A stretch of 64,000 nt of DNA from an uncultured Thermoleophilia bacterium (lineage in GTDB: Bacteria; Actinomycetota; Thermoleophilia; UBA2241), in assembly GCA_963715985.1 (NCBI GenBank), contig CAVQSP010000021.1, forward strand, positions 32,001 to 96,000. The letters are read 5' to 3'. Made by a program: the position numbers and the translations under genes. This document shows, piece after piece, positions 1 through 64,000 of this stretch; position 1 is the first letter of the stretch, and each line of letters starts with the position of its first letter. The notes below the pieces were generated by a model. That model was not told the origin of the DNA. It ran no database searches and saw only the letters and a list, made by a program, of their open reading frames with translations.

Positions 1-13
1 GCTCGCTCTGTAC

Positions 14-1312
14 GTGATGGTCGTACAGGGCCGCACGGACGGCCCGACCATCACCGTGGTGTGCTTCTGCATGCTGGGCGGGGCGGGGCTGATCGCCTTG
101 GCGTACCTCTTCAAGCGTGTGGACGAGATGTACGAGACGGAACGCGTCACCACGGCGCGCCTCGGGTCGCTGGCCGTGCAGCTGCAGACCCTGCAGGAAG
201 GCGTGGTGCTGGATCCGGAGCGCCCTGTCTCCGACCTGCTGGGTCACGTCATCGAGCAGGCCGGCCAGCTGCTGGGCAGCGACGGCTGCTGCCTGTACCG
301 GCTGGACCAGGACAGCGGAGCGCTCATCGTGGCGGCGTCGGCCGGCGCCACTCCGCCGGCGGAGCGGAGGGACGCCGTTGGCAGCGACCGCGATCCGGTC
401 GCACGCGCCCTCGGCGAGAGGCGCCCGGTCGTGGTGAGTGCCGAACGCGGGTCCGGCGCTGCCCGCGGCGGCGGGGGTACCGGCGGCGCCGCGGCCGAAG
501 ACGATGCGGGCGCCCTGCTGGCCGTGCCCCTGCTGGTGCGCGATCACCCGTATGGCGTCCTCGCCCTGTCATACCTCGAGCCGCGCGTGTTCACGGACGT
601 CGACGTGCGCCTGGCGGCGTCTTTCGGCGGCCAAGCCGCACTCGCCATCGAGAACGCGCGGCTGCGCGCCGAAGTGGAACAGAACGCCGTGGCCAGCGAG
701 CGCTCGCGTCTCGCGCGCGACCTGCACGACTCGGTCACGCAGTCGCTGTTCGCCGCAAGCCTCAAGGCGGAGGCCGTGCGCCGCCGCTGGGACCCGCCGT
801 CGGCGGAGGCGCGGCGCGACGTGGAGGACGTCGAGCGGCTCACGCGCGGCGCCCTCGCCGAGATGCGCTCCCTGCTTCTCGAGATGCGCCCGCAGACCTT
901 GGCAGACGCCTCGCTCGGCGTGCTGCTTGAGCATCTGGTGGCGGCCGCCGAAGGCCGTATGCTCATCGACGTGGAGCTCACGGTGTCCGGCACGTGCGAC
1001 CTGCCGCCGGACGTCACCGTCGCCCTGTACCGCATCGCGCAGGAGGCCATCAACAACGTGGAGCGGCACTCCGGGACCACCGCCGCTTGGGTCAGGCTCG
1101 ACTCTTCGGAAGAGGGTGTGCGGCTGCAGGTCGGCGACGACGGCGAGGGCTTCGACATCGGCTACAAGCGACCGGGCCACCTCGGACTCGATATCATGCG
1201 CGAGCGGGCGGACGCCGCCGGCGTGAGGCTGGCCGTCGACAGTGCCGGGGGCAGTGGCACGCTGGTGACTGCCCAGTGGGACTGCACACAGACGGAGGGG
1301 GATGCGGGATGA
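14..1312 (+). CDS. GAF-domain sensor histidine kinase (HisKA_3/NarX-like); may begin before the window
   Basis: GAF motif (LLAVPL...YGVLAL...QAALAIENARL), H-box ERSRLARDLHDSVTQ, RIAQEAINNVERHS, DDGEGFD, GHLGL. Confidence 0.9.
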   Translation: MMVVQGRTDGPTITVVCFCMLGGAGLIALAYLFKRVDEMYETERVTTARLGSLAVQLQTLQEGVVLDPERPVSDLLGHVIEQAGQLLGSDGCCLYRLDQDSGALIVAASAGATPPAERRDAVGSDRDPVARALGERRPVVVSAERGSGAARGGGGTGGAAAEDDAGALLAVPLLVRDHPYGVLALSYLEPRVFTDVDVRLAASFGGQAALAIENARLRAEVEQNAVASERSRLARDLHDSVTQSLFAASLKAEAVRRRWDPPSAEARRDVEDVERLTRGALAEMRSLLLEMRPQTLADASLGVLLEHLVAAAEGRMLIDVELTVSGTCDLPPDVTVALYRIAQEAINNVERHSGTTAAWVRLDSSEEGVRLQVGDDGEGFDIGYKRPGHLGLDIMRERADAAGVRLAVDSAGGSGTLVTAQWDCTQTEGDAG

Positions 1313-1956
1313 GAACGGACGCCGAAGCCGCGGTCATCACGGTGGTCATCGTCGACGACCATCTGCTGGTGCGCAGCGGCCTGGAGACCGTGCTCACGCT
1401 CTTCGACGACATCCGCCTGGTCGCCGAGGCGGACAGCGGCGCCGACGCCGTCGCCGTGTGCCGTCGCGAGCAGCCGGACGTCGTGCTCATGGACCTCATG
1501 ATGCCGGACATGAACGGCGTGGAGGCCACGAGGCGGGTGCTGGAGGCGTGCCCTCACACCCGGGTCGTGGCCCTTACGAGCTTCACCGACGAGGGCCTCA
1601 TCGAGGAGACGCTGCGCGCCGGCGCCATCGGCTACCTGATGAAGAACGTCTCGGCCGACCAGCTCGCGGACGCCATCCGCGCCGCGCACGCCGGGCGCTC
1701 GACACTCGCGCCGGAGGCGGCCGACGTGCTGGTGCGCGCCGTCTCCGCGCCCAAAGGCACCGGCGACAACCTCTCGCAGCGCGAGCGCGAGGTGCTCGTG
1801 CTCATGGCCGAGGGCCTCACCAATGCCGACATTGCCGGCCGCCTGGTCATCGGCGTCTCCACCGTGAAGACGCATATGAGCAGCATCATCGCCAAGCTCG
1901 GTGTGGCCACGCGCACGGAGGCCTGCAGCGTGGCCATCCGGCGCGGGCTGGTCTGA
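1309..1956 (+). CDS. NarL/LuxR-family response regulator
   Basis: ATGA overlap with the kinase stop; VDDH..., DVVLMDLMMP receiver; LSQREREVL...TVKTHMSSI LuxR HTH. Confidence 0.93.
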   Translation: MRTDAEAAVITVVIVDDHLLVRSGLETVLTLFDDIRLVAEADSGADAVAVCRREQPDVVLMDLMMPDMNGVEATRRVLEACPHTRVVALTSFTDEGLIEETLRAGAIGYLMKNVSADQLADAIRAAHAGRSTLAPEAADVLVRAVSAPKGTGDNLSQREREVLVLMAEGLTNADIAGRLVIGVSTVKTHMSSIIAKLGVATRTEACSVAIRRGLV

Positions 1957-1962
1957 GGCGTC

Positions 1963-1990
1963 CACGCGGCGCCGGGGACGGCGCCGCGTG
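1963..1990 (+). terminator. GC-rich hairpin after the response regulator
   Basis: cacgcggcgcc-ggggac-ggcgccgcgtg inverted repeat just after the stop. Confidence 0.5.
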
Positions 1991-2133
1991 AGGCGGCGTC
2001 ACACGGGACCGGCGCCGGTTACCGCTCTGTAGCCCGCCGACAATCGCCAGGGAATCTGAGCCCTTCATCCTGTGGGTCGACGGCTGCGCGCCCCCGCGCG
2101 GCCGGAACGAGTCCACAAGGCAAGGAGATCAGC

Positions 2134-2714
2134 ATGAAGGGCAACAGGAGCAAGTGGGGATTCGTCATCGTGGGCGCCGTCGCGGCGCTCACGCTCGGCG
2201 TGATCGGCGTGGCCGGCGCCACCAGCAACACGACGGCGACGCCGGTGCCGAGCGCGTCCGCCCAGGCCGGCGAGGCGCACGTCCCCGGCGGTGGCGGCGA
2301 CGGCGGCCCGGCGGCCACCGCGGCGACGGCCACCACGGCGGCTTCGGCGGCATCGGCGACATCCCCGAGGCTCTGGCCACGCTGACCGGCACCGACGAGG
2401 CGGCGATCATGCAGCAGCGTGCCGCCGGCACGAGCTTCCTCGAGATCGCCAAGGCCAAAGGCATCACCGAGGCACAGGTCATCGCCGAGGTCACGAAGAT
2501 CGAGACCGCCGAGCTCGACGCGGCCGTCAAGGCCGGCCAGATCACCGAGGCGCAGCGCACGCAGTACCTCTCCGCCCTGCCGGCGAGCATCAAGCAGGCG
2601 CTGACCGACACGCAGGCCATGCCGGCTCACGGCCCGGACGGCGACGGGAAGAGCGGCAGCGACACGAGCGCAAGCCCTTCGACGAGCGCTACGACGACGT
2701 ACCAGACGTACTGA
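2134..2714 (+). CDS. Secreted protein with signal peptide (one frameshift near 2290-2330)
   Basis: aaggag RBS; signal peptide in ORF 2134..2385 continues in the frame of ORF 2154..2714 (GTSFLEIAKAKGIT...AVKAGQITEAQ). Confidence 0.7.
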
Positions 2715-2756
2715 GACGCTGACGGCGGCCGCGGCCGCCGACAGATCTGCCGGGCC

Positions 2757-2785
2757 GGGGGCGGCGCCTGGACAGGCGCCGCCCC
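2757..2785 (+). terminator. Hairpin downstream of the secreted protein gene
   Basis: ggggcggcgcctg-ga-caggcgccgcccc inverted repeat. Confidence 0.5.
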
Positions 2786-2954
2786 TCGCTCGTAGTGGTA
2801 TGCCGCCACCTGCTCCGGACATCCTTCGAACGGCTGACCTGAGAATCAGTCTAGAGGATGGCAGGTTGCTCCATCTTCCGCACGATGCCGGGCGCTCTTC
2901 CGGCTGCTTGAATGGAGTCTGGGAAACCGTGACGCCGCACAGGGGGAGGCGCAG

Positions 2955-3395
2955 GTGCTCGGACACATCCTCGTGGCCTCCGAGGGGGCAGAGTCACGTG
3001 GCGCAGCCGTCGTCGTCGCGCACCTCGTGGAGGGGTACTCGGCGCCGGTCGAGGTCGTGGTCCTGCACATCAACGAGGTGGAGTACGAGGCCGCGGCTCC
3101 CGACCGCGAGGCCAGCGACGTCCATCCCGAGGCGCGAGTCCAGGTCAACGAGCTCGTCGAGGAGTTTCGCGCGCTCGGCGTGAACGCCACGGGCGCGGTG
3201 CGCGGCGGGCTCTACGACTCCGTTGCCGAAGACATCGTCGCCGAGGCCCGCGAGCGGGGCTCCGACCTCATCGTCGTCGGCTGCAAGGGCCGCGGCGGCC
3301 TGAAGGCGCTGCTCGTGGGCAGCGTGTCCCAGGCAGTGATCCGGCTCGCCGAGTGTCCTGTGCTCGTGCTCAACGCGCCCGCTTCCGGGGACTGA
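2955..3395 (+). CDS. Universal stress protein
   Basis: HILVASEG..., [35 protein letters not shown]. Confidence 0.92.
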
Positions 3396-3415
3396 GCGGG
3401 CCGGGCGGCTAGCGC

Positions 3416-5659
3416 ATGGCGCGACGCAAACGGAGGGACGGACAGGCCCTGCACCGGGTGCTCGGCGTCGGGGCGCTGTTCAGCACCGCCTACGGCAACG
3501 TCGGCTCCTCGATCTACTACGCGCTCGGCGTGGTCGCCGCTGCCGCGCTGGGGCTCACGCCGCTGGTCTTCGTCATCACCGGCGTGCTCTTCATCGCCAC
3601 CGCCTGGTCCTACTCCGAGGCTACGGCAGCCATGCCTGAGGCGGGAGGCGCGTCCAGCTTCGCGCGACGCGCCTTCAACGAGTACGTGAGCTTCGGTATC
3701 GGCTGGGGCCAGATGCTGGTGTACACGGCCACCATCGCCATCTCAGCCCTCTTCGTTCCCCAGTACCTTTCCATCTTCTGGCCCATCCTTCGCCAGTGGC
3801 CGTACAACACCATCGGCGGCGCCATCACCATCATCGTTCTGGTGGTCATCAACGTGGTCGGCATCAAGGAGGCGGCGCGCCTCAACATCCTCCTCGCCGT
3901 CCTGGACCTGGGCACCCAGGTGTTGATCATGATCATCGCTCTCGTCCTGCTGCTGGAGCCCAAGATCCTCATCGACCAGATCCAGTGGGGCATCGCCCCT
4001 ACGTGGCAGCAGTTCCTGTACGGCCTCGCCATCGGCACCGTCGCGTACACCGGCATAGAGACCATCTCCAACATGGCGGAGGAGGCGACGCGGCCGGCCA
4101 AGGACGTACCCCGCTCCATCAACCTCGTCATCGCCGCCGTGCTCATCGTGTACATCGGCATGCCGCTGGCCGCGCTCTCCGCCATGAAGGTGGGCTACAA
4201 CGAAGTGATCGTGAACCGCGCGACCGGTCTCACCCAGCCGGCGGACGTCTTGCCGGGGCAGATCAAGGGCACGTACGTGCTGAAGAGCGATCCGACGCAG
4301 ACGGTCTACGTGCCCGTCGTACAGCTCGCGGACGGGTCGGTCGTGATCCCGGCGCAAGACCCCACGGGCCCGGTGCAGAGCCTCGAGGGCGAGCTCGTCA
4401 CCAAGCTCCATGGCACTCAGCTAGGCAGCAACTACCTGGAGGACCCTGTCTTGGGAATGGTGCGCTTCCTGCCGGACAACCTGGCCTGGCTGCGCATGAT
4501 CCTCGGTCCGTGGGTGGGCATCCTCGCGGCAACCATCCTCTTCATCGCGACCAACGCCGGCCTGATAGGCGTGTCACGCCTGGCGTACTCGCTGGGGCAG
4601 CACAGACAGCTGCCTCGCGTGCTCGGGCACGTGCACCCCACGCGCATGACGCCGTACGTAGCCATCATCTTCTTCGGCTTCATCAGCCTCATCCTCGTGA
4701 CGCCGGGCAAGATCGGCCTGCTGGCGGACCTCTACGCCTTCGGGTCGATGATCTCGTTCACGGCGGCACACCTCTCCGTGATCGCGCTGCGGTACCGTGA
4801 GCCGGACCTCGAGCGGCCGTTCCGGGCCAAGCTGAACGTGCGCCTGTTCGGCGCCTCGGTGCCGTTGACGGCGGTCTTCGGCGCCATGGGCACGTTCTCC
4901 GTGTGGTGCGTCATCGTCTACTACCAGCCGCAGAGCCGCCTGATCGGCTTCGCGTGGATGACCGCCGGCCTCGTGGGCTACTACATCTACCGCAAGGCCA
5001 AGGGCTACTCGCTCACGCGCACCGTGTACTCCCCGGCCCTGCCCGCGTCCATGCAGGAGGACGTGGTGTACGACCAGCTGCTGGTCCCGCTGACGGGCAG
5101 CCAGGTGAGCGACGAGATGATGGTGCTCGCCTGCCAGCTGGCCACGGAGCGGAACTCGTCCATCGTCGGGCTGTACGTCATCGAGGTGCCCCTCAATCTG
5201 CCCATGGACGCGAAGCTCGCCCGGGAGAAGGCGCTGGCCGAGGATGTGCTGGCCGAGGCCATGCACGTGGCCGAGACGTTCGGCGTCAGGCTCACGCCGG
5301 CGCTGGCGACGGCGCGCTCCGCGGGGCGCGCGATCGTAGAAGAAGCCATCGCGCGCCGCTCCGAGGTCATCGTGCTCGGCTCACAGAGCAAGCGGCGTGT
5401 GGGCGATAAGGTCTTCGGGCGCACCATCGAGTACGTGCTCGAGCATCTGCCCTGCGAGGCGATCATCAACGTGGTTCCCCGGGGGACGGCAGGCGCGACC
5501 CTGGTGTCGTCAGCCGCGCGCCCGGCGGCGGCGGTTGCCGGCGGTGTACCCGCCGCCCCAGGCGCAGCAGCGGGCGCACTCCCCGCCGGACCGCCGACCG
5601 ACCTGCCCGCGGCGGCGAGCACAGCCACACCGGACGCCGCGGCCGGCACCTCGGCCTGA
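3416..5659 (+). CDS. APC-family amino acid/cation permease fused to a C-terminal USP domain
   Basis: [23 protein letters not shown], many TM helices; C-terminal LLVPLTG...[16 protein letters not shown]. Confidence 0.9.
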
Positions 5660-5704
5660 CGGCTGCTCACTTCCGGCGCTTCACTCCCGGCCGGTCGGCG
5701 CGGC

Positions 5705-5722
5705 TCTCAGCGCTTACTCAGC
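5705..5722 (+). promoter_or_regulatory. PhoP/MprA-type direct repeat upstream of the TetR gene
   Basis: tctcagc-gctt-actcagc, same 7-4-7 spacing as the boxes at 8336, 10943 and 10991. Confidence 0.5.
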
Positions 5723-5798
5723 GGGGGCGCAGCCGTGCCTCATGTGCGAGCGGTAGAACTGACTCGGACGTTCGCAGACCGAGGAACGGAGCATCACC

Positions 5799-6485
5799 AT
5801 GGCACTCACTCTGGAGCTCGAGCGAGGCGCACCGCGGCTCGACGAGGAGTTGCGCACGCTGCTCGCCACCGGTGAGGCGCGCACCGCTCATGCGGTGGCG
5901 CCCTCACCCGTCTCTTCTCGCACCGAGTCTCTGGCCGAGGCGCGTCAGCGCCGCCACATCGTCGTCGCTGCCCGCGAGCTGCTCGCCGTGGCCGACTACA
6001 GCGCCGTCGACTTCCACGCCGTGGCGCAGGCCGCCGGCGTACGGCCGGCCGACGTGCGCCGCCACTTCTCCTCGCGCATGGAGCTGACCGCGGCGACGCT
6101 CCGACTCCCGCCCGGTTTGAACAGCGCGACGCGGGCGCGCCTCAACGGCGCGCAGATGGTGGGGCGCTTTCTCGCCTTCTGGGAGGACGGCGACAACGCC
6201 CGCATCCTGCTGAACGTGCTGAGTGCCGCCACCCGCGACCGGCGCGTGGCGCGCGGGATCGAGGCGGGCCTGGAGGAAGCGCTGGTCCGCCCGCTTGCCG
6301 CCGGCCTGTGCACCCCCGACGCCTGCCCCAGAGCGCGCCTCGTCACGTCCGCCCTCATGGGCCTCGCCGTGTCCCGCTACGTCTTGCGCGAGGAGCCGCT
6401 GGCATCGGCCGACCACGCCACCGTGGCCGTCTGGATGGGCCCCTCCGTCGACTGCTACCTGCGCGGGGCGCTGGGCGCCGCCTGA
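5799..6485 (+). CDS. TetR-family transcriptional regulator
   Basis: IVVAARELL...VAQAAGV...VRRHF HTH; C-terminal LMGLAVSRYVLREEPLASAD typical of actinobacterial TetR_C. Confidence 0.8.
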   Translation: MALTLELERGAPRLDEELRTLLATGEARTAHAVAPSPVSSRTESLAEARQRRHIVVAARELLAVADYSAVDFHAVAQAAGVRPADVRRHFSSRMELTAATLRLPPGLNSATRARLNGAQMVGRFLAFWEDGDNARILLNVLSAATRDRRVARGIEAGLEEALVRPLAAGLCTPDACPRARLVTSALMGLAVSRYVLREEPLASADHATVAVWMGPSVDCYLRGALGAA

Positions 6486-6839
6486 GGACCGGAGGGCGCC
6501 CTCCCGGGCGCGCCCTCCGGGTTCGCGCGGCCCCTCCTCCACGCGTCTGGGTCACCCTCCGGCCGCGGACATCGTCCGCGGCCGTCCTGAATGGACTCCG
6601 AGCGCGGTCCCTCTCCGGGCTCTGCGTGGGGGCCGTCCGGCGCGGGGCGCGCCAGGAGCAGCTGGAGCAGGCTCGAACCCGTCGGGCTCATATGGTGCGC
6701 GCCGGAGGAGGCGGTCCTGAGTTCCTGCATGATCGCCGCAGCAGAGTGGTCAGCCTCCACGACGCGCTGCCCGTGCACGCGCCGGCGGTGTCATCGCATC
6801 CCGGACGCGCCACGTCATGGCAGCTGACGGGTGCGAAGG

Positions 6840-6889
6840 GTGCGGACGCCCGCGTGGGTGTGCGGACGCCTCGCGTGGGTGTGCGGACG
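6840..6889. repeat. Short 20-21 bp tandem repeat (about 2.5 copies)
   Basis: gtgcggacgcc(t)cgcgtgggt repeated. Confidence 0.8.
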
Positions 6890-6928
6890 ATAGCCTCCGA
6901 GCGCATGTGCAGTGGGGGCGGCGACAGC

Positions 6929-8314
6929 TCAGGCGCGGCGGGCGCGGAAGGCCCAGTGCTGCGAGAGCAGGTAGTTCACGCTCAGGGAAGCGGCGATGGC
7001 CGCCAGCTCGATGGCGTTGAGCGCCAGGGTGCGCGGCGCGGTGCCGGCGAGGCCGGACGACGTCAGCACTGCCTCGCCGGTGATCACGATGAGCTCGCTG
7101 ATCCCGAAGGCCAGGGCATTCGTGAGGGCGAAGCGCGCCAGCACCCGGCCGGTCTGCAGGCCGCGCCGGTCGGCGAAGGTCCAGGCGCGGTTGAGGAAGT
7201 ACGAGTTGACGAAGCCGGCCGTCCAGCCGGCCAGGTTGGCCGCCGCGGACGGCGCCCCCAACCATGTGGCCAGGAGGTTGAACACCGCGAACGTGACCGC
7301 GGTGTTGACGACGCCCACCGCGGCGAACTTCAGGAAGCGGCGGTGGCGGTGCACGAGGTAGCGGAGGCGATCACGCCCGCCTGCCAAGCGGTCGCGGAGG
7401 CGGGCATGCACACCTCCTCGGGCCGGCCCGGCCGCGAGAGCCGAGGGAGTCTCGCGGCGCAGGCCGGCCGAAAGAGGGAGCTGGTCGCGGCCCGCCCAGC
7501 GCGAGCGGATCAGACGCCAGGTGCCCTTGAGGTCGTCGATCGCGGTGCGGACGATGTCGACGCGCGAGTCGGGGTCGTCCACCCAGTCGACGGGCACCTC
7601 ATGGATGCGCAGTCTGTTGCGCTCGGCGAGCACGAGCAGCTCCGTGTCGAAGAACCACTGGTCGTCGGCCACGTGCGGCACCAGGGTGCGGGCCACGTCG
7701 CGGGTCACGGCCTTGAAGCCGCACTGCGCGTCCGAGAAGCGGTTGTGCAGGGCGACCTTGAGGATGAGGTTGTAGCAGCGAGAGATGACCTCGCGCTTGG
7801 CGCCGCGCTCCACGCGGGCGCTGTGTGCGAGGCGGCTTCCGATGGCCACGTCGCTGTGGCCCGAGAGCAGCGGGGCCACGAGCGGAAGCAGGGCACGCAG
7901 GTCGGTGGCCAGGTCCACGTCCATGTAGGCCACCACGTCGGCGTCGCTGCCCGTCCACACGGTGCGCAGTGCGCGACCGCGTCCCTTCCGGGAGAGGTGG
8001 ACGGCGCGCACGCCGGGGACGTCACGCTCGAGGCGGCGCGCGATCTGCCAGGTGCCGTCGGTGCTGGCGTTGTCGGCGATGGTGACCACGGCGGCGAAGG
8101 GGAACTCCTCGTCGAGGTAGCCGCGCAGGCGGCGCACGCTGCGCTCAAGGTCGTCCTGCTCGTTGTAGACAGGGATCACGATCTCGACCATGGGGCGACG
8201 CGGCGCACGAGGGAAGTCCCGGTTCTCGTGCGCCGCGCCGGGAGCAACGGCCGGGCGCCTAGGGGTAGCGGTCGCCGGCTCGTGAGGGGGCGCTATGAGG
8301 GCCGCCGTCTTCAT
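6929..8314 (-). CDS. GT2 polyprenol-phosphate glycosyltransferase fused to a GtrA flippase
   Basis: IVIPVYNE, ADNASTDGT, YMDVDL, DAQCGFK, FFDTELL; C-terminal FLKFAAVG...SYFLNRAWTF GtrA domain. Confidence 0.92.
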   Translation of the reverse strand: MKTAALIAPPHEPATATPRRPAVAPGAAHENRDFPRAPRRPMVEIVIPVYNEQDDLERSVRRLRGYLDEEFPFAAVVTIADNASTDGTWQIARRLERDVPGVRAVHLSRKGRGRALRTVWTGSDADVVAYMDVDLATDLRALLPLVAPLLSGHSDVAIGSRLAHSARVERGAKREVISRCYNLILKVALHNRFSDAQCGFKAVTRDVARTLVPHVADDQWFFDTELLVLAERNRLRIHEVPVDWVDDPDSRVDIVRTAIDDLKGTWRLIRSRWAGRDQLPLSAGLRRETPSALAAGPARGGVHARLRDRLAGGRDRLRYLVHRHRRFLKFAAVGVVNTAVTFAVFNLLATWLGAPSAAANLAGWTAGFVNSYFLNRAWTFADRRGLQTGRVLARFALTNALAFGISELIVITGEAVLTSSGLAGTAPRTLALNAIELAAIAASLSVNYLLSQHWAFRARRA

Positions 8315-8335
8315 GACCACAGTCTCGCCCCGGCA

Positions 8336-8364
8336 CTTGAACGCGCGCTGAGAGCCGGCCGGGG
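8336..8364 (-). promoter_or_regulatory. PhoP-type direct repeats upstream of GT2-GtrA
   Basis: minus strand ccccggc-cggc-tctcagc-gcgc-gttcaag, closely matching the site at 10991-11019. Confidence 0.55.
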
Positions 8365-8522
8365 GTTTCAGCAGAATGCGGGCCGTGCCAGGGATCGAGG
8401 AGTCGCGGTGGACCGGAGGACAGTGCCGACGTGCGCCGCGGAGGCGAGCCGTACCGGCGTTGATGGAGGGCGCGCGAGGCGGGCTGAAACGGGTGCAGGG
8501 CGCGCGAGCCGCGCCGGGCGGA

Positions 8523-10171
8523 TCAGGCAGGGGCGCTTTGGCCGGGCGCGGCCGCAGGCTCTCGCCCGGCCGCAGGCTCTCGCCCGGCCCCCTCCTCCGG
8601 GTGTGTGGCGTCGTCGGCGAGTCGCGGCAGGCGCACGGTGAACACGGCGCCGCCGCTCGCGGCGGGGGCGGCGCGTACGGTGCCTCCGTGTGCCGCGACG
8701 ATGGCGGCCACGATGGACAGCCCCAGGCCCGCGCCGCCGTGAGCGCGCGAGCGGGACGGGTCGGCGCGGTAGAAGCGCTCGAAGACGCGCTCGGCCTGCT
8801 CCGGCGTGAGGCCCGGGCCGTCGTCGGCCACCTCGATCACGGCGAGGTCGTCCTCGGTGCGCAGCGTGACGACGGTGGTGGTGCCGGCCGGCGTGTGGGC
8901 GCGCACGTTGCCGAGCAGGTTGCCCACCACCTGGCGCAGCTTCTCGCGGTCGCCACACACCTCGATGGGCTCCCCAGCTTTGAGCGTCACCGGCCACTCC
9001 GGCCCCAGTGTGGTGGCAGTGTGGACCGCGTCGGCCACCAGCGCCACCAGCTCCGTGGGCTCGCAGGCCATCGGACGGCCTTCGTCGAGGCGTGCGAGCA
9101 GCAGCAGGTCCTGCACCAGCGTGCCCATGCGTGCGGTCTCGTCGCGGATGCTGCCCACGACGCGGGTGAAGTCCTTCTCGTCTTGCACCGCGCCGCTGTC
9201 CAGCAGCTCCGCGTAGGCCGACACGGCCGCGAGCGGCGTGCGCAGCTCGTGCGAGGCGTCGGCCACGAAGCGCCGCATGTGGTCCTCGGACTCGCGCAGC
9301 TCGGCCTCGGTGGCGTCCCGTTCGGCGAACGCGCTCTGGATGCGGCCCAGCATCGTGTTGAGCACGGTGGCCAGACGTCCGACCTCGGTGCGCGGGTTGT
9401 CCACGGGGACGCGTAGGTCGAGCTCGCCGGCGGCGATGGCCTCGGCGGTCCGCTCCACGTCGCCGAGAGGGCGCAGGCCGACGCGCACCAGCCACCAACC
9501 CAGCAGGATCGCCGCCGCCAGCGCTGCCAGCGTGACGAGCGCCTCGACCACGAGCAGCCGGTTGAGCGTGGCATACGTGTTGTTCAGAGGTGTGGCGACG
9601 ATCAGCTGCTCTCCGGTCGGGAAGCAGCGACGGCGCGCACGCGGAAGTGCGGTCCGCCCTTCTCCACGGCGGTCGTCGTGAAGAACACGCCGGGAGGCTC
9701 GTCCGGCGGCACGCCGGCACCGGGCGATGGCAGGGCCGTGGGCAGCGAGACGGCGGTGAGCCCCTCGATGGTCGCCGGCAGCTTGGGCGTGTACGTCGTG
9801 CCGCCGGGCATGGCGGCCGGCTGCACCTGGCCGGACACCGGCGTGCCGTCGGCCGCCCGCACCTGGACGAAGGTGCCGGGGGCGATGTTCATCAGCGTGT
9901 CGGGGAGTCGCGGCTGCGAGGCGGCGACCGCCGTGGCGGTGGTCTCGCCTGCGCCCGGGGCGCCGCCTGTCGCGCTCCCGGTCGCGGCGGTCGAACCCGG
10001 CGGCGGCCCGGCGATGGCGCGCCCCACGGCGCGCTGCATCAGAGTGAGGGTCTCGTCCGCGCGCGTGAAGAGCGAGGAGCGCAGCGAGTAGTACGTGGCC
10101 ACGTCGGCCGCCAGGAGGGCGACCAGGGCCACGGCCCCGACGGCCAGCAGCAGGCGTGTGCGCAGGGACAC
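8523..10171 (-). CDS. PhoR-like HAMP sensor histidine kinase (frameshift near 9630)
   Basis: N-terminus in ORF 9602..10171 (MSLRTRLL + TM); C-terminus FVADASHELRTPL, NLLGNVRAHTP, ADDGPG, GAGLGLSIV. Confidence 0.88.
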
Positions 10172-10882
10172 TCAGGCTCCGGCGTCGCTGTCGTCGCGCA
10201 GGATGTACCCGACGAGGCGGATGGTGTGGATGAGCGGCGGGCCGTGCTTGTCGAGCTTGCGCCGCAGGTAGCCGACGTAGGTCTCCACCACGTTGCCGTC
10301 GCCGCCGAAGTCGTAGTGCCACACGTGGTCCAGGATCTGCGCCTTGCTGAGCACCTGGCGCGGGTTGACCATGAAGAAACGCAGCACGTTGAACTCGGTC
10401 GCGGTGAGCTGGATGGGGTGGCCGGCGCGGCGCACCTCGTGGGCGTTGTCGTCCAGCTCCACGTCGGCGAAGCGCAGGATGCCGTCGTCGTTCTGGTCGC
10501 CGTGCACGCGCCGCAGGATGGCCCGGGTGCGGGCGACGATCTCGGCGAGGGCGAAGGGCTTGGTGACGTAGTCGTCGCCGCCCACGGTGAGCCCGGCGAT
10601 CTTGTCCTCGACCGCGTCGCGCGCGGTGAGGAACAGGACTGGGGTGTGCACGCCGCGGGCGCGCAGGCGGCGTGTGACCTCGAGCCCGTCGAAGTCCGGC
10701 AGCATCACGTCCAGGATGATGAGGTCCGGCGGGTGCTCCTCCACTGCGACGAGTGCCGCCCTGCCGGTGACGGCTTCGTCCACCTCGAATCCTTCGTACC
10801 GCAGGGACATGCCCACGGCATCCACGATCGAGGGCTCGTCGTCCACCACGAGGATGCGTTGTTTGGCCGTGCTCTTGCCCAT
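10172..10882 (-). CDS. OmpR/PhoP-family response regulator
   Basis: LVVDDEP, LDVMLP, DDYVTKPF, ILDHVWHYDFGGDGNVVETYVGYLRRKL (resembles actinobacterial PhoP/TcrX). Confidence 0.95.
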   Translation of the reverse strand: MGKSTAKQRILVVDDEPSIVDAVGMSLRYEGFEVDEAVTGRAALVAVEEHPPDLIILDVMLPDFDGLEVTRRLRARGVHTPVLFLTARDAVEDKIAGLTVGGDDYVTKPFALAEIVARTRAILRRVHGDQNDDGILRFADVELDDNAHEVRRAGHPIQLTATEFNVLRFFMVNPRQVLSKAQILDHVWHYDFGGDGNVVETYVGYLRRKLDKHGPPLIHTIRLVGYILRDDSDAGA

Positions 10883-10942
10883 CGGGCCACCTCCTGTCGC
10901 GCGCCATTCTCACAGGAAACGCTGGGCTCCGGCAGGGGGTCA

Positions 10943-10960
10943 GCTGTGAGCCGGCTGTGA
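10943..10960 (-). promoter_or_regulatory. Perfect PhoP-type box (probable autoregulation)
   Basis: minus strand TCACAGC-CGGC-TCACAGC, about 60 bp upstream of the regulator start. Confidence 0.75.
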
Positions 10961-10990
10961 ATCGCGGAACCAAGTGACGTCTCCGCGACC

Positions 10991-11019
10991 TCTCGGCCGG
11001 CTCACAGCGGGCGTTCAGG
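10991..11019 (+). promoter_or_regulatory. PhoP-type triple repeat upstream of the ArnT/GT39-like gene
   Basis: tctcggc-cggc-tcacagc-gggc-gttcagg. Confidence 0.6.
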
Positions 11020-11102
11020 AGCCGCGCGCATCCTGCCTGTAGCGACATGCCATCAGGAGGGCGGCGGCGGAGCGTCACCGCCCGTGATCGAGGAGTCAGG
11101 CC

Positions 11103-13157
11103 ATGGGACTGAGGAACTTCGTGCGACGGCTGGTCCGGGGGCCGGAGGACGACCCCCGCTGGGCCCGGCCGCTGCTGCTCGTGCTGCTCGGCGTGACGGC
11201 CGGGCTCTACCTGTGGGACCTGGGCGCGTCCGGCTGGGCCAACGCCTACTACTCGGCCGCGGTCCAGGGGATGACGAAGAGCTGGAAGGCGTTCTTCTTC
11301 GGCTCGTTCGACAGCGCCAACTTCATCACCGTGGACAAGACGCCCGCCTCCCTCTGGGTGATGGCGGCCTCGGCGCGGATCTTCGGCGTGAACGCCTGGA
11401 GCATCCTCGTTCCGCAGGCGCTGGCGGGCGTCGCCTCGGTGGGGCTGCTGTACGCGGCGGTGCGCCGCTGGGTCGGGCCCGCCGCGGGGCTCATCGCCGG
11501 CGCGGCGCTGGCGCTCACGCCCGTCGCCGCGCTCATGTTCCGCTTCAACAACCCGGACGCCCTGCTCGTGCTGCTGCTCGTCGGCGCGGCGTACGCCACG
11601 ATCCGCGCCGTGGACAGCGGCCGCACCTGGTGGCTGGTCGCCGCCGGCGCGCTGGTGGGCGCCGGGTTCATGACCAAGATGCTGCAGGCCTTCCTCATCA
11701 TCCCGGTGCTCGTGCTCGTCTACGCCGTCGCCGGCAAGCCGCGCCTGCTGCGGCGGATCTGGCAGATCGCCCTGGCCGGCGTGGCCGTGGTCGTCTCCGC
11801 GGGCTGGTGGGTCGCCGTCGTCGAGCTCTGGCCGAAGGCATCGCGGCCCTACATCGGCGGCTCGCAGACCAACAGCGTGGTGGAGCTCATCTTCGGCTAC
11901 AACGGCTTCGGCCGGCTCACCGGCAACGAGACCGGCAGCGTCGGCGGCATGGGCGGCAACGGCGCCGGCCAATGGGGCGCCACGGGTCTCTCCCGCCTCT
12001 TCCAGTCCGACTGGGGTGGCCAGATCGCCTGGCTCATCCCGGCGGCCATCGTCCTCGGACTCGCTTGCCTGTGGGTCGCCGGCCGCGCGCCGCGCACCGA
12101 CAAGCTGCGCGCCTCGGTGTTGCTGTGGGGCGGCTGGTTCGCCGTGACGGCGGCGGTGTTCAGCTACGGCGCCGGCATCATCCACCAGTACTACGCGGTG
12201 GCGCTGGCGCCGGCCATCGGCGCCCTGGTGGGCATCGGCGCCGCCACGCTGTGGGCCCGTCGCGACAGGCTCTGGAGCCGGCTCACGCTCGCCGTGACGC
12301 TGGCCGGCACGTCGGCCTGGGCCTTCGTGCTGCTGCAGCGCAGCGCGGACTGGCTGCCGGCGCTGCGCTACGCGATCCTCGCCGGCGGCGTGGCCGTAGC
12401 GCTGCTGCTCGTCGTGGCGCCGCTCGGCCGCCGGGCGCTTCGCGTGAGCGTGGTCACGGCCGGCCTGCTCGTGATGCTGGCCGGCCCGGCCGCCTACGCC
12501 GTCGACACCGTGCTGACGCCGCACACCGGCTCGATCCCGCTGGCCGGCCCCACCGTCGCCGGCGCCGCAGTCGGGCCCGGCGGCGGACAGGGCGGGCCGG
12601 GAGGCGGTCCCGGCGGAACGCCTCCCGCCTTCGCCACGCAGCAGGGTGCCGCTCAGGGTTCGACCTCGAGCGCCGGACAGATGACGCCGCCCGCCGGCGC
12701 CCCGACGTACTTCGCCGGCGGCCAGATGCCCGGCCAAGGCGCCATGGGCGACGGCGGCGGCACGGGCGGAGGCGCCATCGGCGGCCTGCTCGATGCCGGC
12801 ACCCCGAGCGCGGACCTGGTCGCTCTGCTGCAGACCGACGCCGACCAGTACACGTGGGTGGCCGCCGCGGTCGGCGCCAACTCGGCCGCCGGCTTCCAGC
12901 TGGCCGCCGACGAGCCGGTCCTCGCCATCGGCGGCTTCAACGGCAGCGACCCGGCACCTACACTGGCCGAGCTCAAGGAGCTCGTGAACGCGCGCCGGAT
13001 CCACTACTTCCTGGGCAGCGGCTCCGGCCAGGGCGGTCCGGGCGGCGGCGTGGGCGGCTCCGGCAGCTCGTCGGAGATCAGCTCCTGGGTGTCCTCGACC
13101 TTCTCGTCGACCACCGTGGGCGGCGTGACAGTGTACGACCTGACCAGCCCGAAGTGA
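11103..13157 (+). CDS. ArnT/PMT-like (GT39/GT83) membrane glycosyltransferase
   Basis: ANAYYSAAV, FITVDKTP, RFNNPDALL, GYNGFGRL, IGGFNGSDP; multiple TM helices. Confidence 0.9.
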   Translation: MGLRNFVRRLVRGPEDDPRWARPLLLVLLGVTAGLYLWDLGASGWANAYYSAAVQGMTKSWKAFFFGSFDSANFITVDKTPASLWVMAASARIFGVNAWSILVPQALAGVASVGLLYAAVRRWVGPAAGLIAGAALALTPVAALMFRFNNPDALLVLLLVGAAYATIRAVDSGRTWWLVAAGALVGAGFMTKMLQAFLIIPVLVLVYAVAGKPRLLRRIWQIALAGVAVVVSAGWWVAVVELWPKASRPYIGGSQTNSVVELIFGYNGFGRLTGNETGSVGGMGGNGAGQWGATGLSRLFQSDWGGQIAWLIPAAIVLGLACLWVAGRAPRTDKLRASVLLWGGWFAVTAAVFSYGAGIIHQYYAVALAPAIGALVGIGAATLWARRDRLWSRLTLAVTLAGTSAWAFVLLQRSADWLPALRYAILAGGVAVALLLVVAPLGRRALRVSVVTAGLLVMLAGPAAYAVDTVLTPHTGSIPLAGPTVAGAAVGPGGGQGGPGGGPGGTPPAFATQQGAAQGSTSSAGQMTPPAGAPTYFAGGQMPGQGAMGDGGGTGGGAIGGLLDAGTPSADLVALLQTDADQYTWVAAAVGANSAAGFQLAADEPVLAIGGFNGSDPAPTLAELKELVNARRIHYFLGSGSGQGGPGGGVGGSGSSSEISSWVSSTFSSTTVGGVTVYDLTSPK

Positions 13158-13217
13158 GAAGCTGAGCCGGGAAGGCGGGAGCTCGTGCTGCGCCCGCCGC
13201 TCCCTCCTCGGTCGTGG

Positions 13218-13248
13218 GGCGCATCCCTCTGGTCCGGGGGTGCGCCCT
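13218..13248 (+). terminator. Hairpin after the glycosyltransferase gene
   Basis: gggcgcatccct...gggggtgcgccc inverted repeat. Confidence 0.45.
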
Positions 13249-13344
13249 GTGCGTTGACGGTCGCCGTGGACGGCCCCACAAACGGTGACAGGTTACGAGC
13301 ATCGGGAACATCTAAAACTATTCGCACGTCACGAGGAGGTCATC

Positions 13345-14760
13345 ATGGCCGCTTCAGGCAACGCAGACGACGTCGTCCGGACCCTGCGCTCTCGCCTCGC
13401 AGGCGATGTGGTAGGGCCCGGAGACGACGAGTACGATGCAGCCCGGTCCGTCTGGAATGGGATGATCGACAAGCGTCCGGCGGCCGTCGCGCGCTGCCGG
13501 TCCACGGAGGATGTCGCGGCCGTCGTTGACGCGGCGCGCGAGTTCGGACTGCCGCTGGCCATCCGTGGGGGCGGGCACAACGTCGCCGGCCTCGCGACCA
13601 GCGAGGGTGGCCTGGTGATCGACCTTGGCGCTATGGACACCGTGGAGGTCGACGCGGAGCGCCGCCTGGTGACGGTCCAGGGCGGCGCGATCTGGCGCGC
13701 GGTGGATGCGGCGACGCAGGCGTACGGCCTCGCAGCTCCGGCCGGGCTCGTCTCCGAGACGGGGGTCGCCGGCCTCACGCTCGGTGGGGGCATCGGTTGG
13801 CTGCGCCGCAAGCACGGCCTCTCCTGCGACAACCTCGTGGCGGCCGAGATCGTGACCGCGCGCGGCGAGATCGTGCGTGCGGCCGCCGACGAGAACCCGG
13901 ACCTGCTCTGGGCCCTGCGCGGCGGGGGCGGCAACTTCGGTGTGGTCACGTCGTTCCAGTTCCGCCTGCATCCCGTGGGTCCAGAGGTCGCCTACGCGCT
14001 GGTGCTGTACGACGGCGCCGAGACCGCGCCGGCGCTTCGGGCCTTACGGGTGCTCGGCGAGCGTCTGCCTGTCGAGATGTCGCCTATAGCGTTCACGGGC
14101 GGTGTGCCGGTGGGCATGGAGGGCGTCCCGGCGGAGCACTTCGGCAAGGCGATGCTGGCCGTCGCGGCCGCCTACGTTGGGCATCCAGACGAGGGCGAGA
14201 AGGCTCTGCAGCCGCTGCGTGGTCTGGCGACACCGCTCGCCGATCTGAGCGGCCGCATGCCGTACGCGCAGCTGCAGCAGTTCCTGGATGAGGACTACCC
14301 GCGCGGGCGCCACTACTACTGGAAGTCCGCAGCGGTGGCCGAGCTCAGCGACGAAGTCATCGACATCGTCGCGGCGTTCGCGGACTCCCAGCCGTCTCCG
14401 CTCAGCACGATCGACGTGTGGCTGATGGGCGGGGCTCTCCGAGAGGAACCGGACGGCGGGTCAGCCTACTCGGGCCGCACTGCCGGCTACCTGGTGAACC
14501 CGGAGTCTGACTGGGACGATCCGGCCGGCGACGAGGAGAACATCGCCTGGGCGCGGCAGCTCATCAAGGCGCTCGAGCCGCACACCGTCGGGACCTACCT
14601 CAACTTCCCGGGACTTCTGGAGGAAGGTGAGCAGCAACTCCGCACGAGCTTTGGCTCCAACTACGAGCGGCTGGTGGACGTCAAGACCACGTGGGATCCG
14701 GACAACCTGTTCCGCATCAATCACAACGTGGTGCCGCGGCGGCAGGGTGAGTCGGCGTAG
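13345..14760 (+). CDS. FAD-linked oxidoreductase (BBE/6-HDNO family)
   Basis: gaggagg RBS; RGGGHNVAG, ALRGGGGNFGVVT, YLNF, WDPDNLFRINHN. Confidence 0.93.
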   Translation: MAASGNADDVVRTLRSRLAGDVVGPGDDEYDAARSVWNGMIDKRPAAVARCRSTEDVAAVVDAAREFGLPLAIRGGGHNVAGLATSEGGLVIDLGAMDTVEVDAERRLVTVQGGAIWRAVDAATQAYGLAAPAGLVSETGVAGLTLGGGIGWLRRKHGLSCDNLVAAEIVTARGEIVRAAADENPDLLWALRGGGGNFGVVTSFQFRLHPVGPEVAYALVLYDGAETAPALRALRVLGERLPVEMSPIAFTGGVPVGMEGVPAEHFGKAMLAVAAAYVGHPDEGEKALQPLRGLATPLADLSGRMPYAQLQQFLDEDYPRGRHYYWKSAAVAELSDEVIDIVAAFADSQPSPLSTIDVWLMGGALREEPDGGSAYSGRTAGYLVNPESDWDDPAGDEENIAWARQLIKALEPHTVGTYLNFPGLLEEGEQQLRTSFGSNYERLVDVKTTWDPDNLFRINHNVVPRRQGESA

Positions 14761-14798
14761 GGAGGGACAGAGCGCACCGGCCGGCGCCCCGCCGGACA

Positions 14799-15890
14799 TC
14801 AGGCGGGCGGCGCGAGCTCGCCGGCGGGCACCTGCTGCGTGATGCAGCCCAGGCCGCCGCCGCCGAAGGCGGAGAGCTCGGTGGGCAGGCCGACAGGCTC
14901 GCGCCCGACGAGCTCGCCGATCTCGCTGTGCATCTCGTCCTCGCCCTCGGCGCCGGTGAGCGGCAGCAGCACGGCGCCCTCGACGAAGACCATGTTCACG
15001 TAGGGCGCCGGCATGAGGATGCCGGCGCCGGGCCCGCTGACGCCTTCCAGCCCGGCGCCCACGCCCTGCACATACGGCAGTACCGGGCTCTCCACGACCT
15101 CCAGCCGCCGCCCGGCCGCGTCCGTGGCGGCCAGCAGCACCTCGAGATTCTCCTGCAGGCGGGAGTAGTTGACGTTGTCCGGCTCGCAGGTCTGGGCCAG
15201 GACGACACCGGGGGCCACGAACTGCGCCACATCGTCCACGTGACCGGACGTGGAGAGCGGCCCTGAGTCCTCCACGAGCCCGTACGGCAGCCAGATGATC
15301 GTGTCCACACCCAGCCAGTCGCACAGCAGCGCCTCGTTGTCGGCGCGGCTGAGGCCGAGGTTGCGGTTGTGCAGGAGGCACTGCTCGGTGGTGAGCAGGG
15401 TACCCTCGCCGTCGGTGTTGAAGGCGCCGCCCTCGAGCACGAACGGCGCCCGGTAGAGCCTGGCGCCCCACGCCGCGGCGATGCGCGCCGGCACCTCGGC
15501 GTCCTTGTCGTACGGAGTGAAGTGCTCGTTCCAGCCGTCGAAGCGGAATTGCACGGGCGCCACGCGGCCGTCACCGTCGCGCAGGAAGATAGGGCCGTTG
15601 TCGCGGATCCAGGAGTCGTCCAGGGGGATGGGGAGGAGGTCGATGCCGTCTCCCAGCGCCTCGCGCGCCTCAGCCTCCTGAGCCGGGTCCACCACCACGG
15701 TGACCGGCTCGAAGCCAGCGATGCCGCGCGCCACCTCGGCCCACTCCGCACGCGCCGCGTCCATGAGCGGGCCGAACAGGTCCTCCCGGCACGGCCACGA
15801 CAGCAGCGTGCAGCGGTGCGGCGCGAAGCGCGCCGGCAGGCGGAAGCCGTCGGCGCGCGGGGTGGACGAGGTCTGCGGCCCGGGATTCAT
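14799..15890 (-). CDS. aguA: Agmatine deiminase
   Basis: DDSWIRDNGP, LEGG, TTEQCLL, GHVD, GGGGLGCITQQVP. Confidence 0.9.
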   Translation of the reverse strand: MNPGPQTSSTPRADGFRLPARFAPHRCTLLSWPCREDLFGPLMDAARAEWAEVARGIAGFEPVTVVVDPAQEAEAREALGDGIDLLPIPLDDSWIRDNGPIFLRDGDGRVAPVQFRFDGWNEHFTPYDKDAEVPARIAAAWGARLYRAPFVLEGGAFNTDGEGTLLTTEQCLLHNRNLGLSRADNEALLCDWLGVDTIIWLPYGLVEDSGPLSTSGHVDDVAQFVAPGVVLAQTCEPDNVNYSRLQENLEVLLAATDAAGRRLEVVESPVLPYVQGVGAGLEGVSGPGAGILMPAPYVNMVFVEGAVLLPLTGAEGEDEMHSEIGELVGREPVGLPTELSAFGGGGLGCITQQVPAGELAPPA

Positions 15891-15968
15891 CGGGGCGATG
15901 GTATCAGAGCTGCGTCGCCGGGCACATGCCGGTCTCCGTCGCGGCCCTCGGCCCCTCTGGCGGCAGTC

Positions 15969-17006
15969 TCAGTCCCCACCTTGCTGTCCGCCAGCGTGGC
16001 AGCGGACGCAGTCCGCCAGCTTCCCCGGGCTCTGCCCCTCGTGCTGGCCGCGCACCTTGGCCTCGGTGTGTGCGTGGCAGCCGTAGCACGTGTAGGTCTT
16101 GAGGTCGACCGGGTGACAGGTCTGGCAGGTGGCCTTCAGCTCCTCGCTGCCGTGGTCGAGTGGGAACACGGCGTGGTCCAAGGTCACGTCGCTCCAGTGC
16201 GCGGCCGTGTGACAGCCTTCACACTGTCGCCCGTATGCGCCGTCGTGCTCGTCGTCCGCGGCGTGACACGAGTAGCAGTCCTGGGGGGTGTTCCTGATGC
16301 CCTGGCCGGACCGGGCCTCGGTGTGGCAGTCGGCGCACGGCACGCCGACGTGCTTGCCGGTGAGTTTGAAGGGAACGGCGCCATGATCGAAGGCCGCGCC
16401 GTCGCGGCCGCTGCCGTCGTGGCAGGGCAGGCAGTCCTTGCCGTAGAGGGCCCCGTGCGTCTTCATGAAGAACGCGTCGATCTCCGTGTGGCACCTCACG
16501 CACACGGCCTGGTCAAAGTCGGTCACGTCCCTGGGGTGGCAGTCTGCACAGACGAACCTGCCAGCTTTGGCCGTCTTCTTGTGGCTGCGCAGCGAGTAGC
16601 CGGTGAGGTCGTGAGGGAAGCTCGCCTCGTCGAGGACGGTGAGCGCGCCGGCCCTTCCGTCGTGCTCAGGGTGACAGCCGCTGCACGCACCTGACAGCGT
16701 GGCCCCCAGGCGGCCGTGAAGGCCCGTTCTGGCCGCGATCTCCGCACCGATGTCAGCGTGGCAGCCGGCGCAGGAGTCGGCCATCGTCCGTGAGCTCCAC
16801 GGTGCGGGGTGACAGGCGCCGCAGTCGCCCTTCAGCCCCGCGTGGTTCGTGACCCCGCCGAGCGGCTTGCCTGTGGCCTCGGCGTTCAGTTCGCCCGGGC
16901 TGAACAGGACAGGACCCCTGAACAGCGTCCAGGCCAGGAGTCCCAGCAGCAGGACGACGGCGACCGTGATGCCGGCGGCGGACACGAAGCCCGGTCGTCT
17001 GTTCAT
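15969..17006 (-). CDS. Membrane-anchored multiheme cytochrome c (12 CxxCH)
   Basis: N-terminal TM; CGACH, CAGCH, CSGCH, CADCH, CVRCH, CLPCH, CADCH, CYSCH, CEGCH, CQTCH, CYGCH, CVRCH. Confidence 0.93.
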   Translation of the reverse strand: MNRRPGFVSAAGITVAVVLLLGLLAWTLFRGPVLFSPGELNAEATGKPLGGVTNHAGLKGDCGACHPAPWSSRTMADSCAGCHADIGAEIAARTGLHGRLGATLSGACSGCHPEHDGRAGALTVLDEASFPHDLTGYSLRSHKKTAKAGRFVCADCHPRDVTDFDQAVCVRCHTEIDAFFMKTHGALYGKDCLPCHDGSGRDGAAFDHGAVPFKLTGKHVGVPCADCHTEARSGQGIRNTPQDCYSCHAADDEHDGAYGRQCEGCHTAAHWSDVTLDHAVFPLDHGSEELKATCQTCHPVDLKTYTCYGCHAHTEAKVRGQHEGQSPGKLADCVRCHAGGQQGGD

Positions 17007-17036
17007 GCCGTCCTCTCTCGCATTCCCGGCGTCATG

Positions 17037-17606
17037 TCATCGCTGCAGCGTCGCATAGCAGAGCGCCGCGACGACGTGGACGAAGGCGGCAGCGAACAGC
17101 GCCCACGTGAGGGGCACGTGGACGATGTGCCAGACGGCCAGCACCCGGCGCCGCGCCGCGAGCTTCGCGCGGCGGCCGTCCAGGTCGGACGCGCCCGCTC
17201 CCGCACCGGCGTCCTCCAGCGTTCGTGGTATGGCCGTGTAGATGAACCGGCCCACGACGCCGCTGGCGACCACCACGACCGTCAGTACCGTGGTCAGACC
17301 GGCGAGCCCCTGGAATCTCCACGCCGTGTGCAGCAGGACCATGTAAGGGCCGACGAGGCCCGTGACCATGTGGAACCTGAGCCAGGACGACGTGGCCCCC
17401 CAGCGCGCGTCCACGCGCAGCTTGCGCAAGGAGTAGAGGGTGGCCGTCATGAGCATGAGGACGAAGCCGGCGATCCCGATGCCGTGGCCGACGAGGCTCG
17501 CCGCGGTCGGAAAGGCGTCCTCCTGCACGTATGCCAGCACATAGAGTGCCGTGACCGTGGCGATCGCGGCCAGCGCATACCAGATCTCGCGCCCCCGCTT
17601 AGGCAC
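17037..17606 (-). CDS. Polytopic membrane protein with several His residues (possible cytochrome b-like)
   Basis: GHGIG, YSLRK, WLRFHMVTG, LLHT, WHIVHVP, FVHV in TM helices; lies between the flavoprotein and cytochrome c genes. Confidence 0.75.
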   Translation of the reverse strand: MPKRGREIWYALAAIATVTALYVLAYVQEDAFPTAASLVGHGIGIAGFVLMLMTATLYSLRKLRVDARWGATSSWLRFHMVTGLVGPYMVLLHTAWRFQGLAGLTTVLTVVVVASGVVGRFIYTAIPRTLEDAGAGAGASDLDGRRAKLAARRRVLAVWHIVHVPLTWALFAAAFVHVVAALCYATLQR

Positions 17607-18915
17607 GTCCGGCCTTCCAGTCCCTCCAGAGGCTGTTGACGATCTCGACGATCGGCGCCTCCGGCGCCTCCAGAGCAGCCTCCACCCCGCGGACGTCGAC
17701 GCGCGCTTCGATGAGCTCCTGCAGGGGGAACGAGAGCGTCTGGTCGCCCATGACCACGGCGCCGACGATGGTGCCTGCGCCCAGCGCGATGCGGATGTGC
17801 GCGTCGCCGCGCTGCGCCTCGACGATGGCCGCCTCGCAGAGCTCCGACCAGACCTGGCTGTCGCCCCTGGAGAGGCCCTCAAGGTCCGCGTCCGGACCGC
17901 TGCCGACCGTGCCGATGATCGTCGTGTGCAGGCCGGCGAGTCTCGTCACGTTGAGCGGCGAACCTTCGTCGAAGCCTATGACCGGCTCGCCCGCCATGTT
18001 GCGGCCGGCCACGCGGCCCTTGGCGATGGCGGCGTTCCAGAGCACGTCGAGCGTGCGGCGACCCGTATGCGCGTCCCACACCTCGGCGACGTCTCCGGCC
18101 GCGAAGACATGGGGGTCGCTCGCCTGCAGGTGCTCGTCGACGAGGACCCCGCGGCCGCAGGCGAGCCCTGCCTCCACCGCCAGCTCGATCCGCGGCCGCA
18201 CGCCCACGGCTACGACGACGAGGTCGCAGGGGATCCTCGTTCCGTCGCCGGTCTCGACGGCGACCACCCTGCCGCCGCGGCCGACGATCCGGGCCAGCTC
18301 GCAGAACCGGTGGATCTCCACGCCCTCCCGCTGCAGCGCCAGCTCGACGATCCGGGACTCGGACGCGGACAGGACGTTGCTCCAGTAGCGGTCTTTGCGC
18401 AAGAAGTAGTGGACATGGACTCCCCGCGCCCTCAGGCCTTCGACGAGTTCCAGGGCGGTGATGCCCCCTCCGACCACGACCGCCGACTCGGCTGCGTGAC
18501 TCCTCCGCACGATGTCGCGGGCGTCGTCCATGTCGTCGAGCTTGACGACTCCGTCGAACTCGACGCCCGGGACGCCGGGCATGATGGCTCCCGAGCCGGT
18601 AGCCAGCAGGAGCCGGTCGTACGTGAGCACCCGGCCGCTCTGGAGCGTCACCAGGTGAGCGGCCGGATCGATCGCCGTGGCGCGCTCGCTGACCATCGCC
18701 AGACCGAGGGTCGCGATCTCCGCTGCCGAGAACGGGTACAGCCGCTTCTCCGGCAGTTCGTTCGTCAGGTAGTACGCGAGCCCGGGGCGCGAGTAGAAGC
18801 CGTGGGGATCAGCGCCGACGACGATGATCTCGGCGCCGTCGTCCGTGAGGCGGATGGCCCTGGCCGCCGCCATTGCGCCCGGCCCGACGCCGATGAGCAC
18901 GTGGCGCCTGGTCAC
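17599..18915 (-). CDS. FAD-dependent pyridine nucleotide oxidoreductase (NirB/rubredoxin reductase-like)
   Basis: IGVGPGA, YSRP, YDRLLLATG, VVGGGITALE, VFAAGDVAE. Confidence 0.9.
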   Translation of the reverse strand: MTRRHVLIGVGPGAMAAARAIRLTDDGAEIIVVGADPHGFYSRPGLAYYLTNELPEKRLYPFSAAEIATLGLAMVSERATAIDPAAHLVTLQSGRVLTYDRLLLATGSGAIMPGVPGVEFDGVVKLDDMDDARDIVRRSHAAESAVVVGGGITALELVEGLRARGVHVHYFLRKDRYWSNVLSASESRIVELALQREGVEIHRFCELARIVGRGGRVVAVETGDGTRIPCDLVVVAVGVRPRIELAVEAGLACGRGVLVDEHLQASDPHVFAAGDVAEVWDAHTGRRTLDVLWNAAIAKGRVAGRNMAGEPVIGFDEGSPLNVTRLAGLHTTIIGTVGSGPDADLEGLSRGDSQVWSELCEAAIVEAQRGDAHIRIALGAGTIVGAVVMGDQTLSFPLQELIEARVDVRGVEAALEAPEAPIVEIVNSLWRDWKAGRA

Positions 18916-18916
18916 G

Positions 18917-19189
18917 TCAGCGGGCCTTTCGACCGCGGGACCTCCGCGGAGCGACGATGGGCTCGAAGCGCAGGAGCCCGCGCGGGCAGCGCTTCACGCA
19001 CTCGCCGCAGGTGAGGCAGTGGCCATCGCCCACCGGCTCCTCGCGCCACACATGCCGTCGCACGTCGATGCCCATGGGGCAGTTGAACGAGCACATGCCG
19101 CACTGAACGCAGCGGCCGGGCTCCGGCGTGACCCACGCCGTGGCCAGATCGATGTATCTCGCTCTGTCCGCTTTGAACCAGTCCACCAT
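18917..19189 (-). CDS. 2x[4Fe-4S] ferredoxin
   Basis: CVQCGMCSFNCP and CLTCGECVKRCP. Confidence 0.85.
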   Translation of the reverse strand: MVDWFKADRARYIDLATAWVTPEPGRCVQCGMCSFNCPMGIDVRRHVWREEPVGDGHCLTCGECVKRCPRGLLRFEPIVAPRRSRGRKAR

Positions 19190-19337
19190 GCCCAAGTACA
19201 CCCATGGTGTCGTAAACGGGACCACAAGGCCACCCGGCGGAACGCACGCGGCACGTCCTCCGGTAGTAGGATTGCACGGTCGCGGCCCCGGTGGCCGCGA
19301 CTCCTGCCATGCAGGCTTCTCACCGGTGGGGGAAGGC

Positions 19338-22106
19338 ATGGTCACGCTCAAGGACTCCCGCGCGCTGCGCGGCGCCAACTACTACAGCTACCGTCCGGTG
19401 GTCGTGCTCAGCGTGGACCTCGGCGAGTACGACGAGGTGTTCACCAACGAGATCGAGGGCTTCACGGACGCTCTGATCGCGCTCGTCCCGAGTCTGGAGG
19501 AGCACCGCTGCTCGGAGATGGAGCGGGGCGGGCTCATCAAGCGCATGCGCGAGGGCACCCTTCTCGGGCACGTCATCGAGCACCTCGCCCTGGAACTGCA
19601 GTACATCGCCGGCATGGAGGTCGGGTTCGGCAAGACTATCGACACCGACGAGCCCGGCGTCTACCAGGTCATCTACAGCTTCTGGGTGGAAGAGGCCGGC
19701 ATCGTGGCCGGCGAGCGCGCCATCGACATCGTCAACGCGGTGCTCGAGGGTCGCGCCGAGCAGGTCGACCTCGAGAGCATCTTTCGCGAGCTCGAGGACA
19801 TCGGCGCCGACCACTACCTGGGTCCGTCCACGGCGGCCATCGTGGAAGAGGCGGAGCACCGCGGCATCACCGTGCTCCGCCTCGACGACTACAACCTCGT
19901 GCAGCTCGGCGAGGGCAAATACCAGCGCCGCATCGAGGCGTCCATCACCTCGCAGACCAGCATGATCGGCGTGGAGACGGCCGGCAACAAGCGGCTCACG
20001 AAACACATGCTTGGGGACGCCGGCATCCCCGTGCCCAAGGGCACGGTGGTGCGCAAGGTCGAGTCGGCCGTGGAGGACGCCGACTGGCTCGGCTACCCGG
20101 TGGTGGTCAAGCCGCACGACGGTCACCACGGCAAGGGCGTCACCACGGGCATCTCCGATGAGGCCGACCTGCGCGAGGCCTTCCTCCGTGCCAAGGAGAT
20201 CAGCGACAAGGTCATCGTGGAGAAGTACTACACGGGCCACGACTACCGGATGCTGGTCGTGGACGGGCACCTGGTGGCGGCCGCCAGGCGCGAGCCGGCC
20301 GCCGTCACCGGCGACGGCGAGCACACCATCGCCGAGCTCATCGCCATCGAGAACCGCGACCCGCGGCGCGGCTACGGACACGAGAGGGTCATGACACGGC
20401 TCTCGACGTCGACGGTCACCGAGTTCCTGCTGGCACGCCACGGCTACACGCTCGAGACGGTGCTGCCGCAGGGCGAGGTCTTCCCGCTGGAGCTGACGGC
20501 CAACCTGTCCACCGGCGGCTCGGCCGTCGACGTCACCGACACCGTGCACAAGGCCAACCGCTTCATGGCGGAGCGCATCGCCAGCATCGTCGGCCTGGAC
20601 ATCGCCGGCATCGACGTCATCTCGCCGACCCTCGAACAACCGGTGAAGAAGGTGGGCGGCGCGGTGATCGAGGTCAACGCCGCCCCCGGTCTGCGCATGC
20701 ACCTGGAGCCGGCCGTCGGCAGGCGCCGTAATGTCGCCGCGCCCATCATCGACATGCTGTTCCCGGAAGGCGCGCCTCACGACATCGGTATCGTGGCGGT
20801 CACCGGCACCAACGGCAAGACGACCACGGTGCGTCTCATCGCCCACATCATGGAGCACGCCGGCTACAGCGTGGGCATGACGACCACGGACGGCATCTAC
20901 GTGCGCGGCAACCTCATCGCCGAGGGCGACATGAGTGGCCCATACTCGGCCCAGGTGGTGCTGCGCGACCCGCTCGTGGACTGCGCCGTGCTGGAGACGG
21001 CCCGAGGCGGCATCCTGCGCTCGGGCCTCGGCTACAAGACCGCCGACGTGGGTGTGGTGCTCAACGTGCAGCCCGACCATCTGGGCATGCAGAACATCCG
21101 CGACCTCGACGAGCTCGCCAAGGTGAAGGCCGTGGTGGCCGAGGCAGTGCGCGAGGGCGGCACCACCGTGCTCAACGCCGACGACCCCAAGTGCGTGGAG
21201 ATGACGGAGTACTGCCGCGAGAACGTGGCGTTCTTCTCGCTGCGCTCATCCAACCCGGTCGTGCTGGAGCACGTGGACCGCGGGGGCACGGCGGTGGTGT
21301 GCGAGCAGGGCTACCTCGCCGTGCTCGGCAACGACCGCTTGCTGCCGGTGGCCCGCATCGAGGACATCCCGCTCACGATCGGCGGCAAGGCCGCGTTCAA
21401 CGTGCAGAACGCGCTGGCGGCGACGGCCGCGGCCTACGCCCACGGCGTGGACGTGGACGAGATCCGCCGCGGCCTCATCTCCTTCCTGCCGTCGCCGCTG
21501 CAGACACCGGGGCGCCTCAACCTGATCACGGTGGACGGCGTGGACTACCTGCTGGACTTCGCCCACAACCCGCACGCCTACAAGAACCTGCTCGAGCTCG
21601 TCGTGAACATGGGCGACCGCCGTCGCGTGATCGTGTTCGACGTGGTGGGCGACCGCCGCGACGAGGACATCGAGGAGGTCTGTGCGCTGGTGGCGCCGGT
21701 GTTCGACGCGGCTGTGCTGTACGAGGCGGACGACCTGCGCGGACGTCAGCCCGGCGAGCTCATGGCACTGCAGCAGCAGTATCTGACGGCGGCCGGCTTC
21801 GACGGCGCCGCCATCGAGCCCGTCGGGGACGAGCGCGAGGCCATCCGCCGGGCCGCGGCTGCCGCCGGACCCGGCGACCTGGTGTGTTACATGACCGGCC
21901 ACGTGCACGACGGCATCAAGTGGCTGCACGAGTTCGCGGAGGGGGGCAGCGGCGCGGAGGCTGCCGCCGTCGGCGCTGCCGAGGACGTCGGGCCCGCCGG
22001 CACGGACACCGCGGCCGCCTCAGGCGCCGCCTCAGAGCCCGCTGCGGACGGCCTCGAGCCCACCGCCGCCGACGCCCTCGAGCCCACCGCCGAGGGCGGC
22101 GAGTGA
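19338..22106 (+). CDS. cphA: Cyanophycin synthetase
   Basis: LRGANYY, GHVIEHLALELQ, LGPST, ATP-grasp VVKPHDGHHGKGV, ANLSTGG, Mur-ligase VTGTNGKTT, LETARGG. Confidence 0.95.
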   Translation: MVTLKDSRALRGANYYSYRPVVVLSVDLGEYDEVFTNEIEGFTDALIALVPSLEEHRCSEMERGGLIKRMREGTLLGHVIEHLALELQYIAGMEVGFGKTIDTDEPGVYQVIYSFWVEEAGIVAGERAIDIVNAVLEGRAEQVDLESIFRELEDIGADHYLGPSTAAIVEEAEHRGITVLRLDDYNLVQLGEGKYQRRIEASITSQTSMIGVETAGNKRLTKHMLGDAGIPVPKGTVVRKVESAVEDADWLGYPVVVKPHDGHHGKGVTTGISDEADLREAFLRAKEISDKVIVEKYYTGHDYRMLVVDGHLVAAARREPAAVTGDGEHTIAELIAIENRDPRRGYGHERVMTRLSTSTVTEFLLARHGYTLETVLPQGEVFPLELTANLSTGGSAVDVTDTVHKANRFMAERIASIVGLDIAGIDVISPTLEQPVKKVGGAVIEVNAAPGLRMHLEPAVGRRRNVAAPIIDMLFPEGAPHDIGIVAVTGTNGKTTTVRLIAHIMEHAGYSVGMTTTDGIYVRGNLIAEGDMSGPYSAQVVLRDPLVDCAVLETARGGILRSGLGYKTADVGVVLNVQPDHLGMQNIRDLDELAKVKAVVAEAVREGGTTVLNADDPKCVEMTEYCRENVAFFSLRSSNPVVLEHVDRGGTAVVCEQGYLAVLGNDRLLPVARIEDIPLTIGGKAAFNVQNALAATAAAYAHGVDVDEIRRGLISFLPSPLQTPGRLNLITVDGVDYLLDFAHNPHAYKNLLELVVNMGDRRRVIVFDVVGDRRDEDIEEVCALVAPVFDAAVLYEADDLRGRQPGELMALQQQYLTAAGFDGAAIEPVGDEREAIRRAAAAAGPGDLVCYMTGHVHDGIKWLHEFAEGGSGAEAAAVGAAEDVGPAGTDTAAASGAASEPAADGLEPTAADALEPTAEGGE

Positions 22107-22910
22107 CGAAGGCCCGCACAGGCTGGCGGCTGCTGATCGGCGGCTCGCCGGAGGAAGGTATGGACTCGCGCCTCGTGCGCCGCTTCGTGGAACTCGCCGG
22201 CGGCGCGGAGGACGCGCGCGTGGCCGTGGTGCCCACGGCGAGCGAAGAGGTCGCGGAGACGGTAGCCCGCTACGTCGCGGCTCTCGAGAACGAAGGTGCT
22301 CGCGACGTGGACGTACTCGACGTGCGCTCGCACGCCGACGCGGACACGCCCGCTACGCTCGCGTCCCTGCGCGACGCCACCGGCGTGATGTTCACGGGCG
22401 GCGACCAGCTGCGCCTGCTGGACATCTTCGAAGGCACTCGCTTCGCCGCCGAACTGCGGCGACGCGGAGCTGCCGGTCTGCTGGTCGGCGGCTCCAGCGC
22501 CGGCGCCATGGCGCTCGGCGACCCGGTGATCGTGCGCGGCGAGCCGACGGCGTTCTACGAAGACGGCGCCATCCGCCGTGCCCCCGGCCTCGGACTCGTC
22601 GAGGGTGCTACCGTCGACACGCATCTCGTGGTGCGCGGCCGTCTGCCGCGTCTCATCGCGATGGTGGCGGCGTTTCCCGACGTCGTCGGCCTCGGCATCG
22701 AGGAGGGGTGCGGGCTCGAGATCTCGCCCGACAGGGTCGCGACCGTGATCGGCGAGGGCGTCGTGTGCGTCGTCGAAGGGCATGGGGCGCGGCGCCGAGC
22801 CGGCCACGGCCGGCCCCGGCCGCGCCCTCTCGGTCGCCGGCCTCACCGTGCACGTCCTCGCCGACGGCGCGAGCTACGACCTGCGCGCGCGCCGCGTGCT
22901 GAACACGTAG
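22103..22910 (+). CDS. cphB: Cyanophycinase (frameshift near 22790)
   Basis: GTGA overlap with cphA; LLIGG, VVPTAS, FTGGDQLRL, GGSSAGA, VDTH, GLGIEE. Confidence 0.88.
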
Positions 22911-22991
22911 CGGTCCCACCACGCCCGCCCCGCGATGCGGCGGTGTGCTGCCCTTCGCGGGCGGCCGCAGGCAGTGTGGCGAACGCGGATT

Positions 22992-23013
22992 CAAGCAACG
23001 GTACCGTTGCTTG
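22992..23013. repeat. Perfect 22-bp palindrome
   Basis: caagcaacggtaccgttgcttg is its own reverse complement. Confidence 0.85.
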
Positions 23014-23161
23014 TACGTTTGCCTGGATCTCGCGATTCGAGAGCGCAGCCGGCCGGTGCTCGCCCGTGCGGTGGGCCGCCCCAGCGGTCTCGATGGGAGC
23101 TTCGCCGGCATCGTGGCGCCTCTTCACACCGGCGGGCGCCTCACCGGTCCGGCCTGTGCCG

Positions 23162-23769
23162 CTACAGCAGCGCCAGCAGTGCCGTGCGGTCCTTGCGGAT
23201 GTCGCGGCCTGCCTTCGCCGCGTGCGCCGCTGCAAGAGCGCTGCTGCCGGCCTGTCCGCCGAGGTCGGGCGGGTCCTGGCTCAAGGCCGAGTAGGCCGCC
23301 GACTGATCCTCCGACGCGTCCTGGACGAGTGCGCTGAACGTGCGCTTCATGGTCGCGGCGGCACCCGTGAACCTGACCCGGTCGCGAGACGAGACGAACC
23401 AGCGGGACGCGTTGCCGAGGTAGGTGGAGAAGGCCGTCTCCGCGCGCATCCAGTCGTCCGGCATGGTCTCGTCGGTCAGCGTCTGGCACGCCTGCCCGGC
23501 GCTCTGCTCGAGCGCCCGGAGCTCGGAGGCCTTCTCGGGATCATCGAGCATCGTCTTCATCTGGCCGGCCATCGAGCCGATCGACGCCTGCCTCGTCGTG
23601 AAGCTGCTCGAGTACTCACCGAACAGCGCCTGCATCTTGCCAGCTCTCGTTTGTACTCGGTCTTGTACTGGGCCCGGACGTGCGCCGTGGCCGTCCCCGG
23701 CACGAGCAGCAGGAGGATCGCTGCCACGAGGACGAGCATGGACACCCGGCGTGCCGACACAGTAGTCAT
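23162..23769 (-). CDS. Secreted helical hypothetical protein (frameshift near 23640)
   Basis: ggaaggag RBS, signal peptide MTTVSARRVSMLVLVAAILLLLVPGTATA; continues in the frame of ORF 23162..24049. Confidence 0.6.
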
Positions 23770-23851
23770 GTGGACTCCTTCCGTCACCCACCGGCTCCTC
23801 AGTCTCCCCGGCTGGCATCGGTGGTGTCAATGACCGGCCGCCGCGGGCTGG

Positions 23852-23968
23852 GGTGGCGAGGCGTGAGGGCGTCGGCGGCGGGGCATGAGGCCGTCGGTGG
23901 CGAGGCGTGAAGGCGTCGGCGGCAGGCGTGAGGGAGACGCGGCGGAGCGTGACGTCGTTGGCGGCGGC
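23852..23968. repeat. Degenerate ~21-bp intergenic tandem repeat (about 5 copies)
   Basis: ggcgaggcgtgagggcgtcgg-like units. Confidence 0.7.
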
Positions 23969-24051
23969 TCTGCGGCTGTGAGACGCTGTGGCTCGCGCCG
24001 AATCGTGCCGATATCGGGCGGACGCAAGGCGTGAGGAAGGGGAGGACAAAC

Positions 24052-24414
24052 GTGGTCGAAGTGATCCAGGGCGCGCCGCCGGGCGTACTGGCCTTCAAGG
24101 CCGTCGGCGAGGTGCGCTTCGAGGACTACCGCGACGTGGTCGAGCCGGCGGCCAAGGCGACCATCGCCGCCGGCCGCAAGATCCGCGTCGTCTTCGTGGT
24201 CGGGCCCGAGTGCACGGGGTACTCGCGCGGGGCGATGTGGGCCGACGCCAAGCTCGGGATCAGCGAATTGCGGCACCTCAAGCGCTGCGCCGTGGTCACC
24301 GACCACGCCTGGGTCAAGGACTCCGTCAAGACCGTCCGCTGGATGGCGCCCACACGCCTCAAGGTGTTCGGCCCCGGGCAGCTGCGGGACGCGATGAGAT
24401 GGGCGGCGTCGTGA
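24052..24414 (+). CDS. SpoIIAA-like (STAS/SEC14) protein
   Basis: VLAFKAVGEV..EDY, AMWADAKLG, RCAVVTD; ggagg RBS. Confidence 0.8.
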   Translation: MVEVIQGAPPGVLAFKAVGEVRFEDYRDVVEPAAKATIAAGRKIRVVFVVGPECTGYSRGAMWADAKLGISELRHLKRCAVVTDHAWVKDSVKTVRWMAPTRLKVFGPGQLRDAMRWAAS

Positions 24415-25115
24415 CGCAGCCCCCGCTGTACCTGTGCGCGCCGGTCAACGCGCTGGTCGAGGGCATCTACAAGGAGCGCTTCCCCCTGGAGAAGCTGCGC
24501 GAGCACGGCGACTTCGGGCTGGGCACCTTCGACGGCCTCGACGGCGAGATGGTCATGCTGGACGGTCGCGTCTTCCAGATCGCCGGCAGCGGGCTGGTGC
24601 GCGAGGTCACGGAGCCGGCCGCCACGCCGTTCGCCTGCGTCACCACCTGGACCCCGGCGAGTCACGACGAGCTCTCGGACGAGCTCACCTACGACGGCTT
24701 CCTCGACTGGCTCCTCACGTTGCTTCCCTCGCCCAACCTCATCTACGCGCTGCGCATCGAGGGCACCTTCGCCGAGATCAAGGTGCGCTCGGTGCCCAAA
24801 CAGGAGAACTACCGGCCGCTCGTGGAAGTCGCGCGGGAGCAGCCTGAGTTCACGTTCGAGGAGGCGCAGGGCACGCTTGCCGGCTTCTACACGCCCTCGT
24901 TCCTCGACTCGCTCAGCGTGCCCGGCCTGCACCTGCACTTCCTCTCCCGCGATCGCACCCAGGGCGGGCACCTCCTGGAGTGCCGGCCACGCGGCGTCAG
25001 CGCCTCGGTGCAGTTCATCAGCACGTTGGAGCTGGGTCTGCCGATGAGCGTCGACTACCTCACGTGGGACTTCCGCCGTGACACCGGCGCCGACCTGGAC
25101 GAGGCGGAGAAGTAG
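24411..25115 (+). CDS. budA: Alpha-acetolactate decarboxylase
   Basis: HGDFGLGTFDGLDGEM, TPFA, PGLHLHF, GGHLL. Confidence 0.92.
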   Translation: MTQPPLYLCAPVNALVEGIYKERFPLEKLREHGDFGLGTFDGLDGEMVMLDGRVFQIAGSGLVREVTEPAATPFACVTTWTPASHDELSDELTYDGFLDWLLTLLPSPNLIYALRIEGTFAEIKVRSVPKQENYRPLVEVAREQPEFTFEEAQGTLAGFYTPSFLDSLSVPGLHLHFLSRDRTQGGHLLECRPRGVSASVQFISTLELGLPMSVDYLTWDFRRDTGADLDEAEK

Positions 25116-25143
25116 GGCAGCCCGCGGCCTCCCTCGCCGTGCG

Positions 25144-26137
25144 CTACAGCGCGACTTCGTCACCGGTGCCCGCGAGCAGCAGCACCTTGACGCTCTCCGG
25201 CACGGTGCGCCGAACATCCCTGACCAGCCCTTGGGTGATGGGGTGGGTGCCTGGGCCGACGGCCATGATGATGATGTCGCTGCCCGCCTGTCGTACCTGC
25301 TCGATCTTCCAGTCCGTGCCCTCTGCCCAGGCAGCGGCAGCCTGTGTCACGTCGCTCTGCCACTCCTGGTACTGGTACGTGCGGTAGGACGTCGCGGCGA
25401 GTGGGATGACCAGGACGACGACGAAGATGGCGATGATCCACTTGGCGCGGCGGCCGACGTGGGCCCCGCGCGCGGCGGCGTCGCGCTGGTAGCCGGCCGC
25501 GGTGAATACGACGATGCCGGCAACGATGATGGCCGCGGCGTTCGTGAGGAAGAGGATGAAGGCGCCGAGCGCGAGGTCCAGGCGCCAGGAGCCGAGCGTG
25601 ATGCCCACCACGGCGAGCACCGGCAACGAGCGAGATGGCGATGGCCACCCCGGCGAGGATGTTGGACACGTCGCGGCGTACAAGGGCGAACGAGCCGGCT
25701 ACGCCGACGGTGACGGCCACGACCAGGTCGAGCAGGGTCGGCGCCGTGCGTCCGAGCACCTGAGGGTTAGCGTCCAGCGGCATGCGCTCGAACGTGATCA
25801 TCCCCATGAGCACGCCGATGAGGATGTTGACGACGATGCCCTCGACGAGCAGCAGCAGGGAGGCGCCCAGGTTCGAGCGTGAGCCCGTGACCGTCGCGAG
25901 GGCCACACCGTAGATCGGCGTCGCCAGCGGGGCGACGATCATGGCGCCGATGACGGCGGGCGTGGCATCTCCGATGACGCCGCCCGCCGCGATCACGCTG
26001 GCGAGCACGAGCAGCACCCAGAACTGCGACAGCTTGGCTCTGCGGTCGCCGGTGGTGATGAAGAGCCCGTCCTCGACCTCTTCCAGCGGGTTGCGGAACG
26101 CTGCCCCCGCGTCGATGACCCTCGCCGTCAAGCCCAT
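25144..26137 (-). CDS. DUF389 membrane protein (frameshift near 25625)
   Basis: VIGAMIVAPL, RTAPTLLDL, GVAIAISL, LFLTN. Confidence 0.85.
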
Positions 26138-26344
26138 GCTGCCTCCCGGACCCTTCACGTGCCTCGACTCGCGCCCGGCGTGCCCGCGCAGCAGCGGCGC
26201 GCCCTGGCAGCGGGAGTATAGAGAGTCGCGGCGCGGTGCCGATACGTGCGTCGCGCCCCCGAGGTCCCGGGACGACCGCGCGTGCGGCCTGCGCTAGACT
26301 GCCGCATGACGGGCGCGTTCGGAGCGCCGGCACGGTCCTACGCC

Positions 26345-27167
26345 ATGAGGAGGCAGTCCATCGTGAGAGCTGGAGTCGTTCATCGGTGCGTCGCCGCAGT
26401 CATCCTCACGCTGCTCCTCGTCGCGGCGACCGGCTGCGGGTCCTCGCCGGGCAGCGAAGTCGTCGGAGTCCAGCGCCGTGACGACCAAGGCGTACGACCT
26501 GAGCGGCTTCACCGGCGTGCGCGTGGACAATGACTTCTCAGCCACCGTGAGCCGCGGCACTGCCTTCAAGGTGTCGGTCACCGTGAACGAGAACCTCGTC
26601 AAGTACCTCACGGTCGAGGTGAAAGGCGACACACTGCACATCGGCCTGGACCCGACGGTGACGTACCGCCTCACGGACTTGCGCGCCGAGGTCACGATGC
26701 CGAGCGTCGGCGGCGCGGAGGTCAGCGGCGCCAGTGACGTCTACCTGACCGACTTCTCCTCCTCCGCGGCGCTCGAGCTGAAGGCGTCGGGGGCCGGCCA
26801 GCTGAGCCTCAAGGACGTCAAGGCCGGCGCCGTGACCTTCGACGCGTCGGGCGGCAGCCGCATCGAGGGCGACCTGAGCTGCGTGGACCTGAGCGGCGTC
26901 GCGTCCGGCGCCAGCACGGCGGCCGTGGGAGGCGCCGCGTCCACGGCCACGCTGGAGGGGTCGGGCGGCAGCAAGCTGCTCATGAACCTGTTCACGATCC
27001 AGGACGCCACGGTGAACTTGTCAGGAGCCTCGCAGGCCGCCGTCCGCGTGGACGGCACGCTCGCGGCGGATCTCAGCGGTGCCTCCAAGCTGGACTACTA
27101 CGGATCGGCGAAGCTCAGCAAGACGAGCGTCACCGGGGCCTCACAGATCCAGCACATCCAGGACTGA
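26345..27167 (+). CDS. Head-GIN/DUF2807 beta-helix lipoprotein (frameshift near 26470)
   Basis: lipobox ATGC; repeated SGAS/SGGS beta-helix motifs. Confidence 0.85.
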
Positions 27168-27714
27168 GGCATGCCGCGGGCGCGACGGTGACCGTCGTGT
27201 TCGTGCGGGCCGCCCCGAACAGCTGCAGGTAGCAGCCGACCGTGCACGCCGTGACCGTGGCCGGCAGCGTCGTGCCGGCGTCCAGGACCGCCATGCCGGC
27301 GTCGGAGAGGCGCCGGGCGACGCCGCATCCGATCCGCACCTCGGCGGCGACCGGAAGCAGGCGCCATTCGGCGTTGCCGTCGGCCTCGAAGGTCACCGTG
27401 TCGGCCTTGGCCCGGGGCTGCGTGAAGCAGCGCAGCGGGTGCGTGACGTAGAGCTGCTCGCGGGCGAAGACGACCACGTCCTTCGCGATCCCCATTCCGC
27501 ACAAGGCGCGGAAGGCTTGCTGCTCGCGCTTGTAGCGTGGCAGGGGTGAATCGCGGACCACGACGAGGAAGTCGTAGTCGCTGTCCTCATCGGCTTCGCC
27601 GCGGGCACGTGAGCCGAAAAGGTAGATGCGCTCTGCTTGCAGGCTGGCCCGCAAACGCCGCACAGACTCCGCTACTGGGTCTGCGACAGATGCCGTATGG
27701 GCGGTCTGCATCAT
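27130..27714 (-). pseudogene. Minimal nucleotidyltransferase (MNT), truncated and fused in frame to a uvrD fragment and other sequence
   Basis: IYLFGSRARG...DSDYD motif; after KDVVVF the frame reads AREQLYVTHPL, which is uvrD sequence. Confidence 0.8.
27397..27466 (-). repeat. 70-bp copy of uvrD 28001-28070
   Basis: 67/70 identical by direct comparison. Confidence 0.92.
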
Positions 27715-27745
27715 GGGCTCCCCTGCCTCACCTTCAGCCCCCGTG

Positions 27746-29890
27746 TCAGAAGACGTGCGACTCGGTCCGACCCGACGATGGCGTGCTGGAACCATCAAAC
27801 TGACGGTTGAGCGCGACCGCCGGCGCCTCAGCTTCTGCCGGCGCCTCCCACAGCGAGCGCACGCCGGCGCGGATGGACGCTGTGGTGACGCGGCCGAGCG
27901 GGCCCTCGTCGGCCTCCGTCTGCTCGGGCCCGGTCTGCACCTGCTCGAAGTGCGCGAGCACCGCGGGCGTGAGAAAGCGCGAGCGCTGCGCGTACCCGTG
28001 CGTGTCGGCCTTGGCCCAGGGCTGCGTGTAGTAGCGCAGCGGGTGCGTGACGTAGAGCTGCTCGCGGGCGCGCGTGCAGGCCACGTAGAAGAGGCGGCGC
28101 TCCTCCTCGATCTCGGCGACGCTGCCGGTGGCCATGTCCGACGGGATGTTGCCGTCGGCGGCGTGGATGACGTAGACGACGTCGAACTCCAGGCCCTTGG
28201 CCGAGTGCATGGTGCTGAGGATGAGGTAGTCCTCGTCGAGGAGCGGCGGGCCGGCGAGCTCCTGCGTGTACGAGGGCGGGTCGAGGACCAGCTCGGCGAG
28301 GAACTCGGAGCGCGTGCGGGAGCGGGCCGCGAGCGCCTCGATCTGCTCGAGGTCGCGCAGGCGCGCCTGCACGTTGTCGTAGCGGCGCTCGAGCAGCGGC
28401 CCGTAGACGCTGCGCACGGCGTGGACCTGGGCCGGCACCTCGGCGGGGCCGGCGGCCGTGAGGGTGGCGAAGAGCTCGACGACGGCCGGCCACACCGCCC
28501 GGGCGGGCTCGGGCACGCGGGCGCCCGCCCATGCCGCCTGGAAGTCGCCGCCGGCGGCGCCGAGCGCTTCGGCCAGCGCCGCCGCCGTCTTGGGCCCGAT
28601 GCCGGGCACCAGGCCGAGCACGCGCAGGCCGGCCATGGCGTCGCGCGGGTTCTCGGCCAGGCGCAGGAAGGAGACGAGGTCCTTGACGTGCGCCATCTCG
28701 ACGAAGCGCAGCCCGCCGTACTTGTGGAAGGGGATGTTGCGGCGGGAGAGCTCCATCTCCAGCGACATGGAGTGGTGCTGGGCGCGGAACAGCACGGCCT
28801 GCTTCTTGAGCTCCGTGCCCTGCTCGCGGTGCTCGAGGATGCGCTCGCAGAGCCACTGCGTCTGCTCGTCCTCGTCACGGCAGGTGGCCAGCAGCGGGCG
28901 GCCGCCGTCCTTGCGCTCGGTCCAGAGCTCCTTGTCGCGGCGCTCCGCGGCCTCTGCGATGACGGCGTTGGTGGCCGCGACGATGGCGTCGGTGGAGCGG
29001 TAGTTGCGCGTGAGCGTGCGCACCTCGGCGCCGGGGAAGCGCTGCTCGAAGTCGAGGATGTTGCGCACCGTGGCGGCGCGGAACCCGTAGATGGCCTGGG
29101 CGTCGTCGCCGACGCAGGTGACGCCCGTGCCGTCCGGGCGCAGCAGCGAGACGATGTCGGCCTGCAGGGCGTTGGTGTCCTGGAACTCGTCGACCAGCAC
29201 GTGGTCGAAGCGCTCGCGCACGCGGGCGCCGCCGGCCGGGTCGGCGAGCAGGCCGCGCCAGAAGAGCAGCAGGTCGTCGTAGTCGAGCACCTGCTGCTCC
29301 TCCTTGGCGTCCGTGTAGCGGGCGAAGAGCTGCGCCAGGCCCTCTTCGGCCGGCAGGCACCAGGGGAAGGCCGTGTGCAGCACCTCGTTGAGCGGCAGCT
29401 GAGCGTTGACGCAGCGCGAGTACACGTCCAGGCAGGTGGACTTCTGCGGGAAGCGGTCGCCGCCGCGGCCGAGGCCGAGGGCGGTGCGGGCGACGTGCAT
29501 GAGATCCTCCGCGTCGCCTCTGTCCACGATCGTGAAGTCCGGCTCCATGCCGATGTCGCGGGCGTGGATGCGGAGCAGGCGGGCGGCGATGGCGTGGAAG
29601 GTGCCGCCCCACACGCGGTCCGAGGCGCCGCCGCGGGCCGCGCCGGCGCCGTTACCGCCGGTCGTTCGCTCCGCCAGCACCGCCTCCACGCGGCGCAGCA
29701 TCTCCGCGGACGCGCGGCGCGTGAACGTAAGGAGCAGGATGCGCCGCGGGTCGGCGCCGCGCTCGATGAGGTACGCCACGCGGTGCACCAGCGTGGCCGT
29801 CTTGCCGGTGCCGGCGCCGGCGACGATGAGCAACGGCCCGTCGCCGTGCTGCGCCGCGGCGAGCTGCTCGGGGTTGAGCTCCTGAAGCAT
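27746..29890 (-). CDS. uvrD: UvrD/Rep/PcrA-family ATP-dependent DNA helicase
   Basis: AGAGTGKT, LTFTRRA, GTFH, VDEFQD, VGDDAQAIYGFR, NYRS, STMHSAKGLEF, EERRLFYVACTRA. Confidence 0.93.
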   Translation of the reverse strand: MLQELNPEQLAAAQHGDGPLLIVAGAGTGKTATLVHRVAYLIERGADPRRILLLTFTRRASAEMLRRVEAVLAERTTGGNGAGAARGGASDRVWGGTFHAIAARLLRIHARDIGMEPDFTIVDRGDAEDLMHVARTALGLGRGGDRFPQKSTCLDVYSRCVNAQLPLNEVLHTAFPWCLPAEEGLAQLFARYTDAKEEQQVLDYDDLLLFWRGLLADPAGGARVRERFDHVLVDEFQDTNALQADIVSLLRPDGTGVTCVGDDAQAIYGFRAATVRNILDFEQRFPGAEVRTLTRNYRSTDAIVAATNAVIAEAAERRDKELWTERKDGGRPLLATCRDEDEQTQWLCERILEHREQGTELKKQAVLFRAQHHSMSLEMELSRRNIPFHKYGGLRFVEMAHVKDLVSFLRLAENPRDAMAGLRVLGLVPGIGPKTAAALAEALGAAGGDFQAAWAGARVPEPARAVWPAVVELFATLTAAGPAEVPAQVHAVRSVYGPLLERRYDNVQARLRDLEQIEALAARSRTRSEFLAELVLDPPSYTQELAGPPLLDEDYLILSTMHSAKGLEFDVVYVIHAADGNIPSDMATGSVAEIEEERRLFYVACTRAREQLYVTHPLRYYTQPWAKADTHGYAQRSRFLTPAVLAHFEQVQTGPEQTEADEGPLGRVTTASIRAGVRSLWEAPAEAEAPAVALNRQFDGSSTPSSGRTESHVF

Positions 29891-29945
29891 GACGCTGTCC
29901 TCCTCTGGACGGTGCCCGCAGGCTAGCACGTCCGGGGGACGGAAA

Positions 29946-29959
29946 CGAACGCACGTTCG
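29946..29959. promoter_or_regulatory. LexA (SOS) box upstream of uvrD
   Basis: CGAAC-GCAC-GTTCG, Gram-positive LexA consensus, upstream of a TGnTAGCCT extended -10 on the minus strand. Confidence 0.8.
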
Positions 29960-30019
29960 TGCCGTCCGGCCGTCCGAGCCGGACCGGCGGCGCGCGCCGC
30001 CTCATGAATCCAGCCCGTG

Positions 30020-30121
30020 GCGACCCAGGAGGCCACGTATTCTGCGTCTCTGCCGGGCAGTCGGACGCCCCGGGTCGCGCACCGCCCAGGTGCCCTCCAG
30101 ACCGCCTTCGCGCGCGACCAG
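30020..30121 (-). repeat. ~102-bp diverged copy of the nitroreductase 3' end (36406-36507)
   Basis: encodes a LVARE.GLEGTWAVRDPG..LPG.DAEYVA.WVA-like sequence; shared exact block cccgggtcgcgcaccgcccaggtgcc. Confidence 0.88.
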
Positions 30122-30245
30122 GCTGATCCGGCTCCATCAAGGTCAGGCACCCCCGGTCCACTTGTTCGGCCACGCCGAGGGCCGGCTCTCCGGAATGCAA
30201 GGCTGGCCTGACCGGACCGGGCCCGCTCTGCAACGCAGACAGTTT

Positions 30246-30273
30246 ACAAGATATGCTTTAAAGTGTATCTTGT
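30246..30273. promoter_or_regulatory. Palindromic operator overlapping the promoter of the wHTH regulator
   Basis: acaagatatgctttaaagtgtatcttgt, near-perfect AT-rich palindrome ending 4 bp before the ATG. Confidence 0.7.
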
Positions 30274-30277
30274 GAAC

Positions 30278-30892
30278 ATGAACGCGGACGCGACACCAGA
30301 GACCGGCCGTCCGCGCAGCGTCGAACTGCGGGACGCGCGCGCGCTGCGCGCGCTCGCGCACCCAACGCGCCTCAAGCTCGTCGGCCTGCTGCGCCTGCAG
30401 GGGCCGCTGACCGCTACGCAGGCGGCCCGCGAGCTGGATGAGACGCCGCAGCGCTGCACGTTCCACCTCGGGCAGCTCGCCAAGTACGGGCTCGTCGAGG
30501 AGGCCGGGGGAGGCCGCGGGCGCGAACGCCCGTGGCGCGCCACGGCCTTCTTCACGAGCTGGCCCAACGTCATGACCGAGCAGGAGGCCGGGGCCGCCGG
30601 TCAGCTGCTCGAGGCGGTCGTGGCAGAGCTGCACTTCGAGGCCGTCATGGGCTGGATCGAGCGCAAGGACGAGGAGGCGCCGGAGTGGCAGGAGGCCGCG
30701 CAGCTGAACGACGTGGCGCTCTATCTTACCGCCGGCGAGCTGGAGGAGCTGGGTCGCGACATCTGGAGCCTGTTCGAGCGGTACCTCGCGCGCGGCGAGC
30801 GCGCCGGCCTGCGACCTGAGGGCGCTCGCCCGGTCACCATCCTGAACCTGGCCTTCCCGCGGCAGAAGCCGAAGGAGGAGGCTGGCGGCTGA
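30278..30892 (+). CDS. ArsR/winged-helix transcriptional regulator
   Basis: LRALAHPTRLKL, TATQAAREL, FHLGQLAKYGLVEE, RERPW. Confidence 0.88.
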   Translation: MNADATPETGRPRSVELRDARALRALAHPTRLKLVGLLRLQGPLTATQAARELDETPQRCTFHLGQLAKYGLVEEAGGGRGRERPWRATAFFTSWPNVMTEQEAGAAGQLLEAVVAELHFEAVMGWIERKDEEAPEWQEAAQLNDVALYLTAGELEELGRDIWSLFERYLARGERAGLRPEGARPVTILNLAFPRQKPKEEAGG

Positions 30893-30921
30893 CGGCACGC
30901 CGTCTCCGGCCCGTTCGCACC

Positions 30922-32199
30922 ATGAAGGCGCTCTCCCGTCTCACCCCCGCGCTCCTCCGCGCGCACCCGCAGTTCCGCCGCTTCTTGACGGGGCAGACCG
31001 TGTCGCTGATCGGCGACCAGGTGACGTTCATCGCGCTGCCGCTGGTCGCCGTGCTCGTGCTGGACGCGAGCGCCGCGCAGATGGGCTATCTGACTGCCGC
31101 GGCGCTCATCCCCAACCTGCTGTTCTCGCTGCACGCCGGGGCGCTTGTGGACCGCCGTGGCCACCGCCGGCAGCTGATGATCCTGGCCGATGTGGGACGA
31201 GGCCTGCTGCTAGCGCTGGTCCCGCTCACCGCGGCCGTCGGCCTGCTGTCGCTCCCTGTGCTGTACGCCATCGCGTTCCTCACGGGGAGCCTGAGCGTGC
31301 TCTTCATGGTCTCGTACAGTGCACTGTTCGTGGCGCTTGTGCCCAGAGACGACTACGTGAGCGCACAGTCGCTCCTCAACGGTAGCCGCGCTGTAGCGAG
31401 CGTGCTGGGGCCGAGCCTCGGGGGCATGCTCGTGCAGGCGCTCACGGCGCCGCTGGCTATCGCCGTGGACGCCGTGTCCTACGCCGTCTCGGCGGCGTAC
31501 CTGCTGCAGGTCAAGGTCGTCGAGCCGCCGTGCGAGGAGGAGCGCCGCGGCCTGCTGCTGAGCGGCGCGCGCTTCATCGCCTCGTCGCCGATCGTCCGTT
31601 CGGCTCTGTGCGCCACGGCCACGCTCAACTTCTTCGACTACGCGTTCCTGGCGCTGTTCGTCCTCTACGCCACGCGCTCCCTGGGGGTCGCCCCCGGAAC
31701 GCTCGGCGTGGTGCTGGGGGCCGGCGCCGTGGGCGCGGTGATCGGCGCCGCCGTCACGGGCCGGGTCGTGCGACGCATCGGCGTCGGCCGGGTCTTCGTG
31801 TGGGGCTGCGTGCTGTTCCCGGTGTCACTGCTCCTGGTCCCGCTCGCCGGCGGCCCGCGCTCTCTCGTGCTGTTCTGCCTGCTGGGTGCGGAGTTCGGCG
31901 CCGGGCTGGGTGTGGTGATGCTGGACATCAGCATCGGTGCGATCTTCGCGGCCGCGATCCCCGACCGGTTCCGCTCACGCGTCTCCGGCGCCTACATGGT
32001 GGTCAACTACGGGGTGCGCCCGCTCGGGTCTCTGGCTGGGGGCGCGCTGGCGACTGCCATCGGCACGCGCGGGACGCTGTGGGTCGCGGCCTCCGGTGGC
32101 ACGCTCGCGGTGCTCTGGCTCCTTCGCTCGCCGCTCCTCCGAATGCGGGAGCTGCCGGAGGCCGCGGAGTCAGAGGCCGCCGGCGAGGCCGTGGCCTGA
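30922..32199 (+). CDS. MFS transporter (DHA3/MFS_3-like)
   Basis: FRRFLTGQTVSLIGD, GALVDR, about 12 TM helices. Confidence 0.9.
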   Translation: MKALSRLTPALLRAHPQFRRFLTGQTVSLIGDQVTFIALPLVAVLVLDASAAQMGYLTAAALIPNLLFSLHAGALVDRRGHRRQLMILADVGRGLLLALVPLTAAVGLLSLPVLYAIAFLTGSLSVLFMVSYSALFVALVPRDDYVSAQSLLNGSRAVASVLGPSLGGMLVQALTAPLAIAVDAVSYAVSAAYLLQVKVVEPPCEEERRGLLLSGARFIASSPIVRSALCATATLNFFDYAFLALFVLYATRSLGVAPGTLGVVLGAGAVGAVIGAAVTGRVVRRIGVGRVFVWGCVLFPVSLLLVPLAGGPRSLVLFCLLGAEFGAGLGVVMLDISIGAIFAAAIPDRFRSRVSGAYMVVNYGVRPLGSLAGGALATAIGTRGTLWVAASGGTLAVLWLLRSPLLRMRELPEAAESEAAGEAVA

Positions 32200-32220
32200 G
32201 GGCAGGGAGGGGGATCGTGG

Positions 32221-32316
32221 TGCTCGGGGTTGAGCTCCTGAAGCATGACGCTGTCCTCCTCTGGACGGTGTCCGCAGGCCAGCACTGCATGGGGACGGAA
32301 GCGAACGCACGTTCGT
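32221..32316 (-). repeat. 96-bp copy of the uvrD promoter, LexA box, RBS and first codons (29865-29960)
   Basis: first 50 bp identical; reads MLQELNPE; retains CGAACGCACGTTCG at 32302-32315; -10 changed TAGCCT to TGGCCT. Confidence 0.93.
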
Positions 32317-32362
32317 CCACTCCTCTTCGCGCGCGGTCGAGCATGCCCTCAACGGTGCAGAG

Positions 32363-35300
32363 TTGGTCAAGGAACGAGGCCGGAATGTCGACAGACGCGG
32401 TGTGGACGCCGATCATCACGCAGGTACGTCAACAGGCCGTCGCTGGTTGAGGGTGGCGGCTGCGGCCGAGCTTCTCGGCATCAGCCACCACACGCTGCGG
32501 CGCTGGGCCGACGCCGGCCTCGTGCCCTGCCGGCGCGCGCCGAGCGGGCAGCGGCAGTTCCGCCGAGTCGAGCTCGAAAGGGTGCTGGCGGGGCAGGATC
32601 GTGGCCGGCGCGGGAGCGTCGAGATGCCGGCGCACGCCGGTGGCAATGGAGACGGCTCTGGAGACGGCGCTCTGGCGCTCCTCAGGGTGAGCCGCGCCGT
32701 GGCGCGCGCCGAGAATACCCGGGACTCCCTCGACATGGTGGCTCGTGGGGTGGTCGAGTCGGCGGGCGTCTCGGCGTGTCTGGTCCACGAGTACGATGCG
32801 CACCTGGACGTCCTCGTCCTGCGCTCCTTCTGTGAGGCGGGGTCCGGCAGCCGGGATGCGCAGGGTCGTGAAGGCGCCCCCCCCTCGTCGACCCACCCCT
32901 CGTCGCCCCGCCAGATGTCGCTGGGGGTCCCCCGGCCGCCGCTGCCCGACGAGCGCGCCATGTTGCGGAACGACAGGCCGCTCGTCGAGGAGGAGAGCAG
33001 CCCAGCCGGAGCCAGGCGAGCGCCTTTCGAGGCACCAGATTGGACGGCCCGACTCTGCGTACCCTTCGGGATCGGCAAGGCGCCGAAGGGCTACCTCGAG
33101 CTCCTCGAGCGCGGCGACGACCGCCGCTTCTCGAGCGACGCGGCGACCCTCGTCCGTGACTACGGTGATCTGGCGGCGCAGGCCATCCACAGCGAGCAGC
33201 TGCAGCGGCGTTTGAGCGCACAATCCGCGCGCGAGGCGTCGCTCCTGAACGCCGGCCGGGCCATCGCCTCAAGCCTGGTCCTGGAGGAAGTCCTGGACAC
33301 CGTCGCTCGCCAGGCGGTCGCAACGCTGGATTCGTTCTACTGCGTGATCTGGGAATACCTTCCGCACGAGGACTGTCTTGTGGAACGGGCCGCCTATCAG
33401 GTCGGCGACTCGTATGCGGCACAGGGCGAGGTGGTCCGGCTCACCGAGCGTTCGTTCGAGCAAGTCATCCTGGACAGTCCCGGCCCCGTGCTGGAGACGC
33501 TGTCGGACCCCGGTCTGCATCCCGACAGCAGGGCCTCGATGGAGAAGTGGGGCGAGAAGACCTGCCTGTCGCTGCCGCTGCGCTTCGGAGAGGAGAAGCT
33601 GGGCGTGCTGGTGCTGGGCGAGAACGAGCGGGAGCGCCGTTTCACCGCCGACGAACTGGAGGTCGCCGAGGGCCTGGCCGTACAGGCATCGGCGGCCGTG
33701 CACAACGCGCGCCTCTATCGCGACCTTCAGCGCCACAACGACGAGCTCGCCGCCCGCGAGCGCCGCGAGCGCCTGCTGAGCGAGCTCAGTCTCGAGCTGT
33801 CGTCCAGCCTCGATTTGCGGACGATCCTGGATTCGGCGGCGCGGCGCATCAGCACCCTGCTCGACGCCGGAGGGTGCGACATCTACTCGTACCTGGAGGA
33901 GGAGGATGCGCTGGAATGCCTCGCCGCCTGCCTGTGCGGAGATCTCCTCGACGATTGGGTCGGCAGGCGCCTCCCGCTCGAGGAATGGCATGGAAGCCGG
34001 CACGCCATCGCCGAAGGCGCGACGCTGGCGATAGCCTCGCTCGACGACCCGATGCTGCACGCGCAGGAGCGCGCGGTCATGCGCGAGTGGGACGAGCGTT
34101 CCTGTCTTGTTGCGCCCATGATGGCGCGCGGTCGCATCCTCGGCACGGTGGAGGTCTACCAGGTCGGCGGCGAGCGCGTCTTCACCGCCGAGGAGATAGC
34201 GACGGCCGAGGCCTGCGCGCGCATGACCGCCCTGGCCGTCGACAACGCGACCCTCTTCCAGCGCCAAGCCGAGGACGCGCGGCGACTCGCCTCGTTGCTC
34301 GAGGGAGGCCGCGCGATCACCTCGTCGCTGGTCAGCCACGAGGTTCTCGACGCGCTTGTGCATGCCGCGGCTGCATCGCTGGGCTGCCCGGAGGCACTCA
34401 TCTTCGAGTACGACGCCGCAGCCGACTCCATGACGATGCGCTCGTTGCTGGAGCAGACGCCGTCGGTCTACGAGAACCTCAACCGGCCGTATCCCCTCTC
34501 CGACTATCCTTCCGACAGAGTACTGCTCGAGAACAACGTCGTGGTCGTCGAGACGATCTCCGATCCCGACCTGCCCGCAGACGTGCGTGCCTCCATGGAG
34601 AAGCACGGCGAGAAGACGTGTCTGACGGTGCCGCTCAGCTTCGGCGGGAAGCCCTTGGGCATGCTGACGCTCACCGAGACGGCCGCCGAGCGGGTCTTCA
34701 CGAACGCCGAGCTCGACATCGCGCGCGGGCTCGGCGAGCAGGCGGCGATCGCTCTGCACAACGCCCGGCTCTTCGAGAACGTCAAGGCGCTTCATCTAGG
34801 CAACCTGAAGGCCCTGAGCTCGGCGCTCACTGCCAAGGACTTCTACACTGTCGGCCACACGGCACGCGTCGCCGCATACGCGATGCTTCTTGCCGATGAG
34901 CTCGGTTGGGGCCAGCGCGCCATCCAGCAGCTGGAGGAGGCCACGTATCTTCACGACATCGGCAAGATCGCCGTCGCCGACCGCGTGCTGCTGAAGACGG
35001 GTGCACTGACCGAGGATGAGTGGAAGCTGATGACTCAGCATCCGGTCATCAGCGCCGAGATCATCGAGTCTCTGCTCGACGACGAGTACGTGGCTGCGGT
35101 GCGTCACCATCACGAACGATATGACGGCTCCGGCTACCCGGACGGTCTGGCCGGCGAGCGTATCCCCCTCGCCGCGCGCCTCCTGTGCGTGGTCGACTCG
35201 TATGACGCCATGTCCTCACGCCGGGTGTACCGGTCCGCGCTCACCTATGAGGAGTGCCTGGTGGAACTGCGCGAGTGCAGCGGCACGCAGTTCGACCCCG

Positions 35301-36361
35301 GCATGGCCGAGGCGTTCGTGCGTGTGCTGGAGAAGTTGAACGGCCAGCGACTGGCGCTCCAGGCGGCCGCGGATGAGGCGGCGGCCCGCATCGACGTCGC
35401 CGACCATCTCTCCATACGCGGCCCTGCCGATCGAAACGGCCCCGAGCACGCACGCGTCCTCACCATCCTTCGCGAGACTCAGCGCGCGCATCCACTGGCT
35501 GAGACGCTGGTCACGGAAGGGCCCGTCGACGAGTACCGCTGCGCCATCCTGGTGGATGTGGACGAGGACCCCGAGTCCTGCGTGGAGGTCGGGGAGGTCG
35601 CCTTCTCCGACGATCTGGAGATCGAGACCTTCGCGTCGCGTCGTCTCGACGCCAACGTGGTGTACGTCGACAGCTGGGGGACCTGGCTGTTCGCCGCCGC
35701 GCCCATCCGCGACGACGACGCTGTCGTCGGGCTCGTGTGCGCCGGGCGGTCGCCGGTGGCGCGGCTCTCGCCCAGTGCCGCGGGGAGCGCGGTGGGCGAC
35801 ACCTTCGCCGACATCATGCGTACCGCCGCGGCGCGTCAGACGCGCGCGGAGATCGAGTCGAGGACCGACGCACTCACCGGCCTCTACAATCACAGACGCT
35901 TCCAGGAGTGCCTGCGCGAGGAGGTCCACGCCGCCCTGTCCGCGCAGCGCCGGCTGGCCCTGCTGTTCTGCGACATCGACAACTTCAAGCTGCTCAACGA
36001 CCGTCTCGGGCACCAGGTGGGAGACGACGTCTTGCGCCGCGTCGGCCAGGTGCTGGCCGGCTCGATCCGTCGCGGCGACGTGGCGGCGCGCTACGGCGGC
36101 GATGAGTTCGCCGTCTTGCTCTTCGACGCCGATCCGGAGCGAGCCCTCGAGGTCGCCGAGCGCATCCACCAGCGCGTCGGCGAGTTGCGCATCGGACCGG
36201 GCGGCGAGGGCATGTCGATCAGCATCGGCGTCGCCGCGCTGCCTGCCGACAGCGCCGGCGGAGAGGGTCTGCTGGCCTGCGCAGACCGGGCCATGTACGA
36301 GGCCAAGGACGCCGGTCGAGACCGCGTCGTCTACGCGGGAGGGATCGCCGCCGACGGCTGA
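32363..36361 (+). CDS. MerR-like HTH + multiple GAF + HD-GYP + GGDEF c-di-GMP enzyme (start uncertain)
   Basis: AAELLGISHHTLRRWAD; about four GAF repeats; HDIGK, HHERYDGSGYP; DALTGLYN, RRGD I-site, RYGGDEF. Confidence 0.9.
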   Translation: MVKERGRNVDRRGVDADHHAGTSTGRRWLRVAAAAELLGISHHTLRRWADAGLVPCRRAPSGQRQFRRVELERVLAGQDRGRRGSVEMPAHAGGNGDGSGDGALALLRVSRAVARAENTRDSLDMVARGVVESAGVSACLVHEYDAHLDVLVLRSFCEAGSGSRDAQGREGAPPSSTHPSSPRQMSLGVPRPPLPDERAMLRNDRPLVEEESSPAGARRAPFEAPDWTARLCVPFGIGKAPKGYLELLERGDDRRFSSDAATLVRDYGDLAAQAIHSEQLQRRLSAQSAREASLLNAGRAIASSLVLEEVLDTVARQAVATLDSFYCVIWEYLPHEDCLVERAAYQVGDSYAAQGEVVRLTERSFEQVILDSPGPVLETLSDPGLHPDSRASMEKWGEKTCLSLPLRFGEEKLGVLVLGENERERRFTADELEVAEGLAVQASAAVHNARLYRDLQRHNDELAARERRERLLSELSLELSSSLDLRTILDSAARRISTLLDAGGCDIYSYLEEEDALECLAACLCGDLLDDWVGRRLPLEEWHGSRHAIAEGATLAIASLDDPMLHAQERAVMREWDERSCLVAPMMARGRILGTVEVYQVGGERVFTAEEIATAEACARMTALAVDNATLFQRQAEDARRLASLLEGGRAITSSLVSHEVLDALVHAAAASLGCPEALIFEYDAAADSMTMRSLLEQTPSVYENLNRPYPLSDYPSDRVLLENNVVVVETISDPDLPADVRASMEKHGEKTCLTVPLSFGGKPLGMLTLTETAAERVFTNAELDIARGLGEQAAIALHNARLFENVKALHLGNLKALSSALTAKDFYTVGHTARVAAYAMLLADELGWGQRAIQQLEEATYLHDIGKIAVADRVLLKTGALTEDEWKLMTQHPVISAEIIESLLDDEYVAAVRHHHERYDGSGYPDGLAGERIPLAARLLCVVDSYDAMSSRRVYRSALTYEECLVELRECSGTQFDPGMAEAFVRVLEKLNGQRLALQAAADEAAARIDVADHLSIRGPADRNGPEHARVLTILRETQRAHPLAETLVTEGPVDEYRCAILVDVDEDPESCVEVGEVAFSDDLEIETFASRRLDANVVYVDSWGTWLFAAAPIRDDDAVVGLVCAGRSPVARLSPSAAGSAVGDTFADIMRTAAARQTRAEIESRTDALTGLYNHRRFQECLREEVHAALSAQRRLALLFCDIDNFKLLNDRLGHQVGDDVLRRVGQVLAGSIRRGDVAARYGGDEFAVLLFDADPERALEVAERIHQRVGELRIGPGGEGMSISIGVAALPADSAGGEGLLACADRAMYEAKDAGRDRVVYAGGIAADG

Positions 36362-36392
36362 GCGCGGCGAAGCCGCTCGGCGGCGGCGGTGC

Positions 36393-37302
36393 CTATGCCG
36401 GGTTCGCGACCCAGGTGGCCACGTACTCCGCGTCCTTGCCGGGCAGCGGGATGCCCGGGTCGCGCACCGCCCAGGTGCCGCTCCAGGCCGCGTTCGCGCG
36501 CGACCAGCTCGAAGTGGCTCATGGCGATGCCCAGGTCCACGCGCTGCAGGTCGGCGATGCGCAGTACGGTGAACAGCGGAGTGCCCTTGCCGTAGTGCTT
36601 GTAGCGGCGCAGGTAGAAGTGCCAGCGGGCGCCGTCGCGCAGGAGGCGCCACGGCTGCTTGTTGGTGGCGGACGGCGCCATGCGCACGGCCTCGAGCGCC
36701 TCCGCGTACACGCCCACGGCTCCGGTGTCCAGTGGCGTGCCGAAGCTGCCCTCGAAGAAGAGCTCCTCGTTGCGCAACCTGCGGCTGCCCTCCTCGCGTT
36801 CGCGGATGCGCTCCGTGCCGTCGTCGCCGATGAGGCCGATCGACACCACCGCGGGCATGGTCTCGCCGCGTCGCAGGCCGCCGAAGCGGCGCACGAAGGT
36901 GCTCCGCGTGAAGGTGCCGCCGAGCCAGCAGGTGCCCAGGCCGAGGCCGGTGGCACACAGGATCACCTGTTCGAGCAGGTAACCGTAGTCCTCGTGATCT
37001 TTGGGCGCCTTGCCGACGGCGCCGACGATGAACCCCGTCGCTCCCTTGATGAAGCCGTACGTGCCGAGTCGCTTGAGCGCGTCGCGGTCGCCGGGGGAGG
37101 CGGCGATGAGGCCGAACCTCGCCTGCGAGCCGAACGGCCCGGTGGTCATCGCCGCCATGTAGTCGATGAGCCGTCGCCGGGTGTCGTCGGGGATCGGCTC
37201 CGGGAGATACGTCCGGCAGGAGTAGCGCCGGTCGATGAGCTCGCGCACCGTGAGCGCCGAGCCCGGCGGGACCGGCGCGGGCAGAGAGGGCGAGCCGGAC
37301 AT
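36393..37302 (-). CDS. Nitroreductase-family protein (two-domain; frameshift near 36480)
   Basis: RRYSCRTY, LGTYGFIKGA, GLGTCWLGGTF, MAPSATNKQPW, DLGIAMSHF. Confidence 0.88.
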
Positions 37303-38333
37303 CAGGCGATCACGACGCGTCCCGCTGCGCTGAGCACCTGCAGGGCGCGCAGCGTCACCCAGCGGCTGGGCGCGCCCTTCTCCTCGATGGGCACGACGAA
37401 GCGGTCGTTGAAGGTCTGCTGGAGCTTCCAGCGGCCACCGGCGTCGCCTTTGGCTGCGACGAGGTCGAGCGCCTCGCCCATGCGCTCGTCGCGGTACCCC
37501 AGCCGCGTGAGGATGTCGAGGATCTCGAGCGCGTCGGTCTGCCACATGCGCGGGAAGCCGAAGCTCCGCCAGCTGGGCTTGGAGATCCTGGTGAGGTCGT
37601 GGCTGCGCTTGTGGATGTGGTGGCGCAGCAGGTACTCGGCGCCGGCGCTGATGGTGGTGTGCACCGCCGGCGTGCGGCGCTCGGGCGGGATCTCCGCGAG
37701 CGCCTTGAGCGCCTTCACCGCCGCCATGTGGCAGGTGTGGCCGCCCCAGCACATGCTGTACCTGTCGTACGGCCAGCCGGCGGGCGAGTCGCCCTCGGCG
37801 TCGTCGAAGCGCTGGTAGGTTGTGATCCACTCCACGGCCTGCTGCACGTGCGGGTCGTCCAGCATGGCGAGGCGGACGAGGCTGAAGACCATGTTGCCGG
37901 TGAGGCACGGGATGACCGAGCTGGGGAGGCCGCCGCCGAGCTTCTTGCTGCGCTCGTGGGCGAAGCCGCCCGACTCCGGATCCTGCGAATCGCGCAGGAT
38001 CGCTTCGCAGGCGGCCCGTACGCGCTCGTCGGCGCCGTCGGCGCCGAGCTCGGCGAGGATGATGAGCTGCCACACCGTGCCGCGGTACTTGGCCGTGTAG
38101 AAGCGGTCGCGGCCTTCCCAGTGGCCGTCGGCCTCCTGCGCGGCCAGGATGCGCGGCACGGCGCCCTCGCTCATGATGGCCCGCCGCGCCGCCACGACCT
38201 CGGGGTCGTCGGGCGCGGCCCCCAGCAGCCCGGTGAGGGTGAAGTAGCGCACCGGCGCGTCGCCTTGAAGGAGCCACGAGACGGTGTCGGGACTCACGGT
38301 GCCGGCACTCCCGATCCCAGCTGGTCCGCTCAT
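37302..38333 (-). CDS. Alpha/alpha-toroid protein (squalene cyclase/prenyltransferase-like repeat)
   Basis: ILAAQEADGHW, PCLTGN, QRFDD, FGFPRMWQTDALEIL. Confidence 0.7.
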   Translation of the reverse strand: MSGPAGIGSAGTVSPDTVSWLLQGDAPVRYFTLTGLLGAAPDDPEVVAARRAIMSEGAVPRILAAQEADGHWEGRDRFYTAKYRGTVWQLIILAELGADGADERVRAACEAILRDSQDPESGGFAHERSKKLGGGLPSSVIPCLTGNMVFSLVRLAMLDDPHVQQAVEWITTYQRFDDAEGDSPAGWPYDRYSMCWGGHTCHMAAVKALKALAEIPPERRTPAVHTTISAGAEYLLRHHIHKRSHDLTRISKPSWRSFGFPRMWQTDALEILDILTRLGYRDERMGEALDLVAAKGDAGGRWKLQQTFNDRFVVPIEEKGAPSRWVTLRALQVLSAAGRVVIA

Positions 38334-38467
38334 GGCCGGATTGTCTCACGATGAGGCGGGCAGCGACGCTGCTCATCGGCGATCGCCGTTCGCCCCACTC
38401 CGTATTCTGGTACGTTCCCGCTGTGGCACCTGGGGTGTCCGGCCTGGCGGGGAGGAGCCATGCGCCG

Positions 38468-38954
38468 ATGGTGGGAAAGGCAGTCGTCGTGAGGTCCGTG
38501 AGGCTCGCTGCGGTCCTCCTGCCGGTGGTCGCCCTTCTTGCGACCGCGCTCATGGTGTGCGCGCTCTGGGCCTGCGGCTCATCCGCGGTGACCGACGCCA
38601 ACGAGCCCAACGACGAGCTGAGCGCCGCCACCCCGCTCGCCCCGAGCGTGCCGCTGACCGGCGTCATCGGGCCAGACGACTCCGACATCTTCGCCGCCGA
38701 CGCGCCCAAGGGTGGCGGGGGCGTGGAGCACGCGTTCATCGTCACCGTGCGGACCGTCAGCCCTCAAGACCTCGAGCTGAGCGTGGGCGCCAGCATCCCG
38801 GGCGTCTGGGAGGGCATCACCTGGCCGGGGTGGGAGACGGTGGTGAAGGACGACGGCCTCGAAGTGGCCGGCGGGCTCCGCAAGGGGACTGTCCTGCTGT
38901 TCCTGAAGGGGAGTAGCGGGCACCGCCTACTCCATCGCGATCACGTGGGAGTGA
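38468..38954 (+). CDS. Putative lipoprotein (frameshift near the 3' end)
   Basis: hydrophobic stretch + LWAC lipobox; corrected end GTAYSIAITWE*. Confidence 0.5.
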
Positions 38955-39049
38955 CGACCTCACCCTCGGCCGCTGACTCGCTTGAGTCCATTGTGTGGCT
39001 TGATATGAGTGACATATGTGTACATACTTGTGGTCACGATTGGAGGTGG

Positions 39050-39340
39050 ATGATGAAGTTCGTCAGCGTTCGTGACCTGCGCGGCAAGGCGGCCGACATC
39101 TGGCGAGAGCTGCCCGAAGAGCGCGAGATGGTGATCACCAGTAACGGTCGCCCGATCGCCATCCTCGCTGCTGTGGGCGAGTCCGACCTCGAAGAGGCGC
39201 TGGCGGCGTTCCGCAAGGCCCGGGCCATTGACGCCGTCGCATCGTTGCAGCTGCGTTCAGTCTCAGCCGGCACAGATGCGCTCACCGCGGAAGATGTCGA
39301 GGCGGAGATCGCGACCGTGCGCGAGGCGCGCGCCCGTTGA
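39050..39340 (+). CDS. Phd/YefM-family antitoxin
   Basis: MKFVSVRDLR...MVITSNGRPIA; ggagg RBS; AT-rich, partly palindromic upstream region 39009-39037. Confidence 0.88.
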   Translation: MMKFVSVRDLRGKAADIWRELPEEREMVITSNGRPIAILAAVGESDLEEALAAFRKARAIDAVASLQLRSVSAGTDALTAEDVEAEIATVREARAR

Positions 39341-39753
39341 GGATCGTCCTCGATACCAACGTGCTCGTCTCCGGACTGCTCTCGCCGTTCGGTCCCCCGG
39401 GCGAGATCGTCCGCATGGTCTCGTCGGGGGCGCTCGTGTTGTGCGTCGACGCGCGAGTCCTTGCGGAGTACGAGGAGGTCCTGGCACGGCCGAGGTTCGC
39501 GTTCGACCCCGGCGCAGTGGCCGCGCTGCTCGACTTCATCGCTGTCACGGCCGAGGTCGTTGCATCCCGGCCGCTGCCGAAGCGCTTGCCGGATCCCGAC
39601 GACGAGCCGTCTCTCGAGATCGCGCTGGCCGGCAGCGCCGACTGCCTGGTGACCGGCAACACCGCCCACTTCCCCCCCGGCTCCTGCGCCCCGATGGCTG
39701 TGCTCACGCCGGCGGAGCTGATCGAGGAGCTCCGCACGCGCTCCGTAGAGTGA
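39337..39753 (+). CDS. PIN-domain (VapC-like) toxin
   Basis: IVLDTNVLVSG, EYEEVL, DPDD, LVTGN; overlaps the antitoxin stop. Confidence 0.9.
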   Translation: MRIVLDTNVLVSGLLSPFGPPGEIVRMVSSGALVLCVDARVLAEYEEVLARPRFAFDPGAVAALLDFIAVTAEVVASRPLPKRLPDPDDEPSLEIALAGSADCLVTGNTAHFPPGSCAPMAVLTPAELIEELRTRSVE

Positions 39754-39832
39754 GCCGCCGGTCGGTGTCCCTACGCCTTGACCGGAGGCTGCCGCCGCCG
39801 TTGAATCTGAGGCGTCAACGCGACGGAGGGGC

Positions 39833-41563
39833 GTGATCTGGGTGACGGCGAACCGACCCGACGAACCACCGGCGGCGGACGCCGGCCGTACTCCGGCGGC
39901 GGACGCCGGCCTGAGCCGCCGCCAGTTCGTCGGCGGGGCGGCGGCCCTGGTGGCCGGCCTTGCGCTGCCCGCAGGTCTGGCCTTCCCCGCCGGCGCAGAC
40001 GCGCGTGAGGCCGGCGGCGCGCTTGAGGCGCCGGGCAAGGGCAAGCCCTCGCGGCGCCCCAACATCATCATCCTCATGACCGACCAGGAGCGCACGCCGA
40101 TGCACTGGCCGGACGGCTGGTACGACGCCAACCTGCCCAATCGCCGGCGGCTCGCGAAGCACGGCCTTACCTTCAACCGTGCCTTCTGCGCGGCCTCGAT
40201 GTGCTCGCCGAGCCGCGCCACCATCTTCACGGGCGTGTATCCCGCCGAGCACGGCGTCAAGGAGGTGCTCCAGACCGGCACCGACCCTGACGTCATCACC
40301 CAGCACACGCTGCAACCCTCCCGCAAGAACATGGCCGACCTCCTCATCTCGGCCGGCTACGACGTCCAGTACCGCGGCAAGTGGCACATGAGCAAGGATC
40401 CCAGCGGCACGCTGCTCGTCCAGAGCCGGCACGACCTCGAGCACTACCGCTTCAAAGGGTGGCTTCCGCCGGACGCCGGCAGCGACCAGTCGGCGCCCTT
40501 CCTCGGCGGCGGCGTCGCGGACTGGGACGGGCTCACCGCCGCCCAGGCCGCCGCCTTCCTCAAGGGCGCCGACCCGCGCGCCGCGAAGCCGTTCGCCCTC
40601 ATCGTCTCGCTCGTCAACCCGCACGACATCATGGGCTACCCGCCCACGTGGGACACGCCGAGCGCCAGCGACATCTCCCCGTATGAGGGCACCGCGAACT
40701 ACCTGGACGTCTACCCCGAGTGCGTCACCCAGGGCATCGAGATGCCCTCGACCTGGAACGAGGTCCTGCGCGACACCTTCAAGCCTCACTGCCAGTACCA
40801 GTCCACCGAGATGTGGTCGGCCGGGCTGGGTCCCGTGCGCTCGCCCGAGAGGATGCGGGACTACGTCAACTTCTACGCGTACCTGCACAAGCGGTCCGAC
40901 GAGGACATGGGCACCGTGCTCGACGCGCTGGAGGGCAACAAGGGACTCTACGACCGCACCATCGTCATCCGCCTCTCCGACCACGGCGAGATGGGTCTGG
41001 CGCACGGGGGCATGCGCGAGAAGGGCTACAACGCGTACGAGGAGACCATCCATGTGCCGCTGGTGGTCGCCAACCCCAGGCTGTTCCCCAAGCCCGTGCG
41101 GACCGACGCGCTGGCCTCCACCGTGGATCTGATGCCGACACTGGCGAGTCTGGCGGACGCACCGAAGCGCGCAGACTGGACCTTCCGCGGCCGCGACCTC
41201 ACCCCCGTCATCCAGGCCGCCGTCGACCACCCGGGACGGCCGGCCGTGGGCGTGCAGGACTCCGTCGTGTTCACCACGGACGAGACCATCGGCTCGCGCC
41301 CGAGCGCGGACCCGGCCGGCCCTCTCATCAAGCAGCCGGCCCACATCCGCGCCATCCGCGAGGCGGACTGGATGTTCGCGATGTACTTCGACCCGGACGG
41401 CGTCGCCGATCCCGTCTTCGAGCTCTACGACCTGCGGGCCGACCCCGAGGAGCTGCGCAACATGGCCGCACCCGACGGCCCGTACTACGACGCCGCCAAG
41501 GTCGCCGAGATGCAGGACAAGCTCGTCGCCCGGATGCAGGAGACGCACACGACGCCGGGATGA
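39833..41563 (+). CDS. Tat-exported Cys-type sulfatase
   Basis: SRRQFVG twin-arginine motif; PNIIILMTDQ, CSPSRATIFTG, GKWH, NPHD, SDHGE. Confidence 0.92.
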   Translation: MIWVTANRPDEPPAADAGRTPAADAGLSRRQFVGGAAALVAGLALPAGLAFPAGADAREAGGALEAPGKGKPSRRPNIIILMTDQERTPMHWPDGWYDANLPNRRRLAKHGLTFNRAFCAASMCSPSRATIFTGVYPAEHGVKEVLQTGTDPDVITQHTLQPSRKNMADLLISAGYDVQYRGKWHMSKDPSGTLLVQSRHDLEHYRFKGWLPPDAGSDQSAPFLGGGVADWDGLTAAQAAAFLKGADPRAAKPFALIVSLVNPHDIMGYPPTWDTPSASDISPYEGTANYLDVYPECVTQGIEMPSTWNEVLRDTFKPHCQYQSTEMWSAGLGPVRSPERMRDYVNFYAYLHKRSDEDMGTVLDALEGNKGLYDRTIVIRLSDHGEMGLAHGGMREKGYNAYEETIHVPLVVANPRLFPKPVRTDALASTVDLMPTLASLADAPKRADWTFRGRDLTPVIQAAVDHPGRPAVGVQDSVVFTTDETIGSRPSADPAGPLIKQPAHIRAIREADWMFAMYFDPDGVADPVFELYDLRADPEELRNMAAPDGPYYDAAKVAEMQDKLVARMQETHTTPG

Positions 41564-41636
41564 GGCGGGGTGACGCGGGCGGCGCGCAGTCGTCGGCCGC
41601 GTCATCGAGGGGGCGCTGCCCCCGCGGACTGCGCGG

Positions 41637-41810
41637 TCAGCCGTTCTGCAGCGCGGTGTAGGGGATGAGCCGCTTGTCGAAGGCGGTGCCCCTGAAGAGG
41701 CTGTAGATCAGGTAGCCGTCGCTGCACACCGTGATGATGACGGCGCCGTTGAGCTGCTGCGGGTTGTTCCCCGTGAAGGGGAAGTCCGAAGTGAGGTTGA
41801 CGCTCGCCAT
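41637..41810 (-). CDS. 57-aa ORF, possibly a C-terminal gene fragment
   Basis: MASVNLTSDFPFTGNNPQQLNGAVIITVCSDGYLIYSLFRGTAFDKRLIPYTALQNG*, with host-like GC3 bias; no clear RBS. Confidence 0.4.
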   Translation of the reverse strand: MASVNLTSDFPFTGNNPQQLNGAVIITVCSDGYLIYSLFRGTAFDKRLIPYTALQNG

Positions 41811-41822
41811 GCGCGTGCTCGG

Positions 41823-41849
41823 CTACCCGCCGATCTGGCTGGGCAGGCC
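41823..41849 (-). repeat. Copy of the GRE activase 3' end (42890-42916)
   Basis: 25/27 identical including the stop; GLPSQIGG* versus GVPCQIGG*. Confidence 0.75.
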
Positions 41850-42000
41850 GGCGCGCTCCGTCTCAGGCCAGCACGGATGACGATGCTGCGCGCCTCTTGC
41901 GCACCGTCTGGCGCGGCCGTAGTGTGCGATCAGGCCATCGCGAGGTTGTCATTTGACAACCTCGCGAAGGCGGCCGATACTGAGATCGCGATGGAGCGTC

Positions 42001-42272
42001 ATGCCCAGACGGCCGCACCCGGATCCCCATGTGGAGAGCGCAGTCCGCTATGCGGAGGACCGAGGCTGGCGCGTCGAGCTGTCAGGAGCCCGAGCGACGG
42101 ATGGGGCAAGATGTTCTGCCCCTGCAATGACCCCGACTGCCGGTGCGGAGAGTTCTGCATCACCGTGATCTGGGGTACCCCGAGGCACCCGGAGAATCAC
42201 GCTCGGCAGCTCCGTCGGGTCGTGGACGGATGCATCCGAGAGCACGGTGAGAACGAGGACATCGAGGGCTGA
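42001..42272 (+). CDS. HicA-like small toxin (frameshift near 42095)
   Basis: MPRRPHPDPHVESAVRYAEDRGWRVE...WGKMFCP..D.DCRCGEFC...WGTPRHPENHARQLRR. Confidence 0.7.
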
Positions 42273-42275
42273 CCG

Positions 42276-42810
42276 TTGAGCGAGTTCGAGTTCACACTGA
42301 CGATCGCCCTCGCCTCACCTGACGCCGACGTGGACGACCTTGTCGAGAGACTGGGCGACGCCGGTTGCGACGACGCGGTGGTGGGCATCGGCCGTCGCGG
42401 ACGCCTTGCCCTGGGGTTCACGCGCGAGGCTGAGGATGCTCCTCAAGCCGTGATGGGAGCGATCGCGGACGCGGCGCGAGCGATTCCAGACGGCACGCTG
42501 GTCGAGGCTGCCCCAGACTACGTCGGGCTGTCCGACATCGCTTCACTCCTGCACGTGTCTCGCCAGAACATGCGCAAGATGCTCGTGCTGGGTGATGCCT
42601 TTGCTCTCCAGCCGCTTCACGTAGGCCACCCCACGATCTGGCGACTGGCGAAGGTCCTCCAGTATCTACGGGATGAGAGGGCCTACGCCGTGCCGCCGGG
42701 GCTCGTCGACGTGGCGCTCATCACCATGCAAGTGAACATCGCCGTTGACGCACGTCACGCCGATCGTGGCATACAGAGAGCGATGTCCGGTCTCCTCGGT
42801 GTCCCAGGCG
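42276..42810 (+). CDS. HicB-like antitoxin with HTH; native stop not visible (frame reads through to 43253)
   Basis: EFTLTIAL, GCDDAVVG, FTREA, PDYVGLSDIASLLHVSRQNMRK. Confidence 0.7.
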
Positions 42811-42889
42811 CTCCGGGCAAGCATGCCCAGTGGCGGCACGCGACGCGCAACGCGCGCCGTAGGCGTCCCGCTCCGGTGGGCCGGCGCCC

Positions 42890-43822
42890 CTACCCGCCGA
42901 TCTGGCAGGGCACGCCCTCGTGTTCGACCACGTCGGCGAGGGCGCGCAGGGCCTCGGCGCTCGGTGGCTCGAGGTCCTCGAGGTCGTACTCGCGGCCGAG
43001 GCGGCGGTACTTGTCCAGGCCGAGGCGGTGGTACGGGAGCAGCTCGACGCGCTCGGCGAGGGGGCCGGCGGCCACGAAGGCGGCGATGCCGCGGACGTTC
43101 TCCGCCGAGTCCGTGAAGCCGGGGACGACGGGGATGCGCACGATGATGCGGGCGCCGGTCGCGGCGAGGTGCTCGAGGTTGGCGAGGATCGTCGCGTTGT
43201 CCACGCCGGTCAGGCGCTCGTGCTCGGCCGGGTCGATGGCCTTGAGGTCGTAGTAGAAGAGGTCCGTACCTGGCCCCAGGCGCGCGAGCTCGGGCCAGGG
43301 GCCGTGGCCGCAGGTCTCTACCGCAGTGTGGATGCCCTCCTTGCGGCACAGCGCCAGCAACTGCTCGGCGAAGCCGGCCCACAGCATCACTTCGCCGCCG
43401 CCGAGCGTGACGCCGCCGCCCGACCTGCGGTAGAAGGCGGCGTCCTGGCGGATCTCGTCCATCAGCTCGGGCAGCGTCACGCTGCGCCCCAGCATCATCC
43501 GCGCGTCGGCGAAGCACACCTCGCGGCACTCGCCGCAGTCGGTGCAGCGCTCGCGGTCGGTCTCCGGGCGGCCGCCGGCGCTGGCGATCACGGCCGCCTG
43601 CGGGCAGCGCTCCACACATGCGAGGCAGCACAGGCAGCGGTTGTCGAAGTACACCATCTGCCCGCTGGGCGCGTGCGACTCCGGGTTGCTGCACCACAGG
43701 CAGCGGAGCGGGCAGCCCTTGAAGAAGACCAGCGTGCGGATGCCCGGCCCGTCGTGTACGGCGAACTTCTGGACGTCGAAGACGACGGCCACGTCCGCGG
43801 CGACGGTCCGGGCGGAGCTCAC
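42890..43822 (-). CDS. Glycyl-radical enzyme activating enzyme (radical SAM with ferredoxin insert)
   Basis: HDGPGIRT, GCPLRCLWCSNPE, CLCCLACVERC, CTDCGECREVC, GGVTLGGGE, LLPYH. Confidence 0.95.
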   Translation of the reverse strand: MSSARTVAADVAVVFDVQKFAVHDGPGIRTLVFFKGCPLRCLWCSNPESHAPSGQMVYFDNRCLCCLACVERCPQAAVIASAGGRPETDRERCTDCGECREVCFADARMMLGRSVTLPELMDEIRQDAAFYRRSGGGVTLGGGEVMLWAGFAEQLLALCRKEGIHTAVETCGHGPWPELARLGPGTDLFYYDLKAIDPAEHERLTGVDNATILANLEHLAATGARIIVRIPVVPGFTDSAENVRGIAAFVAAGPLAERVELLPYHRLGLDKYRRLGREYDLEDLEPPSAEALRALADVVEHEGVPCQIGG

Positions 43823-46268
43823 CCCTGCCAGCTTGCGTGCTCCGTGCGGGCGATGATGTCGTCCTGCATCTCGCGGCAGAGGTCGGCGAAGAAGGCGCTG
43901 TAGCCGGCCACGCGGACCATGAGGCCCTGGAACTCCTCCGGGCGCTCCTGGGCGGCGCGCAGGGTGGCGCCCGTCACGACGTTGAACTGGATGTGGTAGC
44001 CGCCCAGGTCGAAGAACCCGCGGATGAGGGCGGCAAGGTTGTCGAGGCCGCGGTCGTCGCTGACGAGCTCCGGGTTCAGCTTGACGTTGAGCAGGGTGCC
44101 GGCCGTGTGGCGTTCGTGGTGGATGGCGGCCACCGACTTGATGCTGGCCGTGGGTCCGCGCTTGTCGTAGCCGTGGAACGGCGAGCAGCCGTCGGCGAGC
44201 GGCGTCCAGGCGCGGCGGCCTGACGGCAGCGCGCCCACCACCTTGCCGTGCGGCACGTGCGACGAGACGGGGTAGAGGCCGTTGATCGTCGCGCAGCCGA
44301 GCAGGCCGCGGTACGACTCGACTTCGTCGGCGACGAAGTCGGTGAACTCCGTGGCCAGCGCGTCCACGTCGGCGACGTCGTTGCCGTACTTGGGTGCGCG
44401 GTTGACCAGCATCGCGTGCACGCGTCCGTCGTGCGCGAAGTCGGTGCGCAGCGTCTCGACGAGCTCGTCCATGCTGACGGCGTGCTCGTCGAACACGAGC
44501 TTCCTTACAGCGGCGAGCGAGTCAACGAGGTCGGCCACTCCGGTGCCGATGAAGGCGGGGCCGGCGTTGTACAGGGCCCCGCCGTCGATCATGTCGCGGC
44601 CACTCTCCACGCAGCCTTCGACCAGGGCCGACGAGAGCGGCTTGGGCAGGAAGATGGCGTGGCCTTTCTGCGCCACCAGGTTGGCGACGGCGATGTGGCG
44701 GATGAAGAAGCGCAGCTGCTCTTTGACCGCCTCTTTGAACTCGTCGAAGTCGGCGAAGGATGAGGCCGGCGGCGTCTCTGCTCCCAGTACCTGGCCGTCG
44801 GCCCAGTTGCGACCGCCGTCGAGGGCGAACTGCACGGCGGCCCCGAAGTTGTAGTGGCCGCCGTCCGACCACTGGCTCATCTTGCCGTGGATGTTGGGCT
44901 CCACGCAGCCGACCATGCAGTAGTCGGCGAGGTCGTGCTCGGGGATGCCTTTGCGGCGCATCATCGCGATGGTCGTGTCAACGCTGTGCAGGGCGGGGAA
45001 GCCGGTGCCCAGGCGGATCAGTCTGCAGATGTGACGCAGGAACTCGGGCGGGGTGCCGTCGTGGATGAAGGCCGAGAGCGACGGCTGGTGCAGGCGCACG
45101 TCCATGGACGCCTGCACGATGAGGTACGAGAGCTCGTTGGTGGCGTCGGAGCCGTCGGCGTTGGTACCCCCGGCGCTGAGGTTCTGGAAGGGCATGTAGC
45201 CGGCGAAGTACTTGGTCGCGTTCTCGTTGAGGATCCAGGTCATGCCGGCCATCTTCACCCACAGGCACTCGAGCAGCTCCAGCGCCTCGTCCCGGGTCAG
45301 CCGACCGGCCTCGAGGTCGGCCCGGTAGAACGGGCTCGAGGTAGTGGTCCATCCGGCCCGGGGAGTAGGAGGGGCCGTTCTCTTCGAGCAGCAGCATGAC
45401 CTGCGCGAACCAGATGAGCTGCAGGGCCTCGCGGAAGGTGGCGGGCGGCTCGGTGCCGACCCTGCGGCATACGGCCGCGATCTCGCGCAGTTCGGCCGCG
45501 CGCCGGGGCGAGGCCGGCGTGCCGTCGGCGGCCGGCCGCTCGGCATCTTCTGCCAGCCGCTCGGCTTCGCCGGCGTAGCGGCCGGCCAGCACGTCCGCGG
45601 CCTCGCAGACGACCACGACCGACTCCAGAAAGCGGAGGCTGTCGTAGTCGTCCGGGTCCGCCGCGTCCAGCGCGGCGATGCGCTCGCGGGCGGAGGCGGC
45701 GATGCCGCCGAAGCCTTTCTTCATGAGGATGTTGCCGTAGCCGGGGCTGAACTCGCCGGGGCCGTTCTGGGACTTCAGCTCGATGTCGATGATGCCGGTG
45801 TCCACGGCGATGCGCTTCGTGTCCTCGGGCAGATTGGCGAGGTAGTACTCCTCCATGGACCGCCCGACCCAGTACGGGAAGACCTCGTCGCGGAGCACAC
45901 GCTTCTGCTCCTCGGTGATGTCGTAGGGGTCCTGCTCGCGGGTGGCGATGGTGTCCAGCTCGGCCTCCAGCCAGCGCCACGAGATCTCGGGGCAGATGAC
46001 GGCGCCGCGCGGCTGGAAGGCGGGCATGCCGACGATGAGCTCGTCGGGGAGGATGGTGACGGACTTCTCCGCGCATACGCGCTTGAGGGCCGCGGCGCGG
46101 CGCACGTCCCGTGGCGAGTCCCTCGGTCTCCTGATAGGCCCGCGTGTACGCGAGGGCGCGCTCGACGCAGATCGCGGGACGGAACGTGAAGTAGTGCTCG
46201 CGCAGGCGCGCGACCCGGTCGGTGCACGGGCCCGGCTCGCGCTCGGTCTCCCAGGCCACCATCGCCAT
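43819..46268 (-). CDS. Glycyl radical enzyme, CutC-like eliminase (frameshifts near 46110 and 45330)
   Basis: ICVERA, PEISW, GRMDHYL, FAGYMPF, GCVEP, LMVRVAGYSA; ggaggtg RBS. Confidence 0.9.
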
Positions 46269-46449
46269 TGGCGTCACCTCTCCGTTTGGGCCGGCGTCTC
46301 GGCCGGCGAGGCTGTTCGTGGGCCGGCGGCTCGTCGCGGCGCCGGTGAAGCTGCTCACGCCGGCATCTGCCGGGTCTTCTCCACCGATAGTAGAGGACTC
46401 CGCGCCCGGCGTCGACGATTCGAGTGTGGCCGGCCACAGAGGTGGCGGC

Positions 46450-46596
46450 GCCCGCCCGTTCGCCGCCCGCCAGCCCGCGTCCGCCGCCGCCAGCCGCCGC
46501 CAGCCGCCGCCCGCGAGCCCGCCGCCCGAAGCCCGCCGCCCGCGAGCCCGCCGCCCGCGAGCCCGCCGCCCGCCGGAGCCCGCCGCCCGCGCAGCC
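46450..46596. repeat. Low-complexity ~15-bp tandem repeat upstream of the GRE gene
   Basis: (gcccgccgcccgcga)n. Confidence 0.8.
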
Positions 46597-46851
46597 CACG
46601 GCTGCCGGGGGCATGATTCGACTCTCGGTTTCAAGCAAGAGCACCGTTGGGCGTACGCTCAATTGAAACAGCGGATCGGAACGCTCCCGCCGGCTGGGAT
46701 GTCGTGAGCGCGAGGCCGGGCGATGGTGCGCGCAGGGCCAGGCGATGGTGCGCGCGAGGCCGGGCCGTCGGTGGGCGCTGCAGCCGGCCGAGCCGCCGAC
46801 CGAGCCGCCGGCCTGAGTCCTGGGCGGCCGTGCAGGCCGTGACGAGCGTCG

Positions 46852-47612
46852 TCAGATGACCGTGCGGCCGCCATCCACCATGAGCGTGTGGCCGACCACC
46901 ATGCCGGCGGCGTCCGAGGCCAGGTACACGGCCGCGCCAACGATCTCCGGCGGCTGCCCCACGCGGCCCACCGGCAGCGCGTCCAGGATCCAGGTGCGGT
47001 ACTCCTCGGTATCCAGGTACGGCGCGATCATGGGCGTGTCGAAGTCGCAGGGAGCGATGGCGTTGACGTTGATGCCGTGCTTGATCCAGTCGACGGCCAG
47101 CACACGCGTGAGCTGGTTCACCGCGCCCTTGCTGGCGCAGTACGCGGGCTGGTTGGGCACGCCGAGGTAGGCGTCGGTGGAGCTGAAGTTGATGATCTTG
47201 CCCGAACCCTGGGCGATCATCAGGCGGCCGACGGCGCGACACATGAAGAAGGTGCCGTTAAGGTTCGTGTTCATCACGCGCTGCCATTCGGCGTCACTGA
47301 GGTCCTCCGCCGGCCCGGTGAGGAAGACGCCGGCCGCGTTGACGAGGATGTCGATGCGGCCGAGATGCTCGGTGCGCGGCCGCCACTGCCGTCTGCACGG
47401 CGGCCGCGTCGCTCACGTCGCAGGGGAAGAACCTGGCGCGCGGGCCCAGCCGCTCCGCGGCCTCCCTCCCGCGCTCCTCGTTACGACTCGGCGATGGCCA
47501 CGTCCACGCCGAGCGTGACGTAGCCTCGGGCGATCGCGTATCCGAGGCCCGTCGCGCCGCCCGTGATGAGCGCCTTCTTGCCCTCGAGCGAGAACATCCG
47601 CGTGTAGTCCAT
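46852..47612 (-). CDS. Short-chain dehydrogenase/reductase (several frameshifts)
   Basis: ITGGATGLG, ILVNAAG, NTNLNG, YCASKG, VNAIAP, VDGG. Confidence 0.85.
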
Positions 47613-47664
47613 GTCGCCCCCCTCTGGTGTGCGAGAAGGCCCCAGTATCGGCCTCCGGCAGCGG

Positions 47665-48046
47665 GCGTGGCAAGGTGATCGTCGTGCACACGGAAGGCCG
47701 CAAGGCGGACCTCGCCCGTATCTACTCGCGGCGCTGGTTCTCGCAGCCTCCCCTCGTCCTGGCGGTGGTCTCCCTCCCCGGCGCCGCGTGGCGAAGGGTC
47801 GACGACAAGCCCTACGACGAGGTCGACGCGACGATCGCGATGGATCACATCATCCTCGCGGCCACCAGCCTCGGACTGGGCACGTGCTGGGTGGCCGACT
47901 TCGACCCGGTCGCCGCGCGTCAGGTGCTCGGGTTGCCGGACGACGTGGAGCCCGTCGCCTTCACCCCGCTCGGTCACCCTGCCCGCGAGGCTCCGCGCAA
48001 GCGCCGTCGGCCCCTCGAGCAGCTCGTGCGCTACGAGCGCTGGTAG
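47665..48046 (+). pseudogene. N-terminally truncated nitroreductase
   Basis: DATIAMDHIILAATSLGLGTCW present; RRS.R and APS motifs absent, with no room for them before the SDR start. Confidence 0.7.
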
Positions 48047-48054
48047 GACGCGGC

Positions 48055-48351
48055 TCAGCCGCGATCGATCTCCTCCAGGTGCCGCTCCCCGGGTTCGCCG
48101 CCCAGCATGGGGGCCAGCATCTCCATGAACCCGGTCTCGGTACGCCAGGCGTCGTAGGTGAGGTAGTGCTCGAGCGTCTCCCAGCGCTCCACGATAGAGA
48201 CCATCGCGGCGTCATCGTGGTCGCCGCACAGAGACGCCCCCCGGCAGCCCGCGAACGCGCGCGTGTCCTTGAGCGCCGTCCGCAGCGCGGCGACGAGCTC
48301 GTCCTTGCTCTGCGGCTTCGCCGGCAGATCGACGATCACGATCGCACCCAC
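48055..48351 (-). CDS. Antibiotic biosynthesis monooxygenase (ABM) domain protein
   Basis: DTRAFAGC, IVERWETLEHYLTY.AWR.ETG. Confidence 0.82.
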   Translation of the reverse strand: MGAIVIVDLPAKPQSKDELVAALRTALKDTRAFAGCRGASLCGDHDDAAMVSIVERWETLEHYLTYDAWRTETGFMEMLAPMLGGEPGERHLEEIDRG

Positions 48352-48603
48352 AGCACACCTCCCGGTTCCTCGTCCGCCGGCGCGGCCATGGCTCAGCGCC
48401 GGCGTCGTCCATCCTGGCAACGCGACGTCGCCATGGTAGACGCGCGTGCCGGGCTCGTACAGAGCGAGGCATGAGACCGCGAGCGCGTCTCCAATCCTGT
48501 CAACATGGGCGTTCGTTCCATGCAGAGTCGGGCGCTGCGGCCGACTCTTCTAGATGTCACAAGCCCCCGCCGGCACCGGCCGACTCGTTCCGGGAGGTCG
48601 CTC

Positions 48604-49143
48604 ATGCAAGTGCTCATCGCCCACAGAGACGCGCGAGTCAGAGCGTCGCTCACGAAGGCGATAACGGGCGGGCTCGACTCAGATCTCGACGTCGTGGAGC
48701 GCGACAGGGGCACCGCGGCGCTCGAGCTCCTCCTTCAAGAGAACGCGCCTCGGCTCGCCGTCGTCGACTGGGACCTGCCCGGGCTCGACGGCCCGGAGCT
48801 CTGCCGCATCGTGCGCGACTTCCACCTCGGCGGCCCTCCCTACGTCGTACTACTCGCCTCCGCGGATCATCCAGACGTGGAGGAGGGGCTTCTCGCCGGG
48901 GCCAACGACTGCATCCGCACCCCGGCCCGTGCCTCGGAGATCAAGGAGCGCGTGGAGGCCGGCAGGAGCTTCATCGAGGTGCCGTGGGAGTGCGCCTCCC
49001 GCAACTTGGGCCTCGAGGCGGTCATCGCGCACGACGACGAGGACGAAGCGTGGGGCGGGCCCGCGGGCGGCTCGGCCGGCGCGGGCTCGGGGTCTTCGTC
49101 GCCGGCCAGGGCCGAGCTGCAGGCGGTGCTGCACCAGCTGTGA
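48604..49143 (+). CDS. Stand-alone receiver-domain protein
   Basis: gggagg RBS; AVVDWDLPGLDGPELCR, GLLAGAND. Confidence 0.8.
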   Translation: MQVLIAHRDARVRASLTKAITGGLDSDLDVVERDRGTAALELLLQENAPRLAVVDWDLPGLDGPELCRIVRDFHLGGPPYVVLLASADHPDVEEGLLAGANDCIRTPARASEIKERVEAGRSFIEVPWECASRNLGLEAVIAHDDEDEAWGGPAGGSAGAGSGSSSPARAELQAVLHQL

Positions 49144-49169
49144 GCCTGGCCTCGTGCCCCGGTGCGTGA

Positions 49170-49197
49170 CGCGAAGCCGCCTTCGGGCGGCTTCTGC
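49170..49197 (+). terminator. UUCG hairpin; near-identical to 55171-55198
   Basis: cgcgaagccgcc-ttcg-ggcggcttctgc; 27/28 identity. Confidence 0.65.
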
Positions 49198-49506
49198 GTG
49201 ATGCTGTCTCATCGTCACCCGAGTGGACCGTCCGCAACGACCGCATCTGCACGCCGGCGGGCGAGCCGCTCCTCACTCCTGGGGCCATGGCTCGCGCGGG
49301 GTGGAATCCGATCATGCTGACAGCGGTGCTCTTCCTCGTCGTGACCCTGCTCGTGTTCGTTGCGGCGACCGTCGTCGCCAGGATTGGCAACGGCCCCCCG
49401 GGGGGAATGCCCCGCGCAAGCGGTCGACATGACGGCCGCCGGGGAAGAAGCTACGCTGGAGCCTGACCGGCGCCACGCTGGATCAGAAGACGCGAGGGAG
49501 CGAGCG

Positions 49507-50469
49507 TTGACCGACCACATCCTCACCGACCTCTCCCCGGCGGCCCTCGCCGCCGCCGTCCGGGCCAACCTGTACAGCTACTTCCGTCGCGCCGAGGCCT
49601 CCTCAGCAATGGACTTCGCGCGATTCGACGGGTTCGAACGCTGGGCGAGCGAGCACCCGTACGTTCTGCTCAACGGCGCGCTGTCGGTCCGCGACGCGAC
49701 GGAGGGTGACGCTTGCGACATCGATGTCACGCTGGAGTACTTCAGGGAGGCGCGCAAGACGGCGATGACGTGGTGGCTTGAGGACGGCGTGGCGCTCGAA
49801 GGCTGGCGGCGCCTGCTGACCGAGCGTGGGTTCATGCACCTGGCCGGACGTCACGGCATGGCCCTGGACCTCGACGCGCTGCCGGACACCGTGTCGCTGC
49901 CCGACGGCGCCTCAGTGGGCAGGGCCACACACGCGGACAACCTGCGTCCGTGGGCCCGCATCGTCACCAGGGTGCTCGGGTGGTACCTCGAGTCCGAACG
50001 GGCGACGTTCGAGTGGGCGGCGAGCTTCGGGGTGCTGCTGCCGACGCTCAACTACCTGGCCTACTTCCGCGGCAGACCGGTCGGGGCCTCGACCGTGCAC
50101 TTCGGCGCCGGCGTCGCCGGCGTGTACAACGTGTGCGTGGAGCCGCAAGCGCGCCGCCACGGGCTGGGAGCCGCGCTCGTGGTCGCGTCCCTGCTCGAGG
50201 CACGCGAGCTCGGCTACCGGGCGGCTGTCGTCGCGCCCTCCGACGCGGGCCTGCCGCTCTTCGAGCACCTCGGCTTTCGCCGGCAGTGCCGGGTGGACTA
50301 CTTCTTCCTCGGGCTGTCGGACTCGGCGCACCCCACGCAGTCGCCCATCTGTGACGCCCAGGCCCGACTGGCCGGCACGAAGATGGGCACCACGTCGTCG
50401 CTGAGCGAGCCGCGCCAGCCGGGTGGAGCCTGCGGCTCGGAGAGGCGACGGCACTGGGTGCCGTGGTGA
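49507..50469 (+). CDS. GNAT-family N-acetyltransferase
   Basis: gagggag RBS + TTG; AGVYNVCVEPQARRHGLG, GLPLFEHLGF. Confidence 0.85.
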   Translation: MTDHILTDLSPAALAAAVRANLYSYFRRAEASSAMDFARFDGFERWASEHPYVLLNGALSVRDATEGDACDIDVTLEYFREARKTAMTWWLEDGVALEGWRRLLTERGFMHLAGRHGMALDLDALPDTVSLPDGASVGRATHADNLRPWARIVTRVLGWYLESERATFEWAASFGVLLPTLNYLAYFRGRPVGASTVHFGAGVAGVYNVCVEPQARRHGLGAALVVASLLEARELGYRAAVVAPSDAGLPLFEHLGFRRQCRVDYFFLGLSDSAHPTQSPICDAQARLAGTKMGTTSSLSEPRQPGGACGSERRRHWVPW

Positions 50470-50477
50470 GCTGAGCG

Positions 50478-50649
50478 AGCACCTTCGCCCCGTGCGCCTG
50501 CCGCCAGGCGGCGGTGGCGTCGAAGAGCGGGCCGGGCCGGACGAAGATGACCGCCGCATGGCGCGGTGCACCTGCGGCGCCCCGCGCGAAGGCTCGACCA
50601 AGTCGTTGCCCGAGGTGAGGAGCACAGCGTCGAGCTTCGGCCCTTCGGC
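50478..50649 (-). repeat. DUF2075 3'-end remnant 1 (mosaic)
   Basis: 50478-50557 reads AAVIFVRPGPLFDATAAWRQAHGAKVL; 50600-50649 matches 56121-56170; 50563-50588 matches 56379-56404 (22/26). Confidence 0.9.
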
Positions 50650-50679
50650 CTTGCGATCGCTCTTGACGTGTCCACGTTC

Positions 50680-50729
50680 GTGAGCAGAATTTCTCAGGGT
50701 ACTGAGTAAATTGTAAACTACCTGCTCAC
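50680..50729. promoter_or_regulatory. Nested inverted repeat (probable operator) upstream of the AAA ATPase
   Basis: gtgagcag-aatttctcag-ggta-ctgagtaaatt...ctgctcac. Confidence 0.6.
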
Positions 50730-50733
50730 GGGC

Positions 50734-51906
50734 ATATTTGAACGATCCATTGTCTCCATTCTCGTTGACCGCCTCGGCGATGAGCGTCGCTTCGTGCAGG
50801 CGCTTCTCGGGCCGCGGCAGGTGGGCAAGACAACTGCCGTGTTGCAGTCTCGCGCCAAGCTCGAGGCACGCGGAGTCGGCTTCGTTCTCGCCTCAGGTGA
50901 CGAACCGCTGCTGCCTGGGCCGGCGTGGGTCGACCAGCAGTGGGAGACGGCGCGTGCGTTGGCATCCACCGGCCCGGTCGTCCTGGCCCTCGATGAGATC
51001 CACAAGTTGCCCGGCTGGGCCGGTCGCGTCAAGGCGAACTGGGATAGGGACACGCGAGATGGGACGGACGTGCGTCTCGTCGTGCTGGGCTCATCTCCGC
51101 TTCTTGTTGGGCGACGCCTGGAGGAGTCACTCGCCGGACGCTTTGAGGTCGTCCCGGCGACGCACTGGCGGTGGACGGAGTGTCGAGACGCGTTCGGGTG
51201 GGACGTGGAGACCTTTGTGTTCTTCGGAGGGTACCCGGGAGCCGCGCCGCTCATCGACGACTTCGCACGCTGGCGCCGCTACGTGCTGGATGCTCTCATT
51301 GAGACGACGGTGACGCGGGACGTGCTCTCGCTCGGGCGCATCGACAAGCCCGCGTTGCTGCGCCAACTGTTCTACCTGACCTGTGAGCTCTCCGGCCAGG
51401 TCGTCTCGTACTCCAAGCTCCTGGGACAGCTGCACGATGCCGGCAACACCACCACGCTGGCGCACTACCTCCACCTGCTGGAGGAGGTCTGGCTGGCGTG
51501 CGGCGTGCCGAAGTACTCGGGGTCGGTGGTCCGCAAACGCTCCTCCAGCCCGAAGCTCCTGGTGCTGGACACGGCTCTCATGAGTGCCGTCAAGGGTCTG
51601 ACGTTCGAGCAAGCCCGCGGCGATGCGGACTACTGGGGAAGGCTGGTTGAGACTGCGGCCGGTGCTCACCTCATGGCGCAGGCGCAGGTGGCGCCCAGGC
51701 GCGTCATGTACTGGCGGGAGCGAGACCTCGAGGTGGACTACGTTGTCGAGGAGCTTGGGCGACTCAGCGCCGTCGAGATCAAGAGCGGCCGCGAGCGCGA
51801 GGGATCTCGTCGCGGTCTCGACGCCTTTCTGGCCCGCCATGCCGCCGCGGACGTCCGCCTCGTCGGCCCCGGCGGCACTCCCCTCGAGCAGTTCCTCGCG
51901 GAGTGA
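50734..51906 (+). CDS. AAA_14 ATPase with DUF4143 C-terminal domain
   Basis: GPRQVGKTT, LDEIHK, LGSS, ESLAGR, GGYP, EVDYV, AVEIKSG; the apparent start reads ATA. Confidence 0.9.
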   Translation: MFERSIVSILVDRLGDERRFVQALLGPRQVGKTTAVLQSRAKLEARGVGFVLASGDEPLLPGPAWVDQQWETARALASTGPVVLALDEIHKLPGWAGRVKANWDRDTRDGTDVRLVVLGSSPLLVGRRLEESLAGRFEVVPATHWRWTECRDAFGWDVETFVFFGGYPGAAPLIDDFARWRRYVLDALIETTVTRDVLSLGRIDKPALLRQLFYLTCELSGQVVSYSKLLGQLHDAGNTTTLAHYLHLLEEVWLACGVPKYSGSVVRKRSSSPKLLVLDTALMSAVKGLTFEQARGDADYWGRLVETAAGAHLMAQAQVAPRRVMYWRERDLEVDYVVEELGRLSAVEIKSGREREGSRRGLDAFLARHAAADVRLVGPGGTPLEQFLAE

Positions 51907-51913
51907 GCTCGAG

Positions 51914-51978
51914 CTACTGCAGCACCTTCGCCCCGTGCGCCTGCCGCCAGGCGGCGGTGGCGTCGAAGAGCGGGCCGG
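51914..51978 (-). repeat. DUF2075 3'-end remnant 2
   Basis: GPLFDATAAWRQAHGAKVLQ*; 51921-51978 identical to 50478-50535. Confidence 0.93.
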
Positions 51979-52084
51979 CTCCGGACGGGCGGCGGGGCGC
52001 GCGGGGCACGCAGGATGCGTGCCGATCGCGCCCCGCCGCCCGGTCAGGAAACGCCCCCCGGCTTCTTGTCCGGGCTCGTCACGC

Positions 52085-53549
52085 TCACGGCATCTGCGCC
52101 GGGAGCCCCTTGGCCAGGTTGTAGTCGGTCGTCGCGCGCTCGCCCGAGAACGCCGTCAGGTTGGCGATCGCCTGCGCCTGGTTCGTCGACCACAGCGACG
52201 CGGCCGTGCTCTCCACGCCCGCAGCCTGCGCCAGCGTCGCGTTGAAGAACCCGTCGTAGGTGCTGCGGACCAGCCCGATGTAGTGCTTGTAGCGCAGCTC
52301 GCCGCCCACGGTGCCCTGCTTGTCGAGGCTATCGGCGACGGCCTTGAAGGCGCCGAAGGCCGTCTTGTTCGCCCACACGGACGGCACGCTCGTGATGCTG
52401 TCGTAGAACGGGGTGAGCCCGCTGGAGCAGGCGCGCGAGGGCGCGAACCAGAGCACGCCGCCCACGCCGTCCGGCAGCCAGCTGCGCGCCTGGAACACCG
52501 CCGAGTAGTCGTTCCACGCGCAGCAGATGGGCCTGTCGGTCATGGCGTGCGGGGTCATCGTGGTGTAGCCGTTGGTCTGGTCGAGCGCGGTGCCCTCGTA
52601 GTGATAGCGATTGACCGCGACGATGCCGCTCACAGTGAGCCTGGTGTCTGCCGTCATGAACACCGGTCGCGTGGCGTAGGGCATGGACACGTCGAACGTC
52701 CGCGAGGACGAGAGCACGTGCGCCGCGCCCCACAGGCGGTTGGTGTTGTACCAGTTCTGGAGATCGTCGCGATTGCCGTAGGCCCAGGCGACGTCGAAGG
52801 GACCCTGGCTCGGGTCGTACAGGCCGAGGCTCTGCGCGAAGGTGACGAGGTCTGCGGAGCCGCGGAAGTTGTTCGTGTCGCTGAGGTCGACCTGGCGGAT
52901 GCGCGGCATGTTGGGCTGCGCGTAGTACATGGTGTCGGGCACGCGCGCCGCCGCCCAGTGATGGCCGCCGAGCACCTCGACCGCCCACGCCTCGTTCTCG
53001 TCGATCATGCCGAAGCTGCCGGCCGCGTCGCCGCTGAAGCCGATGGTGTTGCCCCACTGGGCCAGCAGGTCGAGCGCCTGGCGGCAGGTGGCGGACTTGG
53101 CGAGGAGCTGGTCCCACATGTCCTTGCCGACGCCCTTGTTGGGATACGGGTCGGCGGCCTCGGCGACCGGGTTCAGTTCGGTGGCGACCCCGTAGCAGGC
53201 GGCGAACTGGCGCGTGTTGATGCCGCCCTCCGGGACGTTGCCGGAGGCGTTCAGCTTCACGAAGCCGTAGGTGGTGGAGGTCGCCGGGACGATCTCCAGC
53301 GGCACGTGGGTGTTGGCCGTCCAGTCGTTGTTGTAGCTCATGAGCACGGAGCCGTCGGCCGTGGCGCGCTTGCCGGCCAGCACGAACATGCAACGCTGAT
53401 GCGGCGAGCCTGCGGCCGCCGCCCCTTGGCTGGGCCGCCGCCTGGTCGTGCCAGACGGCGGCGCCGCCGACGGCGGCCGCCAGCAGCGCCAGCAGCAGGA
53501 GCAGGAGGAGCGGGTGGCGGACGAGTGGTGTGCGCGCCAGCGGTCTCAT
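52085..53549 (-). CDS. Secreted C69-family dipeptidase (Ntn hydrolase; frameshift near 53400)
   Basis: signal peptide; mature N-terminus C-MFVLAGKRATADGS; EVLGGHHWAAARVPD, YNTNRLW. Confidence 0.85.
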
Positions 53550-53740
53550 CGATGGAACCTCCCCGAAGGCGTCTCGGTCGCCGCTGTCCCCTCAGAAGGC
53601 GGCGCCGACTCTGCACGTCGCCTATCGGATTCGGCGCGCGGAGGAACTGAGTACACCGCGTTGTCTGATCAGACGCGAGGCCTTCCGCGTGGTCCTGGTG
53701 GTCGCCCGGGCAGGCTCGCCGGCAGCGAGACGGGCGGCGC

Positions 53741-53784
53741 TCAGGCGAGCTGTTTGACCCCGTGCGCCTGCAGCCAAGCGGCGG
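53741..53784 (-). repeat. DUF2075 3'-end remnant 3
   Basis: reads AAWLQAHGVKQLA*. Confidence 0.8.
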
Positions 53785-53809
53785 GACCGTCCAGCTTCCC
53801 CGGACTTCG

Positions 53810-54454
53810 TCACCAGGTCGCGGGCTTCGCGAGTCTTCTCCCGTCGGCCGCCGGCACGGGATCGGGCAGCAGATGCCCGGGCAGGCTTCTGGGGCTGATC
53901 TTGAAGAGGGCGTCGGCGTGACTACGGAAGGCCTGGTTGGACCGATAAGGAGGGAAGAGGCAGTAGAGCTTGAGCTCCGGTCGCAGCCGGCGCGCCGCAT
54001 CGAGGGCCGGCAGAAGATCGGTATCGCCAGACACGAGTGTGAGCGCGGCACAGTCCCGTTGAGCCGCGGACTCGACTATGGCGGCGGCGATCGCGACGTC
54101 CGTTTCCTTCTCCTCGTGCCGCCTGAGGAGCACCTCGCAGGTCCGGGAGCGGTAGCGGATGTCCTTGGACTTGAACACGCCCAGATGCGGTGTGACGCCG
54201 GTCGTGCGCAGGGCGTCGATGTAGCGCTCGTGACGGGCAACGGTGCCGGGGCGTTTGCGCTCCAAGTGATGGGCCAGTGCGCTGAAGTAGTCGGATATGC
54301 TCGAGTCTGGCCCGGGTCGATGGCTGAAGTGCCGAGCGGCAGAGCGACCTCAGGTCCAGCCAGCGGCAGTCGACGCCGGACTTCTCGCCGGGTCTCCGCG
54401 CATGGAATGGTAGACGTTGAAGCCATCCACCACGAAGCGGACAGTAGTTGACAT
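53810..54454 (-). CDS. NYN (LabA/DUF88 PIN-like) nuclease 1 (frameshifts at 54260-54400)
   Basis: FVVDGFNVYHS, YYFSA, EEKETDVAIA, VSGDTDLLP, C-terminal KPATW. Confidence 0.85.
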
Positions 54455-54461
54455 TGGCCCC

Positions 54462-54530
54462 CGAGAAGAAGAAGCCCCCGGGACCGTAGCCCCGGGGGGA
54501 CCAGGAAGCCGGAGCCTCGCTGGCGATGAC
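54462..54530 (-). ncRNA. Candidate leader RNA with two UNCG hairpins before NYN 1
   Basis: TTGACT-N17-CAGCAT promoter (54565-54537); ccagcgaggc-UCCG-gcttcctgg; cccccggggc-UACG-gtcccggggg followed by cttcttcttc. Confidence 0.45.
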
Positions 54531-54623
54531 TCGTTCATGCTGCCACCGTGGCCGGTGGCAGTCAATGCGCAGAGCCAGAGTGCCGGTTGACGTTCGCGAA
54601 GGTCGGCTGCGGACGGGTCGTGC

Positions 54624-54670
54624 CCAGCACCTTCACCCCGTGCGCCTGCAGCCAGGCGGCGGTGGCGTCG
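54624..54670 (-). repeat. DUF2075 3'-end remnant 4
   Basis: reads DATAAWLQAHGVKVL; matches 55900-55946. Confidence 0.9.
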
Positions 54671-54697
54671 TCGCTTTGACAGCCCACCGGCACGCAC

Positions 54698-55050
54698 CTA
54701 AACTGACCTTGGTCGGGTATTGCGTAGCGGTCCCCGGCCACTTTCTTTGGGCAAGACGACCAGCCCCGCGCCCTGCCATTGACCTGATGGGCCGTGGCGC
54801 AGCTTCTTGCGGACCACCTCCAGGTCAGGCTTGGGTTCCATCCCAGCGACCCAACGGCCGAGAGGCGTGACGACGAGGTCGGCGATCTCGAGTCCGGCTC
54901 CCCCGCTTGCTTTGGTCTCGAACTCGAAGGATGCGACGCGGCGGCGGAGGACATCTGGCCTGACGTAGCGAGTGCCGTTCAGGCGCAGCATGTCCCAGGC
55001 GACGGTGAGTTCGCGATCGAGCCGTTGGGTGCGTGGCTCCACGTGGACGC
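54698..55050 (-). pseudogene. C-terminal fragment of a DUF3800-like protein with a 3' stem-loop
   Basis: GLEIADLVVTPLGR motif; the N-terminal Y.DESG region is absent; ggccggg-gaccgctacgcaata-cccgacc hairpin at 54711-54739. Confidence 0.6.
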
Positions 55051-55144
55051 GGCAGCACCGGCCACGAGGCGGCACGGTGACAGGTGAGAGGTAGACGATG
55101 CGCGGCGCCGCTTGACCGGGCGCTCGTGCCGGGCATAATGAATC

Positions 55145-55205
55145 CACTGTTCCCGCGCTCCGGCGCGGGCCGCGAAGCCGCCTCCGGGCGGCTTCTGCTT
55201 TTCTC
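55145..55205 (+). ncRNA. Candidate leader RNA with two UNCG hairpins before NYN 2
   Basis: TTGACC...CATAAT promoter (55112-55139); cccgcgc-UCCG-gcgcggg; gaagccgcc-UCCG-ggcggcttc followed by tgcttttct. Confidence 0.45.
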
Positions 55206-55231
55206 CAGCGAACGTCAACTGAGGGGATGAC

Positions 55232-55885
55232 GTGGATTCAGGCCGTCTGCGCACCGGCGTGTACATCGACGGCTTCAACTTCTACTACGCCTCGTTCAGG
55301 CGCGCAGGTTTCGCGGCGTACAAGTGGCTGGACCTGGTGAGGTTCTGCGACGTCGCACTGCCGCGTAACCATGTCGAGTTCGTGCGCCTGTTCACTGCGC
55401 TACTCGACCCAGCGCGGGGGAGGGGGGCCCAGCGTGCGCGTCAAGACGCCTACCTCGCGGCCCTGGCGACGCTACCGCGGCTCTCGGTGCACTACGGCGA
55501 GTTTGCAGAGCACTCTCGGAGGCTCCGCCTGGTCCGTCCACGCCCCGGCGGGCCCGCCACTGCAGAGGTGTGGGTGCCGGAGGAGAAGGGATCGGACGTC
55601 AATCTGGCGTCGCATCTTCTGCTCGACGGCTTCCGCGACGCTTGCGATGTCGCCGTAGTCGTGTCCAACGACGCCGATCTTCTCGAACCGGTCAGGATCG
55701 CGCGAGACGAGCTCGGTAAGACGGTCGGTGTGCTGAGAGTGGAGGGTGGTCAAAGGAAGTGCATCTTCGGGGGCCGAGTCGATTTCGTCCGCACCGTGCG
55801 ACACGCGCACTTCGCTGCGGCTCAGCTTCCCACAACGGTGCGAGATAGGCGTGGTCGGCTCATTGCGAAGCCGGCCGAGTGGTGA
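55232..55885 (+). CDS. NYN (LabA/DUF88 PIN-like) nuclease 2
   Basis: VYIDGFNFYY, KWLDL, EEKGSDVNLA, VSNDADLL, C-terminal KPAEW. Confidence 0.92.
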   Translation: MDSGRLRTGVYIDGFNFYYASFRRAGFAAYKWLDLVRFCDVALPRNHVEFVRLFTALLDPARGRGAQRARQDAYLAALATLPRLSVHYGEFAEHSRRLRLVRPRPGGPATAEVWVPEEKGSDVNLASHLLLDGFRDACDVAVVVSNDADLLEPVRIARDELGKTVGVLRVEGGQRKCIFGGRVDFVRTVRHAHFAAAQLPTTVRDRRGRLIAKPAEW

Positions 55886-55894
55886 GGTACCGGC

Positions 55895-57060
55895 CTACTC
55901 CAGCACTTTCACCCCGTGCCCCTGCAGCCAGGCGGCGGTGGCGTCGAAGAGCGGGTCGGGCGGGACGAAGATCACTGCCGCGTCACGCCCCCGCGTCAGC
56001 AGCACCCGATAGGCGTTGACCCGCAGCCGGTACGGGTCCTTGACGTGCGAGGCACGCGCGTGGCGCTTGGCGTACTCGTTTGTCCAGGCCTCGCGGCCGT
56101 GCCGATCGGCGGCGCGGACGAAGTCGTTGCCCCAGGCGAGGAGCACGGCGTCGAGCTCCAGGCCCTGGGCGCCGAACTCGGTGACGCACTGCGTGAGGGT
56201 GCGGCAAGAGCGCTGGTCGCCGTCGCCCTCGCCGTACCACGGGCCGAGCTGGAGGCGCTGCGTGGCGTGCCAGCCGTTGGGGATGCCCCAGTGCGTCTCC
56301 AGGACCTTGTCGCGGGAGGAGGCGAGGAGGCCGTAGCGGGCGTCCGGCGCCTCGGCGTAGCGGTCGTAGAGATAGTGTGCGGTGTGCCTGCGGCGCCCCA
56401 CACGTTGGCCAGACTACGTCGGCTAATCGTTGGCGACGTCGAGGTCGCGCGTCATGCGCAGGTGGTAGCCGTCCTTCTCGAGGCTGGCGGCGAGCTCGCG
56501 ACCGTGCACCGGGTCGTCGCCGTCGAGCAGGAGGTCGACCCACTGGTCGAGGTCGTCGGCGAAGTGGAAGCGCAGCTCGACGGTGAGCTCGAGGGCCGCG
56601 TGCGACTGCGTCCGCGCGGCCAGCTTCCTGCCTTCCGCATCGTCACCGCTGAAGAACTCGCGCAGCACCGCCTCCGGCGCGTGCACGGTCCAGCCGCCCG
56701 GGTCGCCGGCCTTCTCCAGTGCCGTGCGCCACTGCCCGAGGCCGGCCTCCTCGCCCACGTGGATTTCCTGCCCTGAGCCGATGAGCCCCACGAGCACGCA
56801 CCAGCCGGGGATGCGCTCGCCGAAGTCCACGAACGCCTCGGGCTCGCTCTTGGGGAACGGCAGGCTGTGCTTGGCCGTGAACTGCTCGAGGTCCCAGGCG
56901 CGCTGCGCCTCGTCGTAGACGATGACGTGCTGCGGCGGCACCGCTTTGGTGTCCCCGAGGTACTGCTTCACGTAATTCTTGACGTCGCGGAGATTGCTGT
57001 CCCCGAGGTACTGCTTCACGTAGTTCTTGACGTCGCGGACGAAAGTCTTGCCACCGCCAC
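55895..57060 (-). pseudogene. DUF2075 (Schlafen group 3-like helicase) C-terminal part, 5'-truncated and interrupted
   Basis: VYDEAQRAWD, GSGQEIH.GEE, RYGLLASS, TEFGAQGLELD, NAYRVLLTRGRD; Walker A region missing; ~50-bp insert with a stop at 56376-56425. Confidence 0.85.
56951..57039. repeat. In-frame tandem duplication with 48-bp period inside DUF2075
   Basis: [13 protein letters not shown] occurs twice; the 41-bp units differ at one base. Confidence 0.9.
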
Positions 57061-57135
57061 AACCTGGCCGGGTGGTGGGGGAGCGTCGCCCGCCGTGTTG
57101 TGGGTGCCGTCTCTCTGTCGTGTCATAATCGTCGC

Positions 57136-58213
57136 GTGGCTTCCTTCCGCTTCATCGACCTCTTTGCCGGCATAGGCGGCATGCGTCTTGGCTTTGAGCC
57201 CGTCGGTGGTCGGTGCGTCTTCACCAGTGAGTGGAACGAGAAGGCCCAGCAGACCTACCGCTCGAACTTCGGTGATGAGGAGATTGCGGAGACATCACCC
57301 AGATTCCCGCCGAAGACATCCCGGCTCACGAAGTTCTGCTTGCCGGCTTCCCCTGTCAGCCCTTCTCCATAGCGGGCGTTTCCAAGAAGAACGCCTTGGG
57401 CGCGTCGCCACGGCTTCTGTATCCCACGCAGGGCACGCTCTTCTTCGATGTGGCGCGCATCATCGCCCATCATCAGCCGAAGGCGTTCCTGCTCGAGAAC
57501 GTCAAGAACCTGACGTCTCATGATCGCGGGAACACCTTCCGGGTGATTCTGAACACCCTTCAGAAGGAGCTTGGCTACTCCATCACTTGGCGAGTAGTCG
57601 ACGCGAAGGGGTTTGTGCCCCAGCATCGAGAGCGCATCCTGATTGCGGGATTCCGTGAACCGTCTGACTTCGGTTTCGACATAGTTGACATTCCAGATCC
57701 TGATTCTGGGCCCCGGCTGCCGATCTATCCTCATCCGGAGAACGGCACCGAGCCCGTCGAGCCGCGGTACACCAGGGGCGACAACGCCACGGTGCTCGAC
57801 AAATACACTCTTACTCCTGGACTTTGGGACATCTGAGGGCTAGACGCGGCCAAGCATCGCGCAAAGGGCAATGGCTTCGGGTTTGGACTGGTGGGGCCGG
57901 ACGACGTTGCTCGTACCCTGTCTGCCCGCTACTACAAGGATGGATCGGAGATTCTGGGTCCGCCGCGACCCCGATCGGCCGCGCCGTCTCACCCCGCGAG
58001 AATGTGCCCGTTTGATGGGCTTCGACCGAGCCGAGCGGGAACCGTTCGTCATCCCTGTTGTCTGACACACAGGCCTACCGGCAGTTTGGCAACGCGGTCG
58101 TCGTACCAGTCATTGGGGCGGTAGCTGCGGCGATGGCACCGTTCGTCACTGACGGCAACACGCTAGGCCTGTTGGCGCGTCGAGCCGTCGTCCCTGAGCA
58201 GCTCTTCGTTTGA
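57136..58213 (+). CDS. dcm: DNA cytosine-5 methyltransferase, Dcm-like (multiple frameshifts)
   Basis: [57 protein letters not shown]; CATAAT -10 just upstream of the GTG. Confidence 0.9.
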
Positions 58214-58232
58214 GCGCACGCGGCAGCCGGCC

Positions 58233-58705
58233 GTGACTGATATCACCTCTCCTGAGAAGCGCAGCCGGATGATGTCGACCATCCGCGGGAAGAACACGCG
58301 CCCGGAGATGATGGTGTGACGTGCGCTGTTTGAACGTGGCTTTCGCTATCGGTTGCACGCACGGTGCCTGCCCGGAACGCCTGATCTGGTTTTCGCTCGC
58401 TTTCGAGCTGCAGTCTTCGTTCACGGGTGTTTCTGGCATGGTCACGATTGCTCGTATTTCCGATGGCCGGCGACCCGACCAGAGTTCTGGCGGGCAAAGA
58501 TCACGAGGAATCAGGCAGTGGATCAGGTCGCGCGTCTGGCCCTTCGTGAGTCAGGCTGGAGGGTATTGACTGTGTGGATGCGCGCTCCGAGATTGCTCTG
58601 ATGAACAGAGACAGGCCGTGTACGACGCCGCGGCTGACTGGCTGCGCGGCGACACGGCCGAGCTGCGAGCTCGAAGGCGACCTCGGGGGGGAGAATCCAG
58701 AATGA
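58233..58705 (+). CDS. vsr: Very short patch repair endonuclease (in-frame TGA and frameshift, probably errors)
   Basis: DITSPEKRSRMMSTIRGKNTRPE, LPGTPDLVF, FVHGCFWHGHDC, GWRVLTVW. Confidence 0.88.
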
Positions 58706-60037
58706 ACGAGACCCTTAACTCTGGACAACCTGATGGCGATGTTGCGCGAGAGGGGGTGTCTCCGCGTGTTTGCAAAGCCGCTGGCCGCCAACGACAACTC
58801 CAAGAACCAAGTGTACTTCGGCGGAGGGTTTCACGCGCTGAACGTAGTCCCTTACGGAGACGCACTTGCGTCGCGATCGGGCAAAGGCACCGTCTTCAAG
58901 GCGCCTGTGGATTTCTGGTGGCTCTCGTCTGATGGGAAGGCGTGCCAAGCACCGGGCGCACAGCTGATTCTCTATCCTCAGTACCCCGAAGTCCGCTTCT
59001 CGGGCTTCCTCCATGGCTGTTCGGAAGCGCCCTCCAGCCTCATGGCCTCTCGGGAGGAGGGCAGAGTCCTTGTGTTCGGCACTCGGAGTGACGGGCGTGT
59101 CTTTGCGTGGGTGGGATCCAGCGAGTCGGCTGTTGCACGGAACCTGGCGAAGCGACGGCGATTGGGCTACTTCAGGGGAACCGGTGTTTTCGAGGAGCTG
59201 CCCGGGCAGAGACCTTCGTCGGAGGTGCCGGCCTTGAGGTGCAACTGTTGAGGAGCTCGGACGTATTCACAGACTCGGTGGATCGAGGCGAAGCGTCTGC
59301 GCGCAGAATGGGAATACAAGTGTCGTGCCTGGTCGGAACTCCGGCGGGAGTACGCTGAGGCAGAGCTCGGAGTTGCGGCGAACAGCGTGGTGGGGCCCGA
59401 CTTCCTCGGCTATGAGGTCAAGCAGTACAAGGTCAGCAACTTCAGCCGCCCGTCGTCTGGAGGGCCCATCACCCTGATGACGCCTGAGCCGACAGGTGGA
59501 CTGTACCGGGATGAGGGCGTCGAAGCGTTTGTGCGGATCTACGGCTACCCGGACAAGAGCCGCAGACCGGATCGCATCAACTTCGGCGGTGTTCACCGAG
59601 CCCGCACAAGAAGGTGGATGTGTAACGAACGGGACTGACGCTGACGCTCGTGGGCTGGGACTCCGAGCGAGGTCTCATCGTCGATGCCCAAGGAGGAATC
59701 GCACTTCTGGATGATGATCTCACGGTGGCGGCCATCTGGTACTACTCTGGTTGATTTCCCACTGGAACAAGAAGCACGACCGAGCTGTTTACGTCCCGTC
59801 GATGAGATCCGCCCCGGAACCCGCCCGATACCGCTATGGGGATCTCGTGCGGATGAGAAGGAGCCGATTTCCTCCGGGTCCTGAAGGCATTCGATTCTGG
59901 AGCCCTACTGCTCGATCCTGGCATCAAGGTGGAGAGCGCCGTACAGCGCCCAAGGTCAAGCGGCGGAGTCAGTTTCCGTCCAGTCAGCTGACGTGGGCGC
60001 CTTGTATGAGTCCATGAGGACGGTAGGCGTTCTCTAG
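58702..60037 (+). CDS. MvaI/BcnI-family restriction endonuclease (many frameshifts)
   Basis: LAANDNSKNQVYFG, LILYPQYPEVRFSGFL, PDFLGYEVKQ, ITLMTPEPTGG, DRINFGG, HWNKKH.RAVYVP. Confidence 0.75.
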
Positions 60038-60109
60038 CACAGGCCCCGTCTACCCCCGGTCCTTTCTTCCCCTCCCCTTCGTCAACCGTATTAGAATCCC
60101 CATAGGATC

Positions 60110-61818
60110 GTGGCGGGCCGTTGGAATGCTCGGCTGTCCAGCTAGTGTCGTGGGGACGATCTTGGGGGTGGGGGCCGTGCTTGAATGATTCCGACGACGC
60201 CTACTCGTTCGACGCGAAGCTCGGCGGAGCGCCGGGTCTTCTCCATGTTGTCCGAGGTCGACCTTGTGGCCCAAGCTGGTGCTTCCATTCGCTGAATCTC
60301 TCCGAGCATGAGTACAAGTTGGTCGGGGAATTCGACTTCGTGCTCTTGAGTCCGCTGGGACTCCTCGTTCTTGAGGTCAAGGGAGGGGGGGTCGACTGTC
60401 ATGACGGGGTCTGGATCTTCACCGACCGCTTCGGAGTCGAGCACCGTCGCAACGAGAGCCCGTTCGCACAAGCTCGGTCCGGGATGTTCTCCCTGCGCAG
60501 CGGCTAGAAGTTGAGCTTGGCCGATCGGCGGTCCAGGGTCTGCCGTTCGGTTACGGCGTGATGCTGCCGGACCAGCCGTTCAAGATCCCGTCAGTCGAGT
60601 GGTCGCGCGAAATGGTGATTGACAAAGAGGCGCTGGGAGCCGGGTTGCTTCAGGAGAAGCTCCACTGGCTGTTCACGTACTGGCGGGAGAAGAACGGCGT
60701 GCGACGCGACTGTTCCGCCGACAATCTGCGTCCGCCGTGGCACAGCTGCTCCGCCCGGACTTCGATCCATCCCGGATCTCCATCACAGGCTGGAAGACCT
60801 GGATCAGCGCATGCAACGTCTGACCGACGAGCAGTACGAACGCCTGGACGCGTTCGAAGGGACCCCACGAATCCTGTGCATGGGTGGCGCAGGCACCGGC
60901 AAGACGTTCATCGCGGCGGAGATGGCTCGTCGCCACGCAGCGGCTGGGGACAGAGTGTTGATGACCTGTGCGAGCCCGGTGCTTGCTGCATACCTGCGTG
61001 CTCGGCTGTCCTCATTCGGAATCGACGTGATGCCGCTGGAGCAGGCGCTGGGCGAGCTTCCGCAGGGCGAGCCCTACGATGTCCTTCTCCTAGACGAAGC
61101 CCAGGACGTGCTGGACTTGGAAGTCCTGTTTGCGTTTGACGCCTGCTCCGCGAGGGCTCGAGCACGGCACCTGGCGGATGTTCTGTGATGTGAACAACCA
61201 GAGCGCCCTCTCGGGCGGATACGACCCAGAGGCGCTGGAGTACTTGAAGCGGCTTGGCGCTGTCGGCGAGCTCAAACGGAACTGTCGCAATACGCACGAG
61301 ATCGTGTTGCAGACAAAGCTCCTCACAGGCGCGGACCTCGGTACCGCAAGTGCTGGTCACGGTTTGCCGGTGACCACTCCGGTTCTACGAAGGGCCAGAA
61401 GAGCAGCTCGAACAACTCGAGCGACATCTCGCCGGACTTGCGGAGGAGGGTGTCGGTCGGCGAAATCACTTTGCTCTCTCCACTTCCTTCGAACAAAGCA
61501 TGGCCTCGAGCCTTCCGCGGCGATGGCAGCGTCGCCTTCGAAGGTGGACCCTGCTCTCGCCGCGTCGTGGCCGGTCAGCGACCTTTCTTTCGCCACGGTG
61601 GGTGACTTCAAAGGCCTGGAGAACAGGTTCATTTGCCTGCTCGACATTGCACAGTCTTGCGAGGACGAGCCGTTGGCACTCTCCCTGCTCTATGTGGCGA
61701 TGAGCAGGGCCCGCGCCGGACTCTGGGTGGCCATGCGATTCGGCGCTTGAAGCCACGGTCGAGGAGATCAGCATGCGCAATCTTCCCCTCTGACTCCCGA
61801 TCTGGAGGTCGTCGATGA
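60110..61818 (+). CDS. NERD nuclease + SF1 helicase-like protein (many frameshifts)
   Basis: GEFDFVLL..GLLVLEVKGG, PFAQA, GGAGTGKT, LDEAQD, NCRNT, FKGLE, LYVAMSRAR. Confidence 0.8.
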
Positions 61819-64000
61819 ATGATCTGACGACCGGGACGTGACCGGCGTCGTGGAGCTACCTTCAGACGTCAGATCGAGGGTCCTCGTCACGGGCCTGAAG
61901 AGGTACTGCGTGACCCGCCCACCCGTGAGTACCTCGTCGGGGTCCTGTATCCGAAGAACCGACGTCCGCGCAGACTCTGCGAGAAGAGGTAGATCCAGAA
62001 TCCGGAAGCCGGGTCGCTCCGCGATGAGACTCCGGATGACCCGATCACCCTGGCCAATCAGCGAATGCCCGCGCTCGTGGGCCTGTCGTTCTTCGTCGAA
62101 GGAGTCGAGGAGCTCGAAGTCGACATCTGGGCGGCGTGATATGAGGAGAGGGCCGGAGCGACCGGTCACAAGGAATGACCCCCTTGGTGCTCCCAGGCAG
62201 ATCGCCGGGGAGACCCTCACCGACAGTTCCGGGTCCGCAAGACCTGGACTCGCAAGGCTCCTGGCGACTGCCTCGAGGACCCCGAAGTGGTCGTCGTCAA
62301 GCGGGACCTACGCGAAGACGGAGTGTCTCGGGCGGCCGAGCCAAGCTCCATGCGAAGTGGCGCACGGTCGGTCAGTCCAGCCTGGTCACCGATCACGCTG
62401 CTCAACGCCCGCACGCATTCGGGCGATCAGCTCCCCCTGTCGGGGACTGCCTTTTCCAGGTCGGGTTCTCGCTGCAGGCACTCCTAGGGCGCCATCGGCG
62501 AATATCCCGAGCGCCGCATCTTCGAGAGGACCCTGAGGTCCAGGATCTCGAGCTGCTCTACGACAGCGTGCGCGCATACGCCGTGGGGCATGGCTGCGCC
62601 GCCGACTGGACCGAGGCGGAATCGGCAAGGCGAGCGAAGTCCACACTGCGTTCGTTCCGAGCTACGAGTTGCCCGCGATCGTCCCCCGCGACCTTGACCT
62701 GGACGTCCTCGAGGCCGGGCGGCTTGCCGAAGGCGGCGCGGAGCGGGAGCGCAGTCATCGACGAACTGCGGGTGTTCTGGCCGGCTACGACGGGTGGCGT
62801 GCAAGAGCGGCAGGACGAGGCGGCAAGACGTTGCGGACCGACTTCGGCCCGCGGCTGAGAGAGTACTTCTCAGAGATTGGCGTGGCCCTGGAGCGCATGT
62901 CTGCTGGCGTGGACCTGCTCGAGAGGGACGATCGACGCTTGGACTGCCTTCAGACTAGCCAACCTGGCCATCGTGATGCAGTTCCGTCACTCGCAGGAGG
63001 ATTTGGGTGGCGTCGCGTCATAGCTGCGATGAAGTGACCTTCCCATCTTCTGAGTACCTGGCGGATTCACGATTCCGTTGGCGCCCGTTCCAGCTGGCGT
63101 TCCAGCTCCTTGTGCTTCCATCGCTCACCGACGCCGAGGATGACTGGCGGCAGACCGTGGATCTCCTGTGGTTCCCGACGGGCGGCGGCAAGACCGAGGC
63201 CTATCTTGGCCTTGCGGCGTACGAGGCGTTCCTTAGGAGGCTACGGGAGCCAGTGCGCGGAGCTGGAACAGCGATCGTCACGCGGTATACCTGCGGCTAC
63301 TCACTGCACAGCAGTTCCAGAGAGCCGCATCTCTGATCTGCGCATGTGACCTGATCAGACAGAAGCACGAGCATGACCTCGGCAAGACCCGCATGACGAT
63401 CGGGCTCTGGATCGGAGACGAGGCCGTCCGCAACACGTTCGTGAAGGCGCATGAAGCCTTCGAGGAGATGCGAAGTCAGGACAAGCCCGAGAACCGGTTC
63501 CAGCTCGAGCGGTGCCCGTGGTGCGGCACAGAGATCGTGCCCCGGGACTTGGGGAAGACGGCAAGGCGTGTGGGATTCGTTCCACTGACACGAGTTTCGA
63601 GTTCTTCTGTCCGACGTCGGACTGCCAATTCCACGACTCACTGCCGGTCAATGTCATAGACCAGGCTCTGTATGCCGCGCCCCCGACGATGCTGATGGCC
63701 ACCGTCGACAAGCTTGCGAGGCTTGCCTGGGAACCTGAAGCCGGCGTTCTGTTCGGTTCCGCGGACTTCGATCCGCCCTCTCTGGTGATTCAGGACGAGC
63801 TGCACCTCTTGAGCGGACCCTTGGGAACCGTCGCCGGAGTGTACGAGGCTGCTATCGAGACGATGCTTGCGTTGCGAGGAACGCCAGCCAAGGTCCTCGC
63901 CTCGACAGCCACGATTCGCAACTCCGCGGAGCAAGTCGGAGGGCTCTTTGGAGCTGAAGTGGCGCTCTTCCCTCCATCCGGCTTGAGGTACTCGGACTCG
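61815..64000 (+). CDS. DrmA-like SF2 helicase (DISARM-type), frameshifted, runs off the window
   Basis: YAVGHGCAADW, WRPFQLAF, LLWFPTGGGKTEAYLG, CPWCG, ATVDK, IQDELHLLSGPLGT, STATIRN. Confidence 0.82.

Follow-up and report, generated by a model that had tools for sequence, protein, structure and literature searches.

An array of small cassettes bounded by copies of a helicase gene's 3′ end in a Thermoleophilia genome

How can the end of one gene come to stand five times on the same strand, with small accessory genes lying between the copies? The question is raised by a stretch of 64,000 nucleotides (the window) on contig C21 (134,863 bases) of a Thermoleophilia MAG, in which the 3′ end of a NERD-DUF2075 helicase gene occurs five times, always on the same strand, between positions 50477 and 57070. 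The anchor gene encodes a nuclease-helicase of ~650 amino acids with a NERD-like N-terminus and a DUF2075/Schlafen-type helicase (PADLOC candidate PDC-S41). Many relatives carry it as one intact gene, and in at least 12 genomes it is a single open frame of 649–972 amino acids. Here we argue that a defence-helicase gene has been repeatedly cut and extended by incoming DNA, seemingly without a dedicated integrase.

Copies of the gene end and the genes between them

The features of the locus, in window coordinates and with their strand where they have one, are:

48505–49143, plus: response-regulator gene, conserved flank at the distal array end (Pfam Response_reg)
49146–49259: copy of the NYN2-upstream-type element (73% identity to 55147–55227), with hairpin GAAGCCGCC..GGCGGCTTC
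49360–50469, plus: GNAT acetyltransferase cargo (Pfam Acetyltransf_7/1), convergent with remnant 1 at a distance of 9 nt
50477–50649, minus: remnant 1, the last 29 codons (50477–50564) and degenerate pieces of gene sequence from further upstream (50568–50649) (repeat search, tblastn)
50710–51906, plus: AAA_14+DUF4143 ATPase (Pfam; PADLOC PDC-S01, E 1e-140), convergent with remnant 2
51914–51987, minus: remnant 2, last ~19–22 codons, ends KVLQ* (repeat search, tblastn)
51986–52042: 27-nt inverted repeat, 89% complementary, terminator-like, directly behind the C69 gene (repeat search)
52085–53389, minus: C69-family dipeptidase cargo (Pfam Peptidase_C69, E 9e-52)
53745–53791, minus: remnant 3, the most diverged copy, final ~15 codons with the ending KQLA* (repeat search, tblastn)
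53810–54420, minus: NYN-domain gene NYN1 (Pfam NYN), ORF 53810–54265
54624–54670, minus: remnant 4, last 15 codons, reads on as KVLG... (repeat search, tblastn)
54672–55053, minus: 3′ half of a DUF3800 (RNase H-fold) gene with a conserved ~75-nt non-coding element (54672–54750, ends TGTCAAAGCG) (tblastn and blastn against relatives' DUF3800 genes)
55090–55231: NYN2-upstream element, which travels with NYN2 (nucleotide matches)
55232–55885, plus: NYN-domain gene NYN2 (Pfam NYN; PADLOC HEC-09), convergent with the end of the helicase gene at a distance of 10 nt
55895–57070, minus: 3′ piece of the NERD-DUF2075 helicase gene, residues ~293–650 of G027 protein P0001 (translation, Pfam SLFN-g3_helicase)
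56695–57058, minus: gene segment repeated 17 kb away (blastn, 299 nt at 88.3% and 64 nt at 93.8%)
57100–64000: start of the low-GC island (61–62% GC) that splits the helicase gene (ORFs, GC profile)

A repeat search of the window yielded a 47-nt unit in five copies and one orientation (50475–50521, 51918–51964, 53745–53791, 54623–54669 and 55899–55945), 79–94% identical to the reference copy, and an 87-nt form shared by 50478–50564 and 55902–55988 (87% identity). With the window's own gene as tblastn query, its last 29, 19, 15 and 15 residues are matched at 50563–50477, 51973–51917, 53791–53747 and 54669–54625, respectively. The first-pass annotation, made from the letters alone, had described four such ends beyond the main copy in the same orientation, and both searches recover them; its coordinates are right within a few bases, except that 53741–53784 is better given as 53745–53791 and that 51914–51978 runs to 51987. 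The differing terminal alleles listed there (KVLG, KQLA*, KVLQ* and KVLA) are those read here. A 26-nt degenerate pattern (up to 2 mismatches) has five matches in the 4,350,992-base genome, every one at this locus and on a single strand, and the reversed control pattern has none across the same 4,350,992 bases; the motif is thus not a genome-wide dispersed repeat, which the annotation had named as a possible objection.

By Pfam the intervals hold, in order, GNAT, AAA_14+DUF4143, Peptidase_C69, NYN, a DUF3800-related ORF and NYN, as had been proposed. The DUF3800-related ORF of the window has no Pfam match itself and is tied by tblastn to the DUF3800 genes of relatives, of which the full-length one in G002 does match Pfam DUF3800; 17 copies of its ~75-nt element were aligned. 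NYN2 covers positions 3–202 of the 203 of the HEC-09 profile (E 2.6e-32), the C69 cargo scores under the cut-off of NCBIfam C69_fam_dipept, and the AAA_14+DUF4143 frame is open from 50710 with its earliest ATG, GTG or TTG at 50794. The N-terminal part of NYN1 is out of frame here (2 extra bases in the alignment with G027 and G019), and since contigs of run X4 have one base fewer at 54378 and one fewer at 54401, either a strain difference or faulty assembly may account for the frameshift. PADLOC and cargo scans bear out the suggested enrichment in toxin-antitoxin and defence genes. Matches to the NYN2-upstream element come from 10 metagenome contigs, from 4 genome loci and also from G024, G019, G013 and G002; its copy at 49146–49259, similar to the sequence ahead of NYN2 in G024, G013 and G019, serves as a linker of another type.

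It is hardly conceivable that collapsed repeats or chimeric joins in the MAG have produced this picture. The MAG is 88.8% complete with 7.29% contamination and many island ORFs are fragmented, which could partly be due to indel errors, but the repeats are short (45–90 nt) and diverged (79–94%), and the same architecture is found in independent genomes and 34 metagenome contigs. Moreover, short contigs of another public run bridge the junctions GNAT/remnant 1 (50288–50520) and remnant 2/C69 end (51934–52124), which speaks against a misassembly private to the MAG, the other objection that had been anticipated. Joints lacking a cassette occur at 54547→55908 (X1) and 54548→55902 (X3), these two short-contig joints, with a shorter side of 22–30 nt, being the sole population evidence for the cassette-free form.

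The split gene and the low-GC island

The "main" helicase copy is itself a remnant, and the defence island next to it is cargo, as the first-pass annotation had suspected. When the contig is followed rightwards, the gene's 5′ part (residues 4–390) is found at C21:106266–107457, outside the window and 17 kb further along. The two copies of a 299-nt direct repeat of gene sequence (88.3%) border a 17.1-kb stretch with 63% GC, versus 70% on the window side; the second copy of the repeated segment (C21:106228–106545, beyond the window) lies at the end of the 5′ piece. The island continues past the window to C21:106227 and contains a fragmented Dcm methylase and Vsr (both by tblastn in relatives), RE-like ORFs, a NERD+helicase pair and a DEAD-type helicase; in a Pfam scan of 10 island ORFs nine had no match, one was Helicase_C and none fell in a recombinase family. 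It should be noted that low GC extends over the 5′ piece and 2.5 kb past it, so that the block may have come in when a locus that had been split before was exchanged by ordinary allelic replacement. Contigs L134 and L153 share with this locus the split at residues ~293–395, with an RM-type insert in it. The 3′ piece carries a 48-nt tandem duplication (56946–57039) and a 51–53-nt insert with two in-frame TAG codons (about 56377–56429); contigs from runs X1, X2 and X4 connect 56376 to 56430 with 2 nt between, and alleles without the TAG-bearing insert therefore exist.

Arrays in relatives and metagenome contigs

The array pattern is lineage-wide. The helicase gene is carried by 28 of the 54 genomes of the genus (Thermoleophilia), and at least five of the 28 have arrays (G000, G002, G004, G019 and G076). 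At least one gene piece is present in 58 metagenome contigs, two or more in 34 and three or more in 10, counts that are neither unbiased nor independent because the motif served to select the contigs, several of which represent similar organisms from separate samples. In all 34 multi-piece contigs the pieces lie on one strand. Only 6 of the 105 pieces are full length; 68 are 5′-truncated away from contig ends, and 15 of these lack the 3′ end altogether. The cassettes in arrays (0.5–5.6 kb) are rich in toxin-antitoxin and defence genes, their cargo being toxin-antitoxin pairs, NYN and DUF3800 RNases, ATPases, RM modules and occasional housekeeping genes. In the archaeal MAG L097 a 285-nt remnant (96.8% identity) 2.3 kb behind the gene stops at the equivalent codon, a younger case of the same pattern.

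The cargo behind the gene varies among relatives that share the response-regulator flank, as a comparison proposed in the first-pass annotation brings out. Response-regulator homologues lie downstream of the helicase gene and convergent with it in G025, G026 and G004, at 1.1, 3.4 and 5.6 kb from the gene end, and at 6.75 kb here. Several units match loci of relatives, which upholds the claim that each remnant was once the gene end of a unit: remnant 4, spacer and NYN1 are colinear with the intact gene end, spacer and NYN of G027, and two arrangements, the main end with convergent NYN2 and remnant 2 with convergent AAA-DUF4143, are met again in relatives and metagenome contigs (the second in L159, L183 and L102, with 74–76% identical nucleotides and the same convergence). 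For the GNAT gene no homologue was found in 22 relatives' loci or in the metagenome contig scan.

Could the gene and its neighbour have been duplicated in tandem by unequal sister-chromosome crossing-over, the copies then being deleted and the neighbours replaced? In G002 two adjacent units both consist of remnant and DUF3800 with near-identical remnants and identical spacers, in G076 two remnants are each other's closest relatives, and remnants do erode by deletion. We nevertheless regard this as very unlikely: two full-length copies at one locus were found neither among 22 relatives' loci nor in 80 genome contig loci nor in 58 metagenome contigs, the cargo varies by unit and matches neighbours of intact genes in other genomes, and the island is compositionally foreign. 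Furthermore, the end of the full gene in G002 belongs to a different clade from its three remnants, which cluster together; this grouping indicates that allele replacement occurs, in line with the donor alleles postulated earlier.

Junctions, recombinases and the growth of the array

The remnants begin at various points of the gene, from residue ~290 to ~636, and these 5′ ends cluster (n = 68) at residues 460–479 (11), 490–509 (12), 520–529 (10) and 620–639 (10), and the distal end of the DUF3800 module lies within about 0–17 nt of one motif in many contexts. We read both as shared descent with trimming to functional boundaries, although preferred sites could also be meant. One remnant type with an identical 5′ junction is present in at least nine contigs, where it lies behind DUF3800 type A, type B or other DNA and precedes a NYN unit or other units, varying by contig. 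The DUF3800/remnant junction occurs in at least 11 metagenome contigs; remnant 4 is the same type minus ~31 nt and, compared with these contigs, an eroded version of a widespread 22-codon junction type.

On the whole of C21 no match to PF00589, PF00239, PF00665 or PF01609 (tyrosine and serine recombinases, rve, DDE_Tnp_1) was found, in agreement with the absence of integrases and transposases already reported for the window. Genes of these families are present on other contigs, among them seven for tyrosine recombinases above the Pfam cut-off, which could act in trans. An integron-like or Xer-type host enzyme encoded elsewhere might thus insert circular cassettes at a core site in the gene end, the variable remnants being gene fragments carried beside the attachment site. 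This would explain the single 3′ boundary common to all remnants, the movement of cargo and remnant junction as a unit, the nearly constant end of the DUF3800 module and a AACGTCAACC-like motif 10–40 nt behind several tails and module ends; cassette sizes and cargo also resemble those of chromosomal integrons. We consider it unlikely, however, because the four families are absent from the 135-kb contig and the 10 island ORFs, the last codons are without extra synonymous conservation (0.55 versus about 0.55 gene-wide), 15 of 68 truncated pieces are without the 3′ end, the mid-gene event (residues ~293–395) uses another place in the gene, module ends differ by up to about 17 nt, and the repeats consist simply of gene fragments in which no palindrome is conserved, nor does the region 47000–64000 match Rfam above chance. 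"Integron-like", the term of the first-pass annotation, is apt as an analogy and not beyond it. The window has no tRNA.

The same annotation had preferred homology-facilitated illegitimate recombination: a transformed linear donor pairs one-sidedly with the gene, an illegitimate join at a microhomology within the resident gene takes in its far end, and every event shifts the old gene end outward, so that the array is a chronological record. Such recombination usually deletes recipient DNA, without duplicating the anchor, whereas each event here leaves a duplicated anchor segment, the 299-nt mid-gene repeat included; single-crossover entry of a circle fits at least as well. Several junctions are found in many contigs with differing surroundings, so that most of the array must have been inherited, or have moved in blocks, rather than made by independent illegitimate events in this genome. 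With the DUF3800/remnant junction and the RM-type split shared with other contigs, the array was not simply built stepwise here, its order is no clean chronology, and neither the illegitimate step nor the strict chronology is established. We hold this explanation, too, to be rather improbable, in spite of the anchor homology, the variable 5′ breakpoints, the lack of a recombinase on the contig and a possible 4-nt microhomology (CGAC) at the DUF3800/remnant 4 junction. The same model has been put forward for V. cholerae T6SS immunity arrays, with the non-homologous end integrated by illegitimate recombination beside the anchor (PMC5361080).

On balance we favour, with some reserve, an accretion array on a defence gene that arose by homology-anchored serial displacement, the remnants later serving as recombination linkers. 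Incoming DNA with part of the helicase gene and foreign neighbours would recombine with the resident copy via the shared sequence, and its entry would duplicate the shared segment rather than replace it. The product would be a continuous gene copy, the new cargo and then a 5′-truncated copy still bearing the old downstream genes; repeated entries would line up cassettes on one strand, with a gene remnant at the border of each, and all remnants would end at one codon (...GVKVL) because homology between alleles stops there. The 299-nt repeat around the 17-kb island would be the mid-gene version. The duplication may result from single-crossover (Campbell-type) entry of circular DNA via the host's general recombination, a circular intermediate and dependence on RecA being presumed, as would be any benefit to the cell. 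As portable homology the remnants might then allow cassettes to leave an array as loops, to enter it again, to be exchanged among arrays and to pass from lineage to lineage; the remnants themselves would meanwhile erode by small deletions.

This does not mean that everything fits. No circle or excision product has been seen, some remnants offer just 45–70 nt of homology, a poor substrate for general recombination, and the first junction of each kind still requires an illegitimate join; Ku was not found in the genome, which is 88.8% complete. Serial displacement, as we propose it for the helicase array, has been proposed for rhs and T6SS effector arrays, and the two-stage model for rhs tips is the one applied here; for rhs, the published model has homologous recombination through a circular intermediate (PMC2935791).

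Copies of a gene end and the genes between them

The genome studied (G000) is a metagenome-assembled genome of 22 contigs and 4.35 Mb with a GC content of about 70%, and database entries for other members of its genus bear the title uncultured Thermoleophilia. The window corresponds to C21:32001-96000. On its minus strand, between 50477 and 57070, the 3' end of a single gene, here called the anchor gene, is present five times. The four short copies are referred to as remnants 1–4 and the genes between them as cargo.

Copies of the anchor gene's 3' end in the window
50477-50564, minus strand: remnant 1, last 29 codons
51914-51987, minus strand: remnant 2, last ~19-22 codons
53745-53791, minus strand: remnant 3, last 15 codons
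54624-54670, minus strand: remnant 4, last 15 codons
55895-57070, minus strand: longest copy (main copy), Pfam SLFN-g3_helicase, formerly DUF2075

Aligned base by base, the repeats between cassettes correspond to the coding sequence at the helicase gene's 3' end; their length ranges from ~45 to ~600 nt. A degenerate 26-nt pattern of the repeat has five matches in the genome, all at the array locus and on one strand, so that a genome-wide dispersed repeat could be ruled out; the reversed control pattern has no match genome-wide. The first-pass annotation had described the coordinates of the remnants, their differing terminal alleles and the gene content, and all three were correct when compared by repeat search, Pfam and alignment; its observation of an array is confirmed as a whole. 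Three cargo genes (GNAT, AAA-DUF4143, NYN2) are convergent with the anchor gene and three (C69, NYN1, DUF3800) are co-oriented with it. There is no tRNA gene within the window, and between 47000 and 64000 no Rfam family was found above chance (two chance-level matches only, at E up to 1).

The region ahead of the AAA-DUF4143 gene (50700-50794) is unusually AT-rich, and the frame of this gene is open for 28 codons before the first ATG, GTG or TTG, which makes its start codon ambiguous. The region upstream of the NYN2-type gene (55090-55231), which contains a GAAGCCGCC..GGCGGCTTC hairpin, has a second copy at 49146-49259, directly behind the response-regulator gene and in front of GNAT. It looks as if GNAT stands in place of a former NYN2 gene between this element and the gene remnant.

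Between 23 and 36% of the sampled words are contained in 24 public sequencing runs. The Logan contigs of four runs (X1–X4) are short; they give little or no cover of 50644-51739 (AAA-DUF4143) and, in three of the four, of 55302-55849 (NYN2), neither of which is taken as absence. The joints 49091->53151 and 50598->55989 (one contig each, the shorter side covering 20 nt) are regarded as artefacts of mapping across the repeats.

The anchor gene and its split main copy

In at least 12 genomes of the genus the anchor gene is one open frame of 649–972 amino acids, with a NERD-like N-terminal region and a helicase. The orthologue P0001 from the same-genus genome G027 (652 amino acids) is a full-length match to PDC-S41, a candidate system of PADLOC (E 2.3e-119, profile positions 6-633 of 657). 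In two genomes of the genus (G013, locus L027, and G003, locus L028) the helicase frame continues into an SRA/YDG domain, which binds modified cytosine, giving open frames of 972 and 897 amino acids, respectively. What appears to be the first cargo in G002 is the SRA domain of the fused anchor form, split off by a frameshift, and in a genome of the Bacteroidota (L119, Winogradskyella) an SRA match follows within 16 nt after the helicase gene. To the DUF2075 helicases belongs also the staphylococcal nuclease-helicase Nhi (bioRxiv 10.1101/776245). The literature, as far as it is accessible, yielded no functional test of PDC-S41.

The window copy spans only residues ~293-650 and is interrupted. 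It has three defects. It begins at about residue 293; it carries a 48-nt tandem duplication (56946-57039, 96% identical) that repeats 13 residues in perfect frame; and it contains an insert of 51-53 nt (56377-56429) with two in-frame TAG codons. In contigs of three other public runs only 2 nt separate 56376 from 56430, so alleles without this insert exist. Part of the insert resembles 50563-50605 beside remnant 1 (77%).

The missing part was found when P0001 was compared with the whole genome (tblastn): residues 4-390 are encoded, heavily frameshifted, on the same strand of the same contig (C21:106266-107457). The two pieces overlap in a direct repeat of 299 nt with 88.3% identity (C21:106228-106526 versus window 56695-56991), besides another repeat of 64 nt (blastn). 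The 17.1 kb between them have a GC content of 63% as compared to 70% on the window side. The fall begins exactly at 57,000-57,100, and from there GC drops from ~70% to 59-65% over about 21 kb (window 57100-64000 plus C21:96001-110000), a region that takes in the helicase 5' piece and 2.5 kb past it. The 17.1-kb stretch contains a fragmented Dcm methylase, Vsr, ORFs resembling restriction endonucleases, and helicases. ORFs in the low-GC region are short, fragmented and mostly without a Pfam match; of ten island ORFs, nine matched nothing in Pfam, one matched Helicase_C and none a recombinase family. It should be noted that G000, being a metagenome-assembled genome, probably has some indel errors, and part of the frameshifts seen in NYN1, in Dcm and across the island may be due to such errors.

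The same kind of split is seen in the metagenome contigs L134 and L153, where the anchor gene ends at about residue 391 and restarts at about residue 299, with an RM cassette between. The longest copy in the window is a remnant too, as had been predicted for the truncated gene from the sequence alone; its 5' part lies 17 kb away.

Arrays in other genomes and in metagenomes

The anchor gene is present in 28 of the 54 genomes of the genus. Separate, same-strand, 5'-truncated pieces forming arrays are found in G000, G002, G004, G019 and G076, and 5'-truncated copies stand behind a full-length gene, on the same strand, in G002, G076, G004 and many of the metagenome contigs. A motif scan of metagenome contigs yielded 62 contigs, 58 of them with at least one tblastn piece, 34 with at least two and 10 with at least three; these tallies are descriptive only, because the contigs were selected by motif and some represent the same kind of organism from different samples. 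In all 34 multi-piece contigs the pieces lie on one strand, spaced 537–5590 nt apart (median 1215 nt in the metagenome contigs). Six of the 105 metagenome pieces are full length and 68 are 5'-truncated away from contig ends, 15 of the latter lacking also the 3' end. An assembly artefact is most improbable even though G000 is a metagenome-assembled genome, since the same type of array recurs in these genomes and contigs.

Beyond the genus, 76 genome loci were each queried with their own last 50 residues, a search that very short or diverged remnants escape. Six had extra matches, and same-strand remnants downstream were seen only in two genus members (L064, L093) and in an archaeon. The latter, a metagenome-assembled genome of the Methanoregulaceae (L097:11571-14413), encodes a helicase orthologue with 39% identity and, 2.3 kb downstream on the same strand, a remnant of 285 nt that is 96.8% identical with one indel and ends at the equivalent codon. 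The interval contains frameshifted ORFs and a small HTH gene. Of all the events seen, this one looks the youngest; tail synteny in the Methanoregula relatives was uninformative.

The cargo is rich in genes of the toxin-antitoxin and defence type, as summarized below. In addition, the cargo of G002 includes a RES-domain gene, and a cluster found in seven contigs (representative L166:4920-5798) had no match in Pfam; it may be AbiEi-like.

Cargo clusters of the arrays
DUF3800: 13 contigs
PIN_3: 7 contigs
AbiEii: 6 contigs
RhuM: 6 contigs
DUF6941: 5 contigs
NYN: 5 contigs
GNAT (4) with TacA1-type antitoxin (3)
HATPase_c_4-type, HTH_17, NTP_transf_2 nucleotidyltransferase and DUF6994: clusters without a count
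Dcm, Vsr and SacI-like RM module: cluster without a count
Sugar-uptake block of 5.6 kb: one

Several units of the window correspond to intact loci elsewhere. For example, remnant 4, its spacer and NYN1 are colinear with the corresponding stretch of G027, where the gene end is intact and is followed by a spacer and an NYN gene; they align also with the remnant and NYN unit of G019. The main gene end with convergent NYN2 (PADLOC HEC-09) is seen again in G024, L147, L152 and L182, and remnant 2 with convergent AAA-DUF4143 (PADLOC PDC-S01) in L159, L183, L153 and L102. The distal flank, a response-regulator gene (window 48505-49143), is shared with G004, G025 and G026; from this gene to the anchor end it is 1.1-5.6 kb in these three genomes and 6.75 kb in the window. 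Cargo variation at the array locus had been expected, and the differing distances and cargo in the relatives bear this out. The relatives, representatives at the species level, share no more than about 70-80% DNA identity, and young events are therefore not datable. A search of the metagenome contigs for close relatives via the GNAT cargo gene gave 196 pattern matches, of which none was confirmed.

Proposed entry of the cassettes and comparison with known systems

Tyrosine and serine recombinases, rve and DDE_Tnp_1 have no match on the 135-kb contig C21, in agreement with the first-pass annotation, which had noted the lack of a recombinase. For PF00589 there are 0 matches in the 134,863 bases of C21 and 11 on other contigs, seven of them over the cut-off, from which a recombinase could act in trans at a fixed site. 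We consider this unlikely. The 5' ends of the remnants spread from residue ~290 to ~636, and the last codons show no extra constraint at the DNA level, conservation of synonymous sites being that of the gene average. The common 3' boundary, which is the same codon in the archaeal locus, needs no special site because the homology between alleles ends there.

The 5' ends do cluster, and the clusters are largely shared junction types. One of these, a 22-codon remnant whose junction reads CACGGATGGAYGAC|GTCCCGC, is present in at least nine contigs, preceded by DUF3800 elements of two diverged types or by other DNA and followed by the NYN unit or by other units; remnant 4 of the window is of this type minus about 31 nt. 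Shared junctions in varied contexts and the deletion in remnant 4 indicate that remnants have been inherited, moved and recombined on both sides while eroding. The order of units in the window therefore cannot simply be read as a chronology, as had been proposed.

Each event leaves part of the anchor gene in duplicate; the duplicated segment measures 45-600 nt where it lies at the 3' end and about 300-360 nt in the mid-gene case. Among the genome loci and metagenome contigs surveyed, none has two complete anchor copies. In G002 the complete gene and its three remnants belong to different allele clades, from which it follows that foreign alleles do come in. That the array arose by duplication of the gene and decay, with which the erosion of the remnants would agree, is highly unlikely; the units match intact loci of other genomes, and the alleles differ.

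We favour, as the probable explanation, a homology-anchored displacement with remnants as recombination linkers. A circle carrying a piece of the anchor gene would enter by a single crossover, which would leave the homology segment duplicated on both sides of the insert, and the remnants would afterwards serve as linkers for recombination. The founding junctions must have been illegitimate. No circles were seen, and two short-contig joints, in which the spacer below remnant 4 is linked straight to the main gene end, are the only hints of a cassette-free form. Ku (PF02735), a route to circularise linear DNA, was not found in the 88.8%-complete genome, by which the idea is neither supported nor excluded. 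These points keep our preference from being a stronger one.

Homology-facilitated illegitimate recombination (HFIR) proceeds from a one-sided anchor and joins the other end at a microhomology, as a rule at the expense of recipient DNA. An anchor is present here and there is one possible 4-nt microhomology; the anchor is duplicated instead of deleted. Pure HFIR, which the first-pass annotation had preferred, is not established and in our opinion rather improbable, whereas its serial displacement anchored on the gene is supported, in view of the units matching intact loci and the entry of foreign alleles. On the whole, its interpretation is supported in part.

A more tentative extension of homology-anchored displacement is that the anchor end is a portable, recombinase-free attachment sequence: circles with 50-600 nt of it might enter any copy by general recombination and leave via the flanking remnants, sustaining an integrase-less, integron-like pool of TA and defence cassettes in Thermoleophilia and at least one methanogen. 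In a bolder form, the anchor-encoded nuclease-helicase would itself stimulate recombination at its own locus.

Among the closest systems are the C-terminal displacement of rhs and, grouped with it, the orphan CT/immunity modules of cdiA. For rhs it has been proposed that homologous recombination excises and inserts fragments via a circular intermediate, and the "dissociated tips" likewise consist of a full-length gene followed by 5'-truncated copies with a conserved core fragment, without a dedicated recombinase and with pieces that are evolutionarily conserved rather than recent (Jackson et al. 2009, PMC2935791). In rhs it is a variable toxin tip, together with its immunity gene, that is displaced, and the retained core lies upstream of it (PMC2935791). 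The array, in contrast, retains the conserved 3' end of a gene for an intracellular defence helicase; what varies are complete genes, unrelated to it and in either orientation, that follow the stop codon, and one event is mid-gene. In the effector-immunity arrays of the V. cholerae T6SS, for which HFIR was proposed and the comparison with integrons drawn, horizontally acquired modules enter serially, older ones are pushed outward and old 3' gene ends are shifted back, the immunity genes matching displaced effectors with a clear selective logic (Kirchberger et al. 2017, PMC5361080). The NYN1, NYN2 and AAA-DUF4143 units correspond, as in those systems, to intact arrangements of gene and neighbour elsewhere. 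Polymorphic toxin domains with cognate immunity genes are not what the array carries; its cargo comprises genes of several kinds (TA, RNase, ATPase, RM, metabolic). Since the fragments of the anchor are homologous to one another, they can recombine again.

A defence locus as a sink for other defence cassettes was described in 2024 in the work that also defined the HEC- and PDC- models of PADLOC (bioRxiv 10.1101/2024.01.29.577857). Two cargo genes match such models (HEC-09, PDC-S01), as does the anchor gene (PDC-S41). The loci in that source have genes embedded between intact system genes, and its accessible part offers neither mechanism nor scars (bioRxiv 10.1101/2024.01.29.577857), whereas the present arrays are marked above all by their remnant scars, and in many of them the anchor has been destroyed. 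In the accessible literature we found no account of arrays built from remnants of a DUF2075 gene.

With chromosomal integrons and CALINs the array shares its layout, a cargo rich in TA and acetyltransferase genes, and variation between relatives. These are one-locus arrays of small cassettes with a repeated separator element, rich in TA and acetyltransferase genes and varying between relatives. Their attC sites are imperfect palindromes with conserved core and inverse-core sites, their cassettes are mostly promoterless and co-oriented, and IntI is dispensable for a CALIN. In the array, IntI is lacking (PF00589 being absent from C21), the repeats are gene fragments of 45-600 nt and not folded attC sites by Rfam and alignment, the cargo is on both strands and often has its own promoter region, and the boundaries are imprecise. 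The label "integron-like" is therefore acceptable as an analogy only. Integrative islands that accrete where a tRNA or protein gene ends restore this 3' end and keep the old one as the far-side direct repeat, and repeated use gives tandem arrays; each island has its own integrase and a fixed att core. The restored gene end, the old end kept as direct repeat and the tandem build-up are likenesses, whereas cassettes here are as small as 0.5 kb, none of the four recombinase families is on C21, the repeats vary in length and 15 of 68 truncated pieces have no 3' end.

The usual explanations for defence islands and TA-rich cassette arrays invoke integrases, transposons or "genomic sinks" that are themselves unexplained. 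In the present arrays the scars of each entry are preserved, and the process is therefore directly readable: a defence gene would serve as homology anchor, with no linked recombinase, and its remnants would make cassettes exchangeable, apparently as a common process in an abundant uncultured lineage of soil and wetland. If general recombination alone runs an integron-like economy, hotspots should be sought via truncated copies of flanking genes and not via recombinases. If true, this would provide a concrete, testable model of how one defence gene comes to be "embedded" in or around another. The arrays further supply candidate defence and TA modules: DUF3800 with a conserved RNA-like element, NYN/HEC-09, PDC-S01, DUF6941 and DUF6994.

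The element is non-coding, about 75 nt long and located directly behind DUF3800 genes (window 54672-54750). Seventeen copies (among them L019:10094-10201, L019:8403-8510, L037:8628-8735 and 13 more) have 28 invariant columns, although identity between the adjoining genes is no more than ~50-80%. The copies fall into two subtypes, and the end is TGTCAA(A/G)(A/G). The window copy matched no Rfam family, and RNAalifold gave a weak consensus structure (-6.8 kcal/mol, compensatory changes in 3 of 11 pairs). Eleven unrelated DUF3800-associated RNA motifs of unknown function have been reported by Weinberg et al. (2017, PMC5737381), and the element may be one more.

Elsewhere in G000, off the array, there are a full-length second DUF3800 gene and a further NYN gene (C14:167488-168246 and C21:118490-118933). 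A motif resembling AACGT(C/A)AACC recurs where the next unit begins, 10-40 nt after several gene remnants and DUF3800 elements (e.g., window 54590-54600; metagenome contigs or loci L022, L024, L029 and L037), and could be a regulatory or recombination site.
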